The notes beneath the pieces are model-generated. The model was not told the DNA's origin. It saw only the letters and a program-made list of their open reading frames with translations, and searched no databases. A stretch of DNA of 64,000 nucleotides, taken from assembly GCA_003551425.1 (NCBI GenBank), contig PUMP01000059.1:1369-65368 (forward strand), read 5' to 3'. Every line of letters begins with the position of its first letter. Positions within the stretch are counted from its first letter, which is position 1. Positions 1 through 64,000 of this stretch are shown piece after piece. This stretch comes from Candidatus Nealsonbacteria bacterium. Its GTDB lineage: Bacteria; Patescibacteriota; Minisyncoccia; Minisyncoccales; PWPS01. The position numbers were made by a program, and so were the translations under genes.

Positions 1-588
1 AGCGTAGCAGACGTCCTTTCTTTGCAGTTTCCGGAAATAAAAGACGTGCACAGCGAAAGGTACGGAGCAGTACATAGATTGGATAAAGACACTTCCGGTA
101 TTCTTCTTTTCGCAAGAGACAAAGCAACATTTTCTTTTTTGCAAAAGGAGCTACTTGAACAAAACGCAAAAAAAAGGTATATTGCTCTTGTCTTTAAGCC
201 GATGAAAGAAAGCAGTATAAGAGTACAAACTTTTATCAAGCGCTCCCCGAAAGACAGAAGAAAACAAAAAGCATATAAGGGAGGAGAGGGGAAAAGAGAG
301 GCGGTTACGTTTATTCGAACAATAAGAACATTTTCAAGATTTTCTCTTTTGGAAGTCTTTCCAAAAACAGGAAGAAAGCATCAAATAAGGTGCCATCTCG
401 CCTATATCGGCCATCCTGTTGCGGGAGATAAACTTTATCGCTTCAAAGATCAAGTTGATCCAAAAGAGTTAAAGAGACAGTTCTTACACGCAAGTGCGAT
501 AAAGATAAGGACACCTCTTGGAGAAAAAATCTTTCACGCAAAACTGCCCACAAACCTAAAAAAAATTATTTACAATCTGGAAAAATAA
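1..588 (+). CDS. RluA-family pseudouridine synthase (5' end lies upstream of the window)
   Basis: The frame of ORF 22..588 stays open back to base 1, and the listed start is a TTG. Motifs HRLDKDTSGILLF (catalytic Asp) and HQIRCHLAYIGHPVAGDKLY are RluA-family signatures. Confidence 0.85.
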   Translation, partial: SVADVLSLQFPEIKDVHSERYGAVHRLDKDTSGILLFARDKATFSFLQKELLEQNAKKRYIALVFKPMKESSIRVQTFIKRSPKDRRKQKAYKGGEGKREAVTFIRTIRTFSRFSLLEVFPKTGRKHQIRCHLAYIGHPVAGDKLYRFKDQVDPKELKRQFLHASAIKIRTPLGEKIFHAKLPTNLKKIIYNLEK

Positions 589-589
589 C

Positions 590-919
590 ATGTCTACTAA
601 ATTGGAAGAATTCAAAAAGAGCCAAACAAAGGATATTCCCTATATAACGACGGGTGATACCGTGCGTGTTACGGAAAAAGTAAACGGAAAAACGCAAGCC
701 TTCGAAGGGTTGGTGATCGCTAAAAAGCACGGAAACACCGTTTCCGCAACCATCACTGTGAGAAAGGTTGTCGACAAAGTAGGAACAGAGAAGATCTTCC
801 CGATCCACTCTCCTTCCATAGAAAAGATTGAAGTAGTAAAAAAAGGAAGAACCAGGAAAGCCAAGATATATTACATCAAAGAAAAATCAAAAAAGATTGC
901 AAGAAAGAAGATAAAATAA
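590..919 (+). CDS. rplS: 50S ribosomal protein L19
   Basis: 109 aa. The pattern 'IPYITTGDTVRVTEKV..GKTQAFEGLVIAKKHGN..ATITVRK' is typical of L19. Confidence 0.9.
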   Translation: MSTKLEEFKKSQTKDIPYITTGDTVRVTEKVNGKTQAFEGLVIAKKHGNTVSATITVRKVVDKVGTEKIFPIHSPSIEKIEVVKKGRTRKAKIYYIKEKSKKIARKKIK

Positions 920-923
920 TTAA

Positions 924-1011
924 GCCCAGGTGCTGGAATTGGCAGACAGGCATGGTTGAGGGCCATGTGTTCATTATGAACGTGTGGGTTCAAGTCCCAC
1001 TCTGGGCACCA
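924..1011 (+). tRNA. tRNA-Leu(GAG), CCA encoded
   Basis: Hand-folded cloverleaf. Acceptor GCCCAGG/TCTGGGC, anticodon stem CATGG/CCATG with loop TTGAGGG, long variable arm, T-loop TTCAAGT. Confidence 0.88.
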
Positions 1012-1025
1012 GCTCACTTAATTAC

Positions 1026-1099
1026 GGACGGTTAGCTCAGTTGGCTAGAGCACCTCGCTTACATCGAGGGGGTCGCAGGTTCGAGTCCTGCACCGTCCA
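1026..1099 (+). tRNA. tRNA-Val(TAC)
   Basis: Acceptor GGACGGT/ACCGTCC, D-arm GCTC..GAGC, anticodon loop CTTACAT, T-arm GCAGG-TTCGAGT-CCTGC. Confidence 0.9.
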
Positions 1100-1107
1100 C
1101 AAGTGCT

Positions 1108-1182
1108 GCCGCGGTAGCTCAGTGGTAGAGCGTCTCTCTGAAAAAGAGAAAGTCGTCAGTTCAATTCTGACCCGCGGCACCA
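1108..1182 (+). tRNA. tRNA-Phe(GAA), CCA encoded
   Basis: Acceptor GCCGCGG/CCGCGGC, anticodon stem TCTCT/AGAGA with loop CTGAAAA, T-arm GTCAG-TTCAATT-CTGAC. Confidence 0.9.
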
Positions 1183-1189
1183 GTTATGT

Positions 1190-1261
1190 GCGGGAGTAGC
1201 TCAACGGCAGAGCGTTTGCTTGCCATGCAAAAGGTTGCGGGTTCAAATCCCGTCTCCCGCT
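1190..1261 (+). tRNA. tRNA-Gly(GCC)
   Basis: Acceptor GCGGGAG/CTCCCGC, anticodon stem TTTGC/GCAAA with loop TTGCCAT, T-loop TTCAAAT. Confidence 0.9.
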
Positions 1262-1283
1262 CACTAAATATTTAGGAAAATCC

Positions 1284-1312
1284 TTGACATTATTTCTTTT
1301 GTATGATAAAGT
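1284..1312 (+). promoter_or_regulatory. sigma70-like promoter (TTGACA-17-TAAAGT) upstream of the 3D-domain gene
   Basis: An exact TTGACA at 1284..1289 and an A/T-rich -10 candidate at 1307..1312. It sits directly after the tRNA cluster. Confidence 0.4.
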
Positions 1313-1367
1313 GTAACTACCCTTCATAAAGAGAGGGGTTTTTTATTTTAAAGTACAAATAAAAAAT

Positions 1368-1949
1368 ATGTACAAGACTAGTGGATCTTCCGATGACGGG
1401 AGTCTGAATATCGCCTTCTTTTCCGTGCTGATTATGTCTCTACTTCTTCTTTTTAATTTTTCAGAAGGAGAAACGGTAAGAGAAGGTGAAGAAAAAAGAG
1501 AGATCGTTATCTCTTCTCTTGATAAAACAGAAGACGATAAAGAAGATTACGATTTTCACGACGATAATACTCTTCTTGCGGTATCCTCCCCTACTTACCA
1601 TAAACCACAAGTGATGGGAACACCGAAAGAAGAAAGGGTGGTCAGACAAATATGGTCAAATATAACCGCCTACGCCCCTTTGGATGTTAATGCCAGGGAA
1701 GGAATGTGTTTCTCCGGAAACCCTTCCCTTACGGCATCGGGAACATCTCCGAGAGACGGCATCGTGGCAGCTAACTTCCTTCCTTTCGGGACCAGAATAA
1801 GAATACCGGCAGTTTTTGGAAACAAGGTTTTCGTAGTAGAAGACAGAATGAGCCCCAGAAAGAACAATACTGTTGATATATTCTTGTTCTCACAACAAGA
1901 GGCGATTAACTTCGGGAGGAGAGAAGCTTATATAGAAATTATCGAGTAA
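1368..1949 (+). CDS. Membrane-anchored 3D-domain (MltA/RlpA-like barrel) cell-wall protein
   Basis: N-terminal hydrophobic segment. The C-terminal part 'ITAYAP.D....GMC.SG......G.VAAN.LPFGTRIRIP....KVFVVEDRM....NTVDIF' resembles the 3D domain of YabE/YocH/Rpf-type proteins. Confidence 0.6.
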   Translation: MYKTSGSSDDGSLNIAFFSVLIMSLLLLFNFSEGETVREGEEKREIVISSLDKTEDDKEDYDFHDDNTLLAVSSPTYHKPQVMGTPKEERVVRQIWSNITAYAPLDVNAREGMCFSGNPSLTASGTSPRDGIVAANFLPFGTRIRIPAVFGNKVFVVEDRMSPRKNNTVDIFLFSQQEAINFGRREAYIEIIE

Positions 1950-1965
1950 ACTCTTTTGAGAGTTG

Positions 1966-1996
1966 AAAAAGCCCCGTTATTACGGGGCTTTTTTTA
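1966..1996. terminator. Rho-independent terminator hairpin (AAAAAGCCCCG-ttatta-CGGGGCTTTTT)
   Basis: A perfect GC-rich stem followed by a T-run, and preceded by an A-run. It lies between convergent genes, so it may work in both directions. Confidence 0.65.
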
Positions 1997-1998
1997 TG

Positions 1999-2080
1999 TG
2001 CCCGGGGTGGGACTCGAACCCACAAGCCTTACGGCACACGATTTTAAGTCGTGCGTGTTTACCGGTTTCACCACCCGGGC
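1999..2080 (-). tRNA. tRNA-Leu(TAA)
   Basis: The reverse complement folds with acceptor GCCCGGG/CCCGGGC, anticodon stem CACGA/TCGTG with loop CTTAAAA, a long variable arm and T-loop TTCGAGT. Confidence 0.88.
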
Positions 2081-2082
2081 TA

Positions 2083-2157
2083 TGGAGGCGTGGAGGGGAT
2101 TTGCACCCCTGTAAACGGTTTTGCAGACCGCCCCCTAGTCTCCTCGGGCACCACGCC
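2083..2157 (-). tRNA. tRNA-Cys(GCA), CCA encoded, atypical T-loop
   Basis: Acceptor GGCGTGG/CCACGCC and anticodon loop CTGCAAA. The T-arm is AGGGG-TGCAAAT-CCCCT, so position 55 is G instead of the near-universal U. The D-stem is short. Confidence 0.7.
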
Positions 2158-2160
2158 TAT

Positions 2161-3654
2161 TTAAAGGGTTCTTTTGACCGTCTCCTCGGTATAAAATAAC
2201 AAAATATCTTTTTCTTTTGCTTTTCCGTTTCCTTCAAAAAGCATGCCGAACTCTTCTTTCCCGGAAATCTTTTCAATATCTTTCTCTTCTTTCTTTAAAC
2301 CAATAATTTTCCCTTCCGCAACCTTTTCTTTTTCTCGCCAAACTTCAACAAGAAAACCTTTCCTTGCTTCTCCTTTTATAATCTCTCCTCCCAATACTTG
2401 CCTGTCTTTTTGTTCTCGAAAAACAGCAAGGACTTTTGCCTGCCCTTGTTCATTTCTTACTACTTCCGGTTCTAATAGTTCTTCCGCTTCTTTTTTAACC
2501 TCCTCAATTAACTCGTAAATAACATTAAACTCTTTAACCTCTACTCCTTCCTTTATTGACATTTTTTCAGCGGATCTGTCTTTTTTAACCCGAAAAGCGA
2601 AGATCTTGGAACCGGTAGCTTTGGCAAGCTCAATGTCGGTTTCGTTGACACTCCCAATGCCCGAACTGACTATCCTTATACCGATCTCTTCCTGTGGTAT
2701 TTTTTCCAAAGAACTCTCAATAGCCTCCACCAGCCCGACAACATCTGCTTTTATTATAACATTCAAATTGCTCTTTTCTTCTTTGTCGACAAAGCTTTTC
2801 CTTTCTACTCCTTGAGACGCAATCTTCTTTGCTTCTCCGACACTACTACAAACAAAAAACTCATCTCCGGTCCTGGGGCTGCCCTTAAGGCCCACTACCT
2901 GGACAGGAGTGGAGATGCCGGCCTCTTCCAGCTCTTCTCCAAGAAAGCCTTCCATAACTCTTAGTTTTCCAAAAGAGGACCTGGTGGCTATTATGTCTCC
3001 CTTTTTCAGGGTTCCGCTTTTGACAAGAAGAGTGACTATCGCTCCTCTTTGCGAGTCAAGGTGGGTTTCAATTACCACCCCTTCGGCAGGAAGGTTGGGA
3101 TTTCCTTTCATTCCTTCCATCTCGGCAAGAAGAAGAACCATTTCCAGAAGGTCGTTTATTCCGCTTTTCTTAATGGCCGAAATGTTCACAGAAGGAATTT
3201 TCCCTCCATAAGATTCTAAAAATATTCCTTCTTTGGAAAGATCTTGCTTTATTTTTTCCGGCTCAGCACTTTGCTTGTCCATCTTATTTATTGCTACCAA
3301 AAAAGGCATTCCCGATTCTTTTAAGTGAGAGATGGCTTCCTTGGTTTGCTCTTTTACGCTTTCATCGGCGGCCACCACCAGAATTCCAATGTCTGCAACC
3401 TCGGTTCCTCTCGATCTCATCGCAGAAAAAGCTTCATGCCCGGGAGTGTCGATAAAAGTAATTGATTTTTCTTCATGCGACACGGCATAAGCTCCCATAT
3501 GCTGAGTGATTCCCCCGGACTCATGCTCGGTAATTTTAAGGTCTTTTATAGCTTCCAACAGAGAGCTTTTCCCATGGTCAACGTGCCCCAAGATTACTAC
3601 AACCGGCGGTCTTGTTATTAAGTTTTGTTCTTTTTTACTCATGTTGCTCTTCAT
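2161..3654 (-). CDS. infB: Translation initiation factor IF-2 (short form, 497 aa)
   Basis: G-domain motifs 'RPPVVVILGHVDHGKSSLL', 'DTPGHEAF' and 'NKMD', followed by beta-barrel and C-terminal domains. It lacks the long N-terminal extension. Confidence 0.92.
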   Translation of the reverse strand: MKSNMSKKEQNLITRPPVVVILGHVDHGKSSLLEAIKDLKITEHESGGITQHMGAYAVSHEEKSITFIDTPGHEAFSAMRSRGTEVADIGILVVAADESVKEQTKEAISHLKESGMPFLVAINKMDKQSAEPEKIKQDLSKEGIFLESYGGKIPSVNISAIKKSGINDLLEMVLLLAEMEGMKGNPNLPAEGVVIETHLDSQRGAIVTLLVKSGTLKKGDIIATRSSFGKLRVMEGFLGEELEEAGISTPVQVVGLKGSPRTGDEFFVCSSVGEAKKIASQGVERKSFVDKEEKSNLNVIIKADVVGLVEAIESSLEKIPQEEIGIRIVSSGIGSVNETDIELAKATGSKIFAFRVKKDRSAEKMSIKEGVEVKEFNVIYELIEEVKKEAEELLEPEVVRNEQGQAKVLAVFREQKDRQVLGGEIIKGEARKGFLVEVWREKEKVAEGKIIGLKKEEKDIEKISGKEEFGMLFEGNGKAKEKDILLFYTEETVKRTL

Positions 3655-4012
3655 CTTTTAAGGCTCCTTCTATTGCGTTCTTCTCCTCGCGAGAAAGGGA
3701 ATACTCCGATACTCCTCCCTTTACCGGTTTTGCATAAACTCTATTTCCTCCGCTGGAGTAAAGGCTTGTGATAACCGCTCCGTTGCCACTGCTGTCCAAG
3801 ACAGCTACAGAGAAACTTTGATTACCGCCCGAATCGGAAAAAGGATTGAATCTTACCACCTTTACGTTCTGCAAAAAAGTCTCTCCTCTCTTGCAGATTT
3901 CATCCAATTTTCCTTTTATCTCTGCATTTTCTTTCTCCAACTCCTCAATCTTTTCTGCAAGCTGATTGATGTTTTCGGGAGTTTCTTTTTTCTTTTTTTT
4001 AAGATTAAACAT
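3635..4012 (-). CDS. DUF4446-like small protein with an N-terminal coiled coil
   Basis: The pattern 'VRFNPFSDSGGNQSFSVAVLDSSGNGAVITSLYSSGGNRVYAKPV' matches what I recall for the DUF4446 family. The stop overlaps the infB start. Confidence 0.5.
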   Translation of the reverse strand: MFNLKKKKKETPENINQLAEKIEELEKENAEIKGKLDEICKRGETFLQNVKVVRFNPFSDSGGNQSFSVAVLDSSGNGAVITSLYSSGGNRVYAKPVKGGVSEYSLSREEKNAIEGALKDEEQHE

Positions 4013-4028
4013 ATTAGCAACTGTTAAG

Positions 4029-4115
4029 CGGAGGGGGTGGGATTCGAACCCACGTGCCCTTTAAGAGCCAATCGCTTTCGAGGCGACGCCGTTATGTCCG
4101 CTTCGGTACCCCTCC
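4029..4115 (-). tRNA. tRNA-Ser(CGA)
   Basis: Acceptor GGAGGGG/CCCCTCC with discriminator G, anticodon loop CTCGAAA, long variable arm, T-loop TTCGAAT. Confidence 0.88.
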
Positions 4116-4130
4116 ACGGCAAAAATAAAG

Positions 4131-4204
4131 TGGACCCGATCGGACTTGAACCGATGGCCTTTTGCGTGCCACGCAAACGCTCTAGCCAGCTGAGCTACGG
4201 GCCC
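4131..4204 (-). tRNA. tRNA-Ala(GGC)
   Basis: Acceptor GGGCCCG/CGGGTCC carries the G3:U70 alanine identity pair. Anticodon loop GTGGCAC. Confidence 0.9.
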
Positions 4205-4673
4205 ATTCTAAAAAGCTATCGCTTATTATACCACTATTATCCTTCACTATCAACTCTCTTTCCTTGGAAGAGATAAAGGTAAAATGAAGAGTCGTCACTC
4301 CGTAGGGAAGAATCTTTTTTACCTTCTCTCCCCATTCTATCGCTACAATGTTTTTTTTACTGCTCATCTTCTCTCTTATTCCAAGAGAACACAGATCCTT
4401 CTCCTCTACTCTGTAAGCGTCAAAATGATAAAAAAAACGACCCTTCTCCGTCTTATATTTTTTAAATATTAAGAAGGTTGGGCTGGTTACTTCTTCTCTC
4501 ACTCCAAGACCTCGCGCAAATCCTTGCAGAAAAGTCGTCTTTCCACTTCCTAGATCACCCTCTAAAGATAAAACAATCGGAATCTCTTTTGCAAGCACTT
4601 CTTTTGCCAGGCGCCATCCTATTTTCTTCATTTGATCCGGAGAAAAAACTTTTATTTTTTGACTAATCATCAA
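4182..4673 (-). CDS. tsaE: tRNA t6A37 biosynthesis ATPase TsaE (YjeE)
   Basis: Motifs 'LEGDLGSGKTTFLQGFARGLGV', 'VTSPTF' and 'HFDAYR'. The last ~7 codons and the TAG stop lie inside the 5' part of tRNA-Ala(GGC). Confidence 0.8.
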   Translation of the reverse strand: MMISQKIKVFSPDQMKKIGWRLAKEVLAKEIPIVLSLEGDLGSGKTTFLQGFARGLGVREEVTSPTFLIFKKYKTEKGRFFYHFDAYRVEEKDLCSLGIREKMSSKKNIVAIEWGEKVKKILPYGVTTLHFTFISSKERELIVKDNSGIISDSFLEWARSSAG

Positions 4674-4711
4674 ATTTAGGCTAAATTTACGTACAGATAA
4701 TAATACCTTTT

Positions 4712-6013
4712 ATGGCTAAAAATTCCAAGGGAGTATCGGGAGAGATAAAGATCCCTTCCCCTATAACGGAAGAGATCACCAGAAAGATAAATAATCTTCC
4801 CAGCCTCCAAGAAAAAATAAGAGAATCTTTAAAAGAAGACGTCTCAAAGATCTTGGAGATTATTCTTATGGGTGCCATCAATATAAATTCTTCCGATGTG
4901 CATATCGAGCCGGAAGAAGAGAAGGTTAAAATAAGAATGAGGGTAGACGGAGTATTGCATGATGTCTCTGTAATAGAAAAAGAGCTGTATAATAAGATAA
5001 TTTCCAGGATAAAGCTTCTTTCCCGAGTAAAGATCAATATTGAAGACCGTCCTCAAGACGGTAGATTTACAATATGGATTCCCGAAAAAGATCTTTCTAT
5101 TGAAGTTAGAATGTCCACCCTTCCTTCCGAATACGGAGAAACAATCGTAATGAGACTCCTTGATCCGCGCAAACTGATAAACCTTGATCAGCTGGGATTA
5201 AGAGATGACCTTCATAGCCTTTTTGAGGAAGAGATTGCAAAGCCCAACGGAATGATTATCGTCACAGGACCTACCGGCTCCGGTAAGACTACCACTCTTT
5301 ATGCTTTTTTAAAGACTATCAACAAGCCTGATATAAAGATTGTTACAATTGAAGATCCGGTAGAGTACCATTTAGAGGGTATCTCGCAAACAAGAGCGGA
5401 TTCAAGCAAAGAATATGACTTTGCAAGCGGGCTGCGCACCATTGTCCGTCAAGACCCCGATGTAATTCTGGTTGGAGAGATAAGAGATCTTGAGACAGGG
5501 CAAATCAGCATGCAAGCGGCATTAACGGGCCATCTTGTTTTCTCTACGCTGCACACGAACGACGCCCCCGGCGCGATAGCCAGGCTCCAGGCATTAGGAG
5601 AAAAAGCTGTAAATATCGCTCCATCAATCAATATGATAATCGCCCAAAGGCTGGTAAGAAAGGTCTGCAAGAGTTGTACCAAGCTCGTAGAGGCAAAAGA
5701 AGAGGAGCTGAAAGAAATAAAAGAAGAGTTAAAAAACATAAAAGAAGATATCTTTTCTTTCCCGGAAACCGTTAATCTCCCGCAAAACAAAGGGTGTAGA
5801 GAGTGCAGCTACACAGGATACAGAGGAAGAGCCGGAATTTTTGAAGCACTGGTAATTGACGAAGAGATGGAAGAGTTTATTCTCTCCTCTCCTTCCACTT
5901 CAAAAATAAAGAACAAAGCTATTGAAAAAGGAATGATCACCATGCGCCAAGACGGAATGATAAAAGTATTAAAAGGGGAAACAACAATAGAAGAAGTAAA
6001 TAGAGTTACTTAG
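4712..6013 (+). CDS. GspE/PilB-family secretion/pilus assembly ATPase (433 aa)
   Basis: Walker A 'VTGPTGSGKTTTL', Asp box and Walker B 'RQDPDVILVGEIRD', His box 'TGHLVFSTLHTN', and a tetracysteine motif 'CKSC...CRECSYTGYRGR'. Confidence 0.85.
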   Translation: MAKNSKGVSGEIKIPSPITEEITRKINNLPSLQEKIRESLKEDVSKILEIILMGAININSSDVHIEPEEEKVKIRMRVDGVLHDVSVIEKELYNKIISRIKLLSRVKINIEDRPQDGRFTIWIPEKDLSIEVRMSTLPSEYGETIVMRLLDPRKLINLDQLGLRDDLHSLFEEEIAKPNGMIIVTGPTGSGKTTTLYAFLKTINKPDIKIVTIEDPVEYHLEGISQTRADSSKEYDFASGLRTIVRQDPDVILVGEIRDLETGQISMQAALTGHLVFSTLHTNDAPGAIARLQALGEKAVNIAPSINMIIAQRLVRKVCKSCTKLVEAKEEELKEIKEELKNIKEDIFSFPETVNLPQNKGCRECSYTGYRGRAGIFEALVIDEEMEEFILSSPSTSKIKNKAIEKGMITMRQDGMIKVLKGETTIEEVNRVT

Positions 6014-6018
6014 GTTAC

Positions 6019-7014
6019 ATGTCTCAGAACAAAAAAATTGTACCACTGCCGACAGAAGAAGACAAAACCCTTGACCTTGCTCTTCGTCCGCAAAGATTCC
6101 AAGATTATCTTGGACAGGAGCGAATCAAAAAAAATATTCGCATCATTACGGAAGCAGCCCAAAAAAGAAAAGATTCCTGTATCGAGCATATACTTTTTTA
6201 TGGAGGACCGGGACTCGGAAAAACAACCTTATCTTACTTGGTGGCAAAAAAAATGGGAACCGGAATCCGAACCATCGCCGGCCCTTCCATAAAGAAAACG
6301 GGAGATCTGGCCGCTATTCTTACAAACCTGCGTGAAGGAGACATTCTTTTTATTGACGAAATACACCGCACAAATAAGACATGTGAAGAGATGATATATC
6401 CCGTGATGGAAGAATTCAAATTGAACCTTATTATCGGCAAGGGCCCTATGGCGCGAACAATGGACTTAAAAATACCAAGATTTACTCTCATTGGCGCAAC
6501 CACAAGACTGGCCCTTCTTTCTTCTCCTTTAAGAAGTCGCTTCGGAGCTACTTTCAAGCTCGATAACTACAGCACAAAAGAGATCGGTGACATTGTTAAA
6601 AGATCAGCGTCCTTGTTAGAGGTAAAAATAGAAGAAGATGCGATAAAAACAATCGCTTCCCGCTCAAGGTTTAATCCTCGAATAGCAAACAGGCTCCTTA
6701 AAAGAGTCCGGGATTTTTCGGAGGTAGAAGGGAAAGGAATTATCTCCGGAAAAGAAGCTATAAACGCCCTTTCTTTTTTGGATGTTGACGAGATGGGGTT
6801 GGAGTCCGGAGACAGAAGAATATTGGAGACTCTTTCCGAAAAGTTCGAGGGAGGGCCCGCCGGCCTTCAGTCTCTTTCCATCGCAACCGGAGAAGAAGAG
6901 GAGACCATTATAGATATTTATGAGCCTTACCTTATACAGCTCGGCTTTATAAAAAGAACTCCTCGCGGAAGAGTTATTACCGAAAAAGCAAAAGAATATT
7001 TGAAGAAGAAGTAA
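6019..7014 (+). CDS. ruvB: Holliday junction branch migration helicase RuvB
   Basis: Motifs 'LRPQRFQDYLGQ', 'GPGLGKTTL', 'ILFIDEIHR' and 'LIGATTR', plus a C-terminal winged helix 'PYLIQLGFIKRTPRGR'. Confidence 0.95.
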   Translation: MSQNKKIVPLPTEEDKTLDLALRPQRFQDYLGQERIKKNIRIITEAAQKRKDSCIEHILFYGGPGLGKTTLSYLVAKKMGTGIRTIAGPSIKKTGDLAAILTNLREGDILFIDEIHRTNKTCEEMIYPVMEEFKLNLIIGKGPMARTMDLKIPRFTLIGATTRLALLSSPLRSRFGATFKLDNYSTKEIGDIVKRSASLLEVKIEEDAIKTIASRSRFNPRIANRLLKRVRDFSEVEGKGIISGKEAINALSFLDVDEMGLESGDRRILETLSEKFEGGPAGLQSLSIATGEEEETIIDIYEPYLIQLGFIKRTPRGRVITEKAKEYLKKK

Positions 7015-7015
7015 T

Positions 7016-7699
7016 ATGACCGTAAAGCTGTTATGCCTCCTTTTGATCTTATTTCCTCTTTTTGCCGATGCCATTATAATAACAAAAGTGCAGATTGAAG
7101 GAGAAAGAAGCGACGATTGCTATATAAAGCTTTATAATCCCCATGACGAAAAGAGGGCTCTGGAAGGTTATAACATAAGAAAGAAAACTTCTACCGGGAC
7201 AGAAAGTTCCGTGCGCGTGATTCCTTCAGATAAGATTATAGAAAAAAACGGTTATCTTGTTTGGGCAAGCTCAAGAAATAAAGATTTCCCGGGTAAGGTA
7301 AATGCGGATATAGTATCAACTCAATACCTTTCCCGTAACAACAGTATCACCGTACTCGATAATGAAGGTCGCGTTTTAGATTCTTTGGGATGGGGAGACG
7401 GTAAAGACCAATACAAGAAAGGAGAGGTTTTTCCTCTAAATCCGGAAAAAGGCCAGGTGATAAAAAGAAAAGAAATAAACGGAGAATATCAAAACACGGG
7501 GAGTAATGCTGATGATTTTTATCTGTACCCGCCCCCGACATCCCCTTTAAAGATAAAAGAAGTTTATACGGAAGAAGAAGAGCCGGAAGAGAAAAGCGCT
7601 TTCTTGGTCGCTATCTCTTCTTCCGTTTTTCTCGGATTATTAATTTTATTTCTTAAAAAAATTGAAAAATGGCAGGGCACAGTCACTTCAAAAACATAA
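7016..7699 (+). CDS. Secreted lamin-tail-domain (LTD) protein with a C-terminal TM anchor
   Basis: Signal-like N-terminus. An LTD-like pattern 'IIITKVQIEG...CYIKLYNP......LEGYNI' and a C-terminal hydrophobic helix 'FLVAISSSVFLGLLILFL'. The 3' end overlaps the yebC-family start by 31 nt. Confidence 0.55.
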   Translation: MTVKLLCLLLILFPLFADAIIITKVQIEGERSDDCYIKLYNPHDEKRALEGYNIRKKTSTGTESSVRVIPSDKIIEKNGYLVWASSRNKDFPGKVNADIVSTQYLSRNNSITVLDNEGRVLDSLGWGDGKDQYKKGEVFPLNPEKGQVIKRKEINGEYQNTGSNADDFYLYPPPTSPLKIKEVYTEEEEPEEKSAFLVAISSSVFLGLLILFLKKIEKWQGTVTSKT

Positions 7700-8358
7700 A
7701 AAGAAAAAAGGAAGCCGAAGATCAAAGAAAGGCAGCTGTTTTTTCCAAGATGTCTCGTCTTTTAATCTCTGCTGCTCGCGAAAAAGGAGAAGATCCTAAC
7801 TCCAATCCTGCTCTTCGGCTGGCTATTGAAAAAGCAAAAGAAGCAGACATGCCGAAAGAGAGGATTAACCGGGCGATAGCGAGAGGAGTAGGAAAGGGAG
7901 AAGAGGGAAGGCTGGAGCCTTTTCTTTTCGAAGCTTACGGTCCCGAAAGCACCGCTTTTCTGATTCAAGGATCAACCGATAATAAGAACCGTGACTTAAG
8001 CGTAATAAAAGAGACTTTAAAAAGGCACGGCGGGAAGCTTGCAGATCCCGGATCCGTAAAGTGGCTTTTTGTTTCGCAAGGAATTATTGAGGTGGAGAAT
8101 AAGGAGTTTATTATAACAAAAGCAATAGATTACGGCGTGGAAGAGATAGAAGAGAAAGAAGATTCTTTCTTGATTTATATTGCTCCCGAAGAGGCGGAAA
8201 GCGTAAAAAGCGCTTTAGAGGGAGATGTGTTGTCTTTTACTCTGGGATGGAGGGCAAAAAACAAGATCGGTTCTATGGGTAAGAGAGACAAAGATCTTCT
8301 TTACGATTTAGAAAACATACAAGCGGTTGAAGGAGTTTATTCAAACGCAAAAATATGA
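7669..8358 (+). CDS. YebC/PmpR-family DNA-binding regulator
   Basis: Canonical N-terminus 'MAGHSHFKNIKRKK' and 'NPALRLAIEKAKEADMPKERINRAI'. Confidence 0.9.
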   Translation: MAGHSHFKNIKRKKEAEDQRKAAVFSKMSRLLISAAREKGEDPNSNPALRLAIEKAKEADMPKERINRAIARGVGKGEEGRLEPFLFEAYGPESTAFLIQGSTDNKNRDLSVIKETLKRHGGKLADPGSVKWLFVSQGIIEVENKEFIITKAIDYGVEEIEEKEDSFLIYIAPEEAESVKSALEGDVLSFTLGWRAKNKIGSMGKRDKDLLYDLENIQAVEGVYSNAKI

Positions 8359-8834
8359 TCTCTATAGGAATAGACCCGGGCATCGCCACTACCGGATACG
8401 GGGTAGTGGAGCATAAAGAAAATAATTTCATATGCCTTGAGTATGGGATTATTGAAACGGAAAAGAGCATCTCCATGCCACAAAGATTAAGCTTACTAAA
8501 CGAAAAGCTTTCTTTTATAATCAAAAAATACAATCCCCATATAATTGGGATTGAAAACGTCTACTTCTTTAAAAACCTTAAAACCGCAATGCCGGTAAGC
8601 CAAGCAAAAGGAGTAATCATGATGACCGCAGAGAAAGAAGGTATCCCGATAGAAGAGTTTACTCCCCCTGAAATAAAGGTAGCCGTTACCGGTTACGGCC
8701 AGGCAAACAAAGAACAAGTAAAAAAAATGATTCAACTTCTTTTAAATTTAAAAGAAAAACCGCATCATGATGATGCGGCGGATGCTTTGGGAGCATCTAT
8801 CTGCGCAATAAACAAAGCTATGTCACTTCTTTAA
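8355..8834 (+). CDS. ruvC: Crossover junction endodeoxyribonuclease RuvC
   Basis: Motifs 'IGIDPGIATTGYGV', 'GYGQANKEQV' and 'HHDDAADALGASIC'. An ATGA overlap joins it to the upstream gene. Confidence 0.9.
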   Translation: MISIGIDPGIATTGYGVVEHKENNFICLEYGIIETEKSISMPQRLSLLNEKLSFIIKKYNPHIIGIENVYFFKNLKTAMPVSQAKGVIMMTAEKEGIPIEEFTPPEIKVAVTGYGQANKEQVKKMIQLLLNLKEKPHHDDAADALGASICAINKAMSLL

Positions 8835-9999
8835 ATCTTCTCTTTCCCACTTTTACTATCATCCCCTTCTTTACGCTTATTTTAGCGTGAGGCTCTTTAA
8901 TTATGTTTTGATCTATCTTTACTCCTCCCTGGACTATAAGCCTCTTTGCCTCTGCCCGAGAAGAAACCATTCCACAAGACTCCAAGAGATCAATAATGCC
9001 CATTTCTCCCTCTTCTAATTTAACTTTTTCTACATCTTCCGGGCTTTCCTTTTTTCGAAAAACACGTTCAAAATATTCTCCGGCCTCCTCGGCCGTTTTC
9101 TTTCCGTAATAAAGAGCTACTATACGAAAAGCAAGATCGGCTTTGGCGTCTCTCGGACTAAGCCTTTCAGCGGCAATGTCTTCTTTTATCTTTTGGAGCT
9201 CTTCATAAGAAGCGAAAGCACAAAACTCAAAGTAATCAAGAATTAAATCATCGTGTATGGACATTATCTTTCCATACATCTCTTTGGGTTCATCGTTGAT
9301 GTTTACTACATTTCCCCAGCTGGTAGACATCTCTCTCCCGTCAAGACCATAAAGCATCTTGGACGTTATAATGTTTTGCGGTTTCTGTTTATAAAATCTT
9401 TGAATCTTTCTGCCGGCCTTTAAGTTAAAGAGTTGGTCAAAGCCACCTATCTCTACATCTGCATTAATCGCCACAGAGTCATATCCTTGGAGGAGAGGAT
9501 ATAAAAGCTCATGGAGGCCGATCGGCTTCTCTTGGTCCCATCTTTCTTTAAAATTGCGTCGCTGAATCATTTGCTGGGCGGTAAACTCCATCGCCAAAGG
9601 GATGAGTTTCCTTAAATCAAAGCCATTGAACCATTCACTGTTATACCTAATTTCAACTTTCTCTATGTCCAATATCTTACTGATCTGCTCTTTGTAGTCT
9701 TTCATATTCTTGCTTATCTCTTCATCGGTAAGGTTGCTTCTCATCTCTTGCTTGTCGGAAGCATCGCCAATTTTAGCGGTAAAATCGCCTATTATAAAAA
9801 CCACTTGATGTCCCAAATCTTGAAAGGCTTTTAATCGCCAAAACTGAGAGGCTCCTCCAAGATGAATATTGGTTCCTGTCGGGTCAAGGCCAAGCTTCAC
9901 TCTCAACTTTTCTCCACTTTGAAGGGCTTCTTTTATCTCCTTTTCTCCTATTATATCTTCCGTTCCTCTTTCTAAGATATCTTTTATTTTTTCATTCAT
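8818..9999 (-). CDS. tyrS: Tyrosine--tRNA ligase
   Basis: Class I HIGH-like 'TGTNIHLGG', KMSKS-like 'EMSTS', and a C-terminal S4-like domain 'SRAEAKRLIVQGGVKIDQ'. Confidence 0.8.
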   Translation of the reverse strand: MNEKIKDILERGTEDIIGEKEIKEALQSGEKLRVKLGLDPTGTNIHLGGASQFWRLKAFQDLGHQVVFIIGDFTAKIGDASDKQEMRSNLTDEEISKNMKDYKEQISKILDIEKVEIRYNSEWFNGFDLRKLIPLAMEFTAQQMIQRRNFKERWDQEKPIGLHELLYPLLQGYDSVAINADVEIGGFDQLFNLKAGRKIQRFYKQKPQNIITSKMLYGLDGREMSTSWGNVVNINDEPKEMYGKIMSIHDDLILDYFEFCAFASYEELQKIKEDIAAERLSPRDAKADLAFRIVALYYGKKTAEEAGEYFERVFRKKESPEDVEKVKLEEGEMGIIDLLESCGMVSSRAEAKRLIVQGGVKIDQNIIKEPHAKISVKKGMIVKVGKRRFKEVT

Positions 10000-10027
10000 G
10001 CTTTCATTATACCAAAAAAATATTTAT

Positions 10028-10055
10028 TTGAAAAATTACAATATTAAGTTAAAAT
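10028..10055 (+). promoter_or_regulatory. Candidate promoter (TTGAAA-16-TAAAAT) for the PBP gene
   Basis: Hexamer match by eye in the 63-nt divergent spacer. Confidence 0.3.
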
Positions 10056-10062
10056 TGTAAAG

Positions 10063-11925
10063 ATGACAAAAAGTAAAAAAGAAAAGCTACTTAATCTCCT
10101 TTATATATTCATAGCGGGCGTTCTTTGTATTGTTTTGATTGCACTACTGTTTTTTATTTATTTTGCACGTGACCTTCCACGCCCTGAAAGATTTATGGAT
10201 CGCCCAACCGCCGAACCTACTCATATCTATGACAGAACCGGAGATAACTTGTTATACACTATTCACGGGGAAGAAAGAAGGCAGACAGTAGAAATATCAG
10301 AAGTTTCCGATCATTTTGTCTCCGCCCTGCTTACAGCAGAAGATTCCAACTTTTATAATCACCCCGGAATAGATTTTCAAGGCATTGTGCGCTCTGCAAT
10401 AGTCAATTTGCAAACAGGAAGAACCGTTGCCGGAGGATCCACCATCTCTCAACAATTCGTACGTTCCGCTTTTCTTACCGCAGAGAGAACTTATATGCGA
10501 AAAATAAGAGAGATAATACTTACCTTAGAGCTTGAAAGAAGGTACTCCAAAGATCAGATTCTTGAATTTTATTTAAATCAAATTCCTTTTGGCCACAACG
10601 CATACGGAATTGAATCGGCGGCCCAAACTTATTTCAATAAAACAGCAAAAGAATTAACCGCTGCCGAGTCTGCGGCCTTGGTCTCATTAATTCCTTCTCC
10701 AAGCCATCTTTCTCCTTTTGGAGAAAACAAAGAGACGCTGCTGGCAAGAAAGGATCATCTCTTAAATAGGATGCATGATGCCGATTTTCTTACAAAAGAG
10801 GAGCTGGAGGAAGCAAAAGAAGAAGAGCTGCAGTTCTCACCTTTTTCTATTTATCTCCGAGCCCCACACTTTGTAATGGAGGTCAAAGACCAGCTAGAAA
10901 AAAAGTACGGAGCGGATTTTTTAAGAAATAACGGTCTCCGGGTTTACACCACTATTGATTATGAAATGCAGCAAAAGGCGGAAAATATTATAAAAGAAAA
11001 GGCTCTAAATAATTACCAGTACAACGCTTACAACTCTGCTCTAGTTGCTATCGACCATAATACGGGAGAGATTCTTGCCATGGTAGGATCAATGGACTAC
11101 TATCGTGACCCCATCCCCGAGGGATGTGTCCCGGGAGCCACCTGCAGATTCTCCCCCTACACAAATGTTGCAATGAGTGAAAGGCAGCCCGGTTCCGCCT
11201 TTAAGCCATTTGTGTATGCTACCGCTTTTCAGAACGGCTATAGCGGGAGTACCACGGTAATAGATGAAAAAACAAACTTCGGCACGGAGAGCAATCCTTA
11301 TGTTCCCCGAAATTACGACGGCCAGTTCCGGGGAGAAGTTACTCTCCGCCAATCTCTTGCCCAATCTCTTAATATACCATCGGTAAAAACACTTAAAGAG
11401 TTGGCCGGACTGGAAAGAAGCATAGAAGATGCAAGAATGTTCGGAATAGAATTGCCTCGTGATGCTCAATTCTATGGTCTTCCTTTAGTGTTGGGCGGAG
11501 GAGACGTGAAATTACTAGAGATAACTTCCGCCTACGGTGTCTTTGGCTCCGGAGGATATAGAAACTCTCCTGTTTTTATTTCCAGGATTAAAGATAACAG
11601 CGGCAATATAATTGAAGAAAAAGAGAAAACATCCAGAAGAGTGCTTGAGTCTTCCGTAGCAGAGGAAATAACTGACATTTTATCTGATAATGACGCAAGA
11701 GCTCCTGTTTTTGGAGAAGATTCATTATTACACTTTAAAGATCGTGAAGTAGCGGTTAAAACAGGTACTACTCAAAGTTTTCGTGATGGTTGGACGATAG
11801 GATATGATTCTTCTATTGTAGTCGGAGTTTGGACCGGGAATAACGACAACACCCCCATGATTAACGCTCCGGGAATTTCGGTTTCCGCTCCTGCTTGGAG
11901 AGAGTTTATGGAAAGCACTTTCTAG
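10063..11925 (+). CDS. Class A penicillin-binding protein (GT51 glycosyltransferase + transpeptidase)
   Basis: N-terminal TM. GT51 motifs 'EDSNFYNHPGID' and 'GGSTISQQ'. Transpeptidase motifs 'SAFKP' (SxxK) and 'KTGTT'. Confidence 0.9.
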   Translation: MTKSKKEKLLNLLYIFIAGVLCIVLIALLFFIYFARDLPRPERFMDRPTAEPTHIYDRTGDNLLYTIHGEERRQTVEISEVSDHFVSALLTAEDSNFYNHPGIDFQGIVRSAIVNLQTGRTVAGGSTISQQFVRSAFLTAERTYMRKIREIILTLELERRYSKDQILEFYLNQIPFGHNAYGIESAAQTYFNKTAKELTAAESAALVSLIPSPSHLSPFGENKETLLARKDHLLNRMHDADFLTKEELEEAKEEELQFSPFSIYLRAPHFVMEVKDQLEKKYGADFLRNNGLRVYTTIDYEMQQKAENIIKEKALNNYQYNAYNSALVAIDHNTGEILAMVGSMDYYRDPIPEGCVPGATCRFSPYTNVAMSERQPGSAFKPFVYATAFQNGYSGSTTVIDEKTNFGTESNPYVPRNYDGQFRGEVTLRQSLAQSLNIPSVKTLKELAGLERSIEDARMFGIELPRDAQFYGLPLVLGGGDVKLLEITSAYGVFGSGGYRNSPVFISRIKDNSGNIIEEKEKTSRRVLESSVAEEITDILSDNDARAPVFGEDSLLHFKDREVAVKTGTTQSFRDGWTIGYDSSIVVGVWTGNNDNTPMINAPGISVSAPAWREFMESTF

Positions 11926-13040
11926 CCTTTAATAGGCATTACCACATAAAGAAAATCACTCTTTCCTACGGGCTTTAAAACACCGGGGCTAGACTCTCCG
12001 CTTATTTCAAATATAACTTCAGAGCTTTTTATATTTAAGAGTCCATCTAAAAGAAAACGATAATTAAAGGAGATATTTGTTTTCTCTCCCTCTGCTCTTC
12101 CTTTTATTTTTGCCTTATAATCACCAAGGTCGGTAGCTTGGCTTTTAATGGTTATCTCTTCTTTCTCCGTATCAACATCCAAATTGACCTCATTAACCTT
12201 TCCACTAAAAACACTTGCTGCTTTGATTTTATTTAAGAATTCATCTTTATCTAATATTATTTGAGATTTAAACTCGGAAGGAATAATACTTTTATAATCA
12301 GGATATTCACCTTCAATTAATTTAGATGTAAGCTCAATATAGGGCTGCTCCGCCTCTCTCATATCAACTTTAAACAAGATTTGGTTATCGCCAAAAACAA
12401 TCTCCATATCTTCATCCAGTTCTTTAAAGATATTAACAACTTCTCTTGCTGTTTTTTGGGGAATAATAAAAGAGAGATTGTTCACTTTGTTTTGTATACC
12501 AATATTCTTCTCTGCTAACCTATAACTATCGGTAGCAACCATTTTTATTCCTTCTTTTGTAAAAATAAGCAGCACGCCCGATATCTCCGGCTTTACTTTG
12601 GAAAGAGAAGGAATGTCGATAATTTGCGATAAACCCTCACAAAAGGATTTACCACTTAATACTACGGAATCTTTTTTTGTTATCTTAGGGATAATAGGAT
12701 ACTCTTTTGCATTAATCCCATTTATCTTTATATTATAATCCTTACACTGAACGGAAAGAACACTTCCTTTTAAATTCATATCCACTCTCTCGTTTGGTAA
12801 TAAATTAATAAAATTGGAAAAAACACCAAAAGGAACCGTAATCTCTCCTTTTTTCTCCACTTTAGCAAGAGTCCACCACTTTACTCCAATCTCTAAGTCG
12901 GTAGAAGAAAGTGATAAAAAATTATCTTCTCCTTTTATTAATATATTTTTTAAAATTGGAAGAGTTGTAGACTTAATGGACGCTCTACTTATAATATTTA
13001 ATCCTTCTTTTAATTTGTTTTGTAATACTTTAATATTCAT
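11922..13040 (-). CDS. dnaN: DNA polymerase III beta sliding clamp
   Basis: 372 aa, directly downstream of dnaA. The N-terminus 'L...L......S.KSTTLPILKNILI' and the three-domain length are typical. Confidence 0.85.
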   Translation of the reverse strand: MNIKVLQNKLKEGLNIISRASIKSTTLPILKNILIKGEDNFLSLSSTDLEIGVKWWTLAKVEKKGEITVPFGVFSNFINLLPNERVDMNLKGSVLSVQCKDYNIKINGINAKEYPIIPKITKKDSVVLSGKSFCEGLSQIIDIPSLSKVKPEISGVLLIFTKEGIKMVATDSYRLAEKNIGIQNKVNNLSFIIPQKTAREVVNIFKELDEDMEIVFGDNQILFKVDMREAEQPYIELTSKLIEGEYPDYKSIIPSEFKSQIILDKDEFLNKIKAASVFSGKVNEVNLDVDTEKEEITIKSQATDLGDYKAKIKGRAEGEKTNISFNYRFLLDGLLNIKSSEVIFEISGESSPGVLKPVGKSDFLYVVMPIKG

Positions 13041-13217
13041 ATTTTATAACTTATTATTAATATTAAATTTGTTAATAACTTATTTTTTGAACTTAAATAG
13101 CGTGGGGAATTGTTTGGGAAAAAATATTAAAAGAAGGGTTTAAAAGATAGGGGATAATTTAAAGAAAAAAATAACGGTTAATTATAAACACTTTTTTCAA
13201 TAACTTTTCCACAACTT
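13041..13217. promoter_or_regulatory. AT-rich dnaA-dnaN spacer with DnaA-box-like sequences
   Basis: TTTTCCACA at 13205..13213 and GGGGATAA (reverse complement TTATCCCC) at about 13150..13158, with long A/T runs. This is an alternative or second oriC segment. Confidence 0.4.
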
Positions 13218-14561
13218 TTACATAGAAGATATTGTTTGCTTGATATATAATATCTCTTCTTTTAATTCCTCGTTATTTTTTATTTCTTCTATTATCTTTT
13301 TATAAGAATACATTACTGTGGTGTGGTCTTTACCGCCTATCTTTTTCCCTATAAAAGGAAAAGAATAATTTAACTCATCTCTCATTAGATAGATAACAAC
13401 TTGTCTTGGCTTTACAATCTCTTTCTTTCTAGAAGATCCCCTTACTTCTTTTTCATTTATATCATAAAAGTCACTTACCACTTTAATTATCTTTTGTGGT
13501 GAAAAAGAGATTGCCGATGATTGGATAATGTTCTTTAAAAGGCTTTTTGTCGTTTCAAGATTAATCTCTTTTTTGTTTATTTTTTGGTGAATAATTAATT
13601 TATTTAAAACACCTTCCAATTCTCTTATGTTTTTTTGTATATTTTCTACTATATAAGAGCAAGCGTCATCGGGGAGATTAAAGTCCTTTTCAAGTGCTTT
13701 TTTCTTAAGAATAGCGGCCCTTGTTTCGGTGTCCGGATAATCTATATCGGTAATCATTCCTCCTTCGAAGCGGGATCTTAATCTGTCGGTAAGAGCGTTA
13801 ATGGATTTAGGCGGCCTGTCGGAAGAAAGTATTATTTGTTTGTTCTTTTCGTATAATTCATTAAAGATATGAAAGAACTCTTCTTGTGTTTTTTCTTTTC
13901 CGGAAAGAAACTGAATATCATCAATAATGATTACATCAATATCCTTGTATTGTTCTTTAAAAGAATCCATTTTTCCGTTTCTAATAGCGGAGACCACTTC
14001 GGAAATGAATTTTTGTGCTTGAATATACAGTATATTCTTATCTTTAATTTTATTTCTTATCTCGTTTCCCGCGGCTTGTAAAAGGTGCGTTTTCCCAAGT
14101 CCTGTTTTCCCGTAGATAAAAAGAGGGTTATAGATATTTCCGGGGCTCTCTGATACGGCAAAACTGGCGGCTTGGGCAAGCTCATTAAAAGGACCAACAA
14201 CAAAATTTTCAAATGTGTATTTCGGGTTTAATCCCGTAACAGAATCTACGGAAAATTCTTGAAACTGCATCTGGTTAATAGCCTCTTTTTCTTCCTTTGG
14301 AGCCTCTTTCTTGATTGGTGCTCTTACAACATAGTCAACTTCTTTTATGTTGGTATTTAACTCTCTTAATGTTTTTAGTATTGTCTTATTGAACTTACTT
14401 TCCAGCCACTCTTTGACAAAAGAATTGGGAACGGCAATAGTTATCTTCGGGTTTTCCAGGGAGTAAATCTGAGTATTTTTAAACCATGTATTAAAGCTTG
14501 CTTCAGAGATATTTAATTGTACTTGAGCTAAAACTGATTGCCAAAGCTTTTCTTTCTCCAT
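13218..14561 (-). CDS. dnaA: Chromosomal replication initiator DnaA
   Basis: AAA+ motifs 'GKTGLGKTHLL' and 'IIIDDIQF', plus a C-terminal DNA-binding domain 'RQVVIYLMR......IGKKIGGKDHTTVMY'. I placed the start at the internal Met (MEKEKLWQ). The upstream 42 codons of the listed ORF cover the DnaA boxes. Confidence 0.9.
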   Translation of the reverse strand: MEKEKLWQSVLAQVQLNISEASFNTWFKNTQIYSLENPKITIAVPNSFVKEWLESKFNKTILKTLRELNTNIKEVDYVVRAPIKKEAPKEEKEAINQMQFQEFSVDSVTGLNPKYTFENFVVGPFNELAQAASFAVSESPGNIYNPLFIYGKTGLGKTHLLQAAGNEIRNKIKDKNILYIQAQKFISEVVSAIRNGKMDSFKEQYKDIDVIIIDDIQFLSGKEKTQEEFFHIFNELYEKNKQIILSSDRPPKSINALTDRLRSRFEGGMITDIDYPDTETRAAILKKKALEKDFNLPDDACSYIVENIQKNIRELEGVLNKLIIHQKINKKEINLETTKSLLKNIIQSSAISFSPQKIIKVVSDFYDINEKEVRGSSRKKEIVKPRQVVIYLMRDELNYSFPFIGKKIGGKDHTTVMYSYKKIIEEIKNNEELKEEILYIKQTISSM

Positions 14562-14619
14562 AGTTGTTTTAAAAATTAAAGTAAATTCAACTGAATGGAT
14601 TATAACATAATTAAAATAG

Positions 14620-14678
14620 TGTGGAAAACTCTTTTTATTTGTTAAAATCTTAATAAGTTGTGGAAAATGTGGGGATAA
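14620..14678. promoter_or_regulatory. Cluster of three DnaA-box-like 9-mers (putative oriC core)
   Basis: TGTGGAAAA at 14620..14628 and 14659..14667, and TGTGGGGATAA at 14668..14678. Their reverse complements are TTTTCCACA x2 and TTATCCCCACA, against the consensus TTATCCACA. They lie between divergent dnaA and rpmH. Confidence 0.55.
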
Positions 14679-14696
14679 GTTAATCAACTGTTAAAA

Positions 14697-14725
14697 TTGA
14701 CTTTTTCTTTTGTTTAAAGTAAAAT
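14697..14725 (+). promoter_or_regulatory. Candidate promoter (TTGACT-17-TAAAAT) for rpmH-rnpA-yidC-jag
   Basis: Hexamers at 14697..14702 and 14720..14725, about 20 nt upstream of the rpmH ATG. Confidence 0.45.
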
Positions 14726-14746
14726 ACAAAAGTAAAATCTTAAATT

Positions 14747-14881
14747 ATGTCATTTTTCAACAACCCTAAAAACAGAAAAAGGAAGAGAGCACACGGCTTT
14801 CTCAGTAGAATTAAGTCAAGGACCGGAAAAGCCGTTGTTAAAAGAAGAATAAGAAAGAGGAGAAACAGTATAACTGTTTAA
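14747..14881 (+). CDS. rpmH: 50S ribosomal protein L34 (44 aa, below the ORF-track cutoff)
   Basis: Hand translation gives MSFFNNPKNRKRKRAHGFLSRIKSRTGKAVVKRRIRKRRNSITV*. The 'KR.R.HGF..R..S..G..V...RR.K.R' pattern and the position before rnpA fit L34. Confidence 0.85.
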   Translation: MSFFNNPKNRKRKRAHGFLSRIKSRTGKAVVKRRIRKRRNSITV

Positions 14882-14884
14882 TTA

Positions 14885-15232
14885 ATGCTTCCTTTTAAAT
14901 ATAGAATAAAGAAAAAGAAAGAGTTTGATGATGTCTTTAGAAGCGGAAAAAGGATTGAAAACCATTTTTATTTAATAAAGATAAAAAAGAATGGCCTGGC
15001 CTTCTCCCGCTTTGCTTTTGTTGTTCCTTTAAGGCTTTCCAAAAAAGCGACAAAAAGGAATAAAATAAAAAGAAGACTGAGAGAGGCTGTGCGCAGCGTT
15101 TTCTATCAAATCGAAAAAGGATTTGATATTATTTTTATCAGCAAAGAGAGAGTAAAAGAAAGCGAGTACAGGGAGATAAAAGAAGGAATTATAGATGTTT
15201 TAAAAAAGGCGGAGATTATAAGAAGCCAATAA
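14885..15232 (+). CDS. rnpA: Ribonuclease P protein component
   Basis: 115 aa basic protein with 'RL.KK.EF..VF..G' and an 'ATKRNKIKRRLRE' RNR-like motif, located after rpmH. Confidence 0.85.
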   Translation: MLPFKYRIKKKKEFDDVFRSGKRIENHFYLIKIKKNGLAFSRFAFVVPLRLSKKATKRNKIKRRLREAVRSVFYQIEKGFDIIFISKERVKESEYREIKEGIIDVLKKAEIIRSQ

Positions 15233-15233
15233 T

Positions 15234-15941
15234 ATGATAGGAGATTTTTTTTACATTTTAATATACCAGCCTCTCTTTAACTTGCTTATCTTTTTTTATA
15301 ACGCAGTTCCCTTTGCCGACCTTGGAATAGCCGTTATTTTAGTGACGGTTCTTATCAAGGGCGTACTTTACCCTCTCGGGCTTAAGGCGGCAAGGTCACA
15401 AAAAGACATACAAAAGCTCCAACCGACCATAAAAGAGATACAAGAGAAATATAAAGACGACAAAGAAACGCAAGCAAAGAAGATAATGGAGGCCTATAAG
15501 AACGCCAAGGTTAGTCCTTTTTCCGGCATCTTTCCTCTTTTTATTCAGCTCCCCATCCTTATCTCTTTATTTCAGATCTTTAGAAGAGGGCTGGGGGAGG
15601 AAGAGATGGCACATCTTTATGATTTTCTTTCTGTCCCGGAGAGCATCAATGCTACTTTTTTGGGGATTGTAGATTTATCTTCTTCTAATATTGTTATTGC
15701 CGTTCTGGCGGGGGCGGGACAGTATCTTCAAATGAAAATGACGATGGACAATAAAAAAGACGAGGGAGGAAGCAAGGATATGGCAAAGATGATGCAGTCG
15801 CACATGATTCTCTTTCTCCCCGGATTCACTTTTATAATACTTTTAAGCCTTCCCTCGGCGGTTGGTCTTTACTGGCTTATAACCATAATCTTCTCTGTAT
15901 TACAGCAATATACAGTAAAGAAGGATGAAAAACATGCATAA
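15234..15941 (+). CDS. yidC: YidC/Oxa1-family membrane insertase (short form)
   Basis: Multi-pass protein with 'KLQP.IKEIQEKYKDD....AKKIMEAYK...VSPFSG..P.FIQLPI' and conserved synteny. Confidence 0.85.
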   Translation: MIGDFFYILIYQPLFNLLIFFYNAVPFADLGIAVILVTVLIKGVLYPLGLKAARSQKDIQKLQPTIKEIQEKYKDDKETQAKKIMEAYKNAKVSPFSGIFPLFIQLPILISLFQIFRRGLGEEEMAHLYDFLSVPESINATFLGIVDLSSSNIVIAVLAGAGQYLQMKMTMDNKKDEGGSKDMAKMMQSHMILFLPGFTFIILLSLPSAVGLYWLITIIFSVLQQYTVKKDEKHA

Positions 15942-16380
15942 AGAAGAAATGAAAAAGATTATTTTTGAGTTCTTCCGTCTCATTGATCCCGATATAAGGG
16001 TGGATTTTCCTGCTTCTGAAGAGAATACGATTAATGTCTGTGTAAAAATAAAAGATCCCGAGTCTTTGATAGGAGAAAAAGGAAGAACCCTGGTTGAGAC
16101 GGAGAGATTATTCAAGATTATAGCAAGAAAGAAGAGCAAGGACCCTCTTTTTGTAAACCTTGATATTAACGATTATAAGAAGAGAAAAGGAGACCAATTA
16201 AAAGAGCTTGCAAACAGTACGGCAGACGAAGTCTCTCTTACCGGGATAGGAAAAAAATTTCCTCCCATGTCTGCTTACGAAAGGAGGATTATTCATATGG
16301 CGCTTGCGGAGAGAGAAGACGTGCTAACAGAGAGCGTAGATGAAGGTTCTCAGAGAAGAGTTGTTATCAAAAAGAGCTAG
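15925..16380 (+). CDS. jag: Jag-like KH/R3H RNA-binding protein
   Basis: KH-like 'LIGEKGRTL' and R3H 'MSAYERRIIHMALAE..DVLTES.DEGSQRRVVI', located after yidC. Confidence 0.8.
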   Translation: MKNMHKEEMKKIIFEFFRLIDPDIRVDFPASEENTINVCVKIKDPESLIGEKGRTLVETERLFKIIARKKSKDPLFVNLDINDYKKRKGDQLKELANSTADEVSLTGIGKKFPPMSAYERRIIHMALAEREDVLTESVDEGSQRRVVIKKS

Positions 16381-18194
16381 TCTTGCAGATCTTTTCCTTT
16401 CTCCTCTTTTATCCTTTCCAGTTCTTCCGGAGAAGATGTTATAATCTGGTCTTCCGTGTAAGATGCATTAATCTCGATAACCACCCTCTTTTGGCCGGCA
16501 AAAAAGATACCTTCTCCTATCTGTCCCTCTAAGAGAACAAATTTTTCTTCATCTGTGAGACTGAAAGTCTTTTGAACTTTGTCAATTACCGCGGATGACT
16601 GTTTAAGAAGTATTTTTAAAGCAGAGTTAGTGACGATCGGCTTACCGTATTCGGACTTCATAAAGTCGGCGACATCTTGGGTTATGGTCGTAACCCCTAG
16701 CCAGTATTTCCTTGACCTTTTGACAAGGCCAAAGAGGAAAGACGCTCCGTCTTCGGTTTGCATCATCCACCAAGCTTCATCTACCACAAGGATACGTTTT
16801 TTTGTTGCGGAAGTCACTGCTTTCCATATGTAACGCATGATAATGAACATTGCCATAGTTCTAAGCTCTTCCTCCAAATTTCTTATTCCAAAGACAGAAA
16901 GATTTCCTTCAAGCTTGACATTGGAGTATTGGTTGAAGAACTTTGCGTAAGTTCCTCTTGAAAACTTTCGAAGACGAAGAATAAGTGATCTTGTTCCTTC
17001 CATTGACTCTAAAACCTCTTCCAGGTCAGAAAAGAGAGGTACTTTTTCCTCCCAAGTATCGGGATCACTGTCTGCCGTTATGTCTTTTGCGGCGTAAGTT
17101 GCAATAATTGCTTGATCTATAATTGCGTCTTCTTCAGGAGTTAATCCCCCAAGCATAATCCTCAAGAGACCAACAAGATTAATCGTATTTGTCCTTAAAA
17201 CCTCCTCTGCCGTTTCTCCTTCCTTGGGAACGGGGATATCAAAGGGATTTATGTGATTATCTGATCCGAGAGAGATATCGTAGAAAGAGCCTCCGGCTGC
17301 TTCAGCCAATGTTTTATATTCATTTTCCGGATCAATAACAATTGCCTCTGTTCCCGTCATGAGCGACCTTAAAAGGGCTAACTTTACAAGATACGATTTT
17401 CCTGACCCCGCTGTGCCGAAGACTACTTCGTTGGGATTTTCAAGATCAAAACGGTCAAAAAGTACAAGAGAGTTGTTGTGCTTATTGATTCCGTATAAGA
17501 TGCCGTCATTAGAGCTGAGCTCGGAAGAGATAAAGGGGAATATACTGGAAAGAGGCTCCGTGTTCATGGGGCTGTGAGTCTGAAGAACATCTCTTCCGTA
17601 CGGAGAGGTGCTGATAAAGCCACTCTTTTGCTGGAAAAGCGCGGACTTGAGATAAACTACTTTAGATTCCAGAATTGATCTTAAGACAGTTTCCGTGTCT
17701 TCCAGGTCTTTTTCAGTCTCTCCATAGATGGTGATATAAAATCCAAACTGAAACATTCTTTCTTGCGCTGATTGAAGCCTGTTTCGCAAGTCTTCCAGGT
17801 CTTGGTGGGCTGTTTCTAGTGCAGGGTCACGAACCATGCCCTTATCTTCATTCTCCATTATCTCTGCCTGTACTTCGGTAAGCTTCTTTCTTAGTTTTTT
17901 AAGGACTTGTGTTGTATCTACGGCGTGGATGAAGAACGCTATATCCATCGGAGCATTTAAGTTAATAATTGAAATTAGCCAGCCGCTTGTTAAATAGTGA
18001 GGATAAGAGAAAACGAAGAAAGAGCGAGAAGTCTTTTCTCCTATCTTAAGCTCTCCCTGTTTTTCTTCTATAAAAGAAGGAGCGATAATATCTTTTATCT
18101 CAAAGAAATCATCCTCCTCTTCTTCAGTAGAAGATTTCTTTTGGGGAATGTCGAGCCCAAACATCTTTTTAAAGTTTTCTATAAAGTTTGACAT
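16377..18194 (-). CDS. VirB4/TrbE-family type IV secretion ATPase, C-terminal 605-aa portion
   Basis: Walker A 'VVFGTAGSGKSYLVK' and Walker B 'ILVVDEAWWMM' (the VirB4 DEAW signature). 'YPHYLTSGWLISIINLNAPMDIAFFIH' is typical of Gram-positive VirB4 (PrgJ/TcpF-like) middle regions. Confidence 0.8.
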   Translation of the reverse strand: MSNFIENFKKMFGLDIPQKKSSTEEEEDDFFEIKDIIAPSFIEEKQGELKIGEKTSRSFFVFSYPHYLTSGWLISIINLNAPMDIAFFIHAVDTTQVLKKLRKKLTEVQAEIMENEDKGMVRDPALETAHQDLEDLRNRLQSAQERMFQFGFYITIYGETEKDLEDTETVLRSILESKVVYLKSALFQQKSGFISTSPYGRDVLQTHSPMNTEPLSSIFPFISSELSSNDGILYGINKHNNSLVLFDRFDLENPNEVVFGTAGSGKSYLVKLALLRSLMTGTEAIVIDPENEYKTLAEAAGGSFYDISLGSDNHINPFDIPVPKEGETAEEVLRTNTINLVGLLRIMLGGLTPEEDAIIDQAIIATYAAKDITADSDPDTWEEKVPLFSDLEEVLESMEGTRSLILRLRKFSRGTYAKFFNQYSNVKLEGNLSVFGIRNLEEELRTMAMFIIMRYIWKAVTSATKKRILVVDEAWWMMQTEDGASFLFGLVKRSRKYWLGVTTITQDVADFMKSEYGKPIVTNSALKILLKQSSAVIDKVQKTFSLTDEEKFVLLEGQIGEGIFFAGQKRVVIEINASYTEDQIITSSPEELERIKEEKGKDLQD

Positions 18195-18195
18195 T

Positions 18196-18825
18196 TTACA
18201 TAATAAGTTCTTCCGGTATTTCCGGGAAGTACCCCTTTTCCGCTTGTTTTGGATGGTGCATGCTCCAAAGCAACTCTATGAGCTCGGAAGAAGTAAGCGG
18301 AACGGAGTGAAGGCTGCACCTGCGAAGCCCCAAAGCCACAAACTCCATTCTTTGGTATAACTGATCTCTTGATCTTTTAAAAACTTCTTCGGAAAGAGTT
18401 CCTTTGCGTGATGCTACAACGTCACGGGTTGAAGTCTTTGTTTCACCGACACTGTAAGGGACAACAACGAAGAAATTCTTGCTATAGACATCTTCTTTTC
18501 TTACAAACTCTTCCAAAAAGTCTATATATCCCGCTGTTTGGTGCCGTAAAAGATCATTAGTCTGTTCTTTCTTGAGCTCTTTAATTTTATCTATATATCC
18601 TCTGATATTGGTTCTCCTGGACTGAACCACAATTTGTAAATAAAAATCCAAAGAGTTTAAAAAGGCTTGGAAGTGATAGATGATTGCCTTTTGCTCTTCT
18701 TCGGACTTTAAGACGAAGTTTATCGATGAAATCATTAAGATTCCCCGTAACTGATTGTTTTTTAGAACAATCAACCCTTCTCTTATTTGCTTTATTTCAA
18801 GTAACTCTTGTGTGCTTAAAGGCAT
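18196..18825 (-). CDS. VirB4 N-terminal-region-like protein (separate 209-aa ORF)
   Basis: 'LEIKQIREGLIVLKNN.LRGILMISSINFVLKSEEEQKAIIYHFQAFLNSLDF.LQIVVQSRR' matches the start of Gram-positive VirB4 ATPases as I recall them. The stop is 1 nt from the next ATG, and the two ORFs are in different frames. Confidence 0.55.
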   Translation of the reverse strand: MPLSTQELLEIKQIREGLIVLKNNQLRGILMISSINFVLKSEEEQKAIIYHFQAFLNSLDFYLQIVVQSRRTNIRGYIDKIKELKKEQTNDLLRHQTAGYIDFLEEFVRKEDVYSKNFFVVVPYSVGETKTSTRDVVASRKGTLSEEVFKRSRDQLYQRMEFVALGLRRCSLHSVPLTSSELIELLWSMHHPKQAEKGYFPEIPEELIM

Positions 18826-18827
18826 AT

Positions 18828-19253
18828 TTAAAATGTTTCAATACGTGAGCTCACCTTGCCGAGCCTACTGCCTTTTTTTAATTTTTTCTCTTCCTCCCTT
18901 TCTTCTGTTTTTTTCTTCTTTGGGAGAGACCTCTTCTTTCTTTCTGTAGATATTTTAACCGGTTTTTCTTTTTTTTCCCATACATACTCTTTTGAAGCTG
19001 TAGAGAAAGCAATATAGTTTTTAATGTAGTTAGAAAGAGGCATTTCGTTAATTTTTAAAAAAGCCAAAGCGACTCCTCCTGTAGCCACAAAGGCGGAAAT
19101 GAAAAAGAAAAGGAGCAAACTTACTTCTCTTAATATAAGATAAAGGAAAAAGATAATAAAAGCCGCGATTCCAAGCGGGATAATTTGTTGGAAAGTAGCA
19201 GGGCCCACTATTTTTGCCTCATGCTCAATATTCCTTGGCACTTTATATCTCAT
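18828..19253 (-). CDS. PrgI-family (VirB3-like) small membrane protein
   Basis: 'MRYKVPRNIEHEAKIVGPATFQQIIPLGIAAFIIFFLYL' plus two TM helices, directly upstream of VirB4 as in Gram-positive T4SS loci. Confidence 0.6.
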   Translation of the reverse strand: MRYKVPRNIEHEAKIVGPATFQQIIPLGIAAFIIFFLYLILREVSLLLFFFISAFVATGGVALAFLKINEMPLSNYIKNYIAFSTASKEYVWEKKEKPVKISTERKKRSLPKKKKTEEREEEKKLKKGSRLGKVSSRIETF

Positions 19254-19302
19254 ATGATCATTTTAGCACAAAGGTAATCCAAGTAAAGAGGGAGGGTGAA
19301 GC

Positions 19303-19331
19303 TTGACAAATCTGCCATTTCATGATAGAAA
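19303..19331 (+). promoter_or_regulatory. Candidate promoter (TTGACA-17-TAGAAA) for the SPFH gene
   Basis: An exact -35 at 19303..19308. It argues that the listed ORF start (19322) is too far upstream. Confidence 0.45.
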
Positions 19332-19381
19332 AAAAGCGGAGTATGCACACTACAAAATTGTTATATAAGGAGGTTTTTAAA

Positions 19382-20623
19382 ATGATATGGTGGATTCTTT
19401 TTGTACTGTTGTTGGTAGGAATCTTTCTCCTCTCTTTCTATTCTCTCCGGTATTCTTTTGGAAAGGTGGAAGAAGGGACGACCAGGGTTATTATGAGCCT
19501 TGGGCAGTTTGATAACATCAAAATGGTCTGGAGGGGCCATTTTATGGATGAAGACTTTAACATTCTAAGAGAAGAAGAGGACGATGGAAGAAGAAGAAAA
19601 AAGATATCTGGTCGAATTTTTGGCGGATTCTTCTTTATGGGGCTTTATCCTTTTAAGAAGATCCATAGCTATTCTATTACGTGGAGTAGTAGCCATGGTC
19701 GAAAAGAAGGAAAAGCTGGGATAAGTGAAGAATTCAAGAAGATAAACCTCAAGCCCGAGGTTTATAGGTCGCTGGTAGAGAACGCTGAGACAAAAGAAAG
19801 GGTGCAATGCAAGGTTGAATACCTTGTGACTCTCAGAATTAATAATCCCTACAGATTTTTATTCGTTAGCCCTGATAACTCCCTAGAAGAAGCGTTGTCC
19901 CAAATAGATACACTGATACGTGACCTGGTTGGAAGTTATTCCTTTGAGAAGCTGTATACGCTTGAAAGACAGAAGATTTGGGAAAAAGTAAAAGACAGGA
20001 AGCTGTTACGAGTGTCCCAGCAAGATCCGGGGACGCTTCAAAAGTGGGGAATAGGAGTAGCGAAAGAGGGGATTACCTTTATAGAGGTCTCCCCCATGGA
20101 CAAGAGAATTACCGAAGCTCTTGCAGAGGAGCAAAAAGAAGACTTCGAGGCGAAAGGAGCCTCGAAAAGGATAGCAAAGAAAGTAGTATATATGATGGCA
20201 GAAGGTGCTGGCAAGACTCCTAAGCAAATCGCAAGAGATATAGAAAGCGATGCCGAGACGAGAAATAAGTTCTTTTCTTGGTGTCAAGAAATGGTAAGGA
20301 AAGATCTTGCCATGAGATCCGGTAGTTATATTAATGTTGACGTGGAAAGTGGAGGCGAGCTGGAGAAAACAATTCTTAATACAATTGCGGGCTTTCTGAG
20401 AATGCCACAGGGTCCGCAAGGAAAAGGAAATGAGCAAGGAGGCGTAGAAAAAGAAGAGAAGAAAAAGCCTAAGAATGATGTCGATGCAGACGAAGATGAA
20501 ATAGATGAAGAAGAGCAAGAAAACGAAGAAAGCAACAAAGAAGAAGAGGGCTCCGAGGTTTCATACAGCCCGGAACTTATGAAAAGAAATAGAGAGAGAA
20601 TACTAAAAGAACAGGGCCGTTAA
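19382..20623 (+). CDS. SPFH/band-7-like membrane protein with an acidic C-terminal tail
   Basis: Start chosen at the ATG preceded by AAGGAGG (MIWWILFVLLL = TM). 'FGKVEEGTTRVIMSLGQF' and 'VEYLVTLRINNPYRFLF...LSQIDTLIRDLVGSYSFEKL' resemble SPFH domains. The C-terminus is D/E/K-rich. Confidence 0.5.
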   Translation: MIWWILFVLLLVGIFLLSFYSLRYSFGKVEEGTTRVIMSLGQFDNIKMVWRGHFMDEDFNILREEEDDGRRRKKISGRIFGGFFFMGLYPFKKIHSYSITWSSSHGRKEGKAGISEEFKKINLKPEVYRSLVENAETKERVQCKVEYLVTLRINNPYRFLFVSPDNSLEEALSQIDTLIRDLVGSYSFEKLYTLERQKIWEKVKDRKLLRVSQQDPGTLQKWGIGVAKEGITFIEVSPMDKRITEALAEEQKEDFEAKGASKRIAKKVVYMMAEGAGKTPKQIARDIESDAETRNKFFSWCQEMVRKDLAMRSGSYINVDVESGGELEKTILNTIAGFLRMPQGPQGKGNEQGGVEKEEKKKPKNDVDADEDEIDEEEQENEESNKEEEGSEVSYSPELMKRNRERILKEQGR

Positions 20624-20648
20624 CCCCTTATAACAATTCAACTTTAAA

Positions 20649-20675
20649 GGCCGACAATCACTGTCGGTCTTCTTC
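20649..20675. terminator. Hairpin (GGCCGACA-atcac-TGTCGGTC) between convergent genes
   Basis: A 7/8-bp stem followed by TTCTTC. It is the only structured element in the 67-nt convergent spacer. Confidence 0.4.
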
Positions 20676-20690
20676 ATGGACAAGAAAGAG

Positions 20691-21101
20691 TTAAGTTATG
20701 GGCTCTCTGTAAGGATCGCTACTCCTTTTCTCTGTTGCTTTCTTCCTCTTAGGGAGAGACTTTTTCTTTTCTTTAACATGAGGAGAGGAGATGTGCGGCA
20801 ATACTTTTGAGCTTAACGTTCTTTTAATTTTTCGCGCTCTTTCTTCACTTACTTCTAACTTCTTAACAAAATAAGAAACCATATCTTCTTTCTTTAACTT
20901 TCCATGAGCGTAATCGGATACGGCTTTAGAAATAATTCCTCCGGGAGAAGAAGCCATTATTTTCTTTCTTTCTTCTTTCTCTTCGCACTTAACCCATTTT
21001 TGAAAAGACTTGTCTTGCTTAGACTTTAATTTCTTGCTTTTTTCAACAATCTCTTTAATTATTTCTGCGACGTTTTGAGGATAAGTTATTTTTTCACTCA
21101 T
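20691..21101 (-). CDS. Hypothetical Lys-rich cytoplasmic protein (136 aa), last gene of the pilin/M23 operon
   Basis: ORF with a 10-nt spacer to the upstream gene. I recognise no motif. Confidence 0.5.
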   Translation of the reverse strand: MSEKITYPQNVAEIIKEIVEKSKKLKSKQDKSFQKWVKCEEKEERKKIMASSPGGIISKAVSDYAHGKLKKEDMVSYFVKKLEVSEERARKIKRTLSSKVLPHISSPHVKEKKKSLPKRKKATEKRSSDPYREPIT

Positions 21102-21111
21102 ATGAAATTAA

Positions 21112-23331
21112 TTAATCATCTCTTAGTTCTTCAGCTTCTATATATGCAGGATGAGCTGTGATAATGTTAAAGTTATGTCTTCTTTGCCTGCGTGCCTCTT
21201 CGGGGAAGTCATTAAATGTTTCTATAAGATTCCTTAATCCCTTATAATTATATTCTGCTACTGCTTGGATGCTGCGAGAATTCTGAGTAAGAGCGTCAGC
21301 AACGGCTTCGTTTCTGTAAGCGGAAGGAATCATGTTTCTTTGTTCTCCGGGGCTCATATTTAGCACCAGATTAACATCATCTCTGTATCGATCGTCTAAT
21401 CGCCTTTCCAGTTCTGTTTGAATTATTCTGTTTCTTTCCTCTTCAGATTGCCCTTGCCTCTTCGGGGTTTCTCGCGCAACATCTTCCCAGGTAGGTTGTT
21501 CTTCTGCGTGCGGGGCTATTTTTTTGTATTGACTTATTTGATTATTTACATTTCTTAGTGCGTTTGCTTGGCTTCTTTGCCTTCTATTCATCTCTCTTTG
21601 AATTCTATCATTGTAATCGGCATTTGATTCTCCTGTATTTTGTGGAAAATCTCCTTGTACCGCTCCCCTGGTGATGTTTTCTTGAGATGCTTCAACTTCC
21701 CTTCTTTTCCTTTGTAATTTCTCTATTTCGTCTCCAATAGCTAATCTAGCTGCATTCTCTTGATATTTATCACCGGTATCAGCAATTTTTTTCAAATCAC
21801 CAGCCTTTCCCCCGGCCCTTCTTATTTGATCCGGTCTTTGGAACTCTGACGGGGTTTTCTTTGCCTCTTCTTCGGCTTCACTTTTTCTTCTTTTTGCCCA
21901 CCTGGCAAGAGATGGTGCTGCTAATTTTGCTATCGGCATCTTTCTCATTCGTTCCGCCATGTTTTCTACACCTTCCGGCACATTGGCTCTTTCTTGTGAT
22001 CCCTTAGGAACAAAGCTATGCTTGAAAGCTCGTCCTGCAGTTCCGCTAATTGAAGCACCAAATGTTTTGGCCTGGCTTATTGCGGCATCTACTCCTGCCG
22101 GTATAAACTTCTTTCCGAAAAAGAGAATTGTAATGAAGTAAATTAAAAGAATGACGTAATAAACAATCCCGCTATCCAGGAAGATTCGTGATATGCCAAC
22201 AACCCACCCTGTCTCTCCTAGCTCTGCTTCTCTAATAGAGCCTTCAAGAACATCCACCATTCCTACCATATTAAATCCCAAGATAAGCAGAAAGGCGAAA
22301 ACGATACCAGCAAAGAGCCACTGCAAAAGGCTTCTTAGCCATAACTCAAAATAGCCGTAGATCTTTGTGCCGGGAAAAATCAAACAGATGAAGGCAAGAG
22401 GAGCAATAACCGCAAGTATTTGTATGATAAAGATTCTTACAACGAAAATCACAAAGAAGAGAAAGAAAGCGCCGGCAAGAAGCATGTTTATCAGTCCCTG
22501 AACAAACATTGATAATATCTCACCAAACCAGATGAATCCGGCTGCTATAACCGCAAATTGCACCGCTACGGATAAATAAGGGATTAGCATTGCTAAGGAA
22601 AATACCCCTAGAGCAACCGCAAATCCAATTATTTGTTCTGTTGTACCGGTAAAAAGCGTGTCCATTGATGCAGTAACAAGGTTTGTTGCTTCTTGGGGAC
22701 CGTCTCTTTCACAGCAACACGGTTCTTCTCCTTCGCAGAATTGGGGATCTCCAGGGACTGTCCCTGACGGGCACACGCCTTCTCCCGGATAAAATTCTAT
22801 ATGTGTACAATCGGGCTCTATTACAAGTTGCTCTGAAATAGTGCTAAAGAAAACATTTGAGACATCAATTCCCATTCCTACAAAAACCAAAGAGAAGTTT
22901 ATAAGCAAGGCGACGCCGATTAGCCTGGGGAATGCTTTCTTAAGCCCAAGATTGTCAAACTTTAATATGATAGAGATAGCGATAATAACAAACGCTATGA
23001 TAAGCAGCATATTAGAGATACCGAGAACAAACTCCCATCCTACCTCTATAATTCGATGATCCAAGGTAAGCACCTCCGGTGTGGCTGTAATAATTGACAC
23101 CAAGTATTCGGTAGCCATCTTTAAGAGCCCGAAAGAGAGAATTAAAAACAAGAACAAAAATATTGCCAGAGCCAGAATTGGTCCCACTGCTTCAGATAGC
23201 CCTTCAAGCTGTTTGTGCCCAAGGTCAAAGACAAAGCCATCCGTTATTTTTGGCAATAAAAGAAATAATAGAAAAATAAAGGCAGAAGAGAGCAGCTTTA
23301 GCTTTGACTTATATTTTTCCTTTAAAAACAT
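21112..23331 (-). CDS. Large polytopic membrane protein, possibly a VirB6/TrbL/PrgH-class T4SS component
   Basis: 739 aa. Signal/TM N-terminus, roughly 8-10 hydrophobic helices, a 7-Cys loop 'CTHIEFYPGEGVCPSGTVPGDPQFCEGEEPCCCE', and a ~320-aa R/Q/E-rich cytoplasmic tail. The assignment rests on topology and context only. Confidence 0.45.
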   Translation of the reverse strand: MFLKEKYKSKLKLLSSAFIFLLFLLLPKITDGFVFDLGHKQLEGLSEAVGPILALAIFLFLFLILSFGLLKMATEYLVSIITATPEVLTLDHRIIEVGWEFVLGISNMLLIIAFVIIAISIILKFDNLGLKKAFPRLIGVALLINFSLVFVGMGIDVSNVFFSTISEQLVIEPDCTHIEFYPGEGVCPSGTVPGDPQFCEGEEPCCCERDGPQEATNLVTASMDTLFTGTTEQIIGFAVALGVFSLAMLIPYLSVAVQFAVIAAGFIWFGEILSMFVQGLINMLLAGAFFLFFVIFVVRIFIIQILAVIAPLAFICLIFPGTKIYGYFELWLRSLLQWLFAGIVFAFLLILGFNMVGMVDVLEGSIREAELGETGWVVGISRIFLDSGIVYYVILLIYFITILFFGKKFIPAGVDAAISQAKTFGASISGTAGRAFKHSFVPKGSQERANVPEGVENMAERMRKMPIAKLAAPSLARWAKRRKSEAEEEAKKTPSEFQRPDQIRRAGGKAGDLKKIADTGDKYQENAARLAIGDEIEKLQRKRREVEASQENITRGAVQGDFPQNTGESNADYNDRIQREMNRRQRSQANALRNVNNQISQYKKIAPHAEEQPTWEDVARETPKRQGQSEEERNRIIQTELERRLDDRYRDDVNLVLNMSPGEQRNMIPSAYRNEAVADALTQNSRSIQAVAEYNYKGLRNLIETFNDFPEEARRQRRHNFNIITAHPAYIEAEELRDD

Positions 23332-23353
23332 TTATCTTTAATTATTCTTTATT

Positions 23354-24805
23354 TTATTCCCACCAACCTTCTTCGCATGAATATAGTCCCCACAAACCTT
23401 CCCAGCAGACATTAATTGTTACATCTTCGGTCATTTCAATGTTAGGGATATATCCATCGTTAATAGCGGGATCTCCTTCTTTTGACCATTCGAAAGTTGT
23501 TCCCCACCATTCGGAGCCAACCTCATGAAGTGCTACAATATTACGGTGTTCCGGAATCTCTGTGCGGCATCTATTTCTAGCTTCCACGAACCCGCAATCA
23601 ATGTACCCATGATGAGGGGGGCGGTGCTTTGTCTCTATTCTCATAATGTCAAGCTCGATACCCCAGTCATCTTCATCTGCTTCTCCAATATGGCCCCGAT
23701 AAGGGTTAATGGTCAGAGTAAATGTCTCTATGCCGTCGGGAAGATCCAGTGGTCCGGAGTAGCACCGATTAGGAGAGCTGTCTCTGCAATAGGTGCGAGA
23801 AATCTCTACGGCACCTTCCTCCGGGTCTGTTGTTCCTATTGCCTCTCTTTCTTGTCTTCTTTCAATCTCCATGCAATCTATTGATCTTCCAAATCCGAAA
23901 ATTCCTTCCTCCAGATCAACCGTAGGTATTGAGCCGCGGCTTAATTTTTCACCACAAGCGACTTCTGGAGCTCCAATCTCCCACCAGTTTGCTGTTGCTT
24001 CATAAAGATCGGCTATGGAAGTTCCTCCTTCTTTATATAAGCCCCTGGGGTCCGGTCTCATTTTCTCACCGGGACCAAACCTTTCCGCCTGATGGCTGCC
24101 AATTCCTATTATATCTCCTCCTTGCCCCATTGTTTGTTCTATTTCTACCGGAGGACTATATCTCTGATACCCAAGAGATATGCCGTCTTCTAGTTGTTTC
24201 ATTTCATCCGGCGGTATTGCCGTATATCCCTTTACCGATTTTGGAGAATGATCTTCGTGTATTTCATCGGCTTCTAGTTGTATGTTGTATATATCCTTGT
24301 TTCTTATATAAACCGTGGCAATGTGATCTTCATGGTTTTTCTTGGCGTAAAACTCCATAATATCAACGGGTTCTCCTTCAAGGTCTGCGAGACTTAGATC
24401 GGAAATATAGACTTCGTCATGAATGCTAAAAGTTACGGGAGAGATTCTTACCAGTTCGGGGTTTATCATGCTTAATATTACCCAAGAAGATAAAAGCAAT
24501 ACTAGCCCTATTACTGCGGACTGGATTCTTGACAAAGCATCTTGCATCACGGCGGGCTTTCCGGCAGAGATTGTGTATTGAAATCCGGAGAATACCAGGA
24601 TGCCAAATACCAGCAATATGCCGATAATAATTCCCCACTCGTAAAAGTATGCGATAAGTTCGTGAAGTGGCATATCGCGCCGGAACTCTATGGTGGGAGA
24701 GTCTGGCCAAGCAACTTCCGTATTGGCAATAGCCACGGAGAAAGACGCAAAAAATAAAAAGAGAGAAGAAAAAAGCGTTTTTAAATTAAGTATTTCTTTT
24801 TTCAT
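23354..24805 (-). CDS. Secreted chimeric protein: N-terminal pilin-like two-helix module + ~360-aa Cys/Trp-rich C-terminal domain
   Basis: Signal peptide, then 'LHELIAYFYEWGIIIGILLVFGILVFSGFQYTISAGKPAVMQDALSRIQSAVIGLVLLLSSWVILSMINPELV', which resembles the T4SS/CPR pilin-like fold. It ends in 'EEGWWE'. Confidence 0.55.
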   Translation of the reverse strand: MKKEILNLKTLFSSLFLFFASFSVAIANTEVAWPDSPTIEFRRDMPLHELIAYFYEWGIIIGILLVFGILVFSGFQYTISAGKPAVMQDALSRIQSAVIGLVLLLSSWVILSMINPELVRISPVTFSIHDEVYISDLSLADLEGEPVDIMEFYAKKNHEDHIATVYIRNKDIYNIQLEADEIHEDHSPKSVKGYTAIPPDEMKQLEDGISLGYQRYSPPVEIEQTMGQGGDIIGIGSHQAERFGPGEKMRPDPRGLYKEGGTSIADLYEATANWWEIGAPEVACGEKLSRGSIPTVDLEEGIFGFGRSIDCMEIERRQEREAIGTTDPEEGAVEISRTYCRDSSPNRCYSGPLDLPDGIETFTLTINPYRGHIGEADEDDWGIELDIMRIETKHRPPHHGYIDCGFVEARNRCRTEIPEHRNIVALHEVGSEWWGTTFEWSKEGDPAINDGYIPNIEMTEDVTINVCWEGLWGLYSCEEGWWE

Positions 24806-25497
24806 GCTTCGTTTTCTGTTTTAATCTCTATGGAATCCATTATATGGTTTACTTGTTCAGAAAAATCTTCCCAAAGACTGGAGATTATGAAAACGGAAAC
24901 CATGTATCTTTCGTTATCAATATGTATTATTTGTTCTTTTGCTCGAACCTCTCCTATCGGGCTTTTATACTTTGTTTTAAATATTTTTCCATGTTTTGTT
25001 TCTTCTTCTTCCAAAATCTCACGGGAAGTATCTTTCACAAAAATATCTTCCGTTTTTTTCAATAAATCACCTTCTTCCGCACCATCTTCTCTTAAAACAG
25101 TCATTCCCGCCTTTGCCTCAAAAGGCCCTACAAGAAAAGAGGTAAAAAGGATTTCAATGTTCTCCTGATCCAAGTCTTCTATATCTTCTACAGATTCCCA
25201 GTGCGAAGGGTATGCTACTCTTATTTTGTCATTTGGCCCTGTAAATTCTTCATATTCTATCTCTTCGGCGCTTTTTAGTTCTTCGTTATTTAGGCTTCGA
25301 TATTCATCCAGATAATCTCCGCTAATAATGTCTTCCATGGAAGGAAGAGAATATTCCGAAGTGGCTATTTCTCTTTCCGGAAACCTGGGGTGAGTAACGC
25401 CCTCTTTATTCCCGGTTTGCTGGCTGTGAAAATAGGTAGAAAGAACCAGGAAAGCTATCATCAAGAAGCTTATTATAACTATTTTTTTATCCGACAT
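24802..25497 (-). CDS. Bitopic membrane-anchored acidic protein (231 aa)
   Basis: A single N-terminal TM (IVIISFLMIAFLVLSTYF) followed by a ~200-aa soluble domain. Size and topology are compatible with a VirB8/PrgL-class component, but no motif supports this. Confidence 0.5.
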   Translation of the reverse strand: MSDKKIVIISFLMIAFLVLSTYFHSQQTGNKEGVTHPRFPEREIATSEYSLPSMEDIISGDYLDEYRSLNNEELKSAEEIEYEEFTGPNDKIRVAYPSHWESVEDIEDLDQENIEILFTSFLVGPFEAKAGMTVLREDGAEEGDLLKKTEDIFVKDTSREILEEEETKHGKIFKTKYKSPIGEVRAKEQIIHIDNERYMVSVFIISSLWEDFSEQVNHIMDSIEIKTENEA

Positions 25498-25505
25498 TTT
25501 TATGA

Positions 25506-28500
25506 TTATAATTCAATTTGCCACCAAAATCCATATATGCTTGTATCATATCCTATCATAGGCATTCCCATTGTTAAAATAAGCCATCCGAAGAAAAGGA
25601 TGACAAATCCGATTCCTACCGCTCTCCAAACAGCCTTTACTCTTGCCAAGACCTCTGTTCCCAAGGAAGGAGAAAGGTAAAATATTGCCCCTGTTGCCAG
25701 TATCATTAATCCAATAGCGACGGGAAAGAGGTTCCAAAGAACAAAATCGATTAATACTTTAAATAATATCAATAAATGCTTGGGCTGGCAAGATTCTCTT
25801 TCATTCCAGTCGGTATCCGGGCTGTTATATGTCCTGCCACAAGGAACAAGGCCGACGCCGTCAACCTCTACTTCGTAGTAATTGAAAGACCACCAGGGAG
25901 AAAAGTCTCCGCTTTCTTCGCACTCGCTGTCAAGGCAAGATTTTACTCTCCACTCATAATCTCCCAGGTCAAATAACCTTAAAAAGAAATTATTATCGGA
26001 GATAATCTCTTTTTCTTTCTCTCCGTCGGGAAAAATAACTTCGTATTTATAATAATTTGCTCCCCTAATAGCGTTCCAAGAAACATCGATATTTCTTTCT
26101 TCGGTAAAAATCTCGGCGTTATCTTGAGGGCTGGGGACAGAAGGAGCGTAAAGAGTAAAGGTGGTGAACTCTACCGGAGGAGTAAAGAATCCTCCGCAAT
26201 AATCGGTGCCCGGATCGGCACAAGTTTCCACTGTCCAAGAATAAGATTCTTCTGTTTTAATTTTCGGATAGTCAAGACGGATCCTTGTCGTTGAAGTATG
26301 ACTTCTTTTTATCTTATCTCCTTCTTTGTTAAATAACTCGAATACATAGGATTTTGCCCCCGAAACAGCTCCCCACTCTGCGTTAAGGGGAATTAAAACT
26401 TCTTGGGCTTTGTTATAAGGAGTTGCGGTTTTATTTAAGTCGGGAGGACGTCCGGTAGTGGTAAATTTATGCCAATCCGTCCAAGTGTCGTTACAATCGT
26501 CTCCGTTTTCGTCGTAGCAAGACCTGAGCCGCCACCTGTAATCTGTGTTAAGAGCAAAGTCATCTATGTCTATCCTGGTATTGGTATCTTGAAGGTGTCT
26601 TTCTATTGTTCCTCCTTCTCCGTCCATTCTTTCCAGCTGAAAATAATAGGAGTGAGCACCAAATGGCTTGTTCCACTCAAAATAAGCGCTGGGATGAATG
26701 GCGATAGGATTTCTCCCCTCTGGATCGTTAAGAGGAGAGAGTCCGGAGGGGTTCTCAAGACCCCCGGAAACAATAAACTTCCATATTTGACCATAATCGG
26801 TGCAGTCTTTTCTGGAGTGGTCTTTACAAGCGGCGATTTGCCATCCGTATATCTCTCCTTTTTCATCGAATAGTCCGACATTTTTATTAATTAATTTTGT
26901 AGGAGGGTCTCCTCTATGGATAGGAACAAGACTAGGATCGTGAATGGGGACAGGTTCGCAAAGACCTCCCAAGCGAACACGGTCGGGATGACACTCCAGT
27001 TCACCGCCTATTTCTTTATAGGCATAAAGCAAATAAGCCTTATAATCTTCCTCTCTTTCATGGTCACACCAAGTTGGGTTTGCGTCTTTAAAGTCTATAG
27101 GGTTATGATGAGTCCCCGCCATACTTTCCGGATCTACCCATCCGGAATCATAAGGGGAAAGCGGTTCGGGAGCCTCGTTGGTTTGAAATCCCGGCCAACT
27201 GCTCCACTTTCCGCAGTCTGTACCATCAGTGCTACAACAAGCCTGTACTTTCCAGTTATGGGTGTCGCCGGGCCTAAGAAGGCAGCGGTCTGCATTGAAG
27301 TTATTACGGGAAACCGTGGTTTCAAGAGCTTTCCCCGAAGAGCTTGAGGTTAGCTTATAGGAAGAGCCTGCTATCTTTTCACTATTATCTTTGTTTAAGG
27401 CAGCTAAATCTATCCTTGAATCGGAAGGAGATTTCTCTAGAAGAAGATCGTTTTCGTAAGGATCTTCCATTTCGCCGTTATAGAGATCTTCTGGAGGAGT
27501 CTCTTTATCTGATACATATTTTGGCACATAGCCTGGAACATAATAAGTTGCTCTCCCCATGTTGCTATGATTCCTAATATAATTAATAGTTTCTGCAAAG
27601 ACTAGCTGATTACGATCAAGATATTTAAGAGGATCGTCATGTCCACGATCAACACCACCGCTCCAGCAAGAACCCAAACAAACATCAAGATGCAAATGAA
27701 CTCCAGTAGAGGCTCCGGTAGTTCCCATTCTTCCGATTTGTTGTCCTTGCTCTACTTTATCGCCTGGACTAACGAACATACTATGGAGATGAAGATACTG
27801 CGTATATAGATTATCTCCACTGCCCGTTATATCACCGTGATTGATTCTTACAGTATTTCCCGCGCCTCTTCCAGGGGTACCGATATATCTTGCTATAGTT
27901 ACTTTACCTTCTGCTGCTGCATATATAGGTGGATTAGTAAATCCTGATTGAACAAAGTCAGTCCCAAGATGAAAATGGCCAACATCCATGTCCCAGCCAC
28001 TGCGATCTTGGGCAAAATTAGAAGTAACTCTTATATTTTTTAATTCTAATGGCCAAGCAAGAAGTCCTTCTTCCGGAGCAGGAGGAGGGTCGCCAATAGG
28101 CTGAGAGGGGTCGTCGGGATCGGGATGAAGAAAATCTCTGGTGGTATTGTCTATCTTTATGTTATAAGAGCTTGGTCCCGTATCTTCATTCCATCCTGAG
28201 ACATTGTCCCAAGCAAGAGCTACGGGAAGATATATGTCATCATTTCCTTCATAAGGATAATCGGACTGAAGAATTGTTGTTGCTGGATTGGCGTAATACT
28301 CTTCGTTTTGCGGAGCATCTAAACACTCACCGGCACAGGAGCAATCATTTTTTGTAGCATCACACTTTTCCCAAGAGTTGCAATTTTCTTTAGTTACCCA
28401 ACGAGTATTACCGCATCCATCTTCTTGCTGTCTCTGCAATGTTCCTCCGCAGCTACCAACACAGCGCGTGTTATTGGTATTACTCCAGCTGGGCTCACAC

Positions 28501-28604
28501 TCTTCGGCATTAGCCAAGTTTATCCCCAAAGCAAGGAAGGCGGTTATTATTAAAAAAAGAGAAAATAATAAGAGAGTTTTTATGTTGGCTGGCTTAAATG
28601 ACAT
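25506..28604 (-). CDS. 1032-aa secreted multidomain protein: Cys-rich N-terminus, M23 peptidase, five Cys/Trp beta-modules, C-terminal 'LVPCG' pilin-like membrane module
   Basis: Signal peptide. M23 motifs 'HLGTDF', 'GNTVRINHG' and 'YLHLHSMFVSPGDKVEQGQQIGRMGTTGASTGVHLHLDV'. Repeats of the form 'W[KR]V..C....C....W..F.T'. The C-terminus has 'GLVPCG....C..HLLILFKVLIDFVLWNLFPVAIGLMILATGAIFYLS'. Confidence 0.75.
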   Translation of the reverse strand: MSFKPANIKTLLLFSLFLIITAFLALGINLANAEECEPSWSNTNNTRCVGSCGGTLQRQQEDGCGNTRWVTKENCNSWEKCDATKNDCSCAGECLDAPQNEEYYANPATTILQSDYPYEGNDDIYLPVALAWDNVSGWNEDTGPSSYNIKIDNTTRDFLHPDPDDPSQPIGDPPPAPEEGLLAWPLELKNIRVTSNFAQDRSGWDMDVGHFHLGTDFVQSGFTNPPIYAAAEGKVTIARYIGTPGRGAGNTVRINHGDITGSGDNLYTQYLHLHSMFVSPGDKVEQGQQIGRMGTTGASTGVHLHLDVCLGSCWSGGVDRGHDDPLKYLDRNQLVFAETINYIRNHSNMGRATYYVPGYVPKYVSDKETPPEDLYNGEMEDPYENDLLLEKSPSDSRIDLAALNKDNSEKIAGSSYKLTSSSSGKALETTVSRNNFNADRCLLRPGDTHNWKVQACCSTDGTDCGKWSSWPGFQTNEAPEPLSPYDSGWVDPESMAGTHHNPIDFKDANPTWCDHEREEDYKAYLLYAYKEIGGELECHPDRVRLGGLCEPVPIHDPSLVPIHRGDPPTKLINKNVGLFDEKGEIYGWQIAACKDHSRKDCTDYGQIWKFIVSGGLENPSGLSPLNDPEGRNPIAIHPSAYFEWNKPFGAHSYYFQLERMDGEGGTIERHLQDTNTRIDIDDFALNTDYRWRLRSCYDENGDDCNDTWTDWHKFTTTGRPPDLNKTATPYNKAQEVLIPLNAEWGAVSGAKSYVFELFNKEGDKIKRSHTSTTRIRLDYPKIKTEESYSWTVETCADPGTDYCGGFFTPPVEFTTFTLYAPSVPSPQDNAEIFTEERNIDVSWNAIRGANYYKYEVIFPDGEKEKEIISDNNFFLRLFDLGDYEWRVKSCLDSECEESGDFSPWWSFNYYEVEVDGVGLVPCGRTYNSPDTDWNERESCQPKHLLILFKVLIDFVLWNLFPVAIGLMILATGAIFYLSPSLGTEVLARVKAVWRAVGIGFVILFFGWLILTMGMPMIGYDTSIYGFWWQIEL
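25880..27350 (-). repeat. Five tandem protein-level modules (~90-110 aa each) inside the 1032-aa ORF
   Basis: The signature recurs five times: HNWKVQACCSTDGTDCGKWSSWPGFQT, YGWQIAACKDHSRKDCTDYGQIWKFIVS, YRWRLRSCYDENGDDCNDTWTDWHKFTT, YSWTVETCADPGTDYCGGFFTPPVEFTT, YEWRVKSCLDSECEESGDFSPWWSFNY. Confidence 0.6.
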
Positions 28605-29445
28605 TTTTTAGAACTTTGACAAGCAGCTTCCATTCTTTTATGCTTAATTTTTCCGCCCTGCTTTTAGGGTCAACACCACTTTCTTTGATCAAAGAATAAA
28701 GCTCTTCTTTTTTTATTAAGTTTAGCCCCTTTTTGCCTTTAATGTCAAACTGGAAGTTAGTTAAGATTTGTTTTCGGGGATGAGAGAATCCCTTTTTAAC
28801 TATTCGGAAAAAATCTTTTTTGAATTCTTCGTCAAAGATTTCTTCTTTTGGCGTGATTTTTATAATTGACGACTCTACGGAAGGGGACGGCCAAAAAGAG
28901 TTTCTGGAAACATGGGAAACGATCTCGGGCCTGGCATAGAACTGTACGGAAACGGACAAAACGCTCATATTGGGAGGCTTGGCAATTATTCTTTCCGCGA
29001 CTTCTCTTTGAACGGTAAGTACAAGAGAGCTAGGCGGACATCTTTCTTCTAAAAACTTTCTTATTACGGGAGAAGTAATGTAATAGGGAAGATTTGCTAC
29101 AACCTTGTAGTCTCTGAAAGGGACGGGAAAACTTAAAATATCTTCGTGAATTATCTTTATGTTTTCTTTGTTTTTTATGAGATCACGGAGTACCGACACC
29201 AGTCTCCTGTCTTTTTCTACCGCTGTAACGCGCTTTGCTTTTTTTGCCAAGGGGAGAGTAAGAGTTCCGATGCCGGGACCGACCTCAACAACTTCATCTT
29301 TCTTTGAAAGATCGGCGCTGTCGCATATTTTCTTTACGACACTTTTGTCTATGACAAAGTTTTGTCCCAGTGATTTTTTCGGATTTACAAAATAAGAATC
29401 AAGAACTTTTTTTAGGTTTTCTTTGTTTGTTAGGTCTATTTCCAT
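28594..29445 (-). CDS. rsmA: 16S rRNA (adenine1518/1519-N6)-dimethyltransferase
   Basis: 'LGQNFV.D', the SAM motif 'VVEVGPGIGTLT' and 'VANLPYYITSP'. The stop overlaps the start of the 1032-aa ORF by 11 nt. Confidence 0.9.
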   Translation of the reverse strand: MEIDLTNKENLKKVLDSYFVNPKKSLGQNFVIDKSVVKKICDSADLSKKDEVVEVGPGIGTLTLPLAKKAKRVTAVEKDRRLVSVLRDLIKNKENIKIIHEDILSFPVPFRDYKVVANLPYYITSPVIRKFLEERCPPSSLVLTVQREVAERIIAKPPNMSVLSVSVQFYARPEIVSHVSRNSFWPSPSVESSIIKITPKEEIFDEEFKKDFFRIVKKGFSHPRKQILTNFQFDIKGKKGLNLIKKEELYSLIKESGVDPKSRAEKLSIKEWKLLVKVLKNVI

Positions 29446-29522
29446 TGACTTTTCTTCGTGAGTTGGTAAAATAATACAACAATTTACTATATAAAGCTAT
29501 TCATACTTCAAAGAAAAAAGGC

Positions 29523-30524
29523 TTGAAGAGGAGGGCTTCGGGTCAAAGTGGCTTTACGATTCCAAAAAGGAGAAATAAAATTTTCCTTGTTTTTGTTTTA
29601 TCTTTATTTATAGCTGCTTGCCTTACAAATACGGAAGATTTCTTTGGCAAAGAAGAACCCAAAGAGGAAAGCTTTGTATCGGACTTTGATTTTTTTCTTT
29701 CCTCCGAAAGAGAAGATAGCTCCGAATCAATTATATTTACCGACAAGAACACCCTTCTCTCCGGGTCGGCTCCTTACTTTGTGAGCTCGAGGGTGATGGG
29801 GGGCGCCGGAGTAAGCCAAAGAAACAATATTATTTCTTATAAGGTGGAGGAGGGGGATACTCTTTCAAGTGTTGCCGATAAGTTTGATATTAGCAAAGAC
29901 ACGATACGGTGGGCTAATGACATAAACGGCCAAGTAAAACCCGGAGAAGAGTTGGTTATTCTTCCCGTAACGGGAGTTATGTATTATGTAGAGTCCGGAG
30001 ATACTTTATCGGAGGTTGCCGAAATGCATAAAGCGGAAAGAGAAGAGATAAAGGAGTTCAATAATCTATATGTAGAGGACATTTATCCCGGTGACTTGAT
30101 AATTATTCCGGGAGGGGAGCGTCCCGCTATTCCTGAACCTGCGCCTCCGGCACCTTCTACGCAGTTCGTTGCTCCCGCAATAGGGATTGTTACTCAAGGG
30201 CCACACCACTATAATGCGATAGACATTGCTAATAATTGTGGTAGCCCTATCTATGCGGTACAATCGGGGGTAGTAGTGGAAAGAGCCTATAACACTTGGC
30301 CGGCAGGTCACTTCTTAAAAATTGATCATGGAAATGTGGTGGCAATGTATGCCCACATGCAAAATATGTATGTTGGAGTAGGCGACAGAGTCCATCAAGG
30401 ACAGCAAGTTGGAACGATGGGGACTACAGGACTTTCAACCGGTTGTCATATTCACTTTGATATTCTTTCAAGAAGAATAAGGAATCCTTTTGCTCACATT
30501 CCGGTTGGAGGACAGGTAAGATAA
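29523..30524 (+). CDS. LysM(x2)-M23 peptidoglycan endopeptidase (TTG start)
   Basis: N-terminal TM/lipobox-like 'FIAAC'. Two LysM units ('YKVEEGDTLSSVADKF', 'YYVESGDTLSEVAEMH'). M23 motifs 'IDIA...GSPIYAV', 'YAHM' and 'GTTGLSTGCHIHFD'. Confidence 0.85.
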   Translation: MKRRASGQSGFTIPKRRNKIFLVFVLSLFIAACLTNTEDFFGKEEPKEESFVSDFDFFLSSEREDSSESIIFTDKNTLLSGSAPYFVSSRVMGGAGVSQRNNIISYKVEEGDTLSSVADKFDISKDTIRWANDINGQVKPGEELVILPVTGVMYYVESGDTLSEVAEMHKAEREEIKEFNNLYVEDIYPGDLIIIPGGERPAIPEPAPPAPSTQFVAPAIGIVTQGPHHYNAIDIANNCGSPIYAVQSGVVVERAYNTWPAGHFLKIDHGNVVAMYAHMQNMYVGVGDRVHQGQQVGTMGTTGLSTGCHIHFDILSRRIRNPFAHIPVGGQVR

Positions 30525-30526
30525 TC

Positions 30527-30886
30527 TTAAGCGCAATTAGTACAAGTCTTAGTTTCCGGGACTAAAGAAAGTTTTTCGTAAGGAATCTCTTCTCCGCATT
30601 TTTCACAGAGACCGTAATTGCCTTCTTTCATCTTTTCCAATGCACGGTTAATGTTTTTTAGCTTTATCTCTAAAGCATGTTCCACTTTAAGGAGAGCGGA
30701 GTATTCCTCCACTTCATCGGCCTCTTCCTCCATCCCGCTTTCATTGGGATTAAAGTCAGGGTAAACGGTCTTCCAGTCTCCTTTCGGCTTGTCGCTCTCT
30801 TTTGCGAATCTTTGTAGTGTGCCTTGGAGAGACTCTTTGTTTTCTTCCAGTTTCTTTTTTAATGTTTCGATTTGTTCTTTATTCAT
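30527..30886 (-). CDS. DksA/TraR-family C4 zinc-finger protein
   Basis: A coiled-coil N-terminus and C-terminal 'YGLCEKCGEEIPYEKLSLVPETKTCTNC' (CxxC-x17-CxxC). Confidence 0.7.
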   Translation of the reverse strand: MNKEQIETLKKKLEENKESLQGTLQRFAKESDKPKGDWKTVYPDFNPNESGMEEEADEVEEYSALLKVEHALEIKLKNINRALEKMKEGNYGLCEKCGEEIPYEKLSLVPETKTCTNCA

Positions 30887-30888
30887 AT

Positions 30889-32202
30889 TTATAAACGATC
30901 AATTATTGCCTTAGTACTTTCAAGCGAAGTGGAAAATACAATTTTTCTTCCCACTATAGCGTAATAAAATCCTATGCCCTCATGAGGAGACTCTGTGCTT
31001 ATGACGTTATCTTTTTCTATCCATCCCTCCGTGTTATTTACCAGTATACTGTAACGATCTCCTTCTTCTCTTAGTTTCTTGTATTTTTCACCTTCTTCTG
31101 TTCTTCCTGTTTCGATTAAGTTTTGCGCTCCGGAGTATATAGGAGTGTTTCTCATAACGTTAAGAAGTTCTTCTTCCGGTGGAGTGCTGCGGTAACGGAT
31201 AATAATGTTTTCATAAGTAGTGCTATTTAATTCTTCGTCAGTAGTAGGAACCTCTATCTCTAAGAAAGAGAATAGTCTTTGAAAATCTCTTTCAATAGAT
31301 TCCTCCCAAGGCCTCATTAATCCCCAGCTTAAATCTTTGTCTTCATTCGTTTCTACCACGAATCCAAGCCTGCTCTCCTTTTCTTTTGTGTATAAAAGAA
31401 GAGTAAAGTCTTCTTCTATTATATCAAAGAAATCTTGAGGGTGACTGACACGAAAAATTTGAAAGAAATCTTTTAAATTAGAAATACGTGGCTCTTCCTC
31501 TCTTTGGTCTTCTATAATTATACGTACCATTTCTCCTCTTTCCTCTTCTTCTATTGCCTTGCGTAAAAGCATAATATATTCATCATTACTTGTGATCGGA
31601 ATTCTGATAATATCATCTTTTTCTCTGTCTATTCTTATAAGGGAATCGGGGGCACGAGGGGTAATTATCTCTTTTACTTTTTCTACCGGCTCAACTTCCG
31701 GAGGAGAAGTTAAAAATAAGGCTCTGTAAAGAAAAGCAATAGAAAAAATAAAGATAGAAACAATAACCAAGGCCACAAGTAAGCGGACCCATAATTTTGA
31801 TTTTTCAGTAGGTTTCTGCGGGGGTTGCAAGTGTTCTTCTTCTATCTCTTCCTCATCTTCCTCTTCTATATCTTCTTCCTCTGGTGAGGATTCTGAAAGA
31901 GAGGATTCTAACGCTTCGGAAGAAGGGGTCGCAAAGCCACCTTCTTTACTCATTTCTTTCTGCTCAACTCTTTCTAAGAACTTTCTTCTTCTTTCTTCCT
32001 CCTTGTTTATTCTGGCAGAGGATTCTTCTTGTGCATTTTGCTTTATTATTTCATCTAAAATTTGCGAAGGACCTGCTCCCCGATATTCCGCTTTTAGAAA
32101 AAAATCTTCTTTCTCTGGATTTTGTCTTCTTATCTCAGATAAGATCTCTTTGTCGGAAGCCCCTTTTGCTCGGGCTTTTTTAATAGAGCTTACAATGTTC
32201 AT
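30889..32202 (-). CDS. Hypothetical single-pass membrane protein (437 aa)
   Basis: A duplicated N-terminal helix motif ('KGASDKEILSEIRRQN' / 'RGAGPSQILDEIIKQN'), an acidic linker, the TM 'LWVRLLVALVIVSIFIFSIAFLY', and a ~270-aa C-terminal domain. Confidence 0.55.
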   Translation of the reverse strand: MNIVSSIKKARAKGASDKEILSEIRRQNPEKEDFFLKAEYRGAGPSQILDEIIKQNAQEESSARINKEEERRRKFLERVEQKEMSKEGGFATPSSEALESSLSESSPEEEDIEEEDEEEIEEEHLQPPQKPTEKSKLWVRLLVALVIVSIFIFSIAFLYRALFLTSPPEVEPVEKVKEIITPRAPDSLIRIDREKDDIIRIPITSNDEYIMLLRKAIEEEERGEMVRIIIEDQREEEPRISNLKDFFQIFRVSHPQDFFDIIEEDFTLLLYTKEKESRLGFVVETNEDKDLSWGLMRPWEESIERDFQRLFSFLEIEVPTTDEELNSTTYENIIIRYRSTPPEEELLNVMRNTPIYSGAQNLIETGRTEEGEKYKKLREEGDRYSILVNNTEGWIEKDNVISTESPHEGIGFYYAIVGRKIVFSTSLESTKAIIDRL

Positions 32203-32207
32203 GTGTT

Positions 32208-35087
32208 TTAGAACTTAAAATCTAAATCAGAGATGTCCGGAGTTTCTTCCTTTTTCTTTGGAGAAGGGGGAGTCTCTTCTTCCTCCTCTTCCTCTTCTTC
32301 CTCTTCCTCTTCTTCATCTTCCCCCTCCTCTTCAGGCTCTTCTATTTCTTCCTCGCTTTCTTTTGCTTTTTCGTCATTTTCTTCTAATTTTTTTCTGTCC
32401 AGTTCTTCTCTATATTTATCTTCTTCCTCCTCTTCATCTTCTTCCTCCTCTTCTTCTGCCTCTTCCTCTTCTATGTCTTCATCATCATCTAGCACTTCCT
32501 CTTCTTCCGGCTCTTCTTCTGTTATTATCGACTCTTCTTCCTCTTCGCCCTTTACGGACTGCTCCAGCTCTCCTATCTCTTCTCGAAGCTCCGCTTCTCT
32601 TTTTTGAATAAGGTCGAATCCTTGTTTTTCTTTTTCAATTTCCGCCAATCTATTCTCTAACTTCCATATCTCCTTTTCTTTATCGCGCTTTTCTTCTTCT
32701 ACCTCCCATCTTTTTTCTTCTACTTTCTTTTTTTCTCCGGGATCTTCGATGTATTGCTCTTCTTCCTCTATGTCATCCATGCGACTTTTAATTTCTTCTT
32801 TGCTCTTCTTCATCTCTTCAAGAGATTCTTTTATTTGAGTTTCTTCATCAATTAATTTCTCGCTTTTTTCTTCTATTCTGCCCCTAATTGTTTGTACTCT
32901 TTTCAGTTCTTTCTTCTTTTGTTTTGCTTTCTCTGTCTTCTCTATATTTTCCTCTTTTACCGCAAGAGAACTTTCTTTCTTCTTTAACCTTTCTTCTTCG
33001 TTTAGTATTTGCTGGTAATGCAGTTCGGAAGCGTACAATTGTTCTTCAATCTTTTTAACTCTTTTTTGCAAGCCCCACTTTTCTTTTTCAATATCTCTTC
33101 TTTTTTCTTCTATCATCCATCTTTCTTTTTCTTTTTCCCTCCTTTCTTCTGTAGTTTTGGCTGACGATTCCTCTTTCTCAATCTTCTTTTTCCTGTCTTC
33201 TACCTCTTTCTCCCTTTCGAGCGTAATATTTAATTTTTCTTGAAGATGATCTTTCTTCTCTTTCGTTTTAGCTGTCTTTAAATCAAGACCCTTTCTTTCC
33301 TCTTTGATAGAACTTATTTTTTCTTTTATTTTTGCTCTTTCCAGTGAGACTTTTACCCTTTTTTCTTTCTGAGACAACTCTTTCCACCTTTCATGAACTC
33401 TTTTTTCTTTATTGGAGATTCTCCACTTTCTTGTGTGTGTTTGGCGGCTTCTTTTTTTTATTTCATTTAATCTTTCCTTGATGTCCCATATCTTTCTTTT
33501 AGCCTCTCTTATTTCTTCTTCTACCTCCCATCTGTTCTTTTCAATCTCACTTTTTTCCTCCGGGTTGTATGCTATTTTTTCTTTTGACTCGATATCATCC
33601 CTCTTTCTTTCAATATATCTTTCTTCTTTATAAGCTTCTTCTAGCTTTCTTTCGCTCACTTTTTCTTTCTGTGAAAGCTTATCTGCCTCAATCTCTAAGA
33701 GCTTTCTTTCTTCTCGCAAGTCGTAGAATTGGTCACTTAACTTTTCTTTTAATAGTTCTATCTTCTCCAAGTGAAGTTCTTTTTTTTGTACCGAGGAAAG
33801 AGTTTCATCTTGTAAGCCAATAGCGATCTCCCTTTCTTTTCTCTTAATATTTCTTTCTCTTTCTCTTTCTTCTTTTCTTTTTTGCAACTCTTCTTCTTTT
33901 TTTCTTATAAGCTTCTCTTGTTTATTGATTTTCTCTAACCCTTTTTCGGTGTCACTTAGCTCTTTTTCCATGTCCCATCTCTCTTTCTCTATGTTTCTTC
34001 TTTTTTCTTCTATACTCCACCCTCTTTCGGTTAATTCCTTTTCTTCGCCCGTCCCCTTTGCAATGCTCTCCTCTTTTTTAATACTGCTCTTTTTACTCTC
34101 TATCTCTTTTTCTTTCTCTTTTATTTCTTTTAATTTATCTGAAAGCTCTATTCTTCTTGCAAGAAGATTCTCTTTCTCTTCTTTAAGAGATTCTTTTTTT
34201 TCGGTTATTTTTTCTTCGAGATCACCTGCCGGTATTTTTTCTTCTTTCTCTAGAGGAGTCTTTGTTTCTTCCCTTGCTTTTACTTCTCTTATCTCGTCTT
34301 CTTTTTCTTGCAGCTTTTCAATCTCTTCTCCAAGCTCTTCCAATCGATTGGTTGCTTTTTCAATCTTTTCTCTTGCAGCGGCAACCTCTTCTTCTTTTTG
34401 CCACCTTTCTTCTTCTATTTTTTTTCTTTCGTCTTCTATCTTCCACCTTTCCTCCTTAAGTTTCTTTTTTTTGGAAAAGTCTTTTTCTATTTCTTCTTTT
34501 TTTTCCAGGTCTCTTTCTTTTTTTTCAATTGTTTTTTCTTTCTCTTTTATTTCTCTTAGCCTTTCTTTTATTTTTTTCTCCTCGCTAACCAATGATTTTT
34601 TTTCTTTAAGAAGAAGATTCCCTTCCTTTTCTTTCTTCTTTATTTTTTCTTCAATTTGTTCTCCCTCTGTTTCTTTTTGGTCTTTTTGATCTTTTTCAAG
34701 TTTTTGCTCTTCTTCTTTCTTCTTTTTCTTAAGCTCTTCTCTCTCTTGCCTTAAAGAGCTTATTTGTTTTTCTACTTCTTCAACCTTACTTTCCCAGTTC
34801 CAACGCTCTTTTTCGATGTCTTTTCTTTTGTCTTCAACTCTCCATCTTTCTTCGCTTATTTTCTTTTTTTCTTTCTCGTCTTTTGTTTTTTCTCCCTGCT
34901 CTTCTATCTCTTTTTCTTTATCCTCTATCTCTCTTTCTTTTTTGGTTATAAGGTTGAGGCTTTTTTTAATTTGCTCTTTCTTTTCCGTAGCGCTGGCAAT
35001 GTTAACTTCTAGCTCTTCAAGCTTTTTTTCCAGCTCTTTTAATTTATTGTTTTTTTCTTCCAAGTTATTATTGTTTGAATTTATCAT
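32208..35087 (-). CDS. Giant Glu/Lys-rich coiled-coil protein (959 aa) with six W-x13-W motif units and a poly-acidic tail
   Basis: Uninterrupted 959-codon frame, whereas antisense frames are fragmented. The motif 'ERW.[IV]E[ED][KE]R[KR].IEKE[RK]W' occurs at W82/96, 215/229, 357/371, 520/534, 657/671 and 794/808. Confidence 0.7.
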   Translation of the reverse strand: MINSNNNNLEEKNNKLKELEKKLEELEVNIASATEKKEQIKKSLNLITKKEREIEDKEKEIEEQGEKTKDEKEKKKISEERWRVEDKRKDIEKERWNWESKVEEVEKQISSLRQEREELKKKKKEEEQKLEKDQKDQKETEGEQIEEKIKKKEKEGNLLLKEKKSLVSEEKKIKERLREIKEKEKTIEKKERDLEKKEEIEKDFSKKKKLKEERWKIEDERKKIEEERWQKEEEVAAAREKIEKATNRLEELGEEIEKLQEKEDEIREVKAREETKTPLEKEEKIPAGDLEEKITEKKESLKEEKENLLARRIELSDKLKEIKEKEKEIESKKSSIKKEESIAKGTGEEKELTERGWSIEEKRRNIEKERWDMEKELSDTEKGLEKINKQEKLIRKKEEELQKRKEERERERNIKRKEREIAIGLQDETLSSVQKKELHLEKIELLKEKLSDQFYDLREERKLLEIEADKLSQKEKVSERKLEEAYKEERYIERKRDDIESKEKIAYNPEEKSEIEKNRWEVEEEIREAKRKIWDIKERLNEIKKRSRQTHTRKWRISNKEKRVHERWKELSQKEKRVKVSLERAKIKEKISSIKEERKGLDLKTAKTKEKKDHLQEKLNITLEREKEVEDRKKKIEKEESSAKTTEERREKEKERWMIEEKRRDIEKEKWGLQKRVKKIEEQLYASELHYQQILNEEERLKKKESSLAVKEENIEKTEKAKQKKKELKRVQTIRGRIEEKSEKLIDEETQIKESLEEMKKSKEEIKSRMDDIEEEEQYIEDPGEKKKVEEKRWEVEEEKRDKEKEIWKLENRLAEIEKEKQGFDLIQKREAELREEIGELEQSVKGEEEEESIITEEEPEEEEVLDDDEDIEEEEAEEEEEEDEEEEEDKYREELDRKKLEENDEKAKESEEEIEEPEEEGEDEEEEEEEEEEEEEETPPSPKKKEETPDISDLDFKF

Positions 35088-35099
35088 GAGCCAAAAACC

Positions 35100-37358
35100 T
35101 TAAGAAATTACTTTTTGAAGTTCGTTTGTTATTTTTTTTGCAATTTCCGCAAACCTTTCTTCAAGAACTTCACTGTCTTTCTCTTTCTCCATCATTGTTT
35201 CTGTCTTCTTTTTTTCTTTCTCCAGAGAGATTAACTGTTCCTTGTCTTTAAAGCTTTCTTTCTCTTTGCTTAATTTATCTTCTTCTTCCGATATTTGCTT
35301 GTACTGTGATTCTATTTTTTTCTGAAGGTTTTCCATTTCTCTTATCTTTTCCTGGAGCTTCCATTTTAAGCTCTCTATTTCTCTTCTCTTGTCTTCTAGC
35401 TGCCATCTCTTCTTTGTCTCATCCTTTCTTTCTTTTGAGTTAATATCCATTGTCTCTATTTTATCTTCCATCCATCTTATTTGTTCTTCAACCTCGCTCT
35501 CATTTTTCATTATATCTCTTAATTTTTCTTCACTTTCTTTCTTCCTCTCTTGTAGTTGCCTTTTTTTCTTATCAAGAATTTCTCTTTTTTTCTTAAGCTC
35601 TTCTTCCCTTTCTCTTATCTTCTCCCTTCTTCCCTCCATCTCCATCCACTCCAAAAGCTTAGAGGCAAGATCTTTTTCTTTATCGTGCATATTTTCTTTT
35701 TCTTCCATCAATCTATCATATCTTTTCTCCATCTCTTTCCTTTCTTTTGTAACATTGTTTAATTTTTCTTGGATGTCCAAAGATTCTTTTTCCACGGCTC
35801 TTCTTTTTTCTCCTATTTCCCACCTTTTCTTTTCCATCTCTCTTACTTCTTGAGGGTCCTTTGCTGTTCTTTCTCTTTCTTCGATATCTTCTTTCTCTTT
35901 CTTCATCTGTTTTTCTTTTTCATAAACTTCGTTGAGCTCTCCTTTGATCTCTCTTTCTTTTTCCAAGGGAGCCTTTAAATCTCTCTTAATCTCTTTCTTT
36001 TTTTCTATCGTCTCACAGATAGCGCCTAAAAGATCTATTCTGTTTATGACTATCTGTTTTCTGTATCGGGGGTCTCTTAAAAGAAACTCTTTTCTTTTAA
36101 GGGAAATGAAGCGCTTTTTCTCTTCAATCTGCTCTTTCTCTTTTGCTCTTTTTTCCTTTTCTTTGTTTAGGGCATCTTCTGCGGCGGTGGTTCTTTCTTG
36201 AAAAGCTTTTTCATTTTGCCGTATCTCTTTTTTAAGTGACTCTATTTTTTCTTTTAGAGAAGTACTTTTGCCTTCAATTATCTTTATTTTCTCTTTTGTT
36301 TTTTTAATTTTTTCCTGCCACTCCCAAGCCTCTTCTTTGACTTGTTTCTTTTTCTCTTCGATCCTCCATCTTTCACTTTCAAGTTCCTCTAGCTCTTTGC
36401 TATCCTCTGTTTTCCCCGTTCTTTCTTTTATGTCTAAAAATCTTTCCTTTATGTTTTTATCTACTTGGATAATTTTCTTTAACTTGTCTTTTGCTCTTTT
36501 TTCACGAGCTTGAAGCAGTCCTATTATTTGTTCGTAAAAATTATTTTTCTTTTCTAGAAATCTTATTTTGCTTTGAGGTATGAGGATAGAAAGCTTAAGA
36601 CCCAAAGCCTCTCTTTCCACCTTTATTATCTCGGCTTTTCTCTTTGCTCTTTCTTCTTTTATATCACAAAGGAGTTGCCTTAACTCAAGAGATTGTATTC
36701 CTTTTTTAATTTGAATTATTTTTTCTTCTATTTCCCAGCTTATTCTACTCGCTTCTCTTTCTTTTCTGCTTATCTCTTCTTCTTTTCTTTCAAGGTCTTC
36801 CTGTCTTTCAGGGCTTTGTGCCGCCACTTTCATCTCTTTTATCTTTTCTTTTTGCGTCTTTATCTTTGTTTCCTTTGATTTTACAACGCCTTTTTTCTCT
36901 TCCAGCTTTATAATGTTCTTTTTTGCAAAGTTATTCTTTAGCTCGAGAGATTTTCTTTCTTTTAACACCTCTTCCAGTAGCTGGTTGTTTCTTTCTTGCT
37001 CTTGTCTTTTTTCTTCAATTTTTCTTTTGGTTGCTTCTATTTTATCCTTTACGGACTCTTTTATCCCTTGTCTTGTTTTTTCAATATTTTTTATCCACTC
37101 TTCTTTTTCTTCCTTTTCAATCTTTCTTATTTTATTTTCTTCCTCCAGTCTTGCTTGCCTTTTTTCTTCCTCTTTTCTTTTTTCTTCTTCTCTTATTATT
37201 TCTTCTTCTTTCTTTTTGTCTTCTTCACTTTTCTTTTGCGTTCCTTTCTGCGGGGGTTTGGATTGTTGAGCCACGTCTTTTTTTCCTCCTGTCTTGGCAA
37301 GTAAAAGGTCCTTTTTCATCGTCCTAATCTCTTGTGTGGTGTCTTTATTTTCTTCCAT
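35100..37358 (-). CDS. Giant Glu/Lys-rich coiled-coil protein (752 aa), paralog of the downstream gene
   Basis: The same motif occurs: 'SERWRIEEKKKQVKEEAW' (W331/345) and 'KKRWQLEDKRREIESLKW' (W652/666), with degenerate copies at W208 and W513. There is no TM or signal peptide. Confidence 0.7.
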   Translation of the reverse strand: MEENKDTTQEIRTMKKDLLLAKTGGKKDVAQQSKPPQKGTQKKSEEDKKKEEEIIREEEKRKEEEKRQARLEEENKIRKIEKEEKEEWIKNIEKTRQGIKESVKDKIEATKRKIEEKRQEQERNNQLLEEVLKERKSLELKNNFAKKNIIKLEEKKGVVKSKETKIKTQKEKIKEMKVAAQSPERQEDLERKEEEISRKEREASRISWEIEEKIIQIKKGIQSLELRQLLCDIKEERAKRKAEIIKVEREALGLKLSILIPQSKIRFLEKKNNFYEQIIGLLQAREKRAKDKLKKIIQVDKNIKERFLDIKERTGKTEDSKELEELESERWRIEEKKKQVKEEAWEWQEKIKKTKEKIKIIEGKSTSLKEKIESLKKEIRQNEKAFQERTTAAEDALNKEKEKRAKEKEQIEEKKRFISLKRKEFLLRDPRYRKQIVINRIDLLGAICETIEKKKEIKRDLKAPLEKEREIKGELNEVYEKEKQMKKEKEDIEERERTAKDPQEVREMEKKRWEIGEKRRAVEKESLDIQEKLNNVTKERKEMEKRYDRLMEEKENMHDKEKDLASKLLEWMEMEGRREKIREREEELKKKREILDKKKRQLQERKKESEEKLRDIMKNESEVEEQIRWMEDKIETMDINSKERKDETKKRWQLEDKRREIESLKWKLQEKIREMENLQKKIESQYKQISEEEDKLSKEKESFKDKEQLISLEKEKKKTETMMEKEKDSEVLEERFAEIAKKITNELQKVIS

Positions 37359-37366
37359 GGAAAGAA

Positions 37367-39460
37367 TTATTTTTTATCTTCTTTTGCTTTTTTAATGGAA
37401 AGGCTTATTTTCCCACTTTCTTCTTTTTTGATTACTTTAACGGGGACTACTTGTCCTTTTTCAAGTTCGCTTTCTACTGATTCTATTCGGTGTGGAGCAA
37501 TTTCTGAGATGTGGCAAAGCCCTTCGTGTCCGGGGAGAATCTCGATTACAGCACCGAAATCAAATATTTTAATCACCTTTCCTTTGAAGACTTCTCCTTC
37601 CTTGACTTCTCGGGTGAGATCTTTGATTCGAGAAACAGCTTTTTCAATAGCTTCTTCGTTTTCTGAGGTTATGGAGATGAGGCCGGAGTCTTCGATATCA
37701 ATGGCAACGCCCGTTTCTTCCATGATCTCGTTTATCGTTTTTCCCTTGGGTCCAATTATGACACCTATTTTCTCTGAATCAACCTTAATGGTCGCGATGC
37801 GGGGAGCGTAAGGGGAAAGTTCTTCTCTCGGCTCTTTGATGGTCTTTCCCATTTCTTCCAGAAGATAAAGACGAGTCTCTTTGCCTCTTTCTAAGGCCTC
37901 TTTAATCATCTCTTTTGTAATGCCTTCTATTTTTACGTCCATCTGAATAGCCGTTACGCCGTCTTTTGTTCCCGCTACTTTAAAATCCATGTCTCCGTAG
38001 TGATCTTCGGGACCTTGAATATCGGTAAGTATTTTGTACTCTCCTTCTTCATTTGAAACAAGACCGATAGAGATTCCCGCCACGGGCTTTTTAATGGGAA
38101 CTCCGGCGTCCATAAGGGCAAGAACGGTGCTACACACGGAAGCCATGGAAGTGGATCCGTTAGAAGAGAGTATCTCCGAAACGGAACGTATAGTGTAGGG
38201 AAACTCTTCTATATCGGGGATAAGAGGAAGAATCGCTTTTTCCGCAAGCATGCCATGGCCGATATCTCTTCTTCCCGGTCCACGAACGGGCTTTACTTCT
38301 CCTACCGAGTAGGGAGGGAAGTTATAGTGATGCATAAAGCGTTTTTTCCCGGAAAGCTCCATCTCTTCGATTAGTTGCTGCTCTCCCGGAGCTCCTAGGG
38401 TTATAATGGAAAGTGACCTGGTTTTTCCTCTTCTAAAGATTCCCGAGCCGTGAGTACGGGGAAGAATAGCAACGGCGGTGCCTATCTCTCGCACCTCGTT
38501 CATTTTTCTTGCATCGGGACGATCTTCTTCTTTTAATATCTTCTCTCTTATTATTTCTTCTATCTTTTCGTCCATATAGGAGAGGGCGTAATCTTTTTCT
38601 TTGTCCTCGTAATTTTCTTTTATAAAAAGGGAGAGGTCTTTTTTAAGGGATTTTATTTTATCTCCTCTTCCTTCTTTCTTCGCAAAGACATCGCTCATTC
38701 CTTCCTTAACTTTTTCCGCGACCACTTTCTTTACTTCTTCGTCTTGGAAAAGAGGGGGAGGCATAATCTTTTCTTTACCTTTTTCTTTCCTTATTTTCTC
38801 TTGAAAAGAGCAGATCTGTTTTATTGGATCTTCTGCAAACTGAAAAGCATCTTCTATCGCTTTTTCTTCTGTCTCTTCAAAGAAACCCTCTATCATATTG
38901 GTTATGAGAACTCCTTCTTTATTGATAAAGCCACTTATTATTATATCTATCTCTCCTTCGTCTCTTTCCAAGTAAGTGGGATTTAAGATGTGATTTTCTT
39001 TTTTACCCACTCTTATCGATCCAAGGGGTCCGTTCCAGGGAATATCGGATACTTCGAGAGCAACGGAAGCAGCGATCATTCCCAAAACACCCGGATCGTT
39101 TTCTTCATCCCAAGAAAGGCAAGTTACAATTACTTGTACTTCTTTCTTTAGTTCTTTGGGAAACTTGGGGCGAATAGCACGATCGATCATGCGAGAGATT
39201 AAAGTTGCTCTGTCGGAAGGCTTTCCCTCTCTTCTTGTATAGCGAGGACCGCTTATCTTCCCGGCGGCGTAAAATTTTTCCTCGTAGCTTACCGAAAGCG
39301 GAAAGAAATCTTTTTCCGTGTCTTCTTCGGCAAGAGTTACGGTGGCGAAGACGACCGTATCTCCGTAACGGACCATAGCCTCACCGTTTGCTTGTTCTGC
39401 TAAGCTGCTTAAAGAGATAATCAAATTACGATTTCCCAGTGGTAGATTGTATTCATTCAT
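37367..39460 (-). CDS. pnp: Polyribonucleotide nucleotidyltransferase (PNPase)
   Basis: 697 aa with two RNase PH domains, a KH domain ('IGPKGKTINEI') and an S1 domain ('GEVFKGKVIKIFDFGAVIEILPG.EGLCHISE'). Confidence 0.95.
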   Translation of the reverse strand: MNEYNLPLGNRNLIISLSSLAEQANGEAMVRYGDTVVFATVTLAEEDTEKDFFPLSVSYEEKFYAAGKISGPRYTRREGKPSDRATLISRMIDRAIRPKFPKELKKEVQVIVTCLSWDEENDPGVLGMIAASVALEVSDIPWNGPLGSIRVGKKENHILNPTYLERDEGEIDIIISGFINKEGVLITNMIEGFFEETEEKAIEDAFQFAEDPIKQICSFQEKIRKEKGKEKIMPPPLFQDEEVKKVVAEKVKEGMSDVFAKKEGRGDKIKSLKKDLSLFIKENYEDKEKDYALSYMDEKIEEIIREKILKEEDRPDARKMNEVREIGTAVAILPRTHGSGIFRRGKTRSLSIITLGAPGEQQLIEEMELSGKKRFMHHYNFPPYSVGEVKPVRGPGRRDIGHGMLAEKAILPLIPDIEEFPYTIRSVSEILSSNGSTSMASVCSTVLALMDAGVPIKKPVAGISIGLVSNEEGEYKILTDIQGPEDHYGDMDFKVAGTKDGVTAIQMDVKIEGITKEMIKEALERGKETRLYLLEEMGKTIKEPREELSPYAPRIATIKVDSEKIGVIIGPKGKTINEIMEETGVAIDIEDSGLISITSENEEAIEKAVSRIKDLTREVKEGEVFKGKVIKIFDFGAVIEILPGHEGLCHISEIAPHRIESVESELEKGQVVPVKVIKKEESGKISLSIKKAKEDKK

Positions 39461-39968
39461 TTCCTTTTTTCTTTAATAAAAATTTTTTTGTACTCTTTTC
39501 TAAATCTATGAATTCGTCCGCTACCTCTTTCAGTTTTGCGGAAGCGGACCTTTCAAAGGCCATTATTTCCACTCTTTTTCCTTGATTTTTCAGGTATTCT
39601 ACGAGGGGAATAAAATCACCATCACCCGTGACAAGAACGATAGAGTCTACTGCAGGGGACAAGCGAACGGCGTCTATTACAATTCCAACGTCCCAGTCTC
39701 CTTTTTTGAATCCTCCGTAGAATTCTTGTAAGTCTTTTATCCTTGTTTCTATTCCTAAATTAGTGAGAGCTTCGAAAAAAGCCTTTTCTTCGCCGGTCTT
39801 GGTCCTTATTACATAAGCAAAAGAGCGAATAAGGTTTCTTTTGCTTACTGCCTTCTCCACTATTGCGCTAAAATCAACACGTGAGTTATAGAGATTTTTT
39901 GCCGAGTGATAAAGGTTTTGCACATCGATGAAAATTGCGACGCGCTGACCTTTGTGTTTAATAAGCAT
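39453..39968 (-). CDS. NYN/LabA-like (DUF88) putative RNase-fold protein
   Basis: 'VAIFIDVQNLYHSA' and 'VLVTGDGDFIPLVEYLKNQGKRVEIMAF' are NYN/LabA signatures. It lies 1 nt after rpsO and overlaps pnp by 8 nt. Confidence 0.75.
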   Translation of the reverse strand: MLIKHKGQRVAIFIDVQNLYHSAKNLYNSRVDFSAIVEKAVSKRNLIRSFAYVIRTKTGEEKAFFEALTNLGIETRIKDLQEFYGGFKKGDWDVGIVIDAVRLSPAVDSIVLVTGDGDFIPLVEYLKNQGKRVEIMAFERSASAKLKEVADEFIDLEKSTKKFLLKKKGNE

Positions 39969-39969
39969 G

Positions 39970-40224
39970 TTATTTTTTTAAGCCCAGTTTTTGAGTGAGC
40001 TTATTGTATCTTTCTTCGTCTTTTTTACGCAGATAAGAAAGAAGCTTTCTCCTTCTATTAACGGCTTTCAAAAGCCCTTGCTTGGAGTGCTGATCTTTCG
40101 GGTTCTCCTTAAAATGAGGAAAGAGTTTTTTTATCTTTGCCGAAAGTAAAGCGATTTGAGCTTCCGAACTGCCGGTATCTTTGTATTCTTTTAATATTTC
40201 TTCTTTTTCTTCTTTGGTAAGCAT
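39970..40224 (-). CDS. rpsO: 30S ribosomal protein S15
   Basis: 84 aa with '[47 protein letters not shown]'. Confidence 0.9.
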
Positions 40225-40251
40225 ATTTTTAAGATTAATTTATCTCTCTAG

Positions 40252-40324
<73 letters not shown>

Positions 40325-40341
40325 AAATCAAACAAAGCAGC

Positions 40342-40854
40342 TTAATCTTCTTCTATCGTACAATCTATTTTATAAATCCCCTCATCCCACCAGTCTTCAA
40401 ACCCCCAGCTGTCTTCTTCCGTCATTCCCATACCTTCAAGAATAAGCCCTACTGTGACCCATGCGGTGTAAGCGATAAGAACGCCGGCGATAGCTACAAG
40501 GATAACAGTTCTTCCTTTTTTATATCCCTCGGGATTGGCAGAGTTCGTATAAAGCGTGATTCCACCGAAGATTATAAGGATAATGGCGGCTGCGGGAATC
40601 ATTCTTGTCATAAAGAAATCGACTACATTGCCGAAAATTACAAACAAGTGGCATAACTGACAGTCCGGCAAATGATCTTCGGGTCCGCAAGGAACAAGCC
40701 CGACACTGACATCATAACATGTACTGTCATGCCAATGATATCCTGCCTCTTCACACTCTTCTTTGGTGTTAAGGCCCTCAACCTCGTAATTTGCCAAGGC
40801 AAGAAGGGGAAGAGCCATGAAAAGAAGAACAACTATCAATATCCTTTTTAGCAT
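40342..40854 (-). CDS. Secreted 'LVPCG'-type pilin-like protein (170 aa)
   Basis: Signal peptide, a Cys-rich head, then 'GLVPCG......C.LCHLFVIFGNVVDFFMTRMIPAAAIILIIFGGITLYTNSANPEGYKKGRTVILVAIAGVLIAYTAW'. This is the same module as the C-terminus of the 1032-aa protein. The tail is Trp-rich, 'WGFEDWWDEG'. Confidence 0.6.
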   Translation of the reverse strand: MLKRILIVVLLFMALPLLALANYEVEGLNTKEECEEAGYHWHDSTCYDVSVGLVPCGPEDHLPDCQLCHLFVIFGNVVDFFMTRMIPAAAIILIIFGGITLYTNSANPEGYKKGRTVILVAIAGVLIAYTAWVTVGLILEGMGMTEEDSWGFEDWWDEGIYKIDCTIEED

Positions 40855-40917
40855 TTGGTAATTATAATCTTTTTTAACAAAAAATCAAAGGGCGCTTTTT
40901 CTAAAGGCTTAACTTTG

Positions 40918-40991
40918 TACCCCGGGAGGGATTCGAACCCCCAACCTGCGGTTCCGAAGACCGACGCTCTATCCAGTTGAGCTACCGGGGC
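40918..40991 (-). tRNA. tRNA-Arg(TCG)
   Basis: Acceptor GCCCCGG/CCGGGGT (G1:U72), anticodon loop CTTCGGA, T-loop TTCGAAT. Confidence 0.82.
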
Positions 40992-41053
40992 ATTATCCGT
41001 TAATTCTACAAGTTGTAATTGAAAAAAACAAGCGTTTAAGCTACAATAAACTG

Positions 41054-42502
41054 ATGCAAATTCCGGAAATAATAAGGGGAATAATAAAAAAACTGGAAGA
41101 TAACGGGTTTGAAGGATATATGGTAGGAGGGTGTGTTCGCGATATTTTACTCGGGAAAGCTCCCGAGGACTTTGATATTGCGACGGACGCGAAACCGCAA
41201 GAGATAGAAAAATTGTTCAAGAAGAGTTTTTCGGACAATAACTTCGGAACAGTTACCGTAATATCGGATACGGAAGAAAAAAGCCTGCGGGAGGTTCAAA
41301 TCACTCCTTATCGCACGGAAAGGGAATATAAGGACAAGAGACACCCGGAGAAGGTATTTTTTACAAAGAATATAAAGGAAGATCTAAAAAGGAGAGATTT
41401 TACCATCAATGCGATGGCGATGAGCAAAGAAGAAGAGATCATCGACCCCTATAACGGAAGAGAAGACTTGAAAAATAAAATAATAAGGGCGGTAGGAAGC
41501 CCCGAAGAAAGGCTTGCCGAAGACGCTTTGCGACTTATGCGTGTGGTGAGATTCGCTTCCACTTTGAATTTCTCCATTGAAAAGAACACAAAAGAAGCGG
41601 TTAAAAACAATGCTGATCTTTTGCAAAAAATATCGAAAGAAAGAATAAGGGACGAGTTTGTAAAGATTGTAATGGCGGAAAAGGCGGCGGAAGGGGTAGA
41701 AGAGCTCCGCCGCATGGGACTTTTAGGGCATTTTCTTCCCGAATTGCTTGAGGGTTATAAGGTGGCACAAAACAAGCACCATATTTATGATTGTTACGAA
41801 CATGCCATTGAGTCTCTAAGATATGCCGCTAAGAAAGGCTTCGGTATGCACGTAAGAATGGCTGCTCTTTTGCACGATATAGGAAAGCCGAGAGTAAAAA
41901 GAGGAGAGGGAGAGGATGCTGTTTTTTACAATCATGAAATTGTCGGGGCAAAAATAACAAAAGAAATTTTAAAGAGACTTAAATTTAAACGTAAGGACAT
42001 AGAAAAGATCGTTCTTTTGGTGCGCTATCATCTGTTTTACTATAATGTGGGAGAGGTCTCCGAAAGTTCCGTAAGAAGGCTTCTTAGAAAAGTGGGGAAA
42101 GAAAATATGGAAGAACTTTTAGAGGTAAGAATGGCGGACAGAATAGGTTCCGGGGTTCCGAAAGCGGAGCCGTACAAATTGCGTCACATGCGCTATCTTA
42201 TTGACAAAGTATCGCAAGATCCGATAAATGTTAACATGCTTCAAGTGGGAGGAGAGGACGTGATGGAGATAATGAATACCTCCCCCGGAAAAATAATCGG
42301 GGAAGTATTGTATATATTACTGCTTAAGGTGATAGATAGCCCTGAAAGAAATAAGAAAGATATATTAAGGGAAGAAATAAGAAGAATGAAAGACTGGAGC
42401 GGGGATACAATAGAAAAAGAATCCTGGAAAGCAAAAGAAGAAATAAATAAAATGGAAACAAAGCGCGACGAGATGACGAAAAAGAAGTACTGGGTTACGT
42501 AA
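41054..42502 (+). CDS. cca: CCA-adding tRNA nucleotidyltransferase with an HD domain
   Basis: 'GYMVGGCVRDILLGK.PEDFDIATDA', 'RDFTINAMA' and the HD region 'LLHDIGKP'. Confidence 0.85.
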   Translation: MQIPEIIRGIIKKLEDNGFEGYMVGGCVRDILLGKAPEDFDIATDAKPQEIEKLFKKSFSDNNFGTVTVISDTEEKSLREVQITPYRTEREYKDKRHPEKVFFTKNIKEDLKRRDFTINAMAMSKEEEIIDPYNGREDLKNKIIRAVGSPEERLAEDALRLMRVVRFASTLNFSIEKNTKEAVKNNADLLQKISKERIRDEFVKIVMAEKAAEGVEELRRMGLLGHFLPELLEGYKVAQNKHHIYDCYEHAIESLRYAAKKGFGMHVRMAALLHDIGKPRVKRGEGEDAVFYNHEIVGAKITKEILKRLKFKRKDIEKIVLLVRYHLFYYNVGEVSESSVRRLLRKVGKENMEELLEVRMADRIGSGVPKAEPYKLRHMRYLIDKVSQDPINVNMLQVGGEDVMEIMNTSPGKIIGEVLYILLLKVIDSPERNKKDILREEIRRMKDWSGDTIEKESWKAKEEINKMETKRDEMTKKKYWVT

Positions 42503-42504
42503 GG

Positions 42505-42990
42505 CTATCCATTTTCAGGATAGTAGCTCCAAGAGATATATGTGGCAGTAACTTCATCTACAAAGGAGTCTTCTTCGATGTCGACATAAACTGCAATTAT
42601 ATGATCTTCTTTAACATAATCAAAAGCGGGTAACCCTTCTTTTTCTTCTGGCAGGTCTACGTAGTGCGTATAGGTATCGTCAATAAATTCTGTCTCTTCG
42701 GTTACATTCACTTTGACATTTATTCTTTCATAGGTGTCTTCTTCCAGCTCCATTATTTCTTCTTCGGGCGTTCCCTCAAACTGTCTTGTGTCTATGGTTT
42801 CCATGATAAAATAATCTTCTCCGAGAGAGACAACAAATCCCCTGGTGAGGGAAAGAAAGTACTCTATCTCTTCATCGGACATATCCTTTTTTATATTAGG
42901 CTCTTCTTCAGGTTTTTCAAACCAAAGAAGAAAGAGCAAGGTGATAAGCAGTATTAATAAAAAAATTATTGTTACTCTGGTTTTATTCAT
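42505..42990 (-). CDS. Hypothetical membrane-anchored acidic protein (161 aa)
   Basis: N-terminal TM 'VTIIFLLILLITLLFLLWF' followed by a D/E-rich soluble domain. I recognise no motif. Confidence 0.5.
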   Translation of the reverse strand: MNKTRVTIIFLLILLITLLFLLWFEKPEEEPNIKKDMSDEEIEYFLSLTRGFVVSLGEDYFIMETIDTRQFEGTPEEEIMELEEDTYERINVKVNVTEETEFIDDTYTHYVDLPEEKEGLPAFDYVKEDHIIAVYVDIEEDSFVDEVTATYISWSYYPENG

Positions 42991-43061
42991 ATTGCTTTAC
43001 TTAAGATTATAAAACTTTTTATCATTCTTTAATATTTATGACTTTCTGTCAAGCAAAAGGG

Positions 43062-43089
43062 TTGATATAATTGTAAGTTATAATAGAAT
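43062..43089 (+). promoter_or_regulatory. Candidate promoter (TTGATA-16-TAGAAT)
   Basis: Hexamers at 43062..43067 and 43084..43089, 10 nt upstream of the ATG of the Ntn-hydrolase gene. This implies a very short leader. Confidence 0.4.
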
Positions 43090-43098
43090 TAAGCAAGT

Positions 43099-44034
43099 AT
43101 GTCTCTAGTAATAAATGCGACAATTCCGGAAGGCATCATTTTGGCCGCGGACAGCAGGCAGTCTTTTCGTAATCGCAAAGGAATGGCTCGCATCGGTTCC
43201 GATAACGCTTCGAAGATTTTTCAAATTAATAGCAAAGTGGGTGTTGGCGTTACCGGACTTGCTTTTTTGCCGGAAGACGGAGTAATGAAGAATATCAGTA
43301 AATTCATTGATGTTTTTAAGCATAAAACGGAGACAGAAGATATGACCGTACAAGAGATCGCTGAAAAGCTGCACTTTCTTTTCAGTAAAAAATATGATTA
43401 TAAGAGGCAACTAAGAAGAATAACGGAAAAAGTGGAGAATGATCTTAAAAGACAAGGGGCTGAAATCATAGAGAAAAAAGAGAATGAAGAATTTACAATA
43501 ATTCGTTTTAAAGACGCCGAGGAGAGAGAAAAAGAGACCAGGGTCGGAGTTGATATGATAAAACTTATGGTCTCCGGGTATAACAGTGACGGAAACCATG
43601 AAGTTTATACCTGCCATATTCCGGGCAAAGTTCAAAAAGTAAGAGATGGAAATGAAAAAGGGAAAGAGTATGGGTCTTCGTGGATAGGGCAAACAGATGT
43701 GGTTTCAAGAATTGTTTTAGGTTTTGACGGTAGAGTCGGTAACCTTGATTTTGTAAGTAAAGCGGTACAAGAGAAAGGCAAAGAAGAGATCAATAAACAA
43801 CTAAGAAATTTAGAGTATGTTATCCAGTGGGGGACGATGACAGTGCAAGATGCGGTTGATTTTTGTGTTCTTATGGTTCAGAGTACTTCTGCTATTCAAC
43901 GGTTCTCAGACGGAATAAAGGGCGATCCGGGAGATATGCCCGGTGTCGGAGGGCCCGTTGACGTGGCTGTTATTACCCCGGAGAAAGGATTTGTTTGGGT
44001 AAAAAGAAAAAAGATAAACGTTGAAGAGGACTAA
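43099..44034 (+). CDS. Proteasome-beta/HslV-like Ntn-hydrolase-fold protein with a charged insertion (311 aa)
   Basis: The N-terminus 'M-SLVINATIPEGIILAADSR.....ASKIFQIN.KVGVGVTGLA' lines up with the beta-subunit pattern (nucleophile at mature residue 1, acidic residue in 'LAAD', Lys in 'K[LI]FQI'). 'LMVSGYNSDGNHEVY' resembles the 'GG.D..GP.LY' segment. Confidence 0.45.
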   Translation: MSLVINATIPEGIILAADSRQSFRNRKGMARIGSDNASKIFQINSKVGVGVTGLAFLPEDGVMKNISKFIDVFKHKTETEDMTVQEIAEKLHFLFSKKYDYKRQLRRITEKVENDLKRQGAEIIEKKENEEFTIIRFKDAEEREKETRVGVDMIKLMVSGYNSDGNHEVYTCHIPGKVQKVRDGNEKGKEYGSSWIGQTDVVSRIVLGFDGRVGNLDFVSKAVQEKGKEEINKQLRNLEYVIQWGTMTVQDAVDFCVLMVQSTSAIQRFSDGIKGDPGDMPGVGGPVDVAVITPEKGFVWVKRKKINVEED

Positions 44035-44039
44035 GAAGG

Positions 44040-44115
44040 CGGGCCGTGGTGTAACGGCTAACATGCACGATTCGGGTTCGTGTGATTCCGGGTTCGAATC
44101 CCGGCGGCCCGACCA
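44040..44115 (+). tRNA. tRNA-Pro(CGG), CCA encoded
   Basis: Acceptor CGGGCCG/CGGCCCG, anticodon stem CACGA/TCGTG with loop TTCGGGT, T-arm CCGGG-TTCGAAT-CCCGG. Confidence 0.9.
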
Positions 44116-44119
44116 CGAT

Positions 44120-44194
44120 GGGCCCATAGCTCAGACAGGCTAGAGCGCTTGCTTCGCATGCAAGAGGTCGCCGGTTCGATTCCGGCTGGGTCCA
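44120..44194 (+). tRNA. tRNA-Ala(CGC)
   Basis: Acceptor GGGCCCA/TGGGTCC with G3:U70, anticodon stem CTTGC/GCAAG with loop TTCGCAT. Confidence 0.9.
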
Positions 44195-44201
44195 CTTTCA
44201 T

Positions 44202-44229
44202 TTGACAAAGAGAAATATTTTGTTACAAT
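44202..44229 (+). promoter_or_regulatory. Near-consensus promoter (TTGACA-16-TACAAT) for nusA
   Basis: Exact -35 at 44202..44207 and -10 at 44224..44229. A ~65-nt leader follows, containing a hairpin and a 9-nt direct repeat. Confidence 0.5.
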
Positions 44230-44300
44230 ACAAAGCAGTTGAGAAGTTTTGTATTGTCCGTTGAGAAGCGGACAATATTTGTTAATAAAAAGATTAATTC

Positions 44301-45425
44301 ATGGATATAAAATCATTTGCATCAGCGGTTTCTCAGATTACTACGGAGAAAGAGATTCCTGAAGAAAAGATGATAGAGATTGTCGAGCAAGCAGTAGCAA
44401 CCGCTTACAAAAAAGAATACAGAGAGAAAGGTGAAGTAGTAAAAGCAAAAGTTGACCCTAAAACGGGAGAGGCGAACTTTTGGCTAGTAAAGACAGTTGT
44501 CGACGAAACAACAGCTAATTTTGACGAAGAAGAAGAGAAAGAAGAGGAAGAGGACGAAAAAGTGCAGTATAACCCCAAAAGACACATTACACTGGAAGAT
44601 GCAAAAAAGATAAAGCCCGACGCTGTTTTAGGAGAGGAAATTGAGACCTTACTGGAGAAAAAAGAAGATTTTGGAAGAATCGCCGCTCAAACCGCAAAAC
44701 AGGTTATTCTACAGAAAATAAAAGAGACGGAAAGAGAGCTTATCTTTAACGAATATAAAGACAAAGAAGGAGAGGTTATTTCCGGTATAGTACAAAGAAT
44801 GGAGGGAAGAAATGTTCTAATTGATATAGGAAAGGTTCTTGGGATATTGCATGGGGATGAACAAATCCCGGGAGAAAATTATCGTCCGGGACAGAGATAC
44901 AAAGTTTATGTTTTAAGTGTGGAAGACAGTTCAAGGGGTCCGAGCGTAGTGCTTTCTCGTGCTTTCCCCAAGCTGCTAACCAAGCTTTTTGAACTGGAAG
45001 TTCCCGAGATTGCCGCAGGAACGGTGGAGATAAGAGCGGTGGCCAGAGAGCCAGGATCACGCGCTAAGATAGCCGTTTATTCTCAGGAAGAGGGAATTGA
45101 TCCGGTAGGAACCGCTGTCGGTCAGCGCGGGACTCGCGTGGGAGCCATCATTTCTGAGCTCAGTGGAGAAAAAATTGATATTATCGAGTACTTTGAGGAC
45201 CCGGTAGAATTTGTTAAAAATGCACTTTCTCCAGCAAAGATTTCAGACGTAGAGATCAAAGAAAACAGAGCGATTGTAACCGTTCCGGAAGATCAACTTT
45301 CTTTGGCTATTGGTAAAGATGGCCAAAATGTCCGCCTTGCGGCAAAGCTTACCGGGTGGAGGATTGATGTAAAAGCTATTGGGAAAGATGAAATAGAAGA
45401 AACCGCGGAAGTAGAAAATAATTAA
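44301..45425 (+). CDS. nusA: Transcription termination/antitermination factor NusA
   Basis: N-terminal domain, an acidic insertion, an S1 domain ('[21 protein letters not shown]') and two KH domains ('[10 protein letters not shown]', '[21 protein letters not shown]'). Confidence 0.9.
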
Positions 45426-45432
45426 AAAATAT

Positions 45433-46023
45433 ATGAATCTTATACCAACAGTAGTAGAAAAAACTCAATACGGCGAAAGAGCCTACGATATTTATTCCAG
45501 GCTGTTAAAGGAGCGTATTATCTTTTTAGGATCACCTATTAACGATAACGTTACAAACTCCATTATTGCCCAGATACTCTTTTTGGCCAGCCAAAGCTCG
45601 CAGAAAGACATTCGCCTTTATATCAACACTCCCGGAGGATCGGTAACGGCAGGAATGGCGATATATGACACTATGCAGTATGTAAAATGTGATGTTTCCA
45701 CCGTTTGTGTAGGAATGGCCGGATCAATGGGGGCAGTACTTCTTGCCGGTGGAGCGGAAGGAAAACGTTTTGCTCTTCCCAATTCCGAAATTCTTTTGCA
45801 TCAAGTAATGGGAGGAGCCAGCGGAGCGGCAGCGGAGATTGAGATTACAGCCAAGCAAATCTTAAAGATTAGAGAGAAACTAAACAAGATATTGGCAAAT
45901 CACACAAAGCAGCCTATTGCAAAGATTCGTAAAGACACGGACAGAGATTTTTATCTTACCCCCGAAGAGGCAAAAGATTACGGCGTAATTGATGCAATGA
46001 TCACGGAGAAAAGAAAAGTGTAA
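45433..46023 (+). CDS. clpP: ATP-dependent Clp protease proteolytic subunit
   Basis: '[19 protein letters not shown]', the catalytic '[11 protein letters not shown]' (Ser) and 'LHQ' (His). Confidence 0.95.
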
Positions 46024-46069
46024 TTGACTTGCACGATAAGGCAGTGGTATTGTTATACGGATAGTTAGT

Positions 46070-46145
46070 CGGGGCATGGTGTAACGGCTAACATGCTCGC
46101 TTTGGGTGCGAGTGATTCTCGGTTCGAATCCGAGTGCCCCGACCA
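46070..46145 (+). tRNA. tRNA-Pro(TGG), CCA encoded
   Basis: Acceptor CGGGGCA/TGCCCCG, anticodon stem CTCGC/GCGAG with loop TTTGGGT. The D-arm region is identical to that of tRNA-Pro(CGG). Confidence 0.9.
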
Positions 46146-46156
46146 AAGAAAGAAGT

Positions 46157-46228
46157 GCGGGCGTTGTATAATGGCTATTACCCAACCCTTCCAAGGTTGT
46201 GATGGCGGTTCGAATCCGCTCGCCCGCT
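46157..46228 (+). tRNA. tRNA-Gly(TCC)
   Basis: Acceptor GCGGGCG/CGCCCGC, anticodon stem CAACC/GGTTG with loop CTTCCAA, T-loop TTCGAAT. Confidence 0.88.
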
Positions 46229-46232
46229 CAAA

Positions 46233-46264
46233 AAAACTCCGCTTATTTCAGCGGAGTTTTAATT
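46233..46264. terminator. Bidirectional rho-independent terminator (AAAACTCCGC-ttatttca-GCGGAGTTTT)
   Basis: A 10-bp stem flanked by an A-run and a T-run. It sits between the tRNA-Gly 3' end and the rny stop at 46265. Confidence 0.65.
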
Positions 46265-47794
46265 TTATCTTGCGTAATCAACAATCCTTTTCTCTCTAAT
46301 CACCGTTACTTTTATCTCTCCCGGGTATTTGAGGTTATCTTGTATTTTTTTCGCTATGCTGCGGGATATTTTTTTTGCTTCCAAGTCACTTATTTCTTCC
46401 GGCCTTACAAAAACCCTTATTTCCCTACCCGCTTGCACGGCATAGGATTTTTCTATGCCCTCAAAAGAATTCGCTACCTCTTCCAGCTCGCTTAGTCTTT
46501 TCAGGTAGTTTTCCAAGGTATCTTTTCTTGCTCCCGGCCTGCTTCCCGATATCGCGTCTGCCGTTTGTACAATTACGGCTTCTATACTTTCGTAAGGATA
46601 TTCTTCGTGGTGAGATTTCATTGCGGTAATAACATCTTCTTCTACTTCAAACTTTTTTAGAACTCTTATTCCGATATCGGCATGAGACCCTTCTATTTGA
46701 TGGTCCAAGGCTTTTCCTATGTCGTGCAAAAGGCCCGCTTTTTTACAAACAGAAGTGTCCGCTCCGATTTCTGCGCCAAGTGCTTCAGCCAAGAAACTTA
46801 CTTCTAAAGAGTGGGCCAGGATATTTTGCCCATAACTGGAACGGAAGAAGAGCCTTCCCAGAAGATTTACCAGTTTCGGGTCAAGATCAATAATTCCCGT
46901 ATCGTAAATTGCCTGCTCTCCCGCTTTCTTGATTTGGTCAGAGACCTCTTCTTCTGCCTTTTCTACGGTTTCTTCTATTCTTGCCGGCTGAATTCTTCCG
47001 TCAAAGATAAGTTTCTCCAAGGCAATTTTAGCTATTTGCCTTCTTATGGGATCAAAACTGGAAATAATTACCGTTTCCGGAGTATCGTCTACTACTATTT
47101 CTGCACCGGTTAACTTTTCCAGTGTTTTGATATTTCTTCCTTCTTTTCCAATAATTCTTCCTTTAATCTCATCGTCGGGAAGCCTGACATTGCTGGTTGT
47201 CAGGTCCTGTACTTGAGATGCGGAGTATTTTTGGACTACGGAAGCAAGTATTTCTTTCGCTCTTTGCAAATAACGATCTTTGCCCTCTTTTTCCAGTTTA
47301 TCGATTCTACTTACTATATCTGTTTCGTAATCTCGCTCTAAGGCTTTGAAAAATTCTTCCTTAGCGTCTTCTTTGGAAAGTCCGGCGATACGTGAAAGCT
47401 CTTCTTCCGCTTGTTTTTGCATTTCATCTATTTGTGCTTTGAGTTCTTTTAAGCGGTGTACCTTTTGGTTTAGAAGAGCCTCTCTTTTCTCATGAGCAGA
47501 TAGTTTATTGTCCAAAGTGTTTTCTCTTTTGAGCAAGAACTTTTCTCTCTTGAAAAGCTCTTCTGTCTTTTCTTCTGTTTCTTTTTTCGCCGTCTCTACT
47601 ATTTCTGTCGCTTTCTTTCTCGCTTCTCCTATTATTTTTTTACTTCTCTTCTTTGCGTAATCAATTCTCTGCTGAACTTTTGTCTCCAGCGTTTTGTGGT
47701 CTCTTTTGGCGATAGATTGCCTGGCATAGTATCCTAAGACAGCGCCGACAACCAAAATTAACGTAGCTACCAAGAGTGTAGTTAAGTGTTCCAT
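46265..47794 (-). CDS. rny: Ribonuclease Y
   Basis: N-terminal TM, a long coiled coil, a KH domain ('IIGKEGRNIKTLEKLTG') and an HD domain ('HSLEV......GLLHDIGKA'). Confidence 0.92.
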   Translation of the reverse strand: MEHLTTLLVATLILVVGAVLGYYARQSIAKRDHKTLETKVQQRIDYAKKRSKKIIGEARKKATEIVETAKKETEEKTEELFKREKFLLKRENTLDNKLSAHEKREALLNQKVHRLKELKAQIDEMQKQAEEELSRIAGLSKEDAKEEFFKALERDYETDIVSRIDKLEKEGKDRYLQRAKEILASVVQKYSASQVQDLTTSNVRLPDDEIKGRIIGKEGRNIKTLEKLTGAEIVVDDTPETVIISSFDPIRRQIAKIALEKLIFDGRIQPARIEETVEKAEEEVSDQIKKAGEQAIYDTGIIDLDPKLVNLLGRLFFRSSYGQNILAHSLEVSFLAEALGAEIGADTSVCKKAGLLHDIGKALDHQIEGSHADIGIRVLKKFEVEEDVITAMKSHHEEYPYESIEAVIVQTADAISGSRPGARKDTLENYLKRLSELEEVANSFEGIEKSYAVQAGREIRVFVRPEEISDLEAKKISRSIAKKIQDNLKYPGEIKVTVIREKRIVDYAR

Positions 47795-47960
47795 ACAAAT
47801 TTTTGACGACTTGATTCTTCAGTAATCTTTTACCCGATTTAAGAGGCCAATAATACTATCTTGAGTGAGTATAGATGTTTCTTTGTTGGCATAAAAATGA
47901 AGTTATTTCGGGCACAAGTTTTAGATGAATTCCAAGTCCAAAGGTTATTATAATATCTTT

Positions 47961-47989
47961 ATAATATCAGAAAAGATGCACTCTGTCAA
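47961..47989 (-). promoter_or_regulatory. Candidate rny promoter (TTGACA-17-TATTAT on the minus strand)
   Basis: The reverse complement of 47984..47989 is TTGACA, and of 47961..47966 is TATTAT. This would give a ~160-nt 5' leader. Confidence 0.4.
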
Positions 47990-48035
47990 AGCCCGCTTTG
48001 TATCCGGCGCTTTTGGTATGGTATAGTTAAAGTTA

Positions 48036-48929
48036 ATGAAAAATAAATTTTTATTGATTGATACGAACTCTATTATTCACAGAGCGTTTCATGCTCTTCC
48101 GCCTCTTACCACAAAAGAAGGAGACCCCGTTGGAGCAATATACGGATCGCTACTTGCGTTCTTCCGTGTTTTTTCCGAGTTCGAGCCGCAGTATGTGGCA
48201 GCCGTTTTTGATTCTCCGGGGAAAACCTTTCGTCACGAAAAGTACGAGAAATATAAAGAGCAGCGCCCCAAAGCCCCGACAGAGCTTATCTTCCAGATAA
48301 AAGAAATGAGAAATGTTTTCCGGGAGATGGGAGTTTCTGTTATGGAAAAAGAAGGATGGGAAGCGGATGATGTCATAGGAACCCTTTCTTCCTTTTCTTC
48401 AAAAGAGATGGAGACAGTTATTGTAAGCGGTGACGGCGATGTCTTGCAACTTGCGCAAGAGAATATAAACATTCATAATTTAAAAAGAGGCGTTAAGGAG
48501 GGGGTTTTTTACGATAAAGAGAAAGTGAAGGAAAGATACGACGGAATCTCTCCGGAAAATATTCCGGATGTTAAAGCTCTTCAAGGAGATCCATCGGATA
48601 ATATACCCGGAGTCGGAGGGATTGGAGAAAAAACAGCCATAAAGCTTATTAAAGAGTTTGGGAACTTAGAAAACTTATATTCCTCTCTTTCTAATATTCA
48701 TTCGGAGAAATTAAAAAAAACTCTTGAAAGTGAAAAAGAGATGGCGTTTTTGAGCAAAGACCTGGCTACGATAAAAAAAGACAGATCTTTCAAGTTTAAT
48801 TTTTCCGATTTTTATTTTGATTATAAAAAGGAAAGAGTAGTTCCAATTTTTGAAAGGTTTGGCTTTAGCAGCCTTATAAAACGTCTTCCCGAAGACGAAA
48901 AGAAAGTTAATTTAGAGTTGGGCATATAA
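48036..48929 (+). CDS. Stand-alone 5'-3' exonuclease / flap endonuclease (Pol I N-terminal-domain homolog)
   Basis: 'LLIDTNSIIHRAFHALP', 'FDSPGKTFRHE.YE.YK..R', 'GWEADDVIGT', 'SGDGDVLQL' and the H3TH motif 'SDNIPGVGGIGEKTA'. No polymerase domain follows. Confidence 0.85.
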   Translation: MKNKFLLIDTNSIIHRAFHALPPLTTKEGDPVGAIYGSLLAFFRVFSEFEPQYVAAVFDSPGKTFRHEKYEKYKEQRPKAPTELIFQIKEMRNVFREMGVSVMEKEGWEADDVIGTLSSFSSKEMETVIVSGDGDVLQLAQENINIHNLKRGVKEGVFYDKEKVKERYDGISPENIPDVKALQGDPSDNIPGVGGIGEKTAIKLIKEFGNLENLYSSLSNIHSEKLKKTLESEKEMAFLSKDLATIKKDRSFKFNFSDFYFDYKKERVVPIFERFGFSSLIKRLPEDEKKVNLELGI

Positions 48930-48968
48930 AAATTGTATTTGAAGCTTTAAAATGTTACTCTTATTAAA

Positions 48969-50675
48969 ATGGCGGAAGAAGAAGGAAAAAAAGAAAAACT
49001 TGTTGAAGCAAAAGAGAAAGAACTCGAAGATCTTCGGCAGTACATAGAAGAGTTTGTTTCTTTTTTGCCTCTTTCTTTTTGTATGGTCAACTCTCTTGAC
49101 TTTATTCTTGACGTAAATCAGAGCTTTGAGAACCTTACCGGTTACGAAAAACTGGATGTTATCGGAAATGATATTGAGTTTTTGTTTAAAGATAAGGAAG
49201 ACATTAAAGAATTTAAGAAAGAAGTGGCAAAAGAGGAAAGAGCGGTAGATAAAAGAACCTATCTTGTCACCAAAAAAGGGAAAAATGTTCCTGTGGAAAT
49301 ATCGGCTCTGGCAAGAAAGGATCGAAACGGCAATTTTTCCGGATATTTTTTAACCTTTACCGATATTACAAAAACCAAAGAGTTCGAGGATGAGCTGGAA
49401 AGGAAGATAAAAGAAAGAACAGCCGAACTGGAAAAGGCAAAAGAAAAGCTTGAAAGATCGGAAGCGGTGCTGGAGATTAAAATCAATGCCCGCACCAGAG
49501 AACTTAAAGAGTTGAACGAAAATTTGGAAAAAAAAGTAGAAGAGAGAACTAAAGAGTTGCAAGAAAGAGCAAAAGAACTTGAAAAATCTCAAACAGCCCT
49601 TTTAAATATCTTAGAAGAAAATGAAGAATCTTTGAAAAAAGTAGAAAGGGAGAAAGAAAAAACTTTGGCCGTAATTAGTAACTTTACGGACGGCCTTTTT
49701 CTTTTTAACGAAAAAAAGGAGCTTATCCTTGTCAATTCTGAAGCAGAAAGAATGTTTGATATAAAAGCTAAAGATGTTAAGGGTAAAAGCACAGAAGAGC
49801 TTGGCTCTTTGCCCGCACTAAAGCTGTTGATCGGAATGATTGGCAAGGACATAAAAGATCTTTTTCGAAAAGAGATGCAGGTTCGGGAAGACTTTTTCTT
49901 GGAGATCACAACTATCCCTATTATGCATAAGAAAAGGAATCTTGGCACGCTTGTAAACGTTCATGATGTTACAAGAGAAAAACAAATGGAACAAATCAAA
50001 ACGGAGTTTGTTTCTGTCGCAGCTCATCAGCTTAGAACACCTCTTTCCGGGATTAAATGGACATTAAAAACAATATTGGAAGAAATAGAGGAAGAAGTTT
50101 CGGAAGAACAAATTGAACTTCTTGAAAAAGCTTATGACGCTAATAATCGTATGGTGTCTCTGATAAACGACCTTTTAAATGTAACTCGTATTGAAGAAGG
50201 AAGATATATATATAATCCGCAAGAAGAGGATTTGGTAGAAATTGTAGAATCAATAATTGATGATTATAAGGAAAAAATTAAAAGCAAGGGATTAAACTTT
50301 CAAATAGAAAAACCGAAAGAAGAGCTTCCAAAAGTAAAAATTGACAGGGAGAAGATTGAAATGGTAGTACGTAATTTCTTGGATAACGGTATAAATTATA
50401 CAAAAGAAGGAGGAGTTATTCTTTCTATAAGTAAAGAGAAAAAAGGAGTTAAATTATCCGTAAGTGATACGGGAGTAGGAATACCGGAAGAACAAAAGAA
50501 AAGAGTTTTTACTAAATTTTTTCGTGCCGCTAACGTAATGCGTATGGAGACCGAAGGATCGGGAATAGGGCTTTTTATCTCCAAAAACATTATTGACGCA
50601 CACGGTGGAGAAATTGGATTTACTTCCGAGTTCGGGAAAGGAAGTACCTTTTATTTTATTCTTCCGACAGCTTAG
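48969..50675 (+). CDS. Cytoplasmic PAS-coiled-coil-PAS sensor histidine kinase
   Basis: No TM segment. PAS-like 'NQSFENLTGY', the H-box 'FVSVAAHQLRTPLSGI', the N-box 'NFLDNGINYT' and the G-boxes 'DTGVGIP' and 'GSGIGL'. Confidence 0.85.
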   Translation: MAEEEGKKEKLVEAKEKELEDLRQYIEEFVSFLPLSFCMVNSLDFILDVNQSFENLTGYEKLDVIGNDIEFLFKDKEDIKEFKKEVAKEERAVDKRTYLVTKKGKNVPVEISALARKDRNGNFSGYFLTFTDITKTKEFEDELERKIKERTAELEKAKEKLERSEAVLEIKINARTRELKELNENLEKKVEERTKELQERAKELEKSQTALLNILEENEESLKKVEREKEKTLAVISNFTDGLFLFNEKKELILVNSEAERMFDIKAKDVKGKSTEELGSLPALKLLIGMIGKDIKDLFRKEMQVREDFFLEITTIPIMHKKRNLGTLVNVHDVTREKQMEQIKTEFVSVAAHQLRTPLSGIKWTLKTILEEIEEEVSEEQIELLEKAYDANNRMVSLINDLLNVTRIEEGRYIYNPQEEDLVEIVESIIDDYKEKIKSKGLNFQIEKPKEELPKVKIDREKIEMVVRNFLDNGINYTKEGGVILSISKEKKGVKLSVSDTGVGIPEEQKKRVFTKFFRAANVMRMETEGSGIGLFISKNIIDAHGGEIGFTSEFGKGSTFYFILPTA

Positions 50676-50683
50676 AAATTTAT

Positions 50684-50711
50684 TTGACAATATTTTAAAT
50701 CATAATAGAAT
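50684..50711 (+). promoter_or_regulatory. Candidate promoter (TTGACA-16-TAGAAT) upstream of the receiver genes
   Basis: An exact -35 at 50684..50689 and a -10 at 50706..50711. Confidence 0.45.
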
Positions 50712-50735
50712 ATAAAAAAGACTAATTAAGGCTTT

Positions 50736-51113
50736 ATGAAAAAGATTTTAGTGGTTGAAGATGAAGAGATTCTTCGTAGTTTATTACAAAAAAGATTAAG
50801 TGAAGAAGGCTATGAGGTAGATGTTGCACGAGACGGATTGGAAGGAATGGAGAAGATAAGAGAAAAACGGCCTGACGTTATTCTTTTGGACATTATTATG
50901 CCGAATATGGATGGTTTTGAAATGATGGAAGAGATGAAGAAAGAAAGTATTTCCGATATTCCCATTATTGTGGTTTCTAATTCCGGTCAGCCGGTTGAAA
51001 TTGACAGAGCACAAAAGCTCGGTGCAAGAGATTGGCTGGTTAAAACAGAGTTTGATCCCCAGGAAGTAGTGGATAAAGTGGCGATTCAAGTCGGTGAGCA
51101 TCAAAATAAATAA
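50736..51113 (+). CDS. Single-domain response regulator (CheY-like receiver, 125 aa)
   Basis: 'KILVVEDEE', the phospho-acceptor 'PDVILLDIIMPNMDG', 'IVVSN' and 'DWLVK'. Confidence 0.85.
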   Translation: MKKILVVEDEEILRSLLQKRLSEEGYEVDVARDGLEGMEKIREKRPDVILLDIIMPNMDGFEMMEEMKKESISDIPIIVVSNSGQPVEIDRAQKLGARDWLVKTEFDPQEVVDKVAIQVGEHQNK

Positions 51114-51144
51114 TATTAGCAATTATAAAAATAATAAAAGAAAT

Positions 51145-51507
51145 ATGACTAAAATATTAGTTGTTGAAGATGATAAATTTCTTCGGGAAATGATTACTCG
51201 TAAACTGGACAGAGAAAACTATGAAGTAATTCAAGCAGTGGACGGAGAAGAAGGAGAAGAAAAAATAAAAGAAGAACGTCCTGACTTGGTTCTTCTTGAC
51301 CTTATTCTTCCCGGTATTGATGGATTTACCGTCTTGGAGAGAGCAAAGCAAGATCCGGAAGTAAAAGATATTCCTGTAATAATTCTTTCCAATCTAGGAC
51401 AAAAGAGTGAAGTAGAGAGAGGGTTGAAGCTTGGCGCTATTGATTTCTTGATTAAGGCGCATTTTACTCCCGGAGAGATTATAAAAAAAATTAAAGAAAC
51501 TCTTTAA
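51145..51507 (+). CDS. Single-domain response regulator (receiver only, 120 aa)
   Basis: Start moved to 'MTKILVVEDD'. Also 'PDLVLLDLILPGIDG', 'IILSN' and 'DFLIKA'. No output domain. Confidence 0.85.
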   Translation: MTKILVVEDDKFLREMITRKLDRENYEVIQAVDGEEGEEKIKEERPDLVLLDLILPGIDGFTVLERAKQDPEVKDIPVIILSNLGQKSEVERGLKLGAIDFLIKAHFTPGEIIKKIKETL

Positions 51508-51524
51508 TCGATATGTAGCTTATT

Positions 51525-52349
51525 ATGCCGGAGCTTCCCGAGGTAGAAACAACAGTTTTGTCGCTTAAGTCAAAGGTCCTCAAAAGGACCTTTGTTCGTG
51601 TATGGGGAGATGATAATTTGAAGCAACTAAAAGGTAAATGTATCGAAAAAATAAAAAGAAGAGGAAAATATATTATTTTTGAGCTAAGCGAAGACAAGGC
51701 ATTGCTTGTTCATCTGCGAATGACAGGACATTTTCTTCTTGGAGAATGGGAATACAAAAGAAGTGAATGGGAAAGCAAGGATAAAATCATGCAAGAGAAA
51801 AAGAATAGATTCTTGCGCTTTATCTTTTTTCTTGACGACGGCAAGCAGCTTGCGCTTTCCGATCCGCGTAAATTCGCAAAGCTTTCTTTGCTTGGCAAAA
51901 AAGAAATAGAAAAGCACTTGGAAAGCTTGGGGCCGGAGTTATTATCAATTAAAGAAAATGATTTTTTACGTATTTTGGAGAAAAAAAGAGGAAGAATAAA
52001 GCCGGTTCTCATGGACCAGAATTTTCTTGCCGGTCTCGGCAATATTTATGCTGCCGAGATTCTTTTTAAGGCAAAAATTGCTCCATGGAGAGATGTCACT
52101 TTTTTAACAGAAGCGGACAAAAAAAGAATCTATTGTTTTATGCAGAAAATAATAAAAAAAGCATTAGAGCTTAAAGGAGACAGCACAAGCGACTATCGAC
52201 TTATTACCGGAGAAAGAGGAGGGTATCAAAATGAGCACTTGGTGTATAATAGAAAGGATTTGCCGTGCTTTATTTGCAAAGATAAAATAAAAAGAATTGA
52301 AGTAGGGGGAAGAGGAACTTATTATTGTCCTACTTGCCAAAAGTTATGA
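51525..52349 (+). CDS. mutM: Formamidopyrimidine-DNA glycosylase (Fpg/MutM)
   Basis: The catalytic N-terminus 'MPELPEVET', the H2TH motif 'GLGNIYAAEILF' and the C-terminal zinc finger 'C..C...I......GRGTYYCPTCQ'. Confidence 0.9.
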   Translation: MPELPEVETTVLSLKSKVLKRTFVRVWGDDNLKQLKGKCIEKIKRRGKYIIFELSEDKALLVHLRMTGHFLLGEWEYKRSEWESKDKIMQEKKNRFLRFIFFLDDGKQLALSDPRKFAKLSLLGKKEIEKHLESLGPELLSIKENDFLRILEKKRGRIKPVLMDQNFLAGLGNIYAAEILFKAKIAPWRDVTFLTEADKKRIYCFMQKIIKKALELKGDSTSDYRLITGERGGYQNEHLVYNRKDLPCFICKDKIKRIEVGGRGTYYCPTCQKL

Positions 52350-53278
52350 TTATTATTCTTCACGGAAAAGACACTTACCGCTCTAAAGAAAAGTTGGAGG
52401 AGATTATTCAGGGGTATAAAAAAAATCACGGGAGTGGATTAAATCTCAAGCTTTTAAGCGAGAAAAGCTCACTTGAAGATGTCTGTAGCGAAGAAAGACA
52501 GGTCTCCATGTTCCAGGAAAAGCGACTCCTTGTCATAAAGAACGCGTTTTCTTCCTCTTCTTTGAAAAAAGATATTATAAAAAGTCCGGAGAAAATTACA
52601 TTATCGGAAAATATTATTATTTTTTATGAAGAAAATGAGATTAAAGAGAATGATGATCTTTTTTTACTTTTAACAAAAGAGAAGGAAACCAAGCATCAGA
52701 AATTTATGCCCTTTTCTAAAGGAAATCTTTCTTCATGGATTGAGAGAGAGTTTAATAAAAGAGGAACAAGGACTGAAAAAGATGTTATTTATTACTTGAT
52801 GCGTTTTGGAGGAGAAGATTTGTATAGAATAAAAAATGAGATAGAAAAACTTTCTCTTTATTCTAGTGCCGTAGAAATGAACGACGCAAAGCTTCTCGTC
52901 AAGCCCGAAATAGAGCCTAATATTTTTAAAATGATAGATGCTCTCGCTTTCGGAGAGAAAGAAGAGGCTGTTATATTTTTATATGATCACCTGGAGAAAG
53001 GAGACAACCCCTTATATCTTTTTTCCATGATTGGATATCAGTTTCGAAACTTACTCATTGTAAAAAGTCTTATAGAGAAGGGAATTTCTTACAAAGAGGC
53101 AAAAAAGAGAGCCAAGCTTCGTGATTTTGTTTTTGCTAAAAGTTATAAACAAGCGGAGAGATTCTCTTATGACGAATTAAAAAAGAAGTATGACTGGCTT
53201 TTTGAGATAGATTTGAAAGTAAAAACGGGACAAATTGATCCCGTTCCTGCTCTTTATCTTTTTATTTTCCACTCTTAA
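52346..53278 (+). CDS. holA: DNA polymerase III delta subunit
   Basis: Start at 'MIIILHGKDTY' (ATGA overlap with mutM). Length of about 310 aa, and 'L.NEIEKL' together with the 'PNIFKMIDALAFGEKEEA' pattern, fit HolA. Confidence 0.7.
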   Translation: MIIILHGKDTYRSKEKLEEIIQGYKKNHGSGLNLKLLSEKSSLEDVCSEERQVSMFQEKRLLVIKNAFSSSSLKKDIIKSPEKITLSENIIIFYEENEIKENDDLFLLLTKEKETKHQKFMPFSKGNLSSWIEREFNKRGTRTEKDVIYYLMRFGGEDLYRIKNEIEKLSLYSSAVEMNDAKLLVKPEIEPNIFKMIDALAFGEKEEAVIFLYDHLEKGDNPLYLFSMIGYQFRNLLIVKSLIEKGISYKEAKKRAKLRDFVFAKSYKQAERFSYDELKKKYDWLFEIDLKVKTGQIDPVPALYLFIFHS

Positions 53279-53529
53279 GAGAGTGCCTTGGTTAGGCGTG
53301 ACTTTTTTCTGGAAGCGGTGTTCTTCTTTATTATTCCGGCTTTTGCAGCTTTATCTATTTTTTTATAAGCTTCCGGAAGGAGTTTTTTTGCGTCGCTTTT
53401 CTTTTTATCTTTGAGAAGTTCTCTGATTTGCTTTACTATCAGCTTCATTTGTCTTTTGTATCTCAAGTTAAGCGATCTCCTTTTTTCGCTTTGCTTTAAT
53501 CTTTTTTTTGCTGATTTAATTATTGGCAT
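53275..53529 (-). CDS. rpsT: 30S ribosomal protein S20
   Basis: 'MPIIKSAKKRLKQSEKRR..N...K' and an all-helical basic 84-aa protein. Confidence 0.88.
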   Translation of the reverse strand: MPIIKSAKKRLKQSEKRRSLNLRYKRQMKLIVKQIRELLKDKKKSDAKKLLPEAYKKIDKAAKAGIIKKNTASRKKSRLTKALS

Positions 53530-53606
53530 CGTCTTTCATATATCATTTTTTCTTGTTTTAGTCAAATTTCTTTATTAATTTCCGTTATTTTTATATAATA
53601 TAAACT

Positions 53607-54140
53607 ATGATTTATTACTTAAAAGGAGAAATAGTTATAACCGAAAAAGATTTTGTTGTTGTCGATGTAAACGGAGTTGGCTACAAGGTGTTTGTTGCTT
53701 CCAGTGCTGTGCTTTCCAAGAAAGTTATTCTTTACTGTTATATGCAAGTAACGGATAAAGGGTTTCGTCTTTACGGCTTTGAGAATAAAGAAAACTTGGA
53801 TTTTTTCGAGAAGCTGATGAACATATCGGGAATCGGACCCAAGACAGCCCTTCGGATCGCTTCTATAGCGCCAATGGAAGAGATGAAGGAGGCCATAAAG
53901 AGAGAAGATGAAGAAATAATGAAAGAGATCTTCAGTATCGGAGAGAAAAAGGGACAGCAGATAGTTTTTGAACTATCACGTAAATTTATAAAAGAACCGG
54001 AAAAAGACGAAGTATTTGAAACATTACAAGAGCTTGGATTTTCACAAGCAAGAATAAAAGAAGTATTAAAAAAGGTTTCTTGTGATAACAGTAAAGAAGA
54101 AAGAGTTAAGGAAGCCTTAAAAATACTGGGAAATGCTTAA
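53607..54140 (+). CDS. ruvA: Holliday junction DNA-binding protein RuvA (short, 177 aa)
   Basis: 'MIYYLKGEIV......VVVDVNGVGYKVFV' and the HhH motif 'F..L..ISGIGPKTALRI'. It lies ~46 kb from ruvB/ruvC. Confidence 0.8.
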   Translation: MIYYLKGEIVITEKDFVVVDVNGVGYKVFVASSAVLSKKVILYCYMQVTDKGFRLYGFENKENLDFFEKLMNISGIGPKTALRIASIAPMEEMKEAIKREDEEIMKEIFSIGEKKGQQIVFELSRKFIKEPEKDEVFETLQELGFSQARIKEVLKKVSCDNSKEERVKEALKILGNA

Positions 54141-55395
54141 AAGAATATTACAAAAAATCAGACCTCTTGTTAGTGCTTATCACTTTCTTTTTTCTTTTTT
54201 GGGAGCGGCTTATTACCGTTTTCCCTCTTCCAAAATAAAAGTTTTTGCCGTGACGGGAACCAACGGAAAAACTACTACCGTAGACCTTGCGTCTCGTATA
54301 TTCAAAGAGGCCGGATATAAGGTGGCCGCTTTTTCTTCGGTAAAATTTGAAATTGCGGGTGAAGAGAAAAAAAATCTTTTCAAAATGACAATGCCGGGAA
54401 GAGCGGTTATCCAATCGCTTCTCAGGAAAGCGGTCAGTAAAGGCTGTGAAGTGGCGATAATGGAAGTTACATCGGAGGGGATTAAGCAACATCGCCACCG
54501 TTTTATAAATTTTGCCGCTGTTTGCTTTACTAATCTTTCTCCGGAACATATTGAGTCGCATGGAGGGTTTGAAAACTATAAGAGAGAGAAGGGTAAACTT
54601 TTTAAAGCGGCAAAGACCACTCATATTATAAATACTGACGACGAGCACTCAGGTTATTTTCTCGGTTTTAAGAGTAAGGAGAAAATTTGTTATGGAGCAA
54701 GGGGCGTATCACCGAGAGAAGACTGCAGAGCGCTTCGTGCCACCGATATAAAATCCTCCTATGACGGTATAAATTTTGTGGTAGAAAGCACGAGCTTTAA
54801 CCTTAAATTAAAAGGTTCTTTTAACGTTTATAATGCTCTTGCCGCTACTTCTTTTGCTTCGCTTGAAGGAATAAAGCTGGAAGTAGCGGCAAGAGCTCTT
54901 TCTAATGCAAAAGTAATTCCGGGAAGGATGGAAGAAATCATTTCTTCTCCCTTTAAAGTGATTGTGGATTATGCAGTTACTCCTGTTACATTGGAAGCTG
55001 TTTATAAAGAGATTAGCGACCATTTTGACCACGAGAGAATAATCGCTGTTTTAGGATCGTGCGGTGGCGGGAGAGACAAGTGGAAAAGGCCTGTACTAGG
55101 AGAGATTGCCGCGGAATATTGTGACCGAATTATTGTTACCAATGAAGATCCTTACGACGAAGATCCCGAAGAAATAATTGAAGAGGTTATTTCCGGTACA
55201 AAAGGAAAAGGGGAAAAAATAATAGACAGAAGGAAAGCAATAGGAGAAGCAATTAAGGGGGCGAGAGAAAGAGATGTAATAATTGTTACCGGAAAAGGGA
55301 ACGAACCTTGGCTTTGCCTTGAGGGAGGGAAGAAGATACCGTGGAGTGAGAAAGAGGTAATAGAGGAAGAGTTCAATAAAAATGCTAATAAGTGA
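54133..55395 (+). CDS. Mur ligase family protein (MurE-like, lacking the usual N-terminal domain)
   Basis: P-loop 'VTGTNGKTTT', 'NLSPEHIESHG', 'DYAVTP', and 'TNEDPYDEDP' in the position of the MurE DNPR motif. Confidence 0.65.
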   Translation: MLKRILQKIRPLVSAYHFLFSFLGAAYYRFPSSKIKVFAVTGTNGKTTTVDLASRIFKEAGYKVAAFSSVKFEIAGEEKKNLFKMTMPGRAVIQSLLRKAVSKGCEVAIMEVTSEGIKQHRHRFINFAAVCFTNLSPEHIESHGGFENYKREKGKLFKAAKTTHIINTDDEHSGYFLGFKSKEKICYGARGVSPREDCRALRATDIKSSYDGINFVVESTSFNLKLKGSFNVYNALAATSFASLEGIKLEVAARALSNAKVIPGRMEEIISSPFKVIVDYAVTPVTLEAVYKEISDHFDHERIIAVLGSCGGGRDKWKRPVLGEIAAEYCDRIIVTNEDPYDEDPEEIIEEVISGTKGKGEKIIDRRKAIGEAIKGARERDVIIVTGKGNEPWLCLEGGKKIPWSEKEVIEEEFNKNANK

Positions 55396-56806
55396 TTTTA
55401 AAAAAGTAGATGATTATCTTTGGGAAATTCCCAAAGATCGCCGCAGGGATATGCTTGTTCCCGCAAGAGTGTATGCAACAGAAGAAATATTGGAAGCGAG
55501 CTTGCAGGACAGATCGTTGCAGCAGCTGGTGAATCTTACTACACTCCCCGGAATAGAAAGATATGCGATTGCAATGCCTGACATTCACGAAGGTTATGGC
55601 TCTCCTATCGGGGGTGTAGTTGCTACCGACGCAAACAAGGGGGTAATATCTCCCGGGGTTGGTGGTTATGACATAAACTGTGGAATGCGGCTTTTTGCAT
55701 CAAGTGTCTCTGAAAACGAGGCAGCACCGCATTTAGAAGAATTGGCTGGCAAATTGCAAAGAGAGATTCCTTCCGGATTGGGAAAGGGAAGAAAATTAAA
55801 ATTTAACTCTTTTCAAATGAACTTATTACTTGAAAAGGGAGTGGATTACTTGATAGAGGAAGGATATGGCACAAAAGAAGAAGCGGAGCTTTGTGAAGAA
55901 AAAGGAAGAGTAGAAGATGCAAATCCTTCTGCTATTTCGGAAAAAGCAAAAAAGAGAGGAGCAGATCAAGTGGGAACTTTGGGCTCCGGAAATCATTTTT
56001 TGGAGATACAAAAAGTAGAGGAAGTCTTTGCAAAAGAAGAGGCAGAAACGATGGGTGTCTTCAAAGGGCAAATAATGATTATGGTTCATTCCGGATCACG
56101 AGGGCTTGGGCATCAAGTCGCCAGTGAAAATATTGACGCAATGGGGCGTAAAATGAGAGATTACGGCATTACTGTTCCCGACAAGGAGCTTGTTTGTGCT
56201 CCTTTTCTTTCTAAAGAAGGAAAAGAGTACAAGGAGGCCCTTTCCGGCGCCATGAACTATGCTTTTGCCAACAGGCATATGATTGGTCACTTTATTCACA
56301 GAGCGTGGGAAAAAGTTTTTGAAAAAGAGGCCCTTAATATGATTTATGATGTTGCGCATAATACGGTAAAACTGGAAAATCACTACGGAAAGAAGCTTCT
56401 TGTGCACCGAAAAGGAGCAACCGAAGCTCTCCCACCGGGAGATGAAAATATTCCGGAGAAGTATAAAAAGACAGGACAGCCGGTAATTATTCCCGGCTCT
56501 ATGGGAACAGCTTCTTATCTCTTGTGCGGAGCGGAAAAGGCAAGAGAAACATTTTATTCCGTCTCCCATGGAGCAGGAAGAAAAATGTCCAGAAAAGAGG
56601 CGGTTCGAAGAGTGGGAGAAGAGGATATAGTAAAGGAACTGAAAAAGAAAGGAATTATCATAAAGTCGTTCTCGAAAAAAGGAATTGCCGAAGAGGTGCC
56701 TTTTGCGTATAAGGATATAAATAAGGTGGTAAATGTGATTTGCGGTGCCGGTTTAGCCAAGAAAGTAGCAAAAATTGTCCCTCTCTTTGTGATAAAGGGG
56801 GAGTAA
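55382..56806 (+). CDS. rtcB: RNA-splicing ligase RtcB
   Basis: 'MPDIHEGYGSPIGGV', 'GYDINCGMR', 'GSGNHFLE', 'HSGSRGLG' and 'SVSHGAGR'. Confidence 0.92.
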   Translation: MLISDFKKVDDYLWEIPKDRRRDMLVPARVYATEEILEASLQDRSLQQLVNLTTLPGIERYAIAMPDIHEGYGSPIGGVVATDANKGVISPGVGGYDINCGMRLFASSVSENEAAPHLEELAGKLQREIPSGLGKGRKLKFNSFQMNLLLEKGVDYLIEEGYGTKEEAELCEEKGRVEDANPSAISEKAKKRGADQVGTLGSGNHFLEIQKVEEVFAKEEAETMGVFKGQIMIMVHSGSRGLGHQVASENIDAMGRKMRDYGITVPDKELVCAPFLSKEGKEYKEALSGAMNYAFANRHMIGHFIHRAWEKVFEKEALNMIYDVAHNTVKLENHYGKKLLVHRKGATEALPPGDENIPEKYKKTGQPVIIPGSMGTASYLLCGAEKARETFYSVSHGAGRKMSRKEAVRRVGEEDIVKELKKKGIIIKSFSKKGIAEEVPFAYKDINKVVNVICGAGLAKKVAKIVPLFVIKGE

Positions 56807-56811
56807 TTATT

Positions 56812-56840
56812 TTGACAAGGACGGTATAAAGAATTAGAAT
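56812..56840 (+). promoter_or_regulatory. Candidate promoter (TTGACA-17-TAGAAT)
   Basis: Exact hexamers at 56812..56817 and 56835..56840, upstream of a small basic ORF and the Nif3-like gene. Confidence 0.45.
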
Positions 56841-56872
56841 AAGGGGCGTATTTATTAATGATTTTGAGGCCT

Positions 56873-56998
56873 ATGAAAAAGAAAAGAATCCCTAGAAGCA
56901 TCCGGAAACACATTAGAAAAGAGAAAGCTCGTATCAGAAAGGATGCCGTAAACAAGGAAGAAAAAATAAAAGAACTTTTAAATAAGTTTAATTTATGA
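56873..56998 (+). CDS. Small basic hypothetical protein (41 aa; below the ORF-track cutoff)
   Basis: Hand translation gives MKKKRIPRSIRKHIRKEKARIRKDAVNKEEKIKELLNKFNL*. The stop overlaps the next ATG (ATGA). There is no strong RBS. Confidence 0.3.
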   Translation: MKKKRIPRSIRKHIRKEKARIRKDAVNKEEKIKELLNKFNL

Positions 56999-57942
56999 AA
57001 ATAAAAGAAATATATAATTTAGCCGTAAAAGAAGGAATAGAAGCCGACTTTAGAGGGAAAGAAAAAATCTCTTGGCTTCTCGACAGAAAGAGGAAGAAGT
57101 TTGAAAAGATGAGTGAAGAACAGAAGGAAGAGTTTGACCAAGAAAAACTAAATAATCCTTTTACCGATACCCGTATTCTTGCTGGAGATGAAGAAAAAGA
57201 AGTCAAGAAGATCATGGTAGGTATTGATATTGACGGGGAAGAACTTCTCCTGGCTAAAGAATTGGGAGATATAGATTTGGTCATTTCCCATCATCCACGA
57301 GGGAAAGCTCTTGCCGGACTGGATGATGTAATGGAGCTCCAAGCAGATCTTCTTCATGATTACGGAGTTCCTATTAACATAGCGGAAAAGCTTTCAAAGA
57401 AGCGAATTCAAGAAGTTTCTCGCGGGCTTGCTCCCGGAAATCATAACAGGGTAGTAGATACGGCAAACCTTTTGGGAATTCCTTTGATGTGTATACATAC
57501 GCCCGCTGATAATCTTGTAGCAAAATTTGTAGAAGAAGAGATTAAAAAGAATAACCCTTTTTTGGTGGAAGATGTAATGAAAGCACTCAAAGGAATAGAA
57601 GAATATCGCAGGGCGATTGCCATAGGAATTGGTCCTAGGCTTTTTGCCGGCAAGGAAGAAGACAGAGTAGGGAAAATAGCGCTTACGGAGATTACGGGAG
57701 GCACGGAAGGGTCTTCTCACATCTATGAGCACCTTGCAAGGCAAGGAATAGGGACCGTTGTTGGAATGCATATTTCGGAAAAGAGTCGCGAGGAGGCTGA
57801 GAAGGCGCATATTAACGTAGTTATTGCGGGCCATATTTCTTCCGATTCTATCGGAATGAATCTTTTTCTTGATTTACTTGAAAAAGAAGGATTAAACATA
57901 GTCCCTTCTTCGGGGCTTATAAGGGTCTCAAGGCAAAAGTAA
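56995..57942 (+). CDS. Nif3-like (YbgI/DUF34) dinuclear-metal-centre family protein
   Basis: 'DLVISHHP', 'IHTPADN' and 'AGHISSDSIGMN' loosely match the Nif3 metal-binding His/Asp pattern. The assignment is tentative. Confidence 0.45.
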   Translation: MKIKEIYNLAVKEGIEADFRGKEKISWLLDRKRKKFEKMSEEQKEEFDQEKLNNPFTDTRILAGDEEKEVKKIMVGIDIDGEELLLAKELGDIDLVISHHPRGKALAGLDDVMELQADLLHDYGVPINIAEKLSKKRIQEVSRGLAPGNHNRVVDTANLLGIPLMCIHTPADNLVAKFVEEEIKKNNPFLVEDVMKALKGIEEYRRAIAIGIGPRLFAGKEEDRVGKIALTEITGGTEGSSHIYEHLARQGIGTVVGMHISEKSREEAEKAHINVVIAGHISSDSIGMNLFLDLLEKEGLNIVPSSGLIRVSRQK

Positions 57943-58745
57943 TGCGTCTTTTCTTAGTAGAGCTTTTTCTTTTTTCGGTCACTTTACTCTTAGGAATTTT
58001 AGTTTCTTTTCGGCTTGATAAAGCTCTTGTGGTAGAAGGATCTGTCGCTCCGATGGGAGCGATTTTTTTATACTTTATACTGGCAACTCTATTTATTCTT
58101 TTTTTTATAAAGAAAGGAGGAGAAAGAAAAACTTTTTTCTTTCGTTTAGCATTTTATCTGGCTGTCTTTTTTGGAGGACTAATTACACTTTCTAGCTTTT
58201 TAGAAAATTATGCTTTTATTTTTCTCTTCCTCCTTCTTTTTATTTTTACCGTTAAGCCGATTATTTTAGTACACAATATTTGTATTATTATCGGCATTTC
58301 CGGGGTAGGCGCGATGGCCGGTCTTTCTTTCTTACCGCAACAGATTGCAATATTTATGGTTTTGCTCTCTTTTTATGATGTGATTGCGGTATACAAGACA
58401 AAACACATGATAAAAATGGCCAAAGAAATGATTGCTGCACGTTCTTTAATGGGGATGATTATCCCTTTTCATTTACGGGACTTTCTTTCAACAAGCAAGA
58501 AATTTTTTATTTTAGGAGGAGGAGACGTTATGATTCCGCTTATTTTTGCTGTTTCTTTTGTCCCTCAAAATAGTGTTTATCCTTTTGTTATTTTTCTTTT
58601 TTCAATTCTTGGTCTTTTCTTCTCTTTTCTTATTTTTATATCACTCTCACGTCCTATTCCCGCGTTACCCCCGATAGTACTTTTCCTTCTTTTGGGATAT
58701 CTTTTTATTGAGCTTCAGGTTCTTTATCATATAGGTATCCTTTAG
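57942..58745 (+). CDS. Presenilin/signal-peptide-peptidase-like GxGD intramembrane aspartyl protease (A22 family)
   Basis: About 8-9 TM helices. The three signature motifs occur in the correct order: 'SFYDVIAVY' (YD), 'ILGGGDVMIP' (GxGD) and 'PIPALPPIV' (PAL). Confidence 0.6.
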   Translation: MRLFLVELFLFSVTLLLGILVSFRLDKALVVEGSVAPMGAIFLYFILATLFILFFIKKGGERKTFFFRLAFYLAVFFGGLITLSSFLENYAFIFLFLLLFIFTVKPIILVHNICIIIGISGVGAMAGLSFLPQQIAIFMVLLSFYDVIAVYKTKHMIKMAKEMIAARSLMGMIIPFHLRDFLSTSKKFFILGGGDVMIPLIFAVSFVPQNSVYPFVIFLFSILGLFFSFLIFISLSRPIPALPPIVLFLLLGYLFIELQVLYHIGIL

Positions 58746-60260
58746 GCGATATCCGGATTTTCTCCAGTAATCTCTTGCGCCAATTCCGGAGATTACCGTA
58801 ATGCGGTCTTTTTTGAATTCATCTTTTACTATTTTTTCTGCTCTTTTGATTAACTTTTTGCCGAGCCCTTTATGCTGAGGAGATGCTGCACCTTTATTCT
58901 TTATTAAGAGTTGTTGCCCGTAAGTGTGTATTTCTCTTATAACCCCTGAGCTTTTTAGTACCGAAAAAACTGAATCTTCTACCTTTCTTAATCTTAATAT
59001 AGCAAAAAGCTTATTTCTGCTATCGTTTTCTATGCTGAGAAAAACCTCTTTTCCTTCTGACGCAAAATAATCTTCTCGGAAAATCTTTAGTTTCTCTTTC
59101 GGATTATATTCTCCCCTTACTTCTCTGCAACGGATACACTTACATCTCCAATTTTCTTTTTCGGCTTCTTTTATAATATTTTCCCTTAAGTTAGATATTT
59201 TTGAGCCTGCAATGATACTTTGTGAAGGAATGTCCCGAAAAAGCCTTTGTATTCTCACATAGCGCGGAATAAATTCTCTTTTTATCTTTTTGATTATCCC
59301 TACAAGTTCTTTATTAGTAAAAGCACGGTATTCCCCTTTTTGCCAAAGAGAGTATAGGGGAGCTTCTTTTAACACGGCGCAAGGGTATATCTTTAAAAAA
59401 TCAGGGCGAAAAGATGAGTCTTCAAAGAGTTGTCGGAAGGTTTCAACGTCTTTTTTTACGCTACTTTGTGGAAGGTTGAGCATTACTTGATGACAAACCT
59501 TAAAACCGGTGTCTTTTAAAAGTTTTGTTGCTTTTTTTGTGTCTTCCACTTTGTGCCCTCTTTGATTGAAATCTAATACGTCATCAAAAAGTGACTGAAT
59601 GCCAAGCTCAACCATGGTAACTCCCATGGAGCGCATCCTTTCAATCTCTTCTTTGGTGATAAAATCGGGCCTAGTCTCTACGGAAAGACAGATAATACGA
59701 TGCTTTGCTTTCTCGTTTCTTTTTTGGGCTTCTGCTAGGTTTTTGCTGTTTCTTCTATTGCACGCGTCAAAGCATTTTTTGATAAAGCTTTCTTGGTATT
59801 TTTTAGGATAAAAAGACCACGTTCCTCCTATAACCCTTAATTCTATTTTATCCGTAGGATGCCCTGTCTTTTGTAAAGACGAGATCCTTGTTTTTACTTG
59901 TTCTTGAGGGTTATAACTATTTCTTACCGCACGCATTACGGCCGGCTCGTTCTGGAGATAGCTTTTCGGTACTCCTTCCTGAAACGGGCAGTAAAGACAT
60001 CTCCCTGGACAAGGAAAGGGCTTGGTAAGAACAGATATGTTTACTACTCCGGACAGGGAGCGAACGGGCCTTGTTCTCAGCAAAGAAACCACTCGTTCGT
60101 CTCTTTTTTTATTTTTATGATAAACTTGAAGAAGGTCCGTATTGGTAGGAAAAGAGGCTTTATGCTTTTTGGCCACTTCTCTTTTTATCCGGTTTAGATC
60201 CTTTATATTGGTCGCCTCTTCTTCAATTATTTTTTTAATTATTTCTTTTTCGATGCTCAT
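58665..60260 (-). CDS. elp3: Elp3-family radical-SAM / GNAT tRNA U34 cm5-modification enzyme
   Basis: Radical SAM 'CPGRCLYCP' (CxxxCxxC), 'RVIGGTWSFYP', 'ETRPD' and a C-terminal GNAT 'HKGLGKKLIKRAEKI'. It is 531 aa, like archaeal and Dehalococcoides Elp3. Confidence 0.8.
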   Translation of the reverse strand: MSIEKEIIKKIIEEEATNIKDLNRIKREVAKKHKASFPTNTDLLQVYHKNKKRDERVVSLLRTRPVRSLSGVVNISVLTKPFPCPGRCLYCPFQEGVPKSYLQNEPAVMRAVRNSYNPQEQVKTRISSLQKTGHPTDKIELRVIGGTWSFYPKKYQESFIKKCFDACNRRNSKNLAEAQKRNEKAKHRIICLSVETRPDFITKEEIERMRSMGVTMVELGIQSLFDDVLDFNQRGHKVEDTKKATKLLKDTGFKVCHQVMLNLPQSSVKKDVETFRQLFEDSSFRPDFLKIYPCAVLKEAPLYSLWQKGEYRAFTNKELVGIIKKIKREFIPRYVRIQRLFRDIPSQSIIAGSKISNLRENIIKEAEKENWRCKCIRCREVRGEYNPKEKLKIFREDYFASEGKEVFLSIENDSRNKLFAILRLRKVEDSVFSVLKSSGVIREIHTYGQQLLIKNKGAASPQHKGLGKKLIKRAEKIVKDEFKKDRITVISGIGARDYWRKSGYRLKDTYMIKNLKLNKKISQKKEKYYRG

Positions 60261-60920
60261 ATGAAAAAAAAGGAAGCAAAATTTTTAATGGAAAGGCTGC
60301 GGGAAGATTATAACTCTTTAGCCCCTTCTTTTTCAAGGACTCGCGATTCTCTGTGGCCGGAACTAAAGTTCCTTTTTGATCGTGCGCGGTCGGGAGAAAA
60401 AGTACTGGACTTGGGTTGCGGAAATGGGCGTTTTTCTCAGTATCTTGAAGAAAGCGATTATGTAGGAGTTGACTTTTCGGATAAGATGATTGAGGAAGCG
60501 AAAGCACGTTTCCCGAAAGAAAAGTTCTTAGTGGCCGATGCTCTTTCTCTTCCCTTTTCTGAAAACTCTTTTCATAAAGTGTACAGCATTGCTCTTATTC
60601 ATCACGTGCCTTGTGATGATTACAGGTTACAAGTTTTCAAGGAGATTAAAAGAGTTCTAAAGCCGGGAGGTTATACTTTTATTACTGCTTGGAATATAGA
60701 AAAGGGATTTCTTTTTTATTTAAAAAATATTTTTTGCAAACCTTTTGGCGCTCGTGATACTTTTTTAAAAAGGGAGAAATATTATTATATTTTTCGCAAA
60801 GAAGAGCTTTCTTTGCTGGCAACAAAGGCAGGCTTTAAAGTAATGGAAGAGGGTGTTGTAAAAACTAAAGGTAGAAATAATTTTTATCTTATTGCTTTTA
60901 AAGAAAATTCTTCTGTTTGA
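60261..60920 (+). CDS. Trm9/ALKBH8-like class I SAM methyltransferase
   Basis: 'DYNSLAPSFSRTRDSLWPELKFLF' compares with yeast Trm9 'VYNEIAPHFSQTRYKPWPIVTQFL' (recalled from memory). Also 'VLDLGCGNGRF', 'SIALIHHV' and 'YYYIFRKEEL'. Confidence 0.6.
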   Translation: MKKKEAKFLMERLREDYNSLAPSFSRTRDSLWPELKFLFDRARSGEKVLDLGCGNGRFSQYLEESDYVGVDFSDKMIEEAKARFPKEKFLVADALSLPFSENSFHKVYSIALIHHVPCDDYRLQVFKEIKRVLKPGGYTFITAWNIEKGFLFYLKNIFCKPFGARDTFLKREKYYYIFRKEELSLLATKAGFKVMEEGVVKTKGRNNFYLIAFKENSSV

Positions 60921-60976
60921 CAAAAATAATTGTTTGTGTTATTAGGTAATAAACTTACTACAAAGGAGGGTTTGTC

Positions 60977-61147
60977 ATGGACCCCGTATCGGTGATTGTG
61001 AATTTTAAAAAGGATCACCCGGACAAAGCAAAAGCTTGGGAGGAAGTACTTGAAGACCTGTCAAAAGAAAAACTGGAGGCGATACTTAAAGCTCCCGAAT
61101 GGGAGTTCCGGGCAATTGCCAACATCTTAAAAGGTGTGGCGAAATAA
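60977..61147 (+). CDS. Small hypothetical protein (56 aa; below the ORF-track cutoff)
   Basis: A strong RBS (AAGGAGGG, 6-nt spacer), then MDPVSVIVNFKKDHPDKAKAWEEVLEDLSKEKLEAILKAPEWEFRAIANILKGVAK*, followed by a clean terminator. Confidence 0.5.
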   Translation: MDPVSVIVNFKKDHPDKAKAWEEVLEDLSKEKLEAILKAPEWEFRAIANILKGVAK

Positions 61148-61164
61148 GAAAAAAAATAAATAAA

Positions 61165-61192
61165 AAGGCGGATAGTTCCGCCTTATTTTTTT
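61165..61192 (+). terminator. Rho-independent terminator (AAGGCGGA-tagt-TCCGCCTT + T8)
   Basis: A perfect 8-bp stem followed by ATTTTTTT, directly after the 56-aa ORF. Confidence 0.7.
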
Positions 61193-61200
61193 AGTTATTA

Positions 61201-61228
61201 TTGACAAAATGGTTTAAAAATGTAAGAT
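61201..61228 (+). promoter_or_regulatory. Candidate promoter (TTGACA-16-TAAGAT) giving a ~165-nt greA leader
   Basis: Exact -35 at 61201..61206 and -10 at 61223..61228. greA starts at 61397. Confidence 0.45.
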
Positions 61229-61396
61229 GAAACTATGACGGAAAAAGCCAAAAAAGACGGATTGCTTCTAATGTGCTGTAGTGCACATGGCATTATTTCC
61301 GTTACCTTTTTTAGTACTAATTTCGGGGAGAGTTAGGAAAAATTTAAAACAACATAGAATCAAATCTCCCCCGCTACAAGGGGATTATTTAATTAT

Positions 61397-61861
61397 ATGG
61401 GAGACAAAAAATATTATTTAACCAAAGAAGGGCTGGAAAAGATTAAAAAAGATCATGAAAGCTTGCGAGAAGAAAGAAAAAGAAAATTAAAAGAGGAAAC
61501 TCCGGATGTTTTTCATTCCGAAGACATTAATCCGGAATATCTCTCTTTCCAAAAAGAGTTAAATCTTCTAGAATCGAAAATATCTAAACTGGAAGAAGTT
61601 TTGCATAGTGCGGAGATAATTAAGCCTCCTCGAAAAGACTCTAAAGAAGTGCAGCTTGGCGCTACCGTAACCGTTCAAGTAGGAAAAAGGGTGGACGAAT
61701 TTGTTTTAGTTGGTACAATGGAAGCGGATCCTTCTTACGGAAAAATTTCCAACGAGTCACCTGTGGGATGTGCTCTTTTAGGGCGCAAAGAAGGAGAGGA
61801 AGTAACAGTTTCTTCGAAGGTAGGAGTTGTTTATAAGATTAAAAAGGTTAGTTATAAATGA
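61397..61861 (+). CDS. greA: Transcription elongation factor GreA
   Basis: 'YYLTKEGLEKIK.....RE' coiled-coil N-terminus and a C-terminal domain 'V.LGATVTV........F.LVG..EADP..GKISNESPVG.ALLG...GEEV'. Confidence 0.85.
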   Translation: MGDKKYYLTKEGLEKIKKDHESLREERKRKLKEETPDVFHSEDINPEYLSFQKELNLLESKISKLEEVLHSAEIIKPPRKDSKEVQLGATVTVQVGKRVDEFVLVGTMEADPSYGKISNESPVGCALLGRKEGEEVTVSSKVGVVYKIKKVSYK

Positions 61862-62493
61862 AGGAAGTATTTAATTTTTTGGTTAATATAGGAAAACTCA
61901 AGGGAAGAGAAAGAAGGGGGTGGGTTTTTCACAAAATTAAGAACGCAGAAACAACAGCGGAACACTCATTTCACATTGCTTTCCTGGTTTGGGTTATAGG
62001 AAAGAAGAAGAAAAATATTGACATGGAAAGGGCAATAAAAATGGCGCTTGCACATGATATATGTGAGGTTTACTCTCCGGATTTTACTTCTTATGATGCG
62101 GTAGCAATTGACGAAAATAAAGAAATTACGAAAGAAAATTTTAAAGAATTACGCCCCAAGAAAGGAAGACCTATATTCAAGCAAAGAGCGAAAATGGAAA
62201 AAATAAAGAAAGAGTTGGAGGAGGAAGGAATGGGAGAGCTTTTAAAAAGCCTCGATAAAGAATTGAAGGAAGAGCTTTATGATATCTGGAAAGAATACGA
62301 AGTGGGGGAAACATTAGAAAGTAGACTTGTTAGGCAAGCAGATAAAGTCATTAACCTTTTTCAGGGGATGGAGTATCACAAAAAGCAAAAAGACATAGAG
62401 TATGATCTTTGGATACAAAGAGCGAAAGAGACTATTGATGATCCTCATTTATTAGAACTCTTAAAAGAAATAGAGGAAGATATTGAGATATAA
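61858..62493 (+). CDS. HD-domain phosphohydrolase (YfbR-like 5'-nucleotidase family)
   Basis: 'RERRGW......NAETTAEHSFHIA' and 'ALAHDICEV', with a late 'RQADK'. Confidence 0.65.
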   Translation: MKEVFNFLVNIGKLKGRERRGWVFHKIKNAETTAEHSFHIAFLVWVIGKKKKNIDMERAIKMALAHDICEVYSPDFTSYDAVAIDENKEITKENFKELRPKKGRPIFKQRAKMEKIKKELEEEGMGELLKSLDKELKEELYDIWKEYEVGETLESRLVRQADKVINLFQGMEYHKKQKDIEYDLWIQRAKETIDDPHLLELLKEIEEDIEI

Positions 62494-62498
62494 GTTTT

Positions 62499-63116
62499 AT
62501 GTTAAAACCGAACAACTTAATTGTTAAACTTATAGGGATCAATTTTTTTGTTAATGCGGGATGGGGGCTTATTGCTCCCATTTTTGCAATTTATGTTACC
62601 GAGCAGGTACAAGGAGGATCAATAGAGATGGTCGGTTTTGCGGTAGGAATACACTGGATTGTAAAATCTGCAATCCAGCCTTTTGTTGCTTATAAAATGG
62701 ATGTAGTAAAGGGAGAGTATGATGATATTGCTTTTCTTATGTGGGGAATGGTTATTTTTTCTTTTATCGCCATCTTGTATGTTTTTGTTACGGATATGTG
62801 GCAAATATTTATTTTAGAAACGATAAGAGGGATGGCGCTTGCCCTGGTCTTTCCCGCTTGGAGCGGAATCTTTACCCGTCATATTGACAGGGAGTGGGAA
62901 GCATATACTTGGAGCCTGACTAGTACGGGGATGGGATTTGCCGTGGGATTTGCCGCTGCTTTTGGAGGTATAATAGCTTCGCTTATCGGTTTTAATATGG
63001 TATTTGTTTTCGTTTCTTTGATGGGAGTTATCTCTACCATTCTCATCTATATAGTAAAAAAAGACCCCTGGATTTATGGGGTCAAAAAAGAAGGAAACGT
63101 TATTAAAGAGAGTTGA
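62499..63116 (+). CDS. Half-size MFS-like membrane protein (205 aa, ~6 TM)
   Basis: Six hydrophobic helices resembling an MFS N-terminal half. The second six-helix bundle is absent. The 3' end overlaps rplT by 14 nt. Confidence 0.45.
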   Translation: MLKPNNLIVKLIGINFFVNAGWGLIAPIFAIYVTEQVQGGSIEMVGFAVGIHWIVKSAIQPFVAYKMDVVKGEYDDIAFLMWGMVIFSFIAILYVFVTDMWQIFILETIRGMALALVFPAWSGIFTRHIDREWEAYTWSLTSTGMGFAVGFAAAFGGIIASLIGFNMVFVFVSLMGVISTILIYIVKKDPWIYGVKKEGNVIKES

Positions 63117-63453
63117 TTTTTTCTATAATACGAGAAAAGGTTTCCGGTCTTTTCTCCGCTATTTGAGCAAGAACTTTTCTATCAAGTGCAATATTCTTAT
63201 CGTGAAGGTTTTTTATAAAAGCGCTGTAAGTTGTATTGTTTTTTCTGCAAGCTGCATTTATTTTATTGTTCCAGAGTTTTCTCATTTCTCTCTTTTTAGT
63301 TCTTCTGTCTCTGTAAGAATAACTCCAAGCCTTCATTAGTGCTTCTTTTGCTGCTTTGAACTTAGACTTTCTTCCCCAACGAAAACCTTTTGTGTGCTTT
63401 AAAAGGTTTTTTCTTTTTTTATGGGCAGTTTTACCTCTTTTTATGCGTGACAT
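63103..63453 (-). CDS. rplT: 50S ribosomal protein L20
   Basis: 'MSRIKRGKTAHKKRKNLLKHTKGFRWGRK' and 'AW.YSYRDRR.KKREMRKLW..KINAA'. Confidence 0.92.
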   Translation of the reverse strand: MSRIKRGKTAHKKRKNLLKHTKGFRWGRKSKFKAAKEALMKAWSYSYRDRRTKKREMRKLWNNKINAACRKNNTTYSAFIKNLHDKNIALDRKVLAQIAEKRPETFSRIIEKINSL

Positions 63454-63455
63454 GC

Positions 63456-63647
63456 TTATCTTTTTAAAAGCTTTTTAATTTTTTTTGTTTCTTCTTTACT
63501 CATTTCTACCAAGCGTCGCAATCTGCGTCTTTTATCTCCAGTGCTTTTTGCACGGTAATGCATTTGCCCCGTAGCACGACGCATTACTTTTCCGTTTTTA
63601 GTAATTTTAAACCTTTTTATTATTGATTTTCTTGTTTTTGCCTTCAT
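63456..63647 (-). CDS. rpmI: 50S ribosomal protein L35
   Basis: 'MKAKTRKSIIKRFKITKNGKVMRR..GQMH', located between infC and rplT. Confidence 0.9.
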   Translation of the reverse strand: MKAKTRKSIIKRFKITKNGKVMRRATGQMHYRAKSTGDKRRRLRRLVEMSKEETKKIKKLLKR

Positions 63648-64000
63648 TTTTTTGTAAAGGTGACTGTTATTCCGCGAGGTTCTTTACTAATATCTTTTTC
63701 TATCTTTATCTCTCTTTTCCCTTGAATCATTTCCAGGAATTTTTTTACCTTTTCTCTTCCTACATCTTCTAAAGCTTTTTGTCTTCCTTTTAGGGGGAGA
63801 ATAACTCTTACGGCTTCACCTTCGTTTAAAAATTTTTCCGCTGATTTTACCCTTATCTCCATATCATGATCGGAGATGGAAAAGCCCAGTCTTATTGATT
63901 TGATTTGTGACTTTTTTTCTTTATCTTGTTTCTTTTTCTTTTTCTTCTCTTTGTAAGAGTATTTTCCGTAATCAATTATTTTGCATACGGGAGGAGTTAC
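63644..64000 (-). CDS. infC: Translation initiation factor IF-3 (N-terminus lies beyond the window end)
   Basis: The frame is open from 64000. The upstream translation is 'VTPPVCKIIDYGKYSYKEKKKKKKQDKEKK..IKSIRLGFSISDHDMEIRVKSAEKFLNEG..VRV', and the gene belongs to the infC-rpmI-rplT operon. Confidence 0.85.
   Translation of the reverse strand, partial: VTPPVCKIIDYGKYSYKEKKKKKKQDKEKKSQIKSIRLGFSISDHDMEIRVKSAEKFLNEGEAVRVILPLKGRQKALEDVGREKVKKFLEMIQGKREIKIEKDISKEPRGITVTFTKK

Follow-up and report, generated by a model that had tools for sequence, protein, structure and literature searches.

The gene at positions 57942-58745 (+ strand) of the window, the whole 64-kb stretch of DNA that was analysed, encodes, with a probability of about 87 per cent, a stand-alone PSH-type GxGD intramembrane aspartyl protease (Pfam PF06550; MEROPS A22). 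It is a conserved chromosomal gene of the housekeeping type in a host that belongs to the Patescibacteria (candidate phyla radiation, CPR) and is probably Nealsonbacteria-like. The 267-aa protein, for which nine transmembrane (TM) helices are predicted, is a genuine bacterial homologue of presenilin, a protease embedded in the membrane and familiar from Alzheimer's research, and is probably active.

The gene and its motifs

The ORF listing and the translation agree with the reading frame given in the original prediction, which starts with ATG and encodes 267 amino acids on the + strand. The segments quoted there (LLSFYDVIAVY, FILGGGDVMIPLIF and RPIPALPPIV) are all present in the translation of 57942-58745, and the YD, GxGD and PAL motifs follow each other in the canonical order that had been described (Y145-D146, residues 192-195 and residues 240-242). 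The YD motif (58374-58379, + strand, TAT GAT), which carries the putative first catalytic Asp, is inside predicted TM6 (helix 132-153). The GxGD motif G192-G193-G194-D195 with the putative second catalytic Asp (58515-58526, + strand, GGA GGA GGA GAC) sits at the N-terminus of predicted TM7 (helix 193-204). The PAL(PP) motif P240-A241-L242-P243-P244 (58659-58673, + strand) lies just ahead of TM9, PAL being encoded by CCC GCG TTA at 58659-58667. At the cytoplasmic end of TM6 there is an AVYKTKHM motif (A149-M156; 58386-58409, + strand), which is typical of PF06550 and has SVYRTKHM as its counterpart in archaeal PSH. When the protein was aligned with PSH, Y145-D146 paired with Y161-D162, G192-D195 with G217-M218-G219-D220, A149-M156 with S165-M172 and PALPP with the AGLPP segment.

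In the alignment of 75 homologues Y145, D146, G192-D195 and P240-P244 were invariant, as were V150, T153, H155 and M156, whereas A149, Y151, K152 and K154 were conserved in at least 90 per cent of the sequences. This conservation bears on the possibility that the protein has kept the presenilin fold but functions above all as a scaffold or as a channel for cation leak, proteolysis being secondary or lost. Presenilins and PSH reportedly show channel activity, which speaks for such a role. The presenilin fold has also been likened to the ClC channel fold (PMC4918416). We nevertheless regard this explanation as very improbable, because the two aspartates, the complete GxGD and PALPP do not vary among the 75 sequences, although these are just 40-51% identical to the 267-aa protein, and this is the pattern expected of a conserved catalytic site.

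Family assignment

The protein matched the Pfam family PF06550 ('SPP') far above chance, with 36.0 bits against a gathering cutoff of 23.9 (E=7.2e-9), over profile positions 4-275 of 283, and the same family was matched by all 75 homologues. A phmmer search of the PDB found the crystal chain of archaeal PSH (4hyc_A, E=2e-8) with YD, GxGD and PAL all aligned, and PSH was the sole PDB match of a profile made of the CPR sequences (E=1.6e-22). When this CPR profile was compared by hhalign with a profile of PSH from Methanomicrobiales, a probability of 99.3% was obtained (E=3e-20, 253 columns). The NCBIfam equivalog model of archaeal PSH (NF041679) gave a significant match as well (57.3 bits, E=1.8e-15), which lies below the 125-bit cutoff of the model. 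The A22-family identity proposed at the outset is thus borne out by the Pfam and NCBIfam profiles, by the PSH match in the PDB and by the profile comparison. The presenilin family PF01080 (A22A) was not matched by the 267-aa protein and was matched by only one of the 75 homologues (E=0.0014); the eukaryotic SPP family PF04258 (A22B) was matched neither by the protein nor by any of the 75 homologues. Because its score is under the archaeal PSH equivalog cutoff (57 versus 125 bits), the protein is a member of a distinct bacterial subfamily, and therefore the function of PSH is not simply transferable to it.

The best match both in sequence and in structure was PSH (MCMJR1) of Methanoculleus marisnigri (4HYC, 4HYG, 4Y6K), which belongs to the same Pfam family. 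The two proteins have in common nine TM helices, YD on TM6, GxGD on TM7, a PAL-type motif ahead of TM9, the family-specific VY(K/R)TKHM motif after TM6, a short TM6-TM7 loop and the predicted N-in orientation. They differ in that identity is only 29% over TM5-TM9, that GGGD stands here for the GMGD of PSH and canonical PALPP for its AGLPP, and that the bacterial protein is shorter (267 versus 301 aa), its N-terminal tail being almost absent. Moreover, the host is a CPR bacterium here and a methanogen in the case of PSH.

Predicted structure

The AlphaFold2 model (pLDDT 91.4, pTM 0.89) has nine TM helices. Its helical segments comprise residues 2-29, 38-56, 61-104, 108-128, 132-153, 193-204, 213-235 and 242-263, of which segment 61-104 spans enough residues for two TM passes. 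In the model the two aspartates are in consecutive TM helices, D146 within TM6 and D195 where TM7 starts. The TM6-TM7 loop is approximately 40 residues long, a beta-hairpin (171-175/188-192) precedes GxGD, and PALPP is followed by helix 242-263, which is TM9. In a Foldseek search of the PDB the top 24 matches were all A22 proteins (PSH, SPPL2a and presenilin-1). The probability was 1.00 for all three, with TM-scores of 0.57-0.70 among the top 20 matches; the best figures were obtained with PSH 4y6k_B (E=1.9e-6, TM-score 0.62/0.66), SPPL2a 9k93 (TM-score 0.70) and presenilin-1 6idf_B (TM-score 0.69). The original prediction implied that the YD and GxGD aspartates would map to adjacent TM helices, and the model places them on TM6 and TM7 of a fold that matches those of PSH, SPPL2a and presenilin-1.

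With human presenilin-1 in gamma-secretase (6IDF, 6IYC) the protein shares the fold (TM-score 0.63-0.69), the YD, GxGD and PALP motifs and the predicted orientation, whereas no sequence-profile match was detectable. The long TM6-TM7 loop of presenilin-1 is absent, therefore the bacterial protein, unlike presenilin-1, presumably does not undergo endoproteolysis. To our knowledge, the partners nicastrin, APH-1 and PEN-2 are not expected in bacteria. Eukaryotic SPP/SPPL2a (9K92, 9K93; PF04258) resembles the protein in fold (TM-score 0.68-0.70), in being a stand-alone enzyme and in having a proline four residues past the GxGD Asp. It differs in its family profile, in having QPALLY in place of PALPP, and in its orientation, which is opposite to that predicted here.

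GxGD is found also in the other clan of such enzymes, the type IV prepilin peptidases and FlaK (MEROPS A24), which are common in bacteria and, like the protein studied here, are polytopic membrane proteins. An assignment to A24 is, however, refuted by the profile search and by Foldseek: PF01478 was not matched even at E<=1, and no prepilin peptidase or FlaK was among the structural matches listed. Taking into account also the YD and PAL motifs and the nine TM helices, we consider this assignment extremely improbable.

Membrane orientation

The distribution of positive charges was determined in the 75 sequences. On one side of the membrane the mean number of K+R was 2.7 in the N-terminus, 4.2 in L2-3, 8.7 in L6-7 and 1.4 in L8-9; on the other side it was 0.9 in L1-2, 0.0 in L3-4, 0.5 in L5-6, 0.1 in L7-8 and 0.0 in the C-terminus. 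The archaeal PSH group displayed the same pattern. By the positive-inside rule this pattern predicts a cytoplasmic N-terminus, a cytoplasmic TM6-TM7 loop and a C-terminus that is outside. Eukaryotic SPP has N-out/C-in topology, thus the predicted N-in/C-out orientation is that of presenilin and opposite to that of eukaryotic SPP.

An A22 protease of this kind could act as a signal-peptide peptidase, which would clear the N-in/C-out signal peptides that stay in the membrane after signal peptidase and, the genome being reduced, would take the place of SppA or RseP. The name and description of PF06550 ('SPP') point in this direction, archaeal members have been treated as candidate signal peptide peptidases (PMC8305020; PMC9263693), and a conserved housekeeping block would suit a general clearance function. 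In contrast, the predicted orientation is that of presenilin, and PF04258, the family of the eukaryotic signal peptide peptidases, is unmatched. On balance, a signal-peptide-peptidase role appears unlikely.

Proposed mechanism

By analogy with PSH, presenilin and SPP, D146 and D195 of the putative PSH-type protease would activate a water molecule within the membrane for the hydrolysis of a peptide bond, the target being the TM helix of a substrate that spans the membrane once. Such a substrate would enter laterally, unwind and then pair with the beta-strand ahead of GxGD. Because the TM6-TM7 loop is short (~40 residues), as in PSH, the enzyme would require neither partner subunits nor endoproteolytic activation. 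If the orientation is like that of presenilin, the proposed picture is cleavage of N-out/C-in helices; by analogy with the eukaryotic enzymes, such helices (membrane stubs of surface proteins) would be favoured as substrates over cleaved signal peptides. Speaking against such a preference, PSH in purified form acts on various substrates in vitro.

A more far-reaching interpretation is that the PSH clade of Patescibacteria was acquired from archaea long ago, across domains, or else is a relic from before the split of the domains, and that it constitutes the first system of the presenilin type in bacteria for proteolysis that is regulated or serves clearance, cutting N-out/C-in stubs of surface proteins (sortase-type remnants) rather than signal peptides. 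We consider this interpretation unlikely. Local support for sortase-derived stubs was sought in the 64-kb window, where no ORF combined an LPXTG-like motif with a C-terminal TM helix. The neighbouring genes, which have RNA, DNA and cell-wall housekeeping functions, gave no hint of the function of the protease, and the gene neighbourhood was rejected as evidence of a substrate or pathway, since it represents housekeeping synteny.

Genomic neighbourhood and the elp3 overlap

The gene immediately upstream encodes a NIF3/DUF34 protein (56995-57942, + strand), and its TAA stop codon shares one base with the ATG of the protease gene (TAATG); the two genes are probably co-transcribed. NIF3 was found on the same strand and within 6 kb upstream in 33 of 80 related loci. 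A weakly promoter-like sequence, TTGACA-17-TAGAAT, is present at 56812-56840.

The convergent neighbour on the other side is elp3 (58665-60260, - strand), encoding a radical SAM and GNAT tRNA U34 modification enzyme, which belongs to the context and not to the protease. Its identity is supported by TIGR01211 (555.6 bits versus a cutoff of 350) and by Elp3 matches in the PDB. Elp3 was found in 38 of the 80 related loci and was convergent in 36. As originally noticed, the final 81 nt of the protease gene overlap elp3 at the 3' ends (58665-58745). The stop codon of elp3 (TAA) reads on the opposite strand as TTA, the codon of Leu242 in the PAL motif. Conservation of the protease ends at approximately residue 255 (nt 58706) and that of Elp3 at residue 515 (nt 58716), and within the overlap the conserved part of either gene meets only the non-conserved tail of the other. 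The protease and elp3 genes were not more than 300 nt apart in 16 of the 36 loci holding both, and in five they overlapped by 4-28 nt. The C-terminus of the protease being ~7 residues longer than in most of its Patescibacteria relatives, the 81-nt overlap arises from extension of the tails where the two genes lie close together in the relatives as well. In the overlap no terminator-like site or regulatory element was found, and RNA folding did not differ from that of shuffled sequences (z=0.09).

The protease gene is part of a conserved block with genes for Fpg, HolA, RuvA, a Mur ligase, RtcB, NIF3, Elp3, a methyltransferase, GreA and an HD hydrolase. The order Mur ligase, RtcB, NIF3, protease, followed by Elp3 and the methyltransferase in the opposite direction, was recurrent in related Patescibacteria loci. 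The alternative is that a chimeric assembly, or contamination in binning, placed archaeal DNA on a bacterial contig. This would fit the literature, where the family is described as one of archaea and eukaryotes, and the GC content of the gene is lower than the window mean (0.338 versus 0.389). The low value is, however, explained by the T-rich codons of a membrane protein rich in Phe, Leu and Ile. The ORF is coupled to a bacterial NIF3 gene and overlaps elp3, the same gene order is found in dozens of independent Patescibacteria assemblies, and the same NIF3-protease-Elp3 junction is present in an independent Logan assembly (run SRR490150). Synteny thus effectively refutes archaeal contamination, to which we attach next to no credence.

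Host and distribution

That the gene resides in a bacterial genome, as the original prediction assumed, is confirmed by a class A PBP (PBP1a), PNPase, RNase Y, GreA, RuvA, HolA and Fpg. The host is a Patescibacteria bacterium, probably Nealsonbacteria-like. Among the species-representative genomes of GTDB, relatives were confirmed at no fewer than 561 candidate stretches. Where the label was informative, the 80 loci examined belonged to Patescibacteria by label or by similarity, one mislabelled contig apart. This contig, labelled Gammaproteobacteria, was rejected as a non-CPR host: its neighbouring genes were 62-87% identical to those of an Uhrbacteria locus, therefore the label is wrong. One weaker neighbour match of the same contig was to a Falkowbacteria locus. 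The original remark that bacteria seldom have the family is not true of the Patescibacteria lineage, in which such proteins are already annotated, as 'presenilin family intramembrane aspartyl protease' by NCBI and as 'presenilin-like A22 family membrane protease' by JGI.

These annotated proteins form one clade with the 267-aa protein (39-51% identity over at least 90 per cent of the length) and share its invariant motifs and, in many cases, its gene neighbourhood. The 267-aa protein is alone in its 90%-identity cluster, the closest relative among the matches listed being 51% identical, and it lacks the ~17-residue N-terminal tail of most Patescibacteria relatives. Among the best 120-150 matches listed, all were CPR for the 267-aa protein and all were Methanomicrobiales for PSH. 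A consensus query giving equal weight to CPR and archaeal sequences was itself mostly archaeal in sequence. A tblastn search of phage genomes gave no match.

In the literature searched no characterized bacterial member was found, nor any paper linking presenilin homologues with Patescibacteria, Parcubacteria or CPR, just gut-microbiome/Alzheimer papers.

Significance

For genome annotation this is a routine outcome, in which the automatic label proved correct. The gene is correctly called but fairly ordinary, as its relatives occur across hundreds of genomes from this group of very small, uncultured bacteria and are already labelled in databases. Presenilin-type proteases are treated as eukaryotic and archaeal in the literature, whereas there is a large conserved bacterial branch, apparently confined to Patescibacteria among the loci examined, which is visible in database annotation and of which no mention was found in the literature searched. 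The gene is one more archaeal/eukaryotic-type gene in Patescibacteria, with RtcB, Elp3 and a Trm9-like methyltransferase in the same 6 kb. Because they are compact and predicted to be free of partner subunits, CPR presenilin homologues could serve as model enzymes for the mechanism of presenilin, and if the interpretation as an archaeal acquisition or relic were true, the protein of 267 aa would rank with the smallest presenilin homologues in nature and be convenient as a structural model.

Identification of the protease and its family

The ORF listing, the translation and the DNA confirmed the position and all three motifs of the original prediction: the ORF starts with ATG, encodes 267 aa (57942..58745, + strand) and contains the segments LLSFYDVIAVY, FILGGGDVMIPLIF and RPIPALPPIV. 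On the plus strand Y145-D146 is encoded by TAT GAT (58374-58379), G192-G193-G194-D195 by GGA GGA GGA GAC (58515-58526) and P240-A241-L242 by CCC GCG TTA (58659-58667).

In the Pfam search PF06550 ('SPP', PSH-type presenilin/SPP homologues) was the sole significant family, with 36 bits (gathering score 23.9) over profile positions 4-275 of 283, which bears out the prediction that an A22-type profile would match. Peptidase_A24, PF04258 and PF01080 did not match, and A24 prepilin peptidase, eukaryotic SPP and presenilin were rejected as identities. When all PDB sequences were searched with phmmer, a match at E=2e-8 was obtained with 4hyc_A, the crystal chain of Methanoculleus marisnigri PSH, the YD, GxGD and PAL regions pairing residue for residue; identity over TM5-TM9 was 29% (BLASTP). 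A profile of 75 homologues matched PSH alone in the PDB (E=1.6e-22) and aligned with a profile of 23 Methanomicrobiales PSH sequences over 253 columns (99.3% probability, E=3e-20). The NCBIfam archaeal PSH model NF041679 also found the protein (E=1.8e-15), but its 57.3 bits fall below the equivalog cutoff of 125 bits. PSH proper is thus excluded, and we class the protein as a PSH-type family member of a distinct bacterial (Patescibacteria) subfamily. It showed every PF06550/A22 sequence and fold feature that was checked here.

Among the 75 homologues, each 40-51% identical to the window protein, the invariant residues include Y145, D146, V150, T153, H155, M156, G192, G193, G194 and D195, and also P240, A241, L242, P243 and P244. 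Such invariance points to strong constraint on the catalytic dyad and on the motifs that support it, as expected of an active enzyme. The motif VY(K/R)TKHM, C-terminal to TM6, is common to the window protein and archaeal PSH.

Predicted structure, mechanism and membrane orientation

The AlphaFold2 model built with the 75-homologue alignment had a mean pLDDT of 91.4 and a pTM of 0.89. It consists of helices at residues 2-29, 38-56, 61-104 (long enough for TM3 + TM4), 108-128 and 132-153, an amphipathic helix (155-165), a beta-hairpin (171-175/188-192) and three further helices at 193-204, 213-235 and 242-263. TM6 holds D146, and D195 stands at the N-terminal end of TM7, placing the catalytic aspartates on adjacent TM helices as had been anticipated. 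In the Foldseek comparison with the PDB, PSH ranked first (4y6k_B, E=1.9e-6, TM-score 0.62/0.66), followed by human SPPL2a (9k93, 0.70) and many presenilin-1 chains (e.g. 6idf_B, 0.69). The top 24 were A22 proteases without exception, unrelated folds appearing only from E>0.6, and the A22 reading is thereby supported at the level of fold.

As to the mechanism, the analysis itself shows the motifs, the predicted fold and where the helices lie. By analogy with PSH, presenilin and SPP, D146 and D195 would activate water inside the bilayer and cleave an unwound TM helix of the substrate, which would dock laterally and pair with the strand ahead of GxGD, the active site being shaped by the PAL region. 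That the TM6-TM7 loop is short and the host bacterial speaks for an enzyme that acts alone, without activation cleavage.

Mean K+R counts per segment in the 75 sequences were 2.7 (N-terminus), 4.2 (loop 2-3), 8.7 (loop 6-7) and 1.4 (loop 8-9), against 0.9 (loop 1-2), 0.0 (loop 3-4), 0.5 (loop 5-6), 0.1 (loop 7-8) and 0.0 (C-terminus). By the positive-inside rule the predicted orientation is clear; it is that of presenilin and opposite to that of SPP, and the archaeal PSH group has the same K+R pattern. By analogy, the presenilin-like orientation would favour N-out/C-in substrates over signal peptides. A scan of the 64-kb window found no LPXTG-type sorting signals.

Host and distribution

By gene content the window is bacterial, carrying as markers a class A penicillin-binding protein, PNPase, RNase Y, GreA, M23 peptidase, RuvA, DNA polymerase III delta, Fpg and a Mur ligase. 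Among related loci, the longest gene order in common with the window, including GreA and an HD hydrolase, was found mostly in Nealsonbacteria (L018, L032, L039), from which we infer a Nealsonbacteria-like host.

Scanning one genome for each GTDB species with a pattern plus tblastn yielded at least 599 candidate stretches, and at least 561 of these encode a relative. Labels among the 80 best loci are Parcubacteria/Paceibacterota, Nealson-, Staskawicz-, Yanofsky-, Azam-, Uhr-, Falkow- or Buchananbacteria, 'Patescibacteria group', generic 'Saccharibacteria' bins, plain 'bacterium' and, once, 'Gammaproteobacteria'. The last, the public MAG contig CAZPVP010000002.1 (L075, 'uncultured Gammaproteobacteria bacterium'), was dismissed as a non-Patescibacteria host: its neighbour genes match those of L076, a Candidatus Uhrbacteria locus, at 62-87% identity, with a single, weaker match to a Falkowbacteria locus. 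By this resemblance the contig belongs to a Patescibacteria bin that carries the wrong label. In the related loci, many of the binchicken labels that read 'uncultured Candidatus Saccharibacteria' look generic too.

In a large protein collection, 927 of the candidates scored were significant matches. PF06550 was present in 120/120 of the matches listed; where these had a source name, that of NCBI was 'presenilin family intramembrane aspartyl protease [Patescibacteria group bacterium / Candidatus Nealsonbacteria]' and that of JGI 'presenilin-like A22 family membrane protease'. Given these numbers, the view that the family is uncommon in bacteria is wrong for Patescibacteria. It is still fair for cultured bacteria and for statements in the literature: the reviews consulted give A22 as eukaryotic and archaeal, and our literature search found no paper pairing presenilin with Patescibacteria. 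When 1.84 billion 50%-identity representatives were searched exhaustively with a profile, the clusters matched numbered 1630 (E<=1e-3), 1118 (E<=1e-10) and 284 (E<=1e-30). Scaling the 83.5-bit PDB match of the 75-homologue profile to this larger library, we estimate that archaeal PSH would score between 1e-30 and 1e-10 with this profile, so the bacterial-type clade would make up a substantial share of family diversity.

The identical protein is already present in NCBI and in a Logan assembly of run SRR490150, where the NIF3-protease-Elp3 junction is the same too. The closest relative among the matches listed is 51% identical and the protein is alone in its 90%-identity cluster; at the sequence level it is a new member of a known clade.

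Gene neighbourhood

Upstream of the protease, all on the plus strand, are a Mur ligase without N-terminal domain (54133-55395), an RtcB RNA ligase (55382-56806, 534 bits) and, directly adjacent, a NIF3/DUF34 protein (56995-57942). The TAA stop of the latter shares one base with the protease ATG (TAATG), thus the two are probably co-translated from a single transcript. The RtcB-NIF3 gap contains a sigma-70-like site, TTGACA-17-TAGAAT (56812-56840).

When the window's proteins were compared with the 80 best loci by tblastn, Elp3 and the Mur ligase were found in 38/80 each, NIF3 and the methyltransferase in 33/80 each and RtcB in 28/80, with gene order and strands matching the window in nearly all loci having these neighbours. 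This recurrence rules out a chimeric contig. The functions of the block are DNA repair/replication, cell wall, RNA repair/modification and transcription; we take it as inherited housekeeping synteny that gives no functional clue to the protease. Genes more familiar from archaea and eukaryotes are dense in the 6-kb stretch with RtcB, NIF3/DUF34, Mur ligase, protease, Elp3 and Trm9-like methyltransferase.

The claimed 81-nt overlap with the convergent elp3 (58665..60260, - strand) was found at exactly 58665-58745. The PAL leucine is encoded by a TTA that is antisense to the Elp3 stop TAA. The protease is conserved until about residue 255 (nt 58706), its C-terminus exceeding the homologue average by about 7 residues, and Elp3 until residue 515 (nt 58716), beyond which it has a tail of 16 residues; the conserved part of each gene thus covers only the non-conserved tail of the other. 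In 36 loci with the convergent pair, the ends lie at most 300 nt apart in 16 and overlap by 4-28 nt in five; a tight junction is habitual here, and of the overlaps seen that of the window is the longest. Neither a terminator-like site nor any unusual RNA structure is present in the 81 nt.

Divergent from elp3 lies a 219-aa SAM methyltransferase gene (60261-60920, + strand), whose best PDB match is 5cm2_Z, 'tRNA methyltransferase' (E=1.3e-16, residues 26-201), which we take to be Trm9 of the Trm9-Trm112 complex. The Elp3-methyltransferase pair recurs in 33 of the 80 best Patescibacteria loci, and the window Elp3 scores higher with 6ia8_A (436 bits), presumably the archaeal Elp3, than with 5l7j_A (388 bits), presumably that of Dehalococcoides. 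Together these matches suggest an Elp3/Trm9 wobble-uridine (mcm5U-type) pathway of eukaryotic/archaeal style in these bacteria.

Other features of the window

Two adjacent giant ORFs on the minus strand (32208-35087 and 35100-37358; 959 and 752 aa) had no Pfam match; they are coiled-coil-like, with Glu+Lys contents of 49% and 42% and a poly-Glu tail on one, and they explain why both skews are extreme at 32-36 kb (GC about -0.45, AT about -0.57). A TraG/VirD4-like P-loop ATPase (16377-18194, - strand; PF19044, AAA_10, DUF87) may point to a module for conjugation or related to type IV secretion around 16-18 kb; GC content is low (0.30-0.35) at 12-16 kb nearby. Fourteen tRNA genes form small clusters (924-1261, 1999-2157, 4029-4204, 40252-40991, 44040-44194 and 46070-46228), and the Rfam scan of the window detected no rRNA or other family at threshold.

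Significance

The PF06550 and 4hyc_A matches and the AlphaFold2/Foldseek results uphold the observation and support its interpretation as an A22 protease. This kind of protease is known and already annotated, and the ORF is a further member. The interest lies in the uncharacterised bacterial branch, its origin and its substrates, rather than in the mere presence of the gene.
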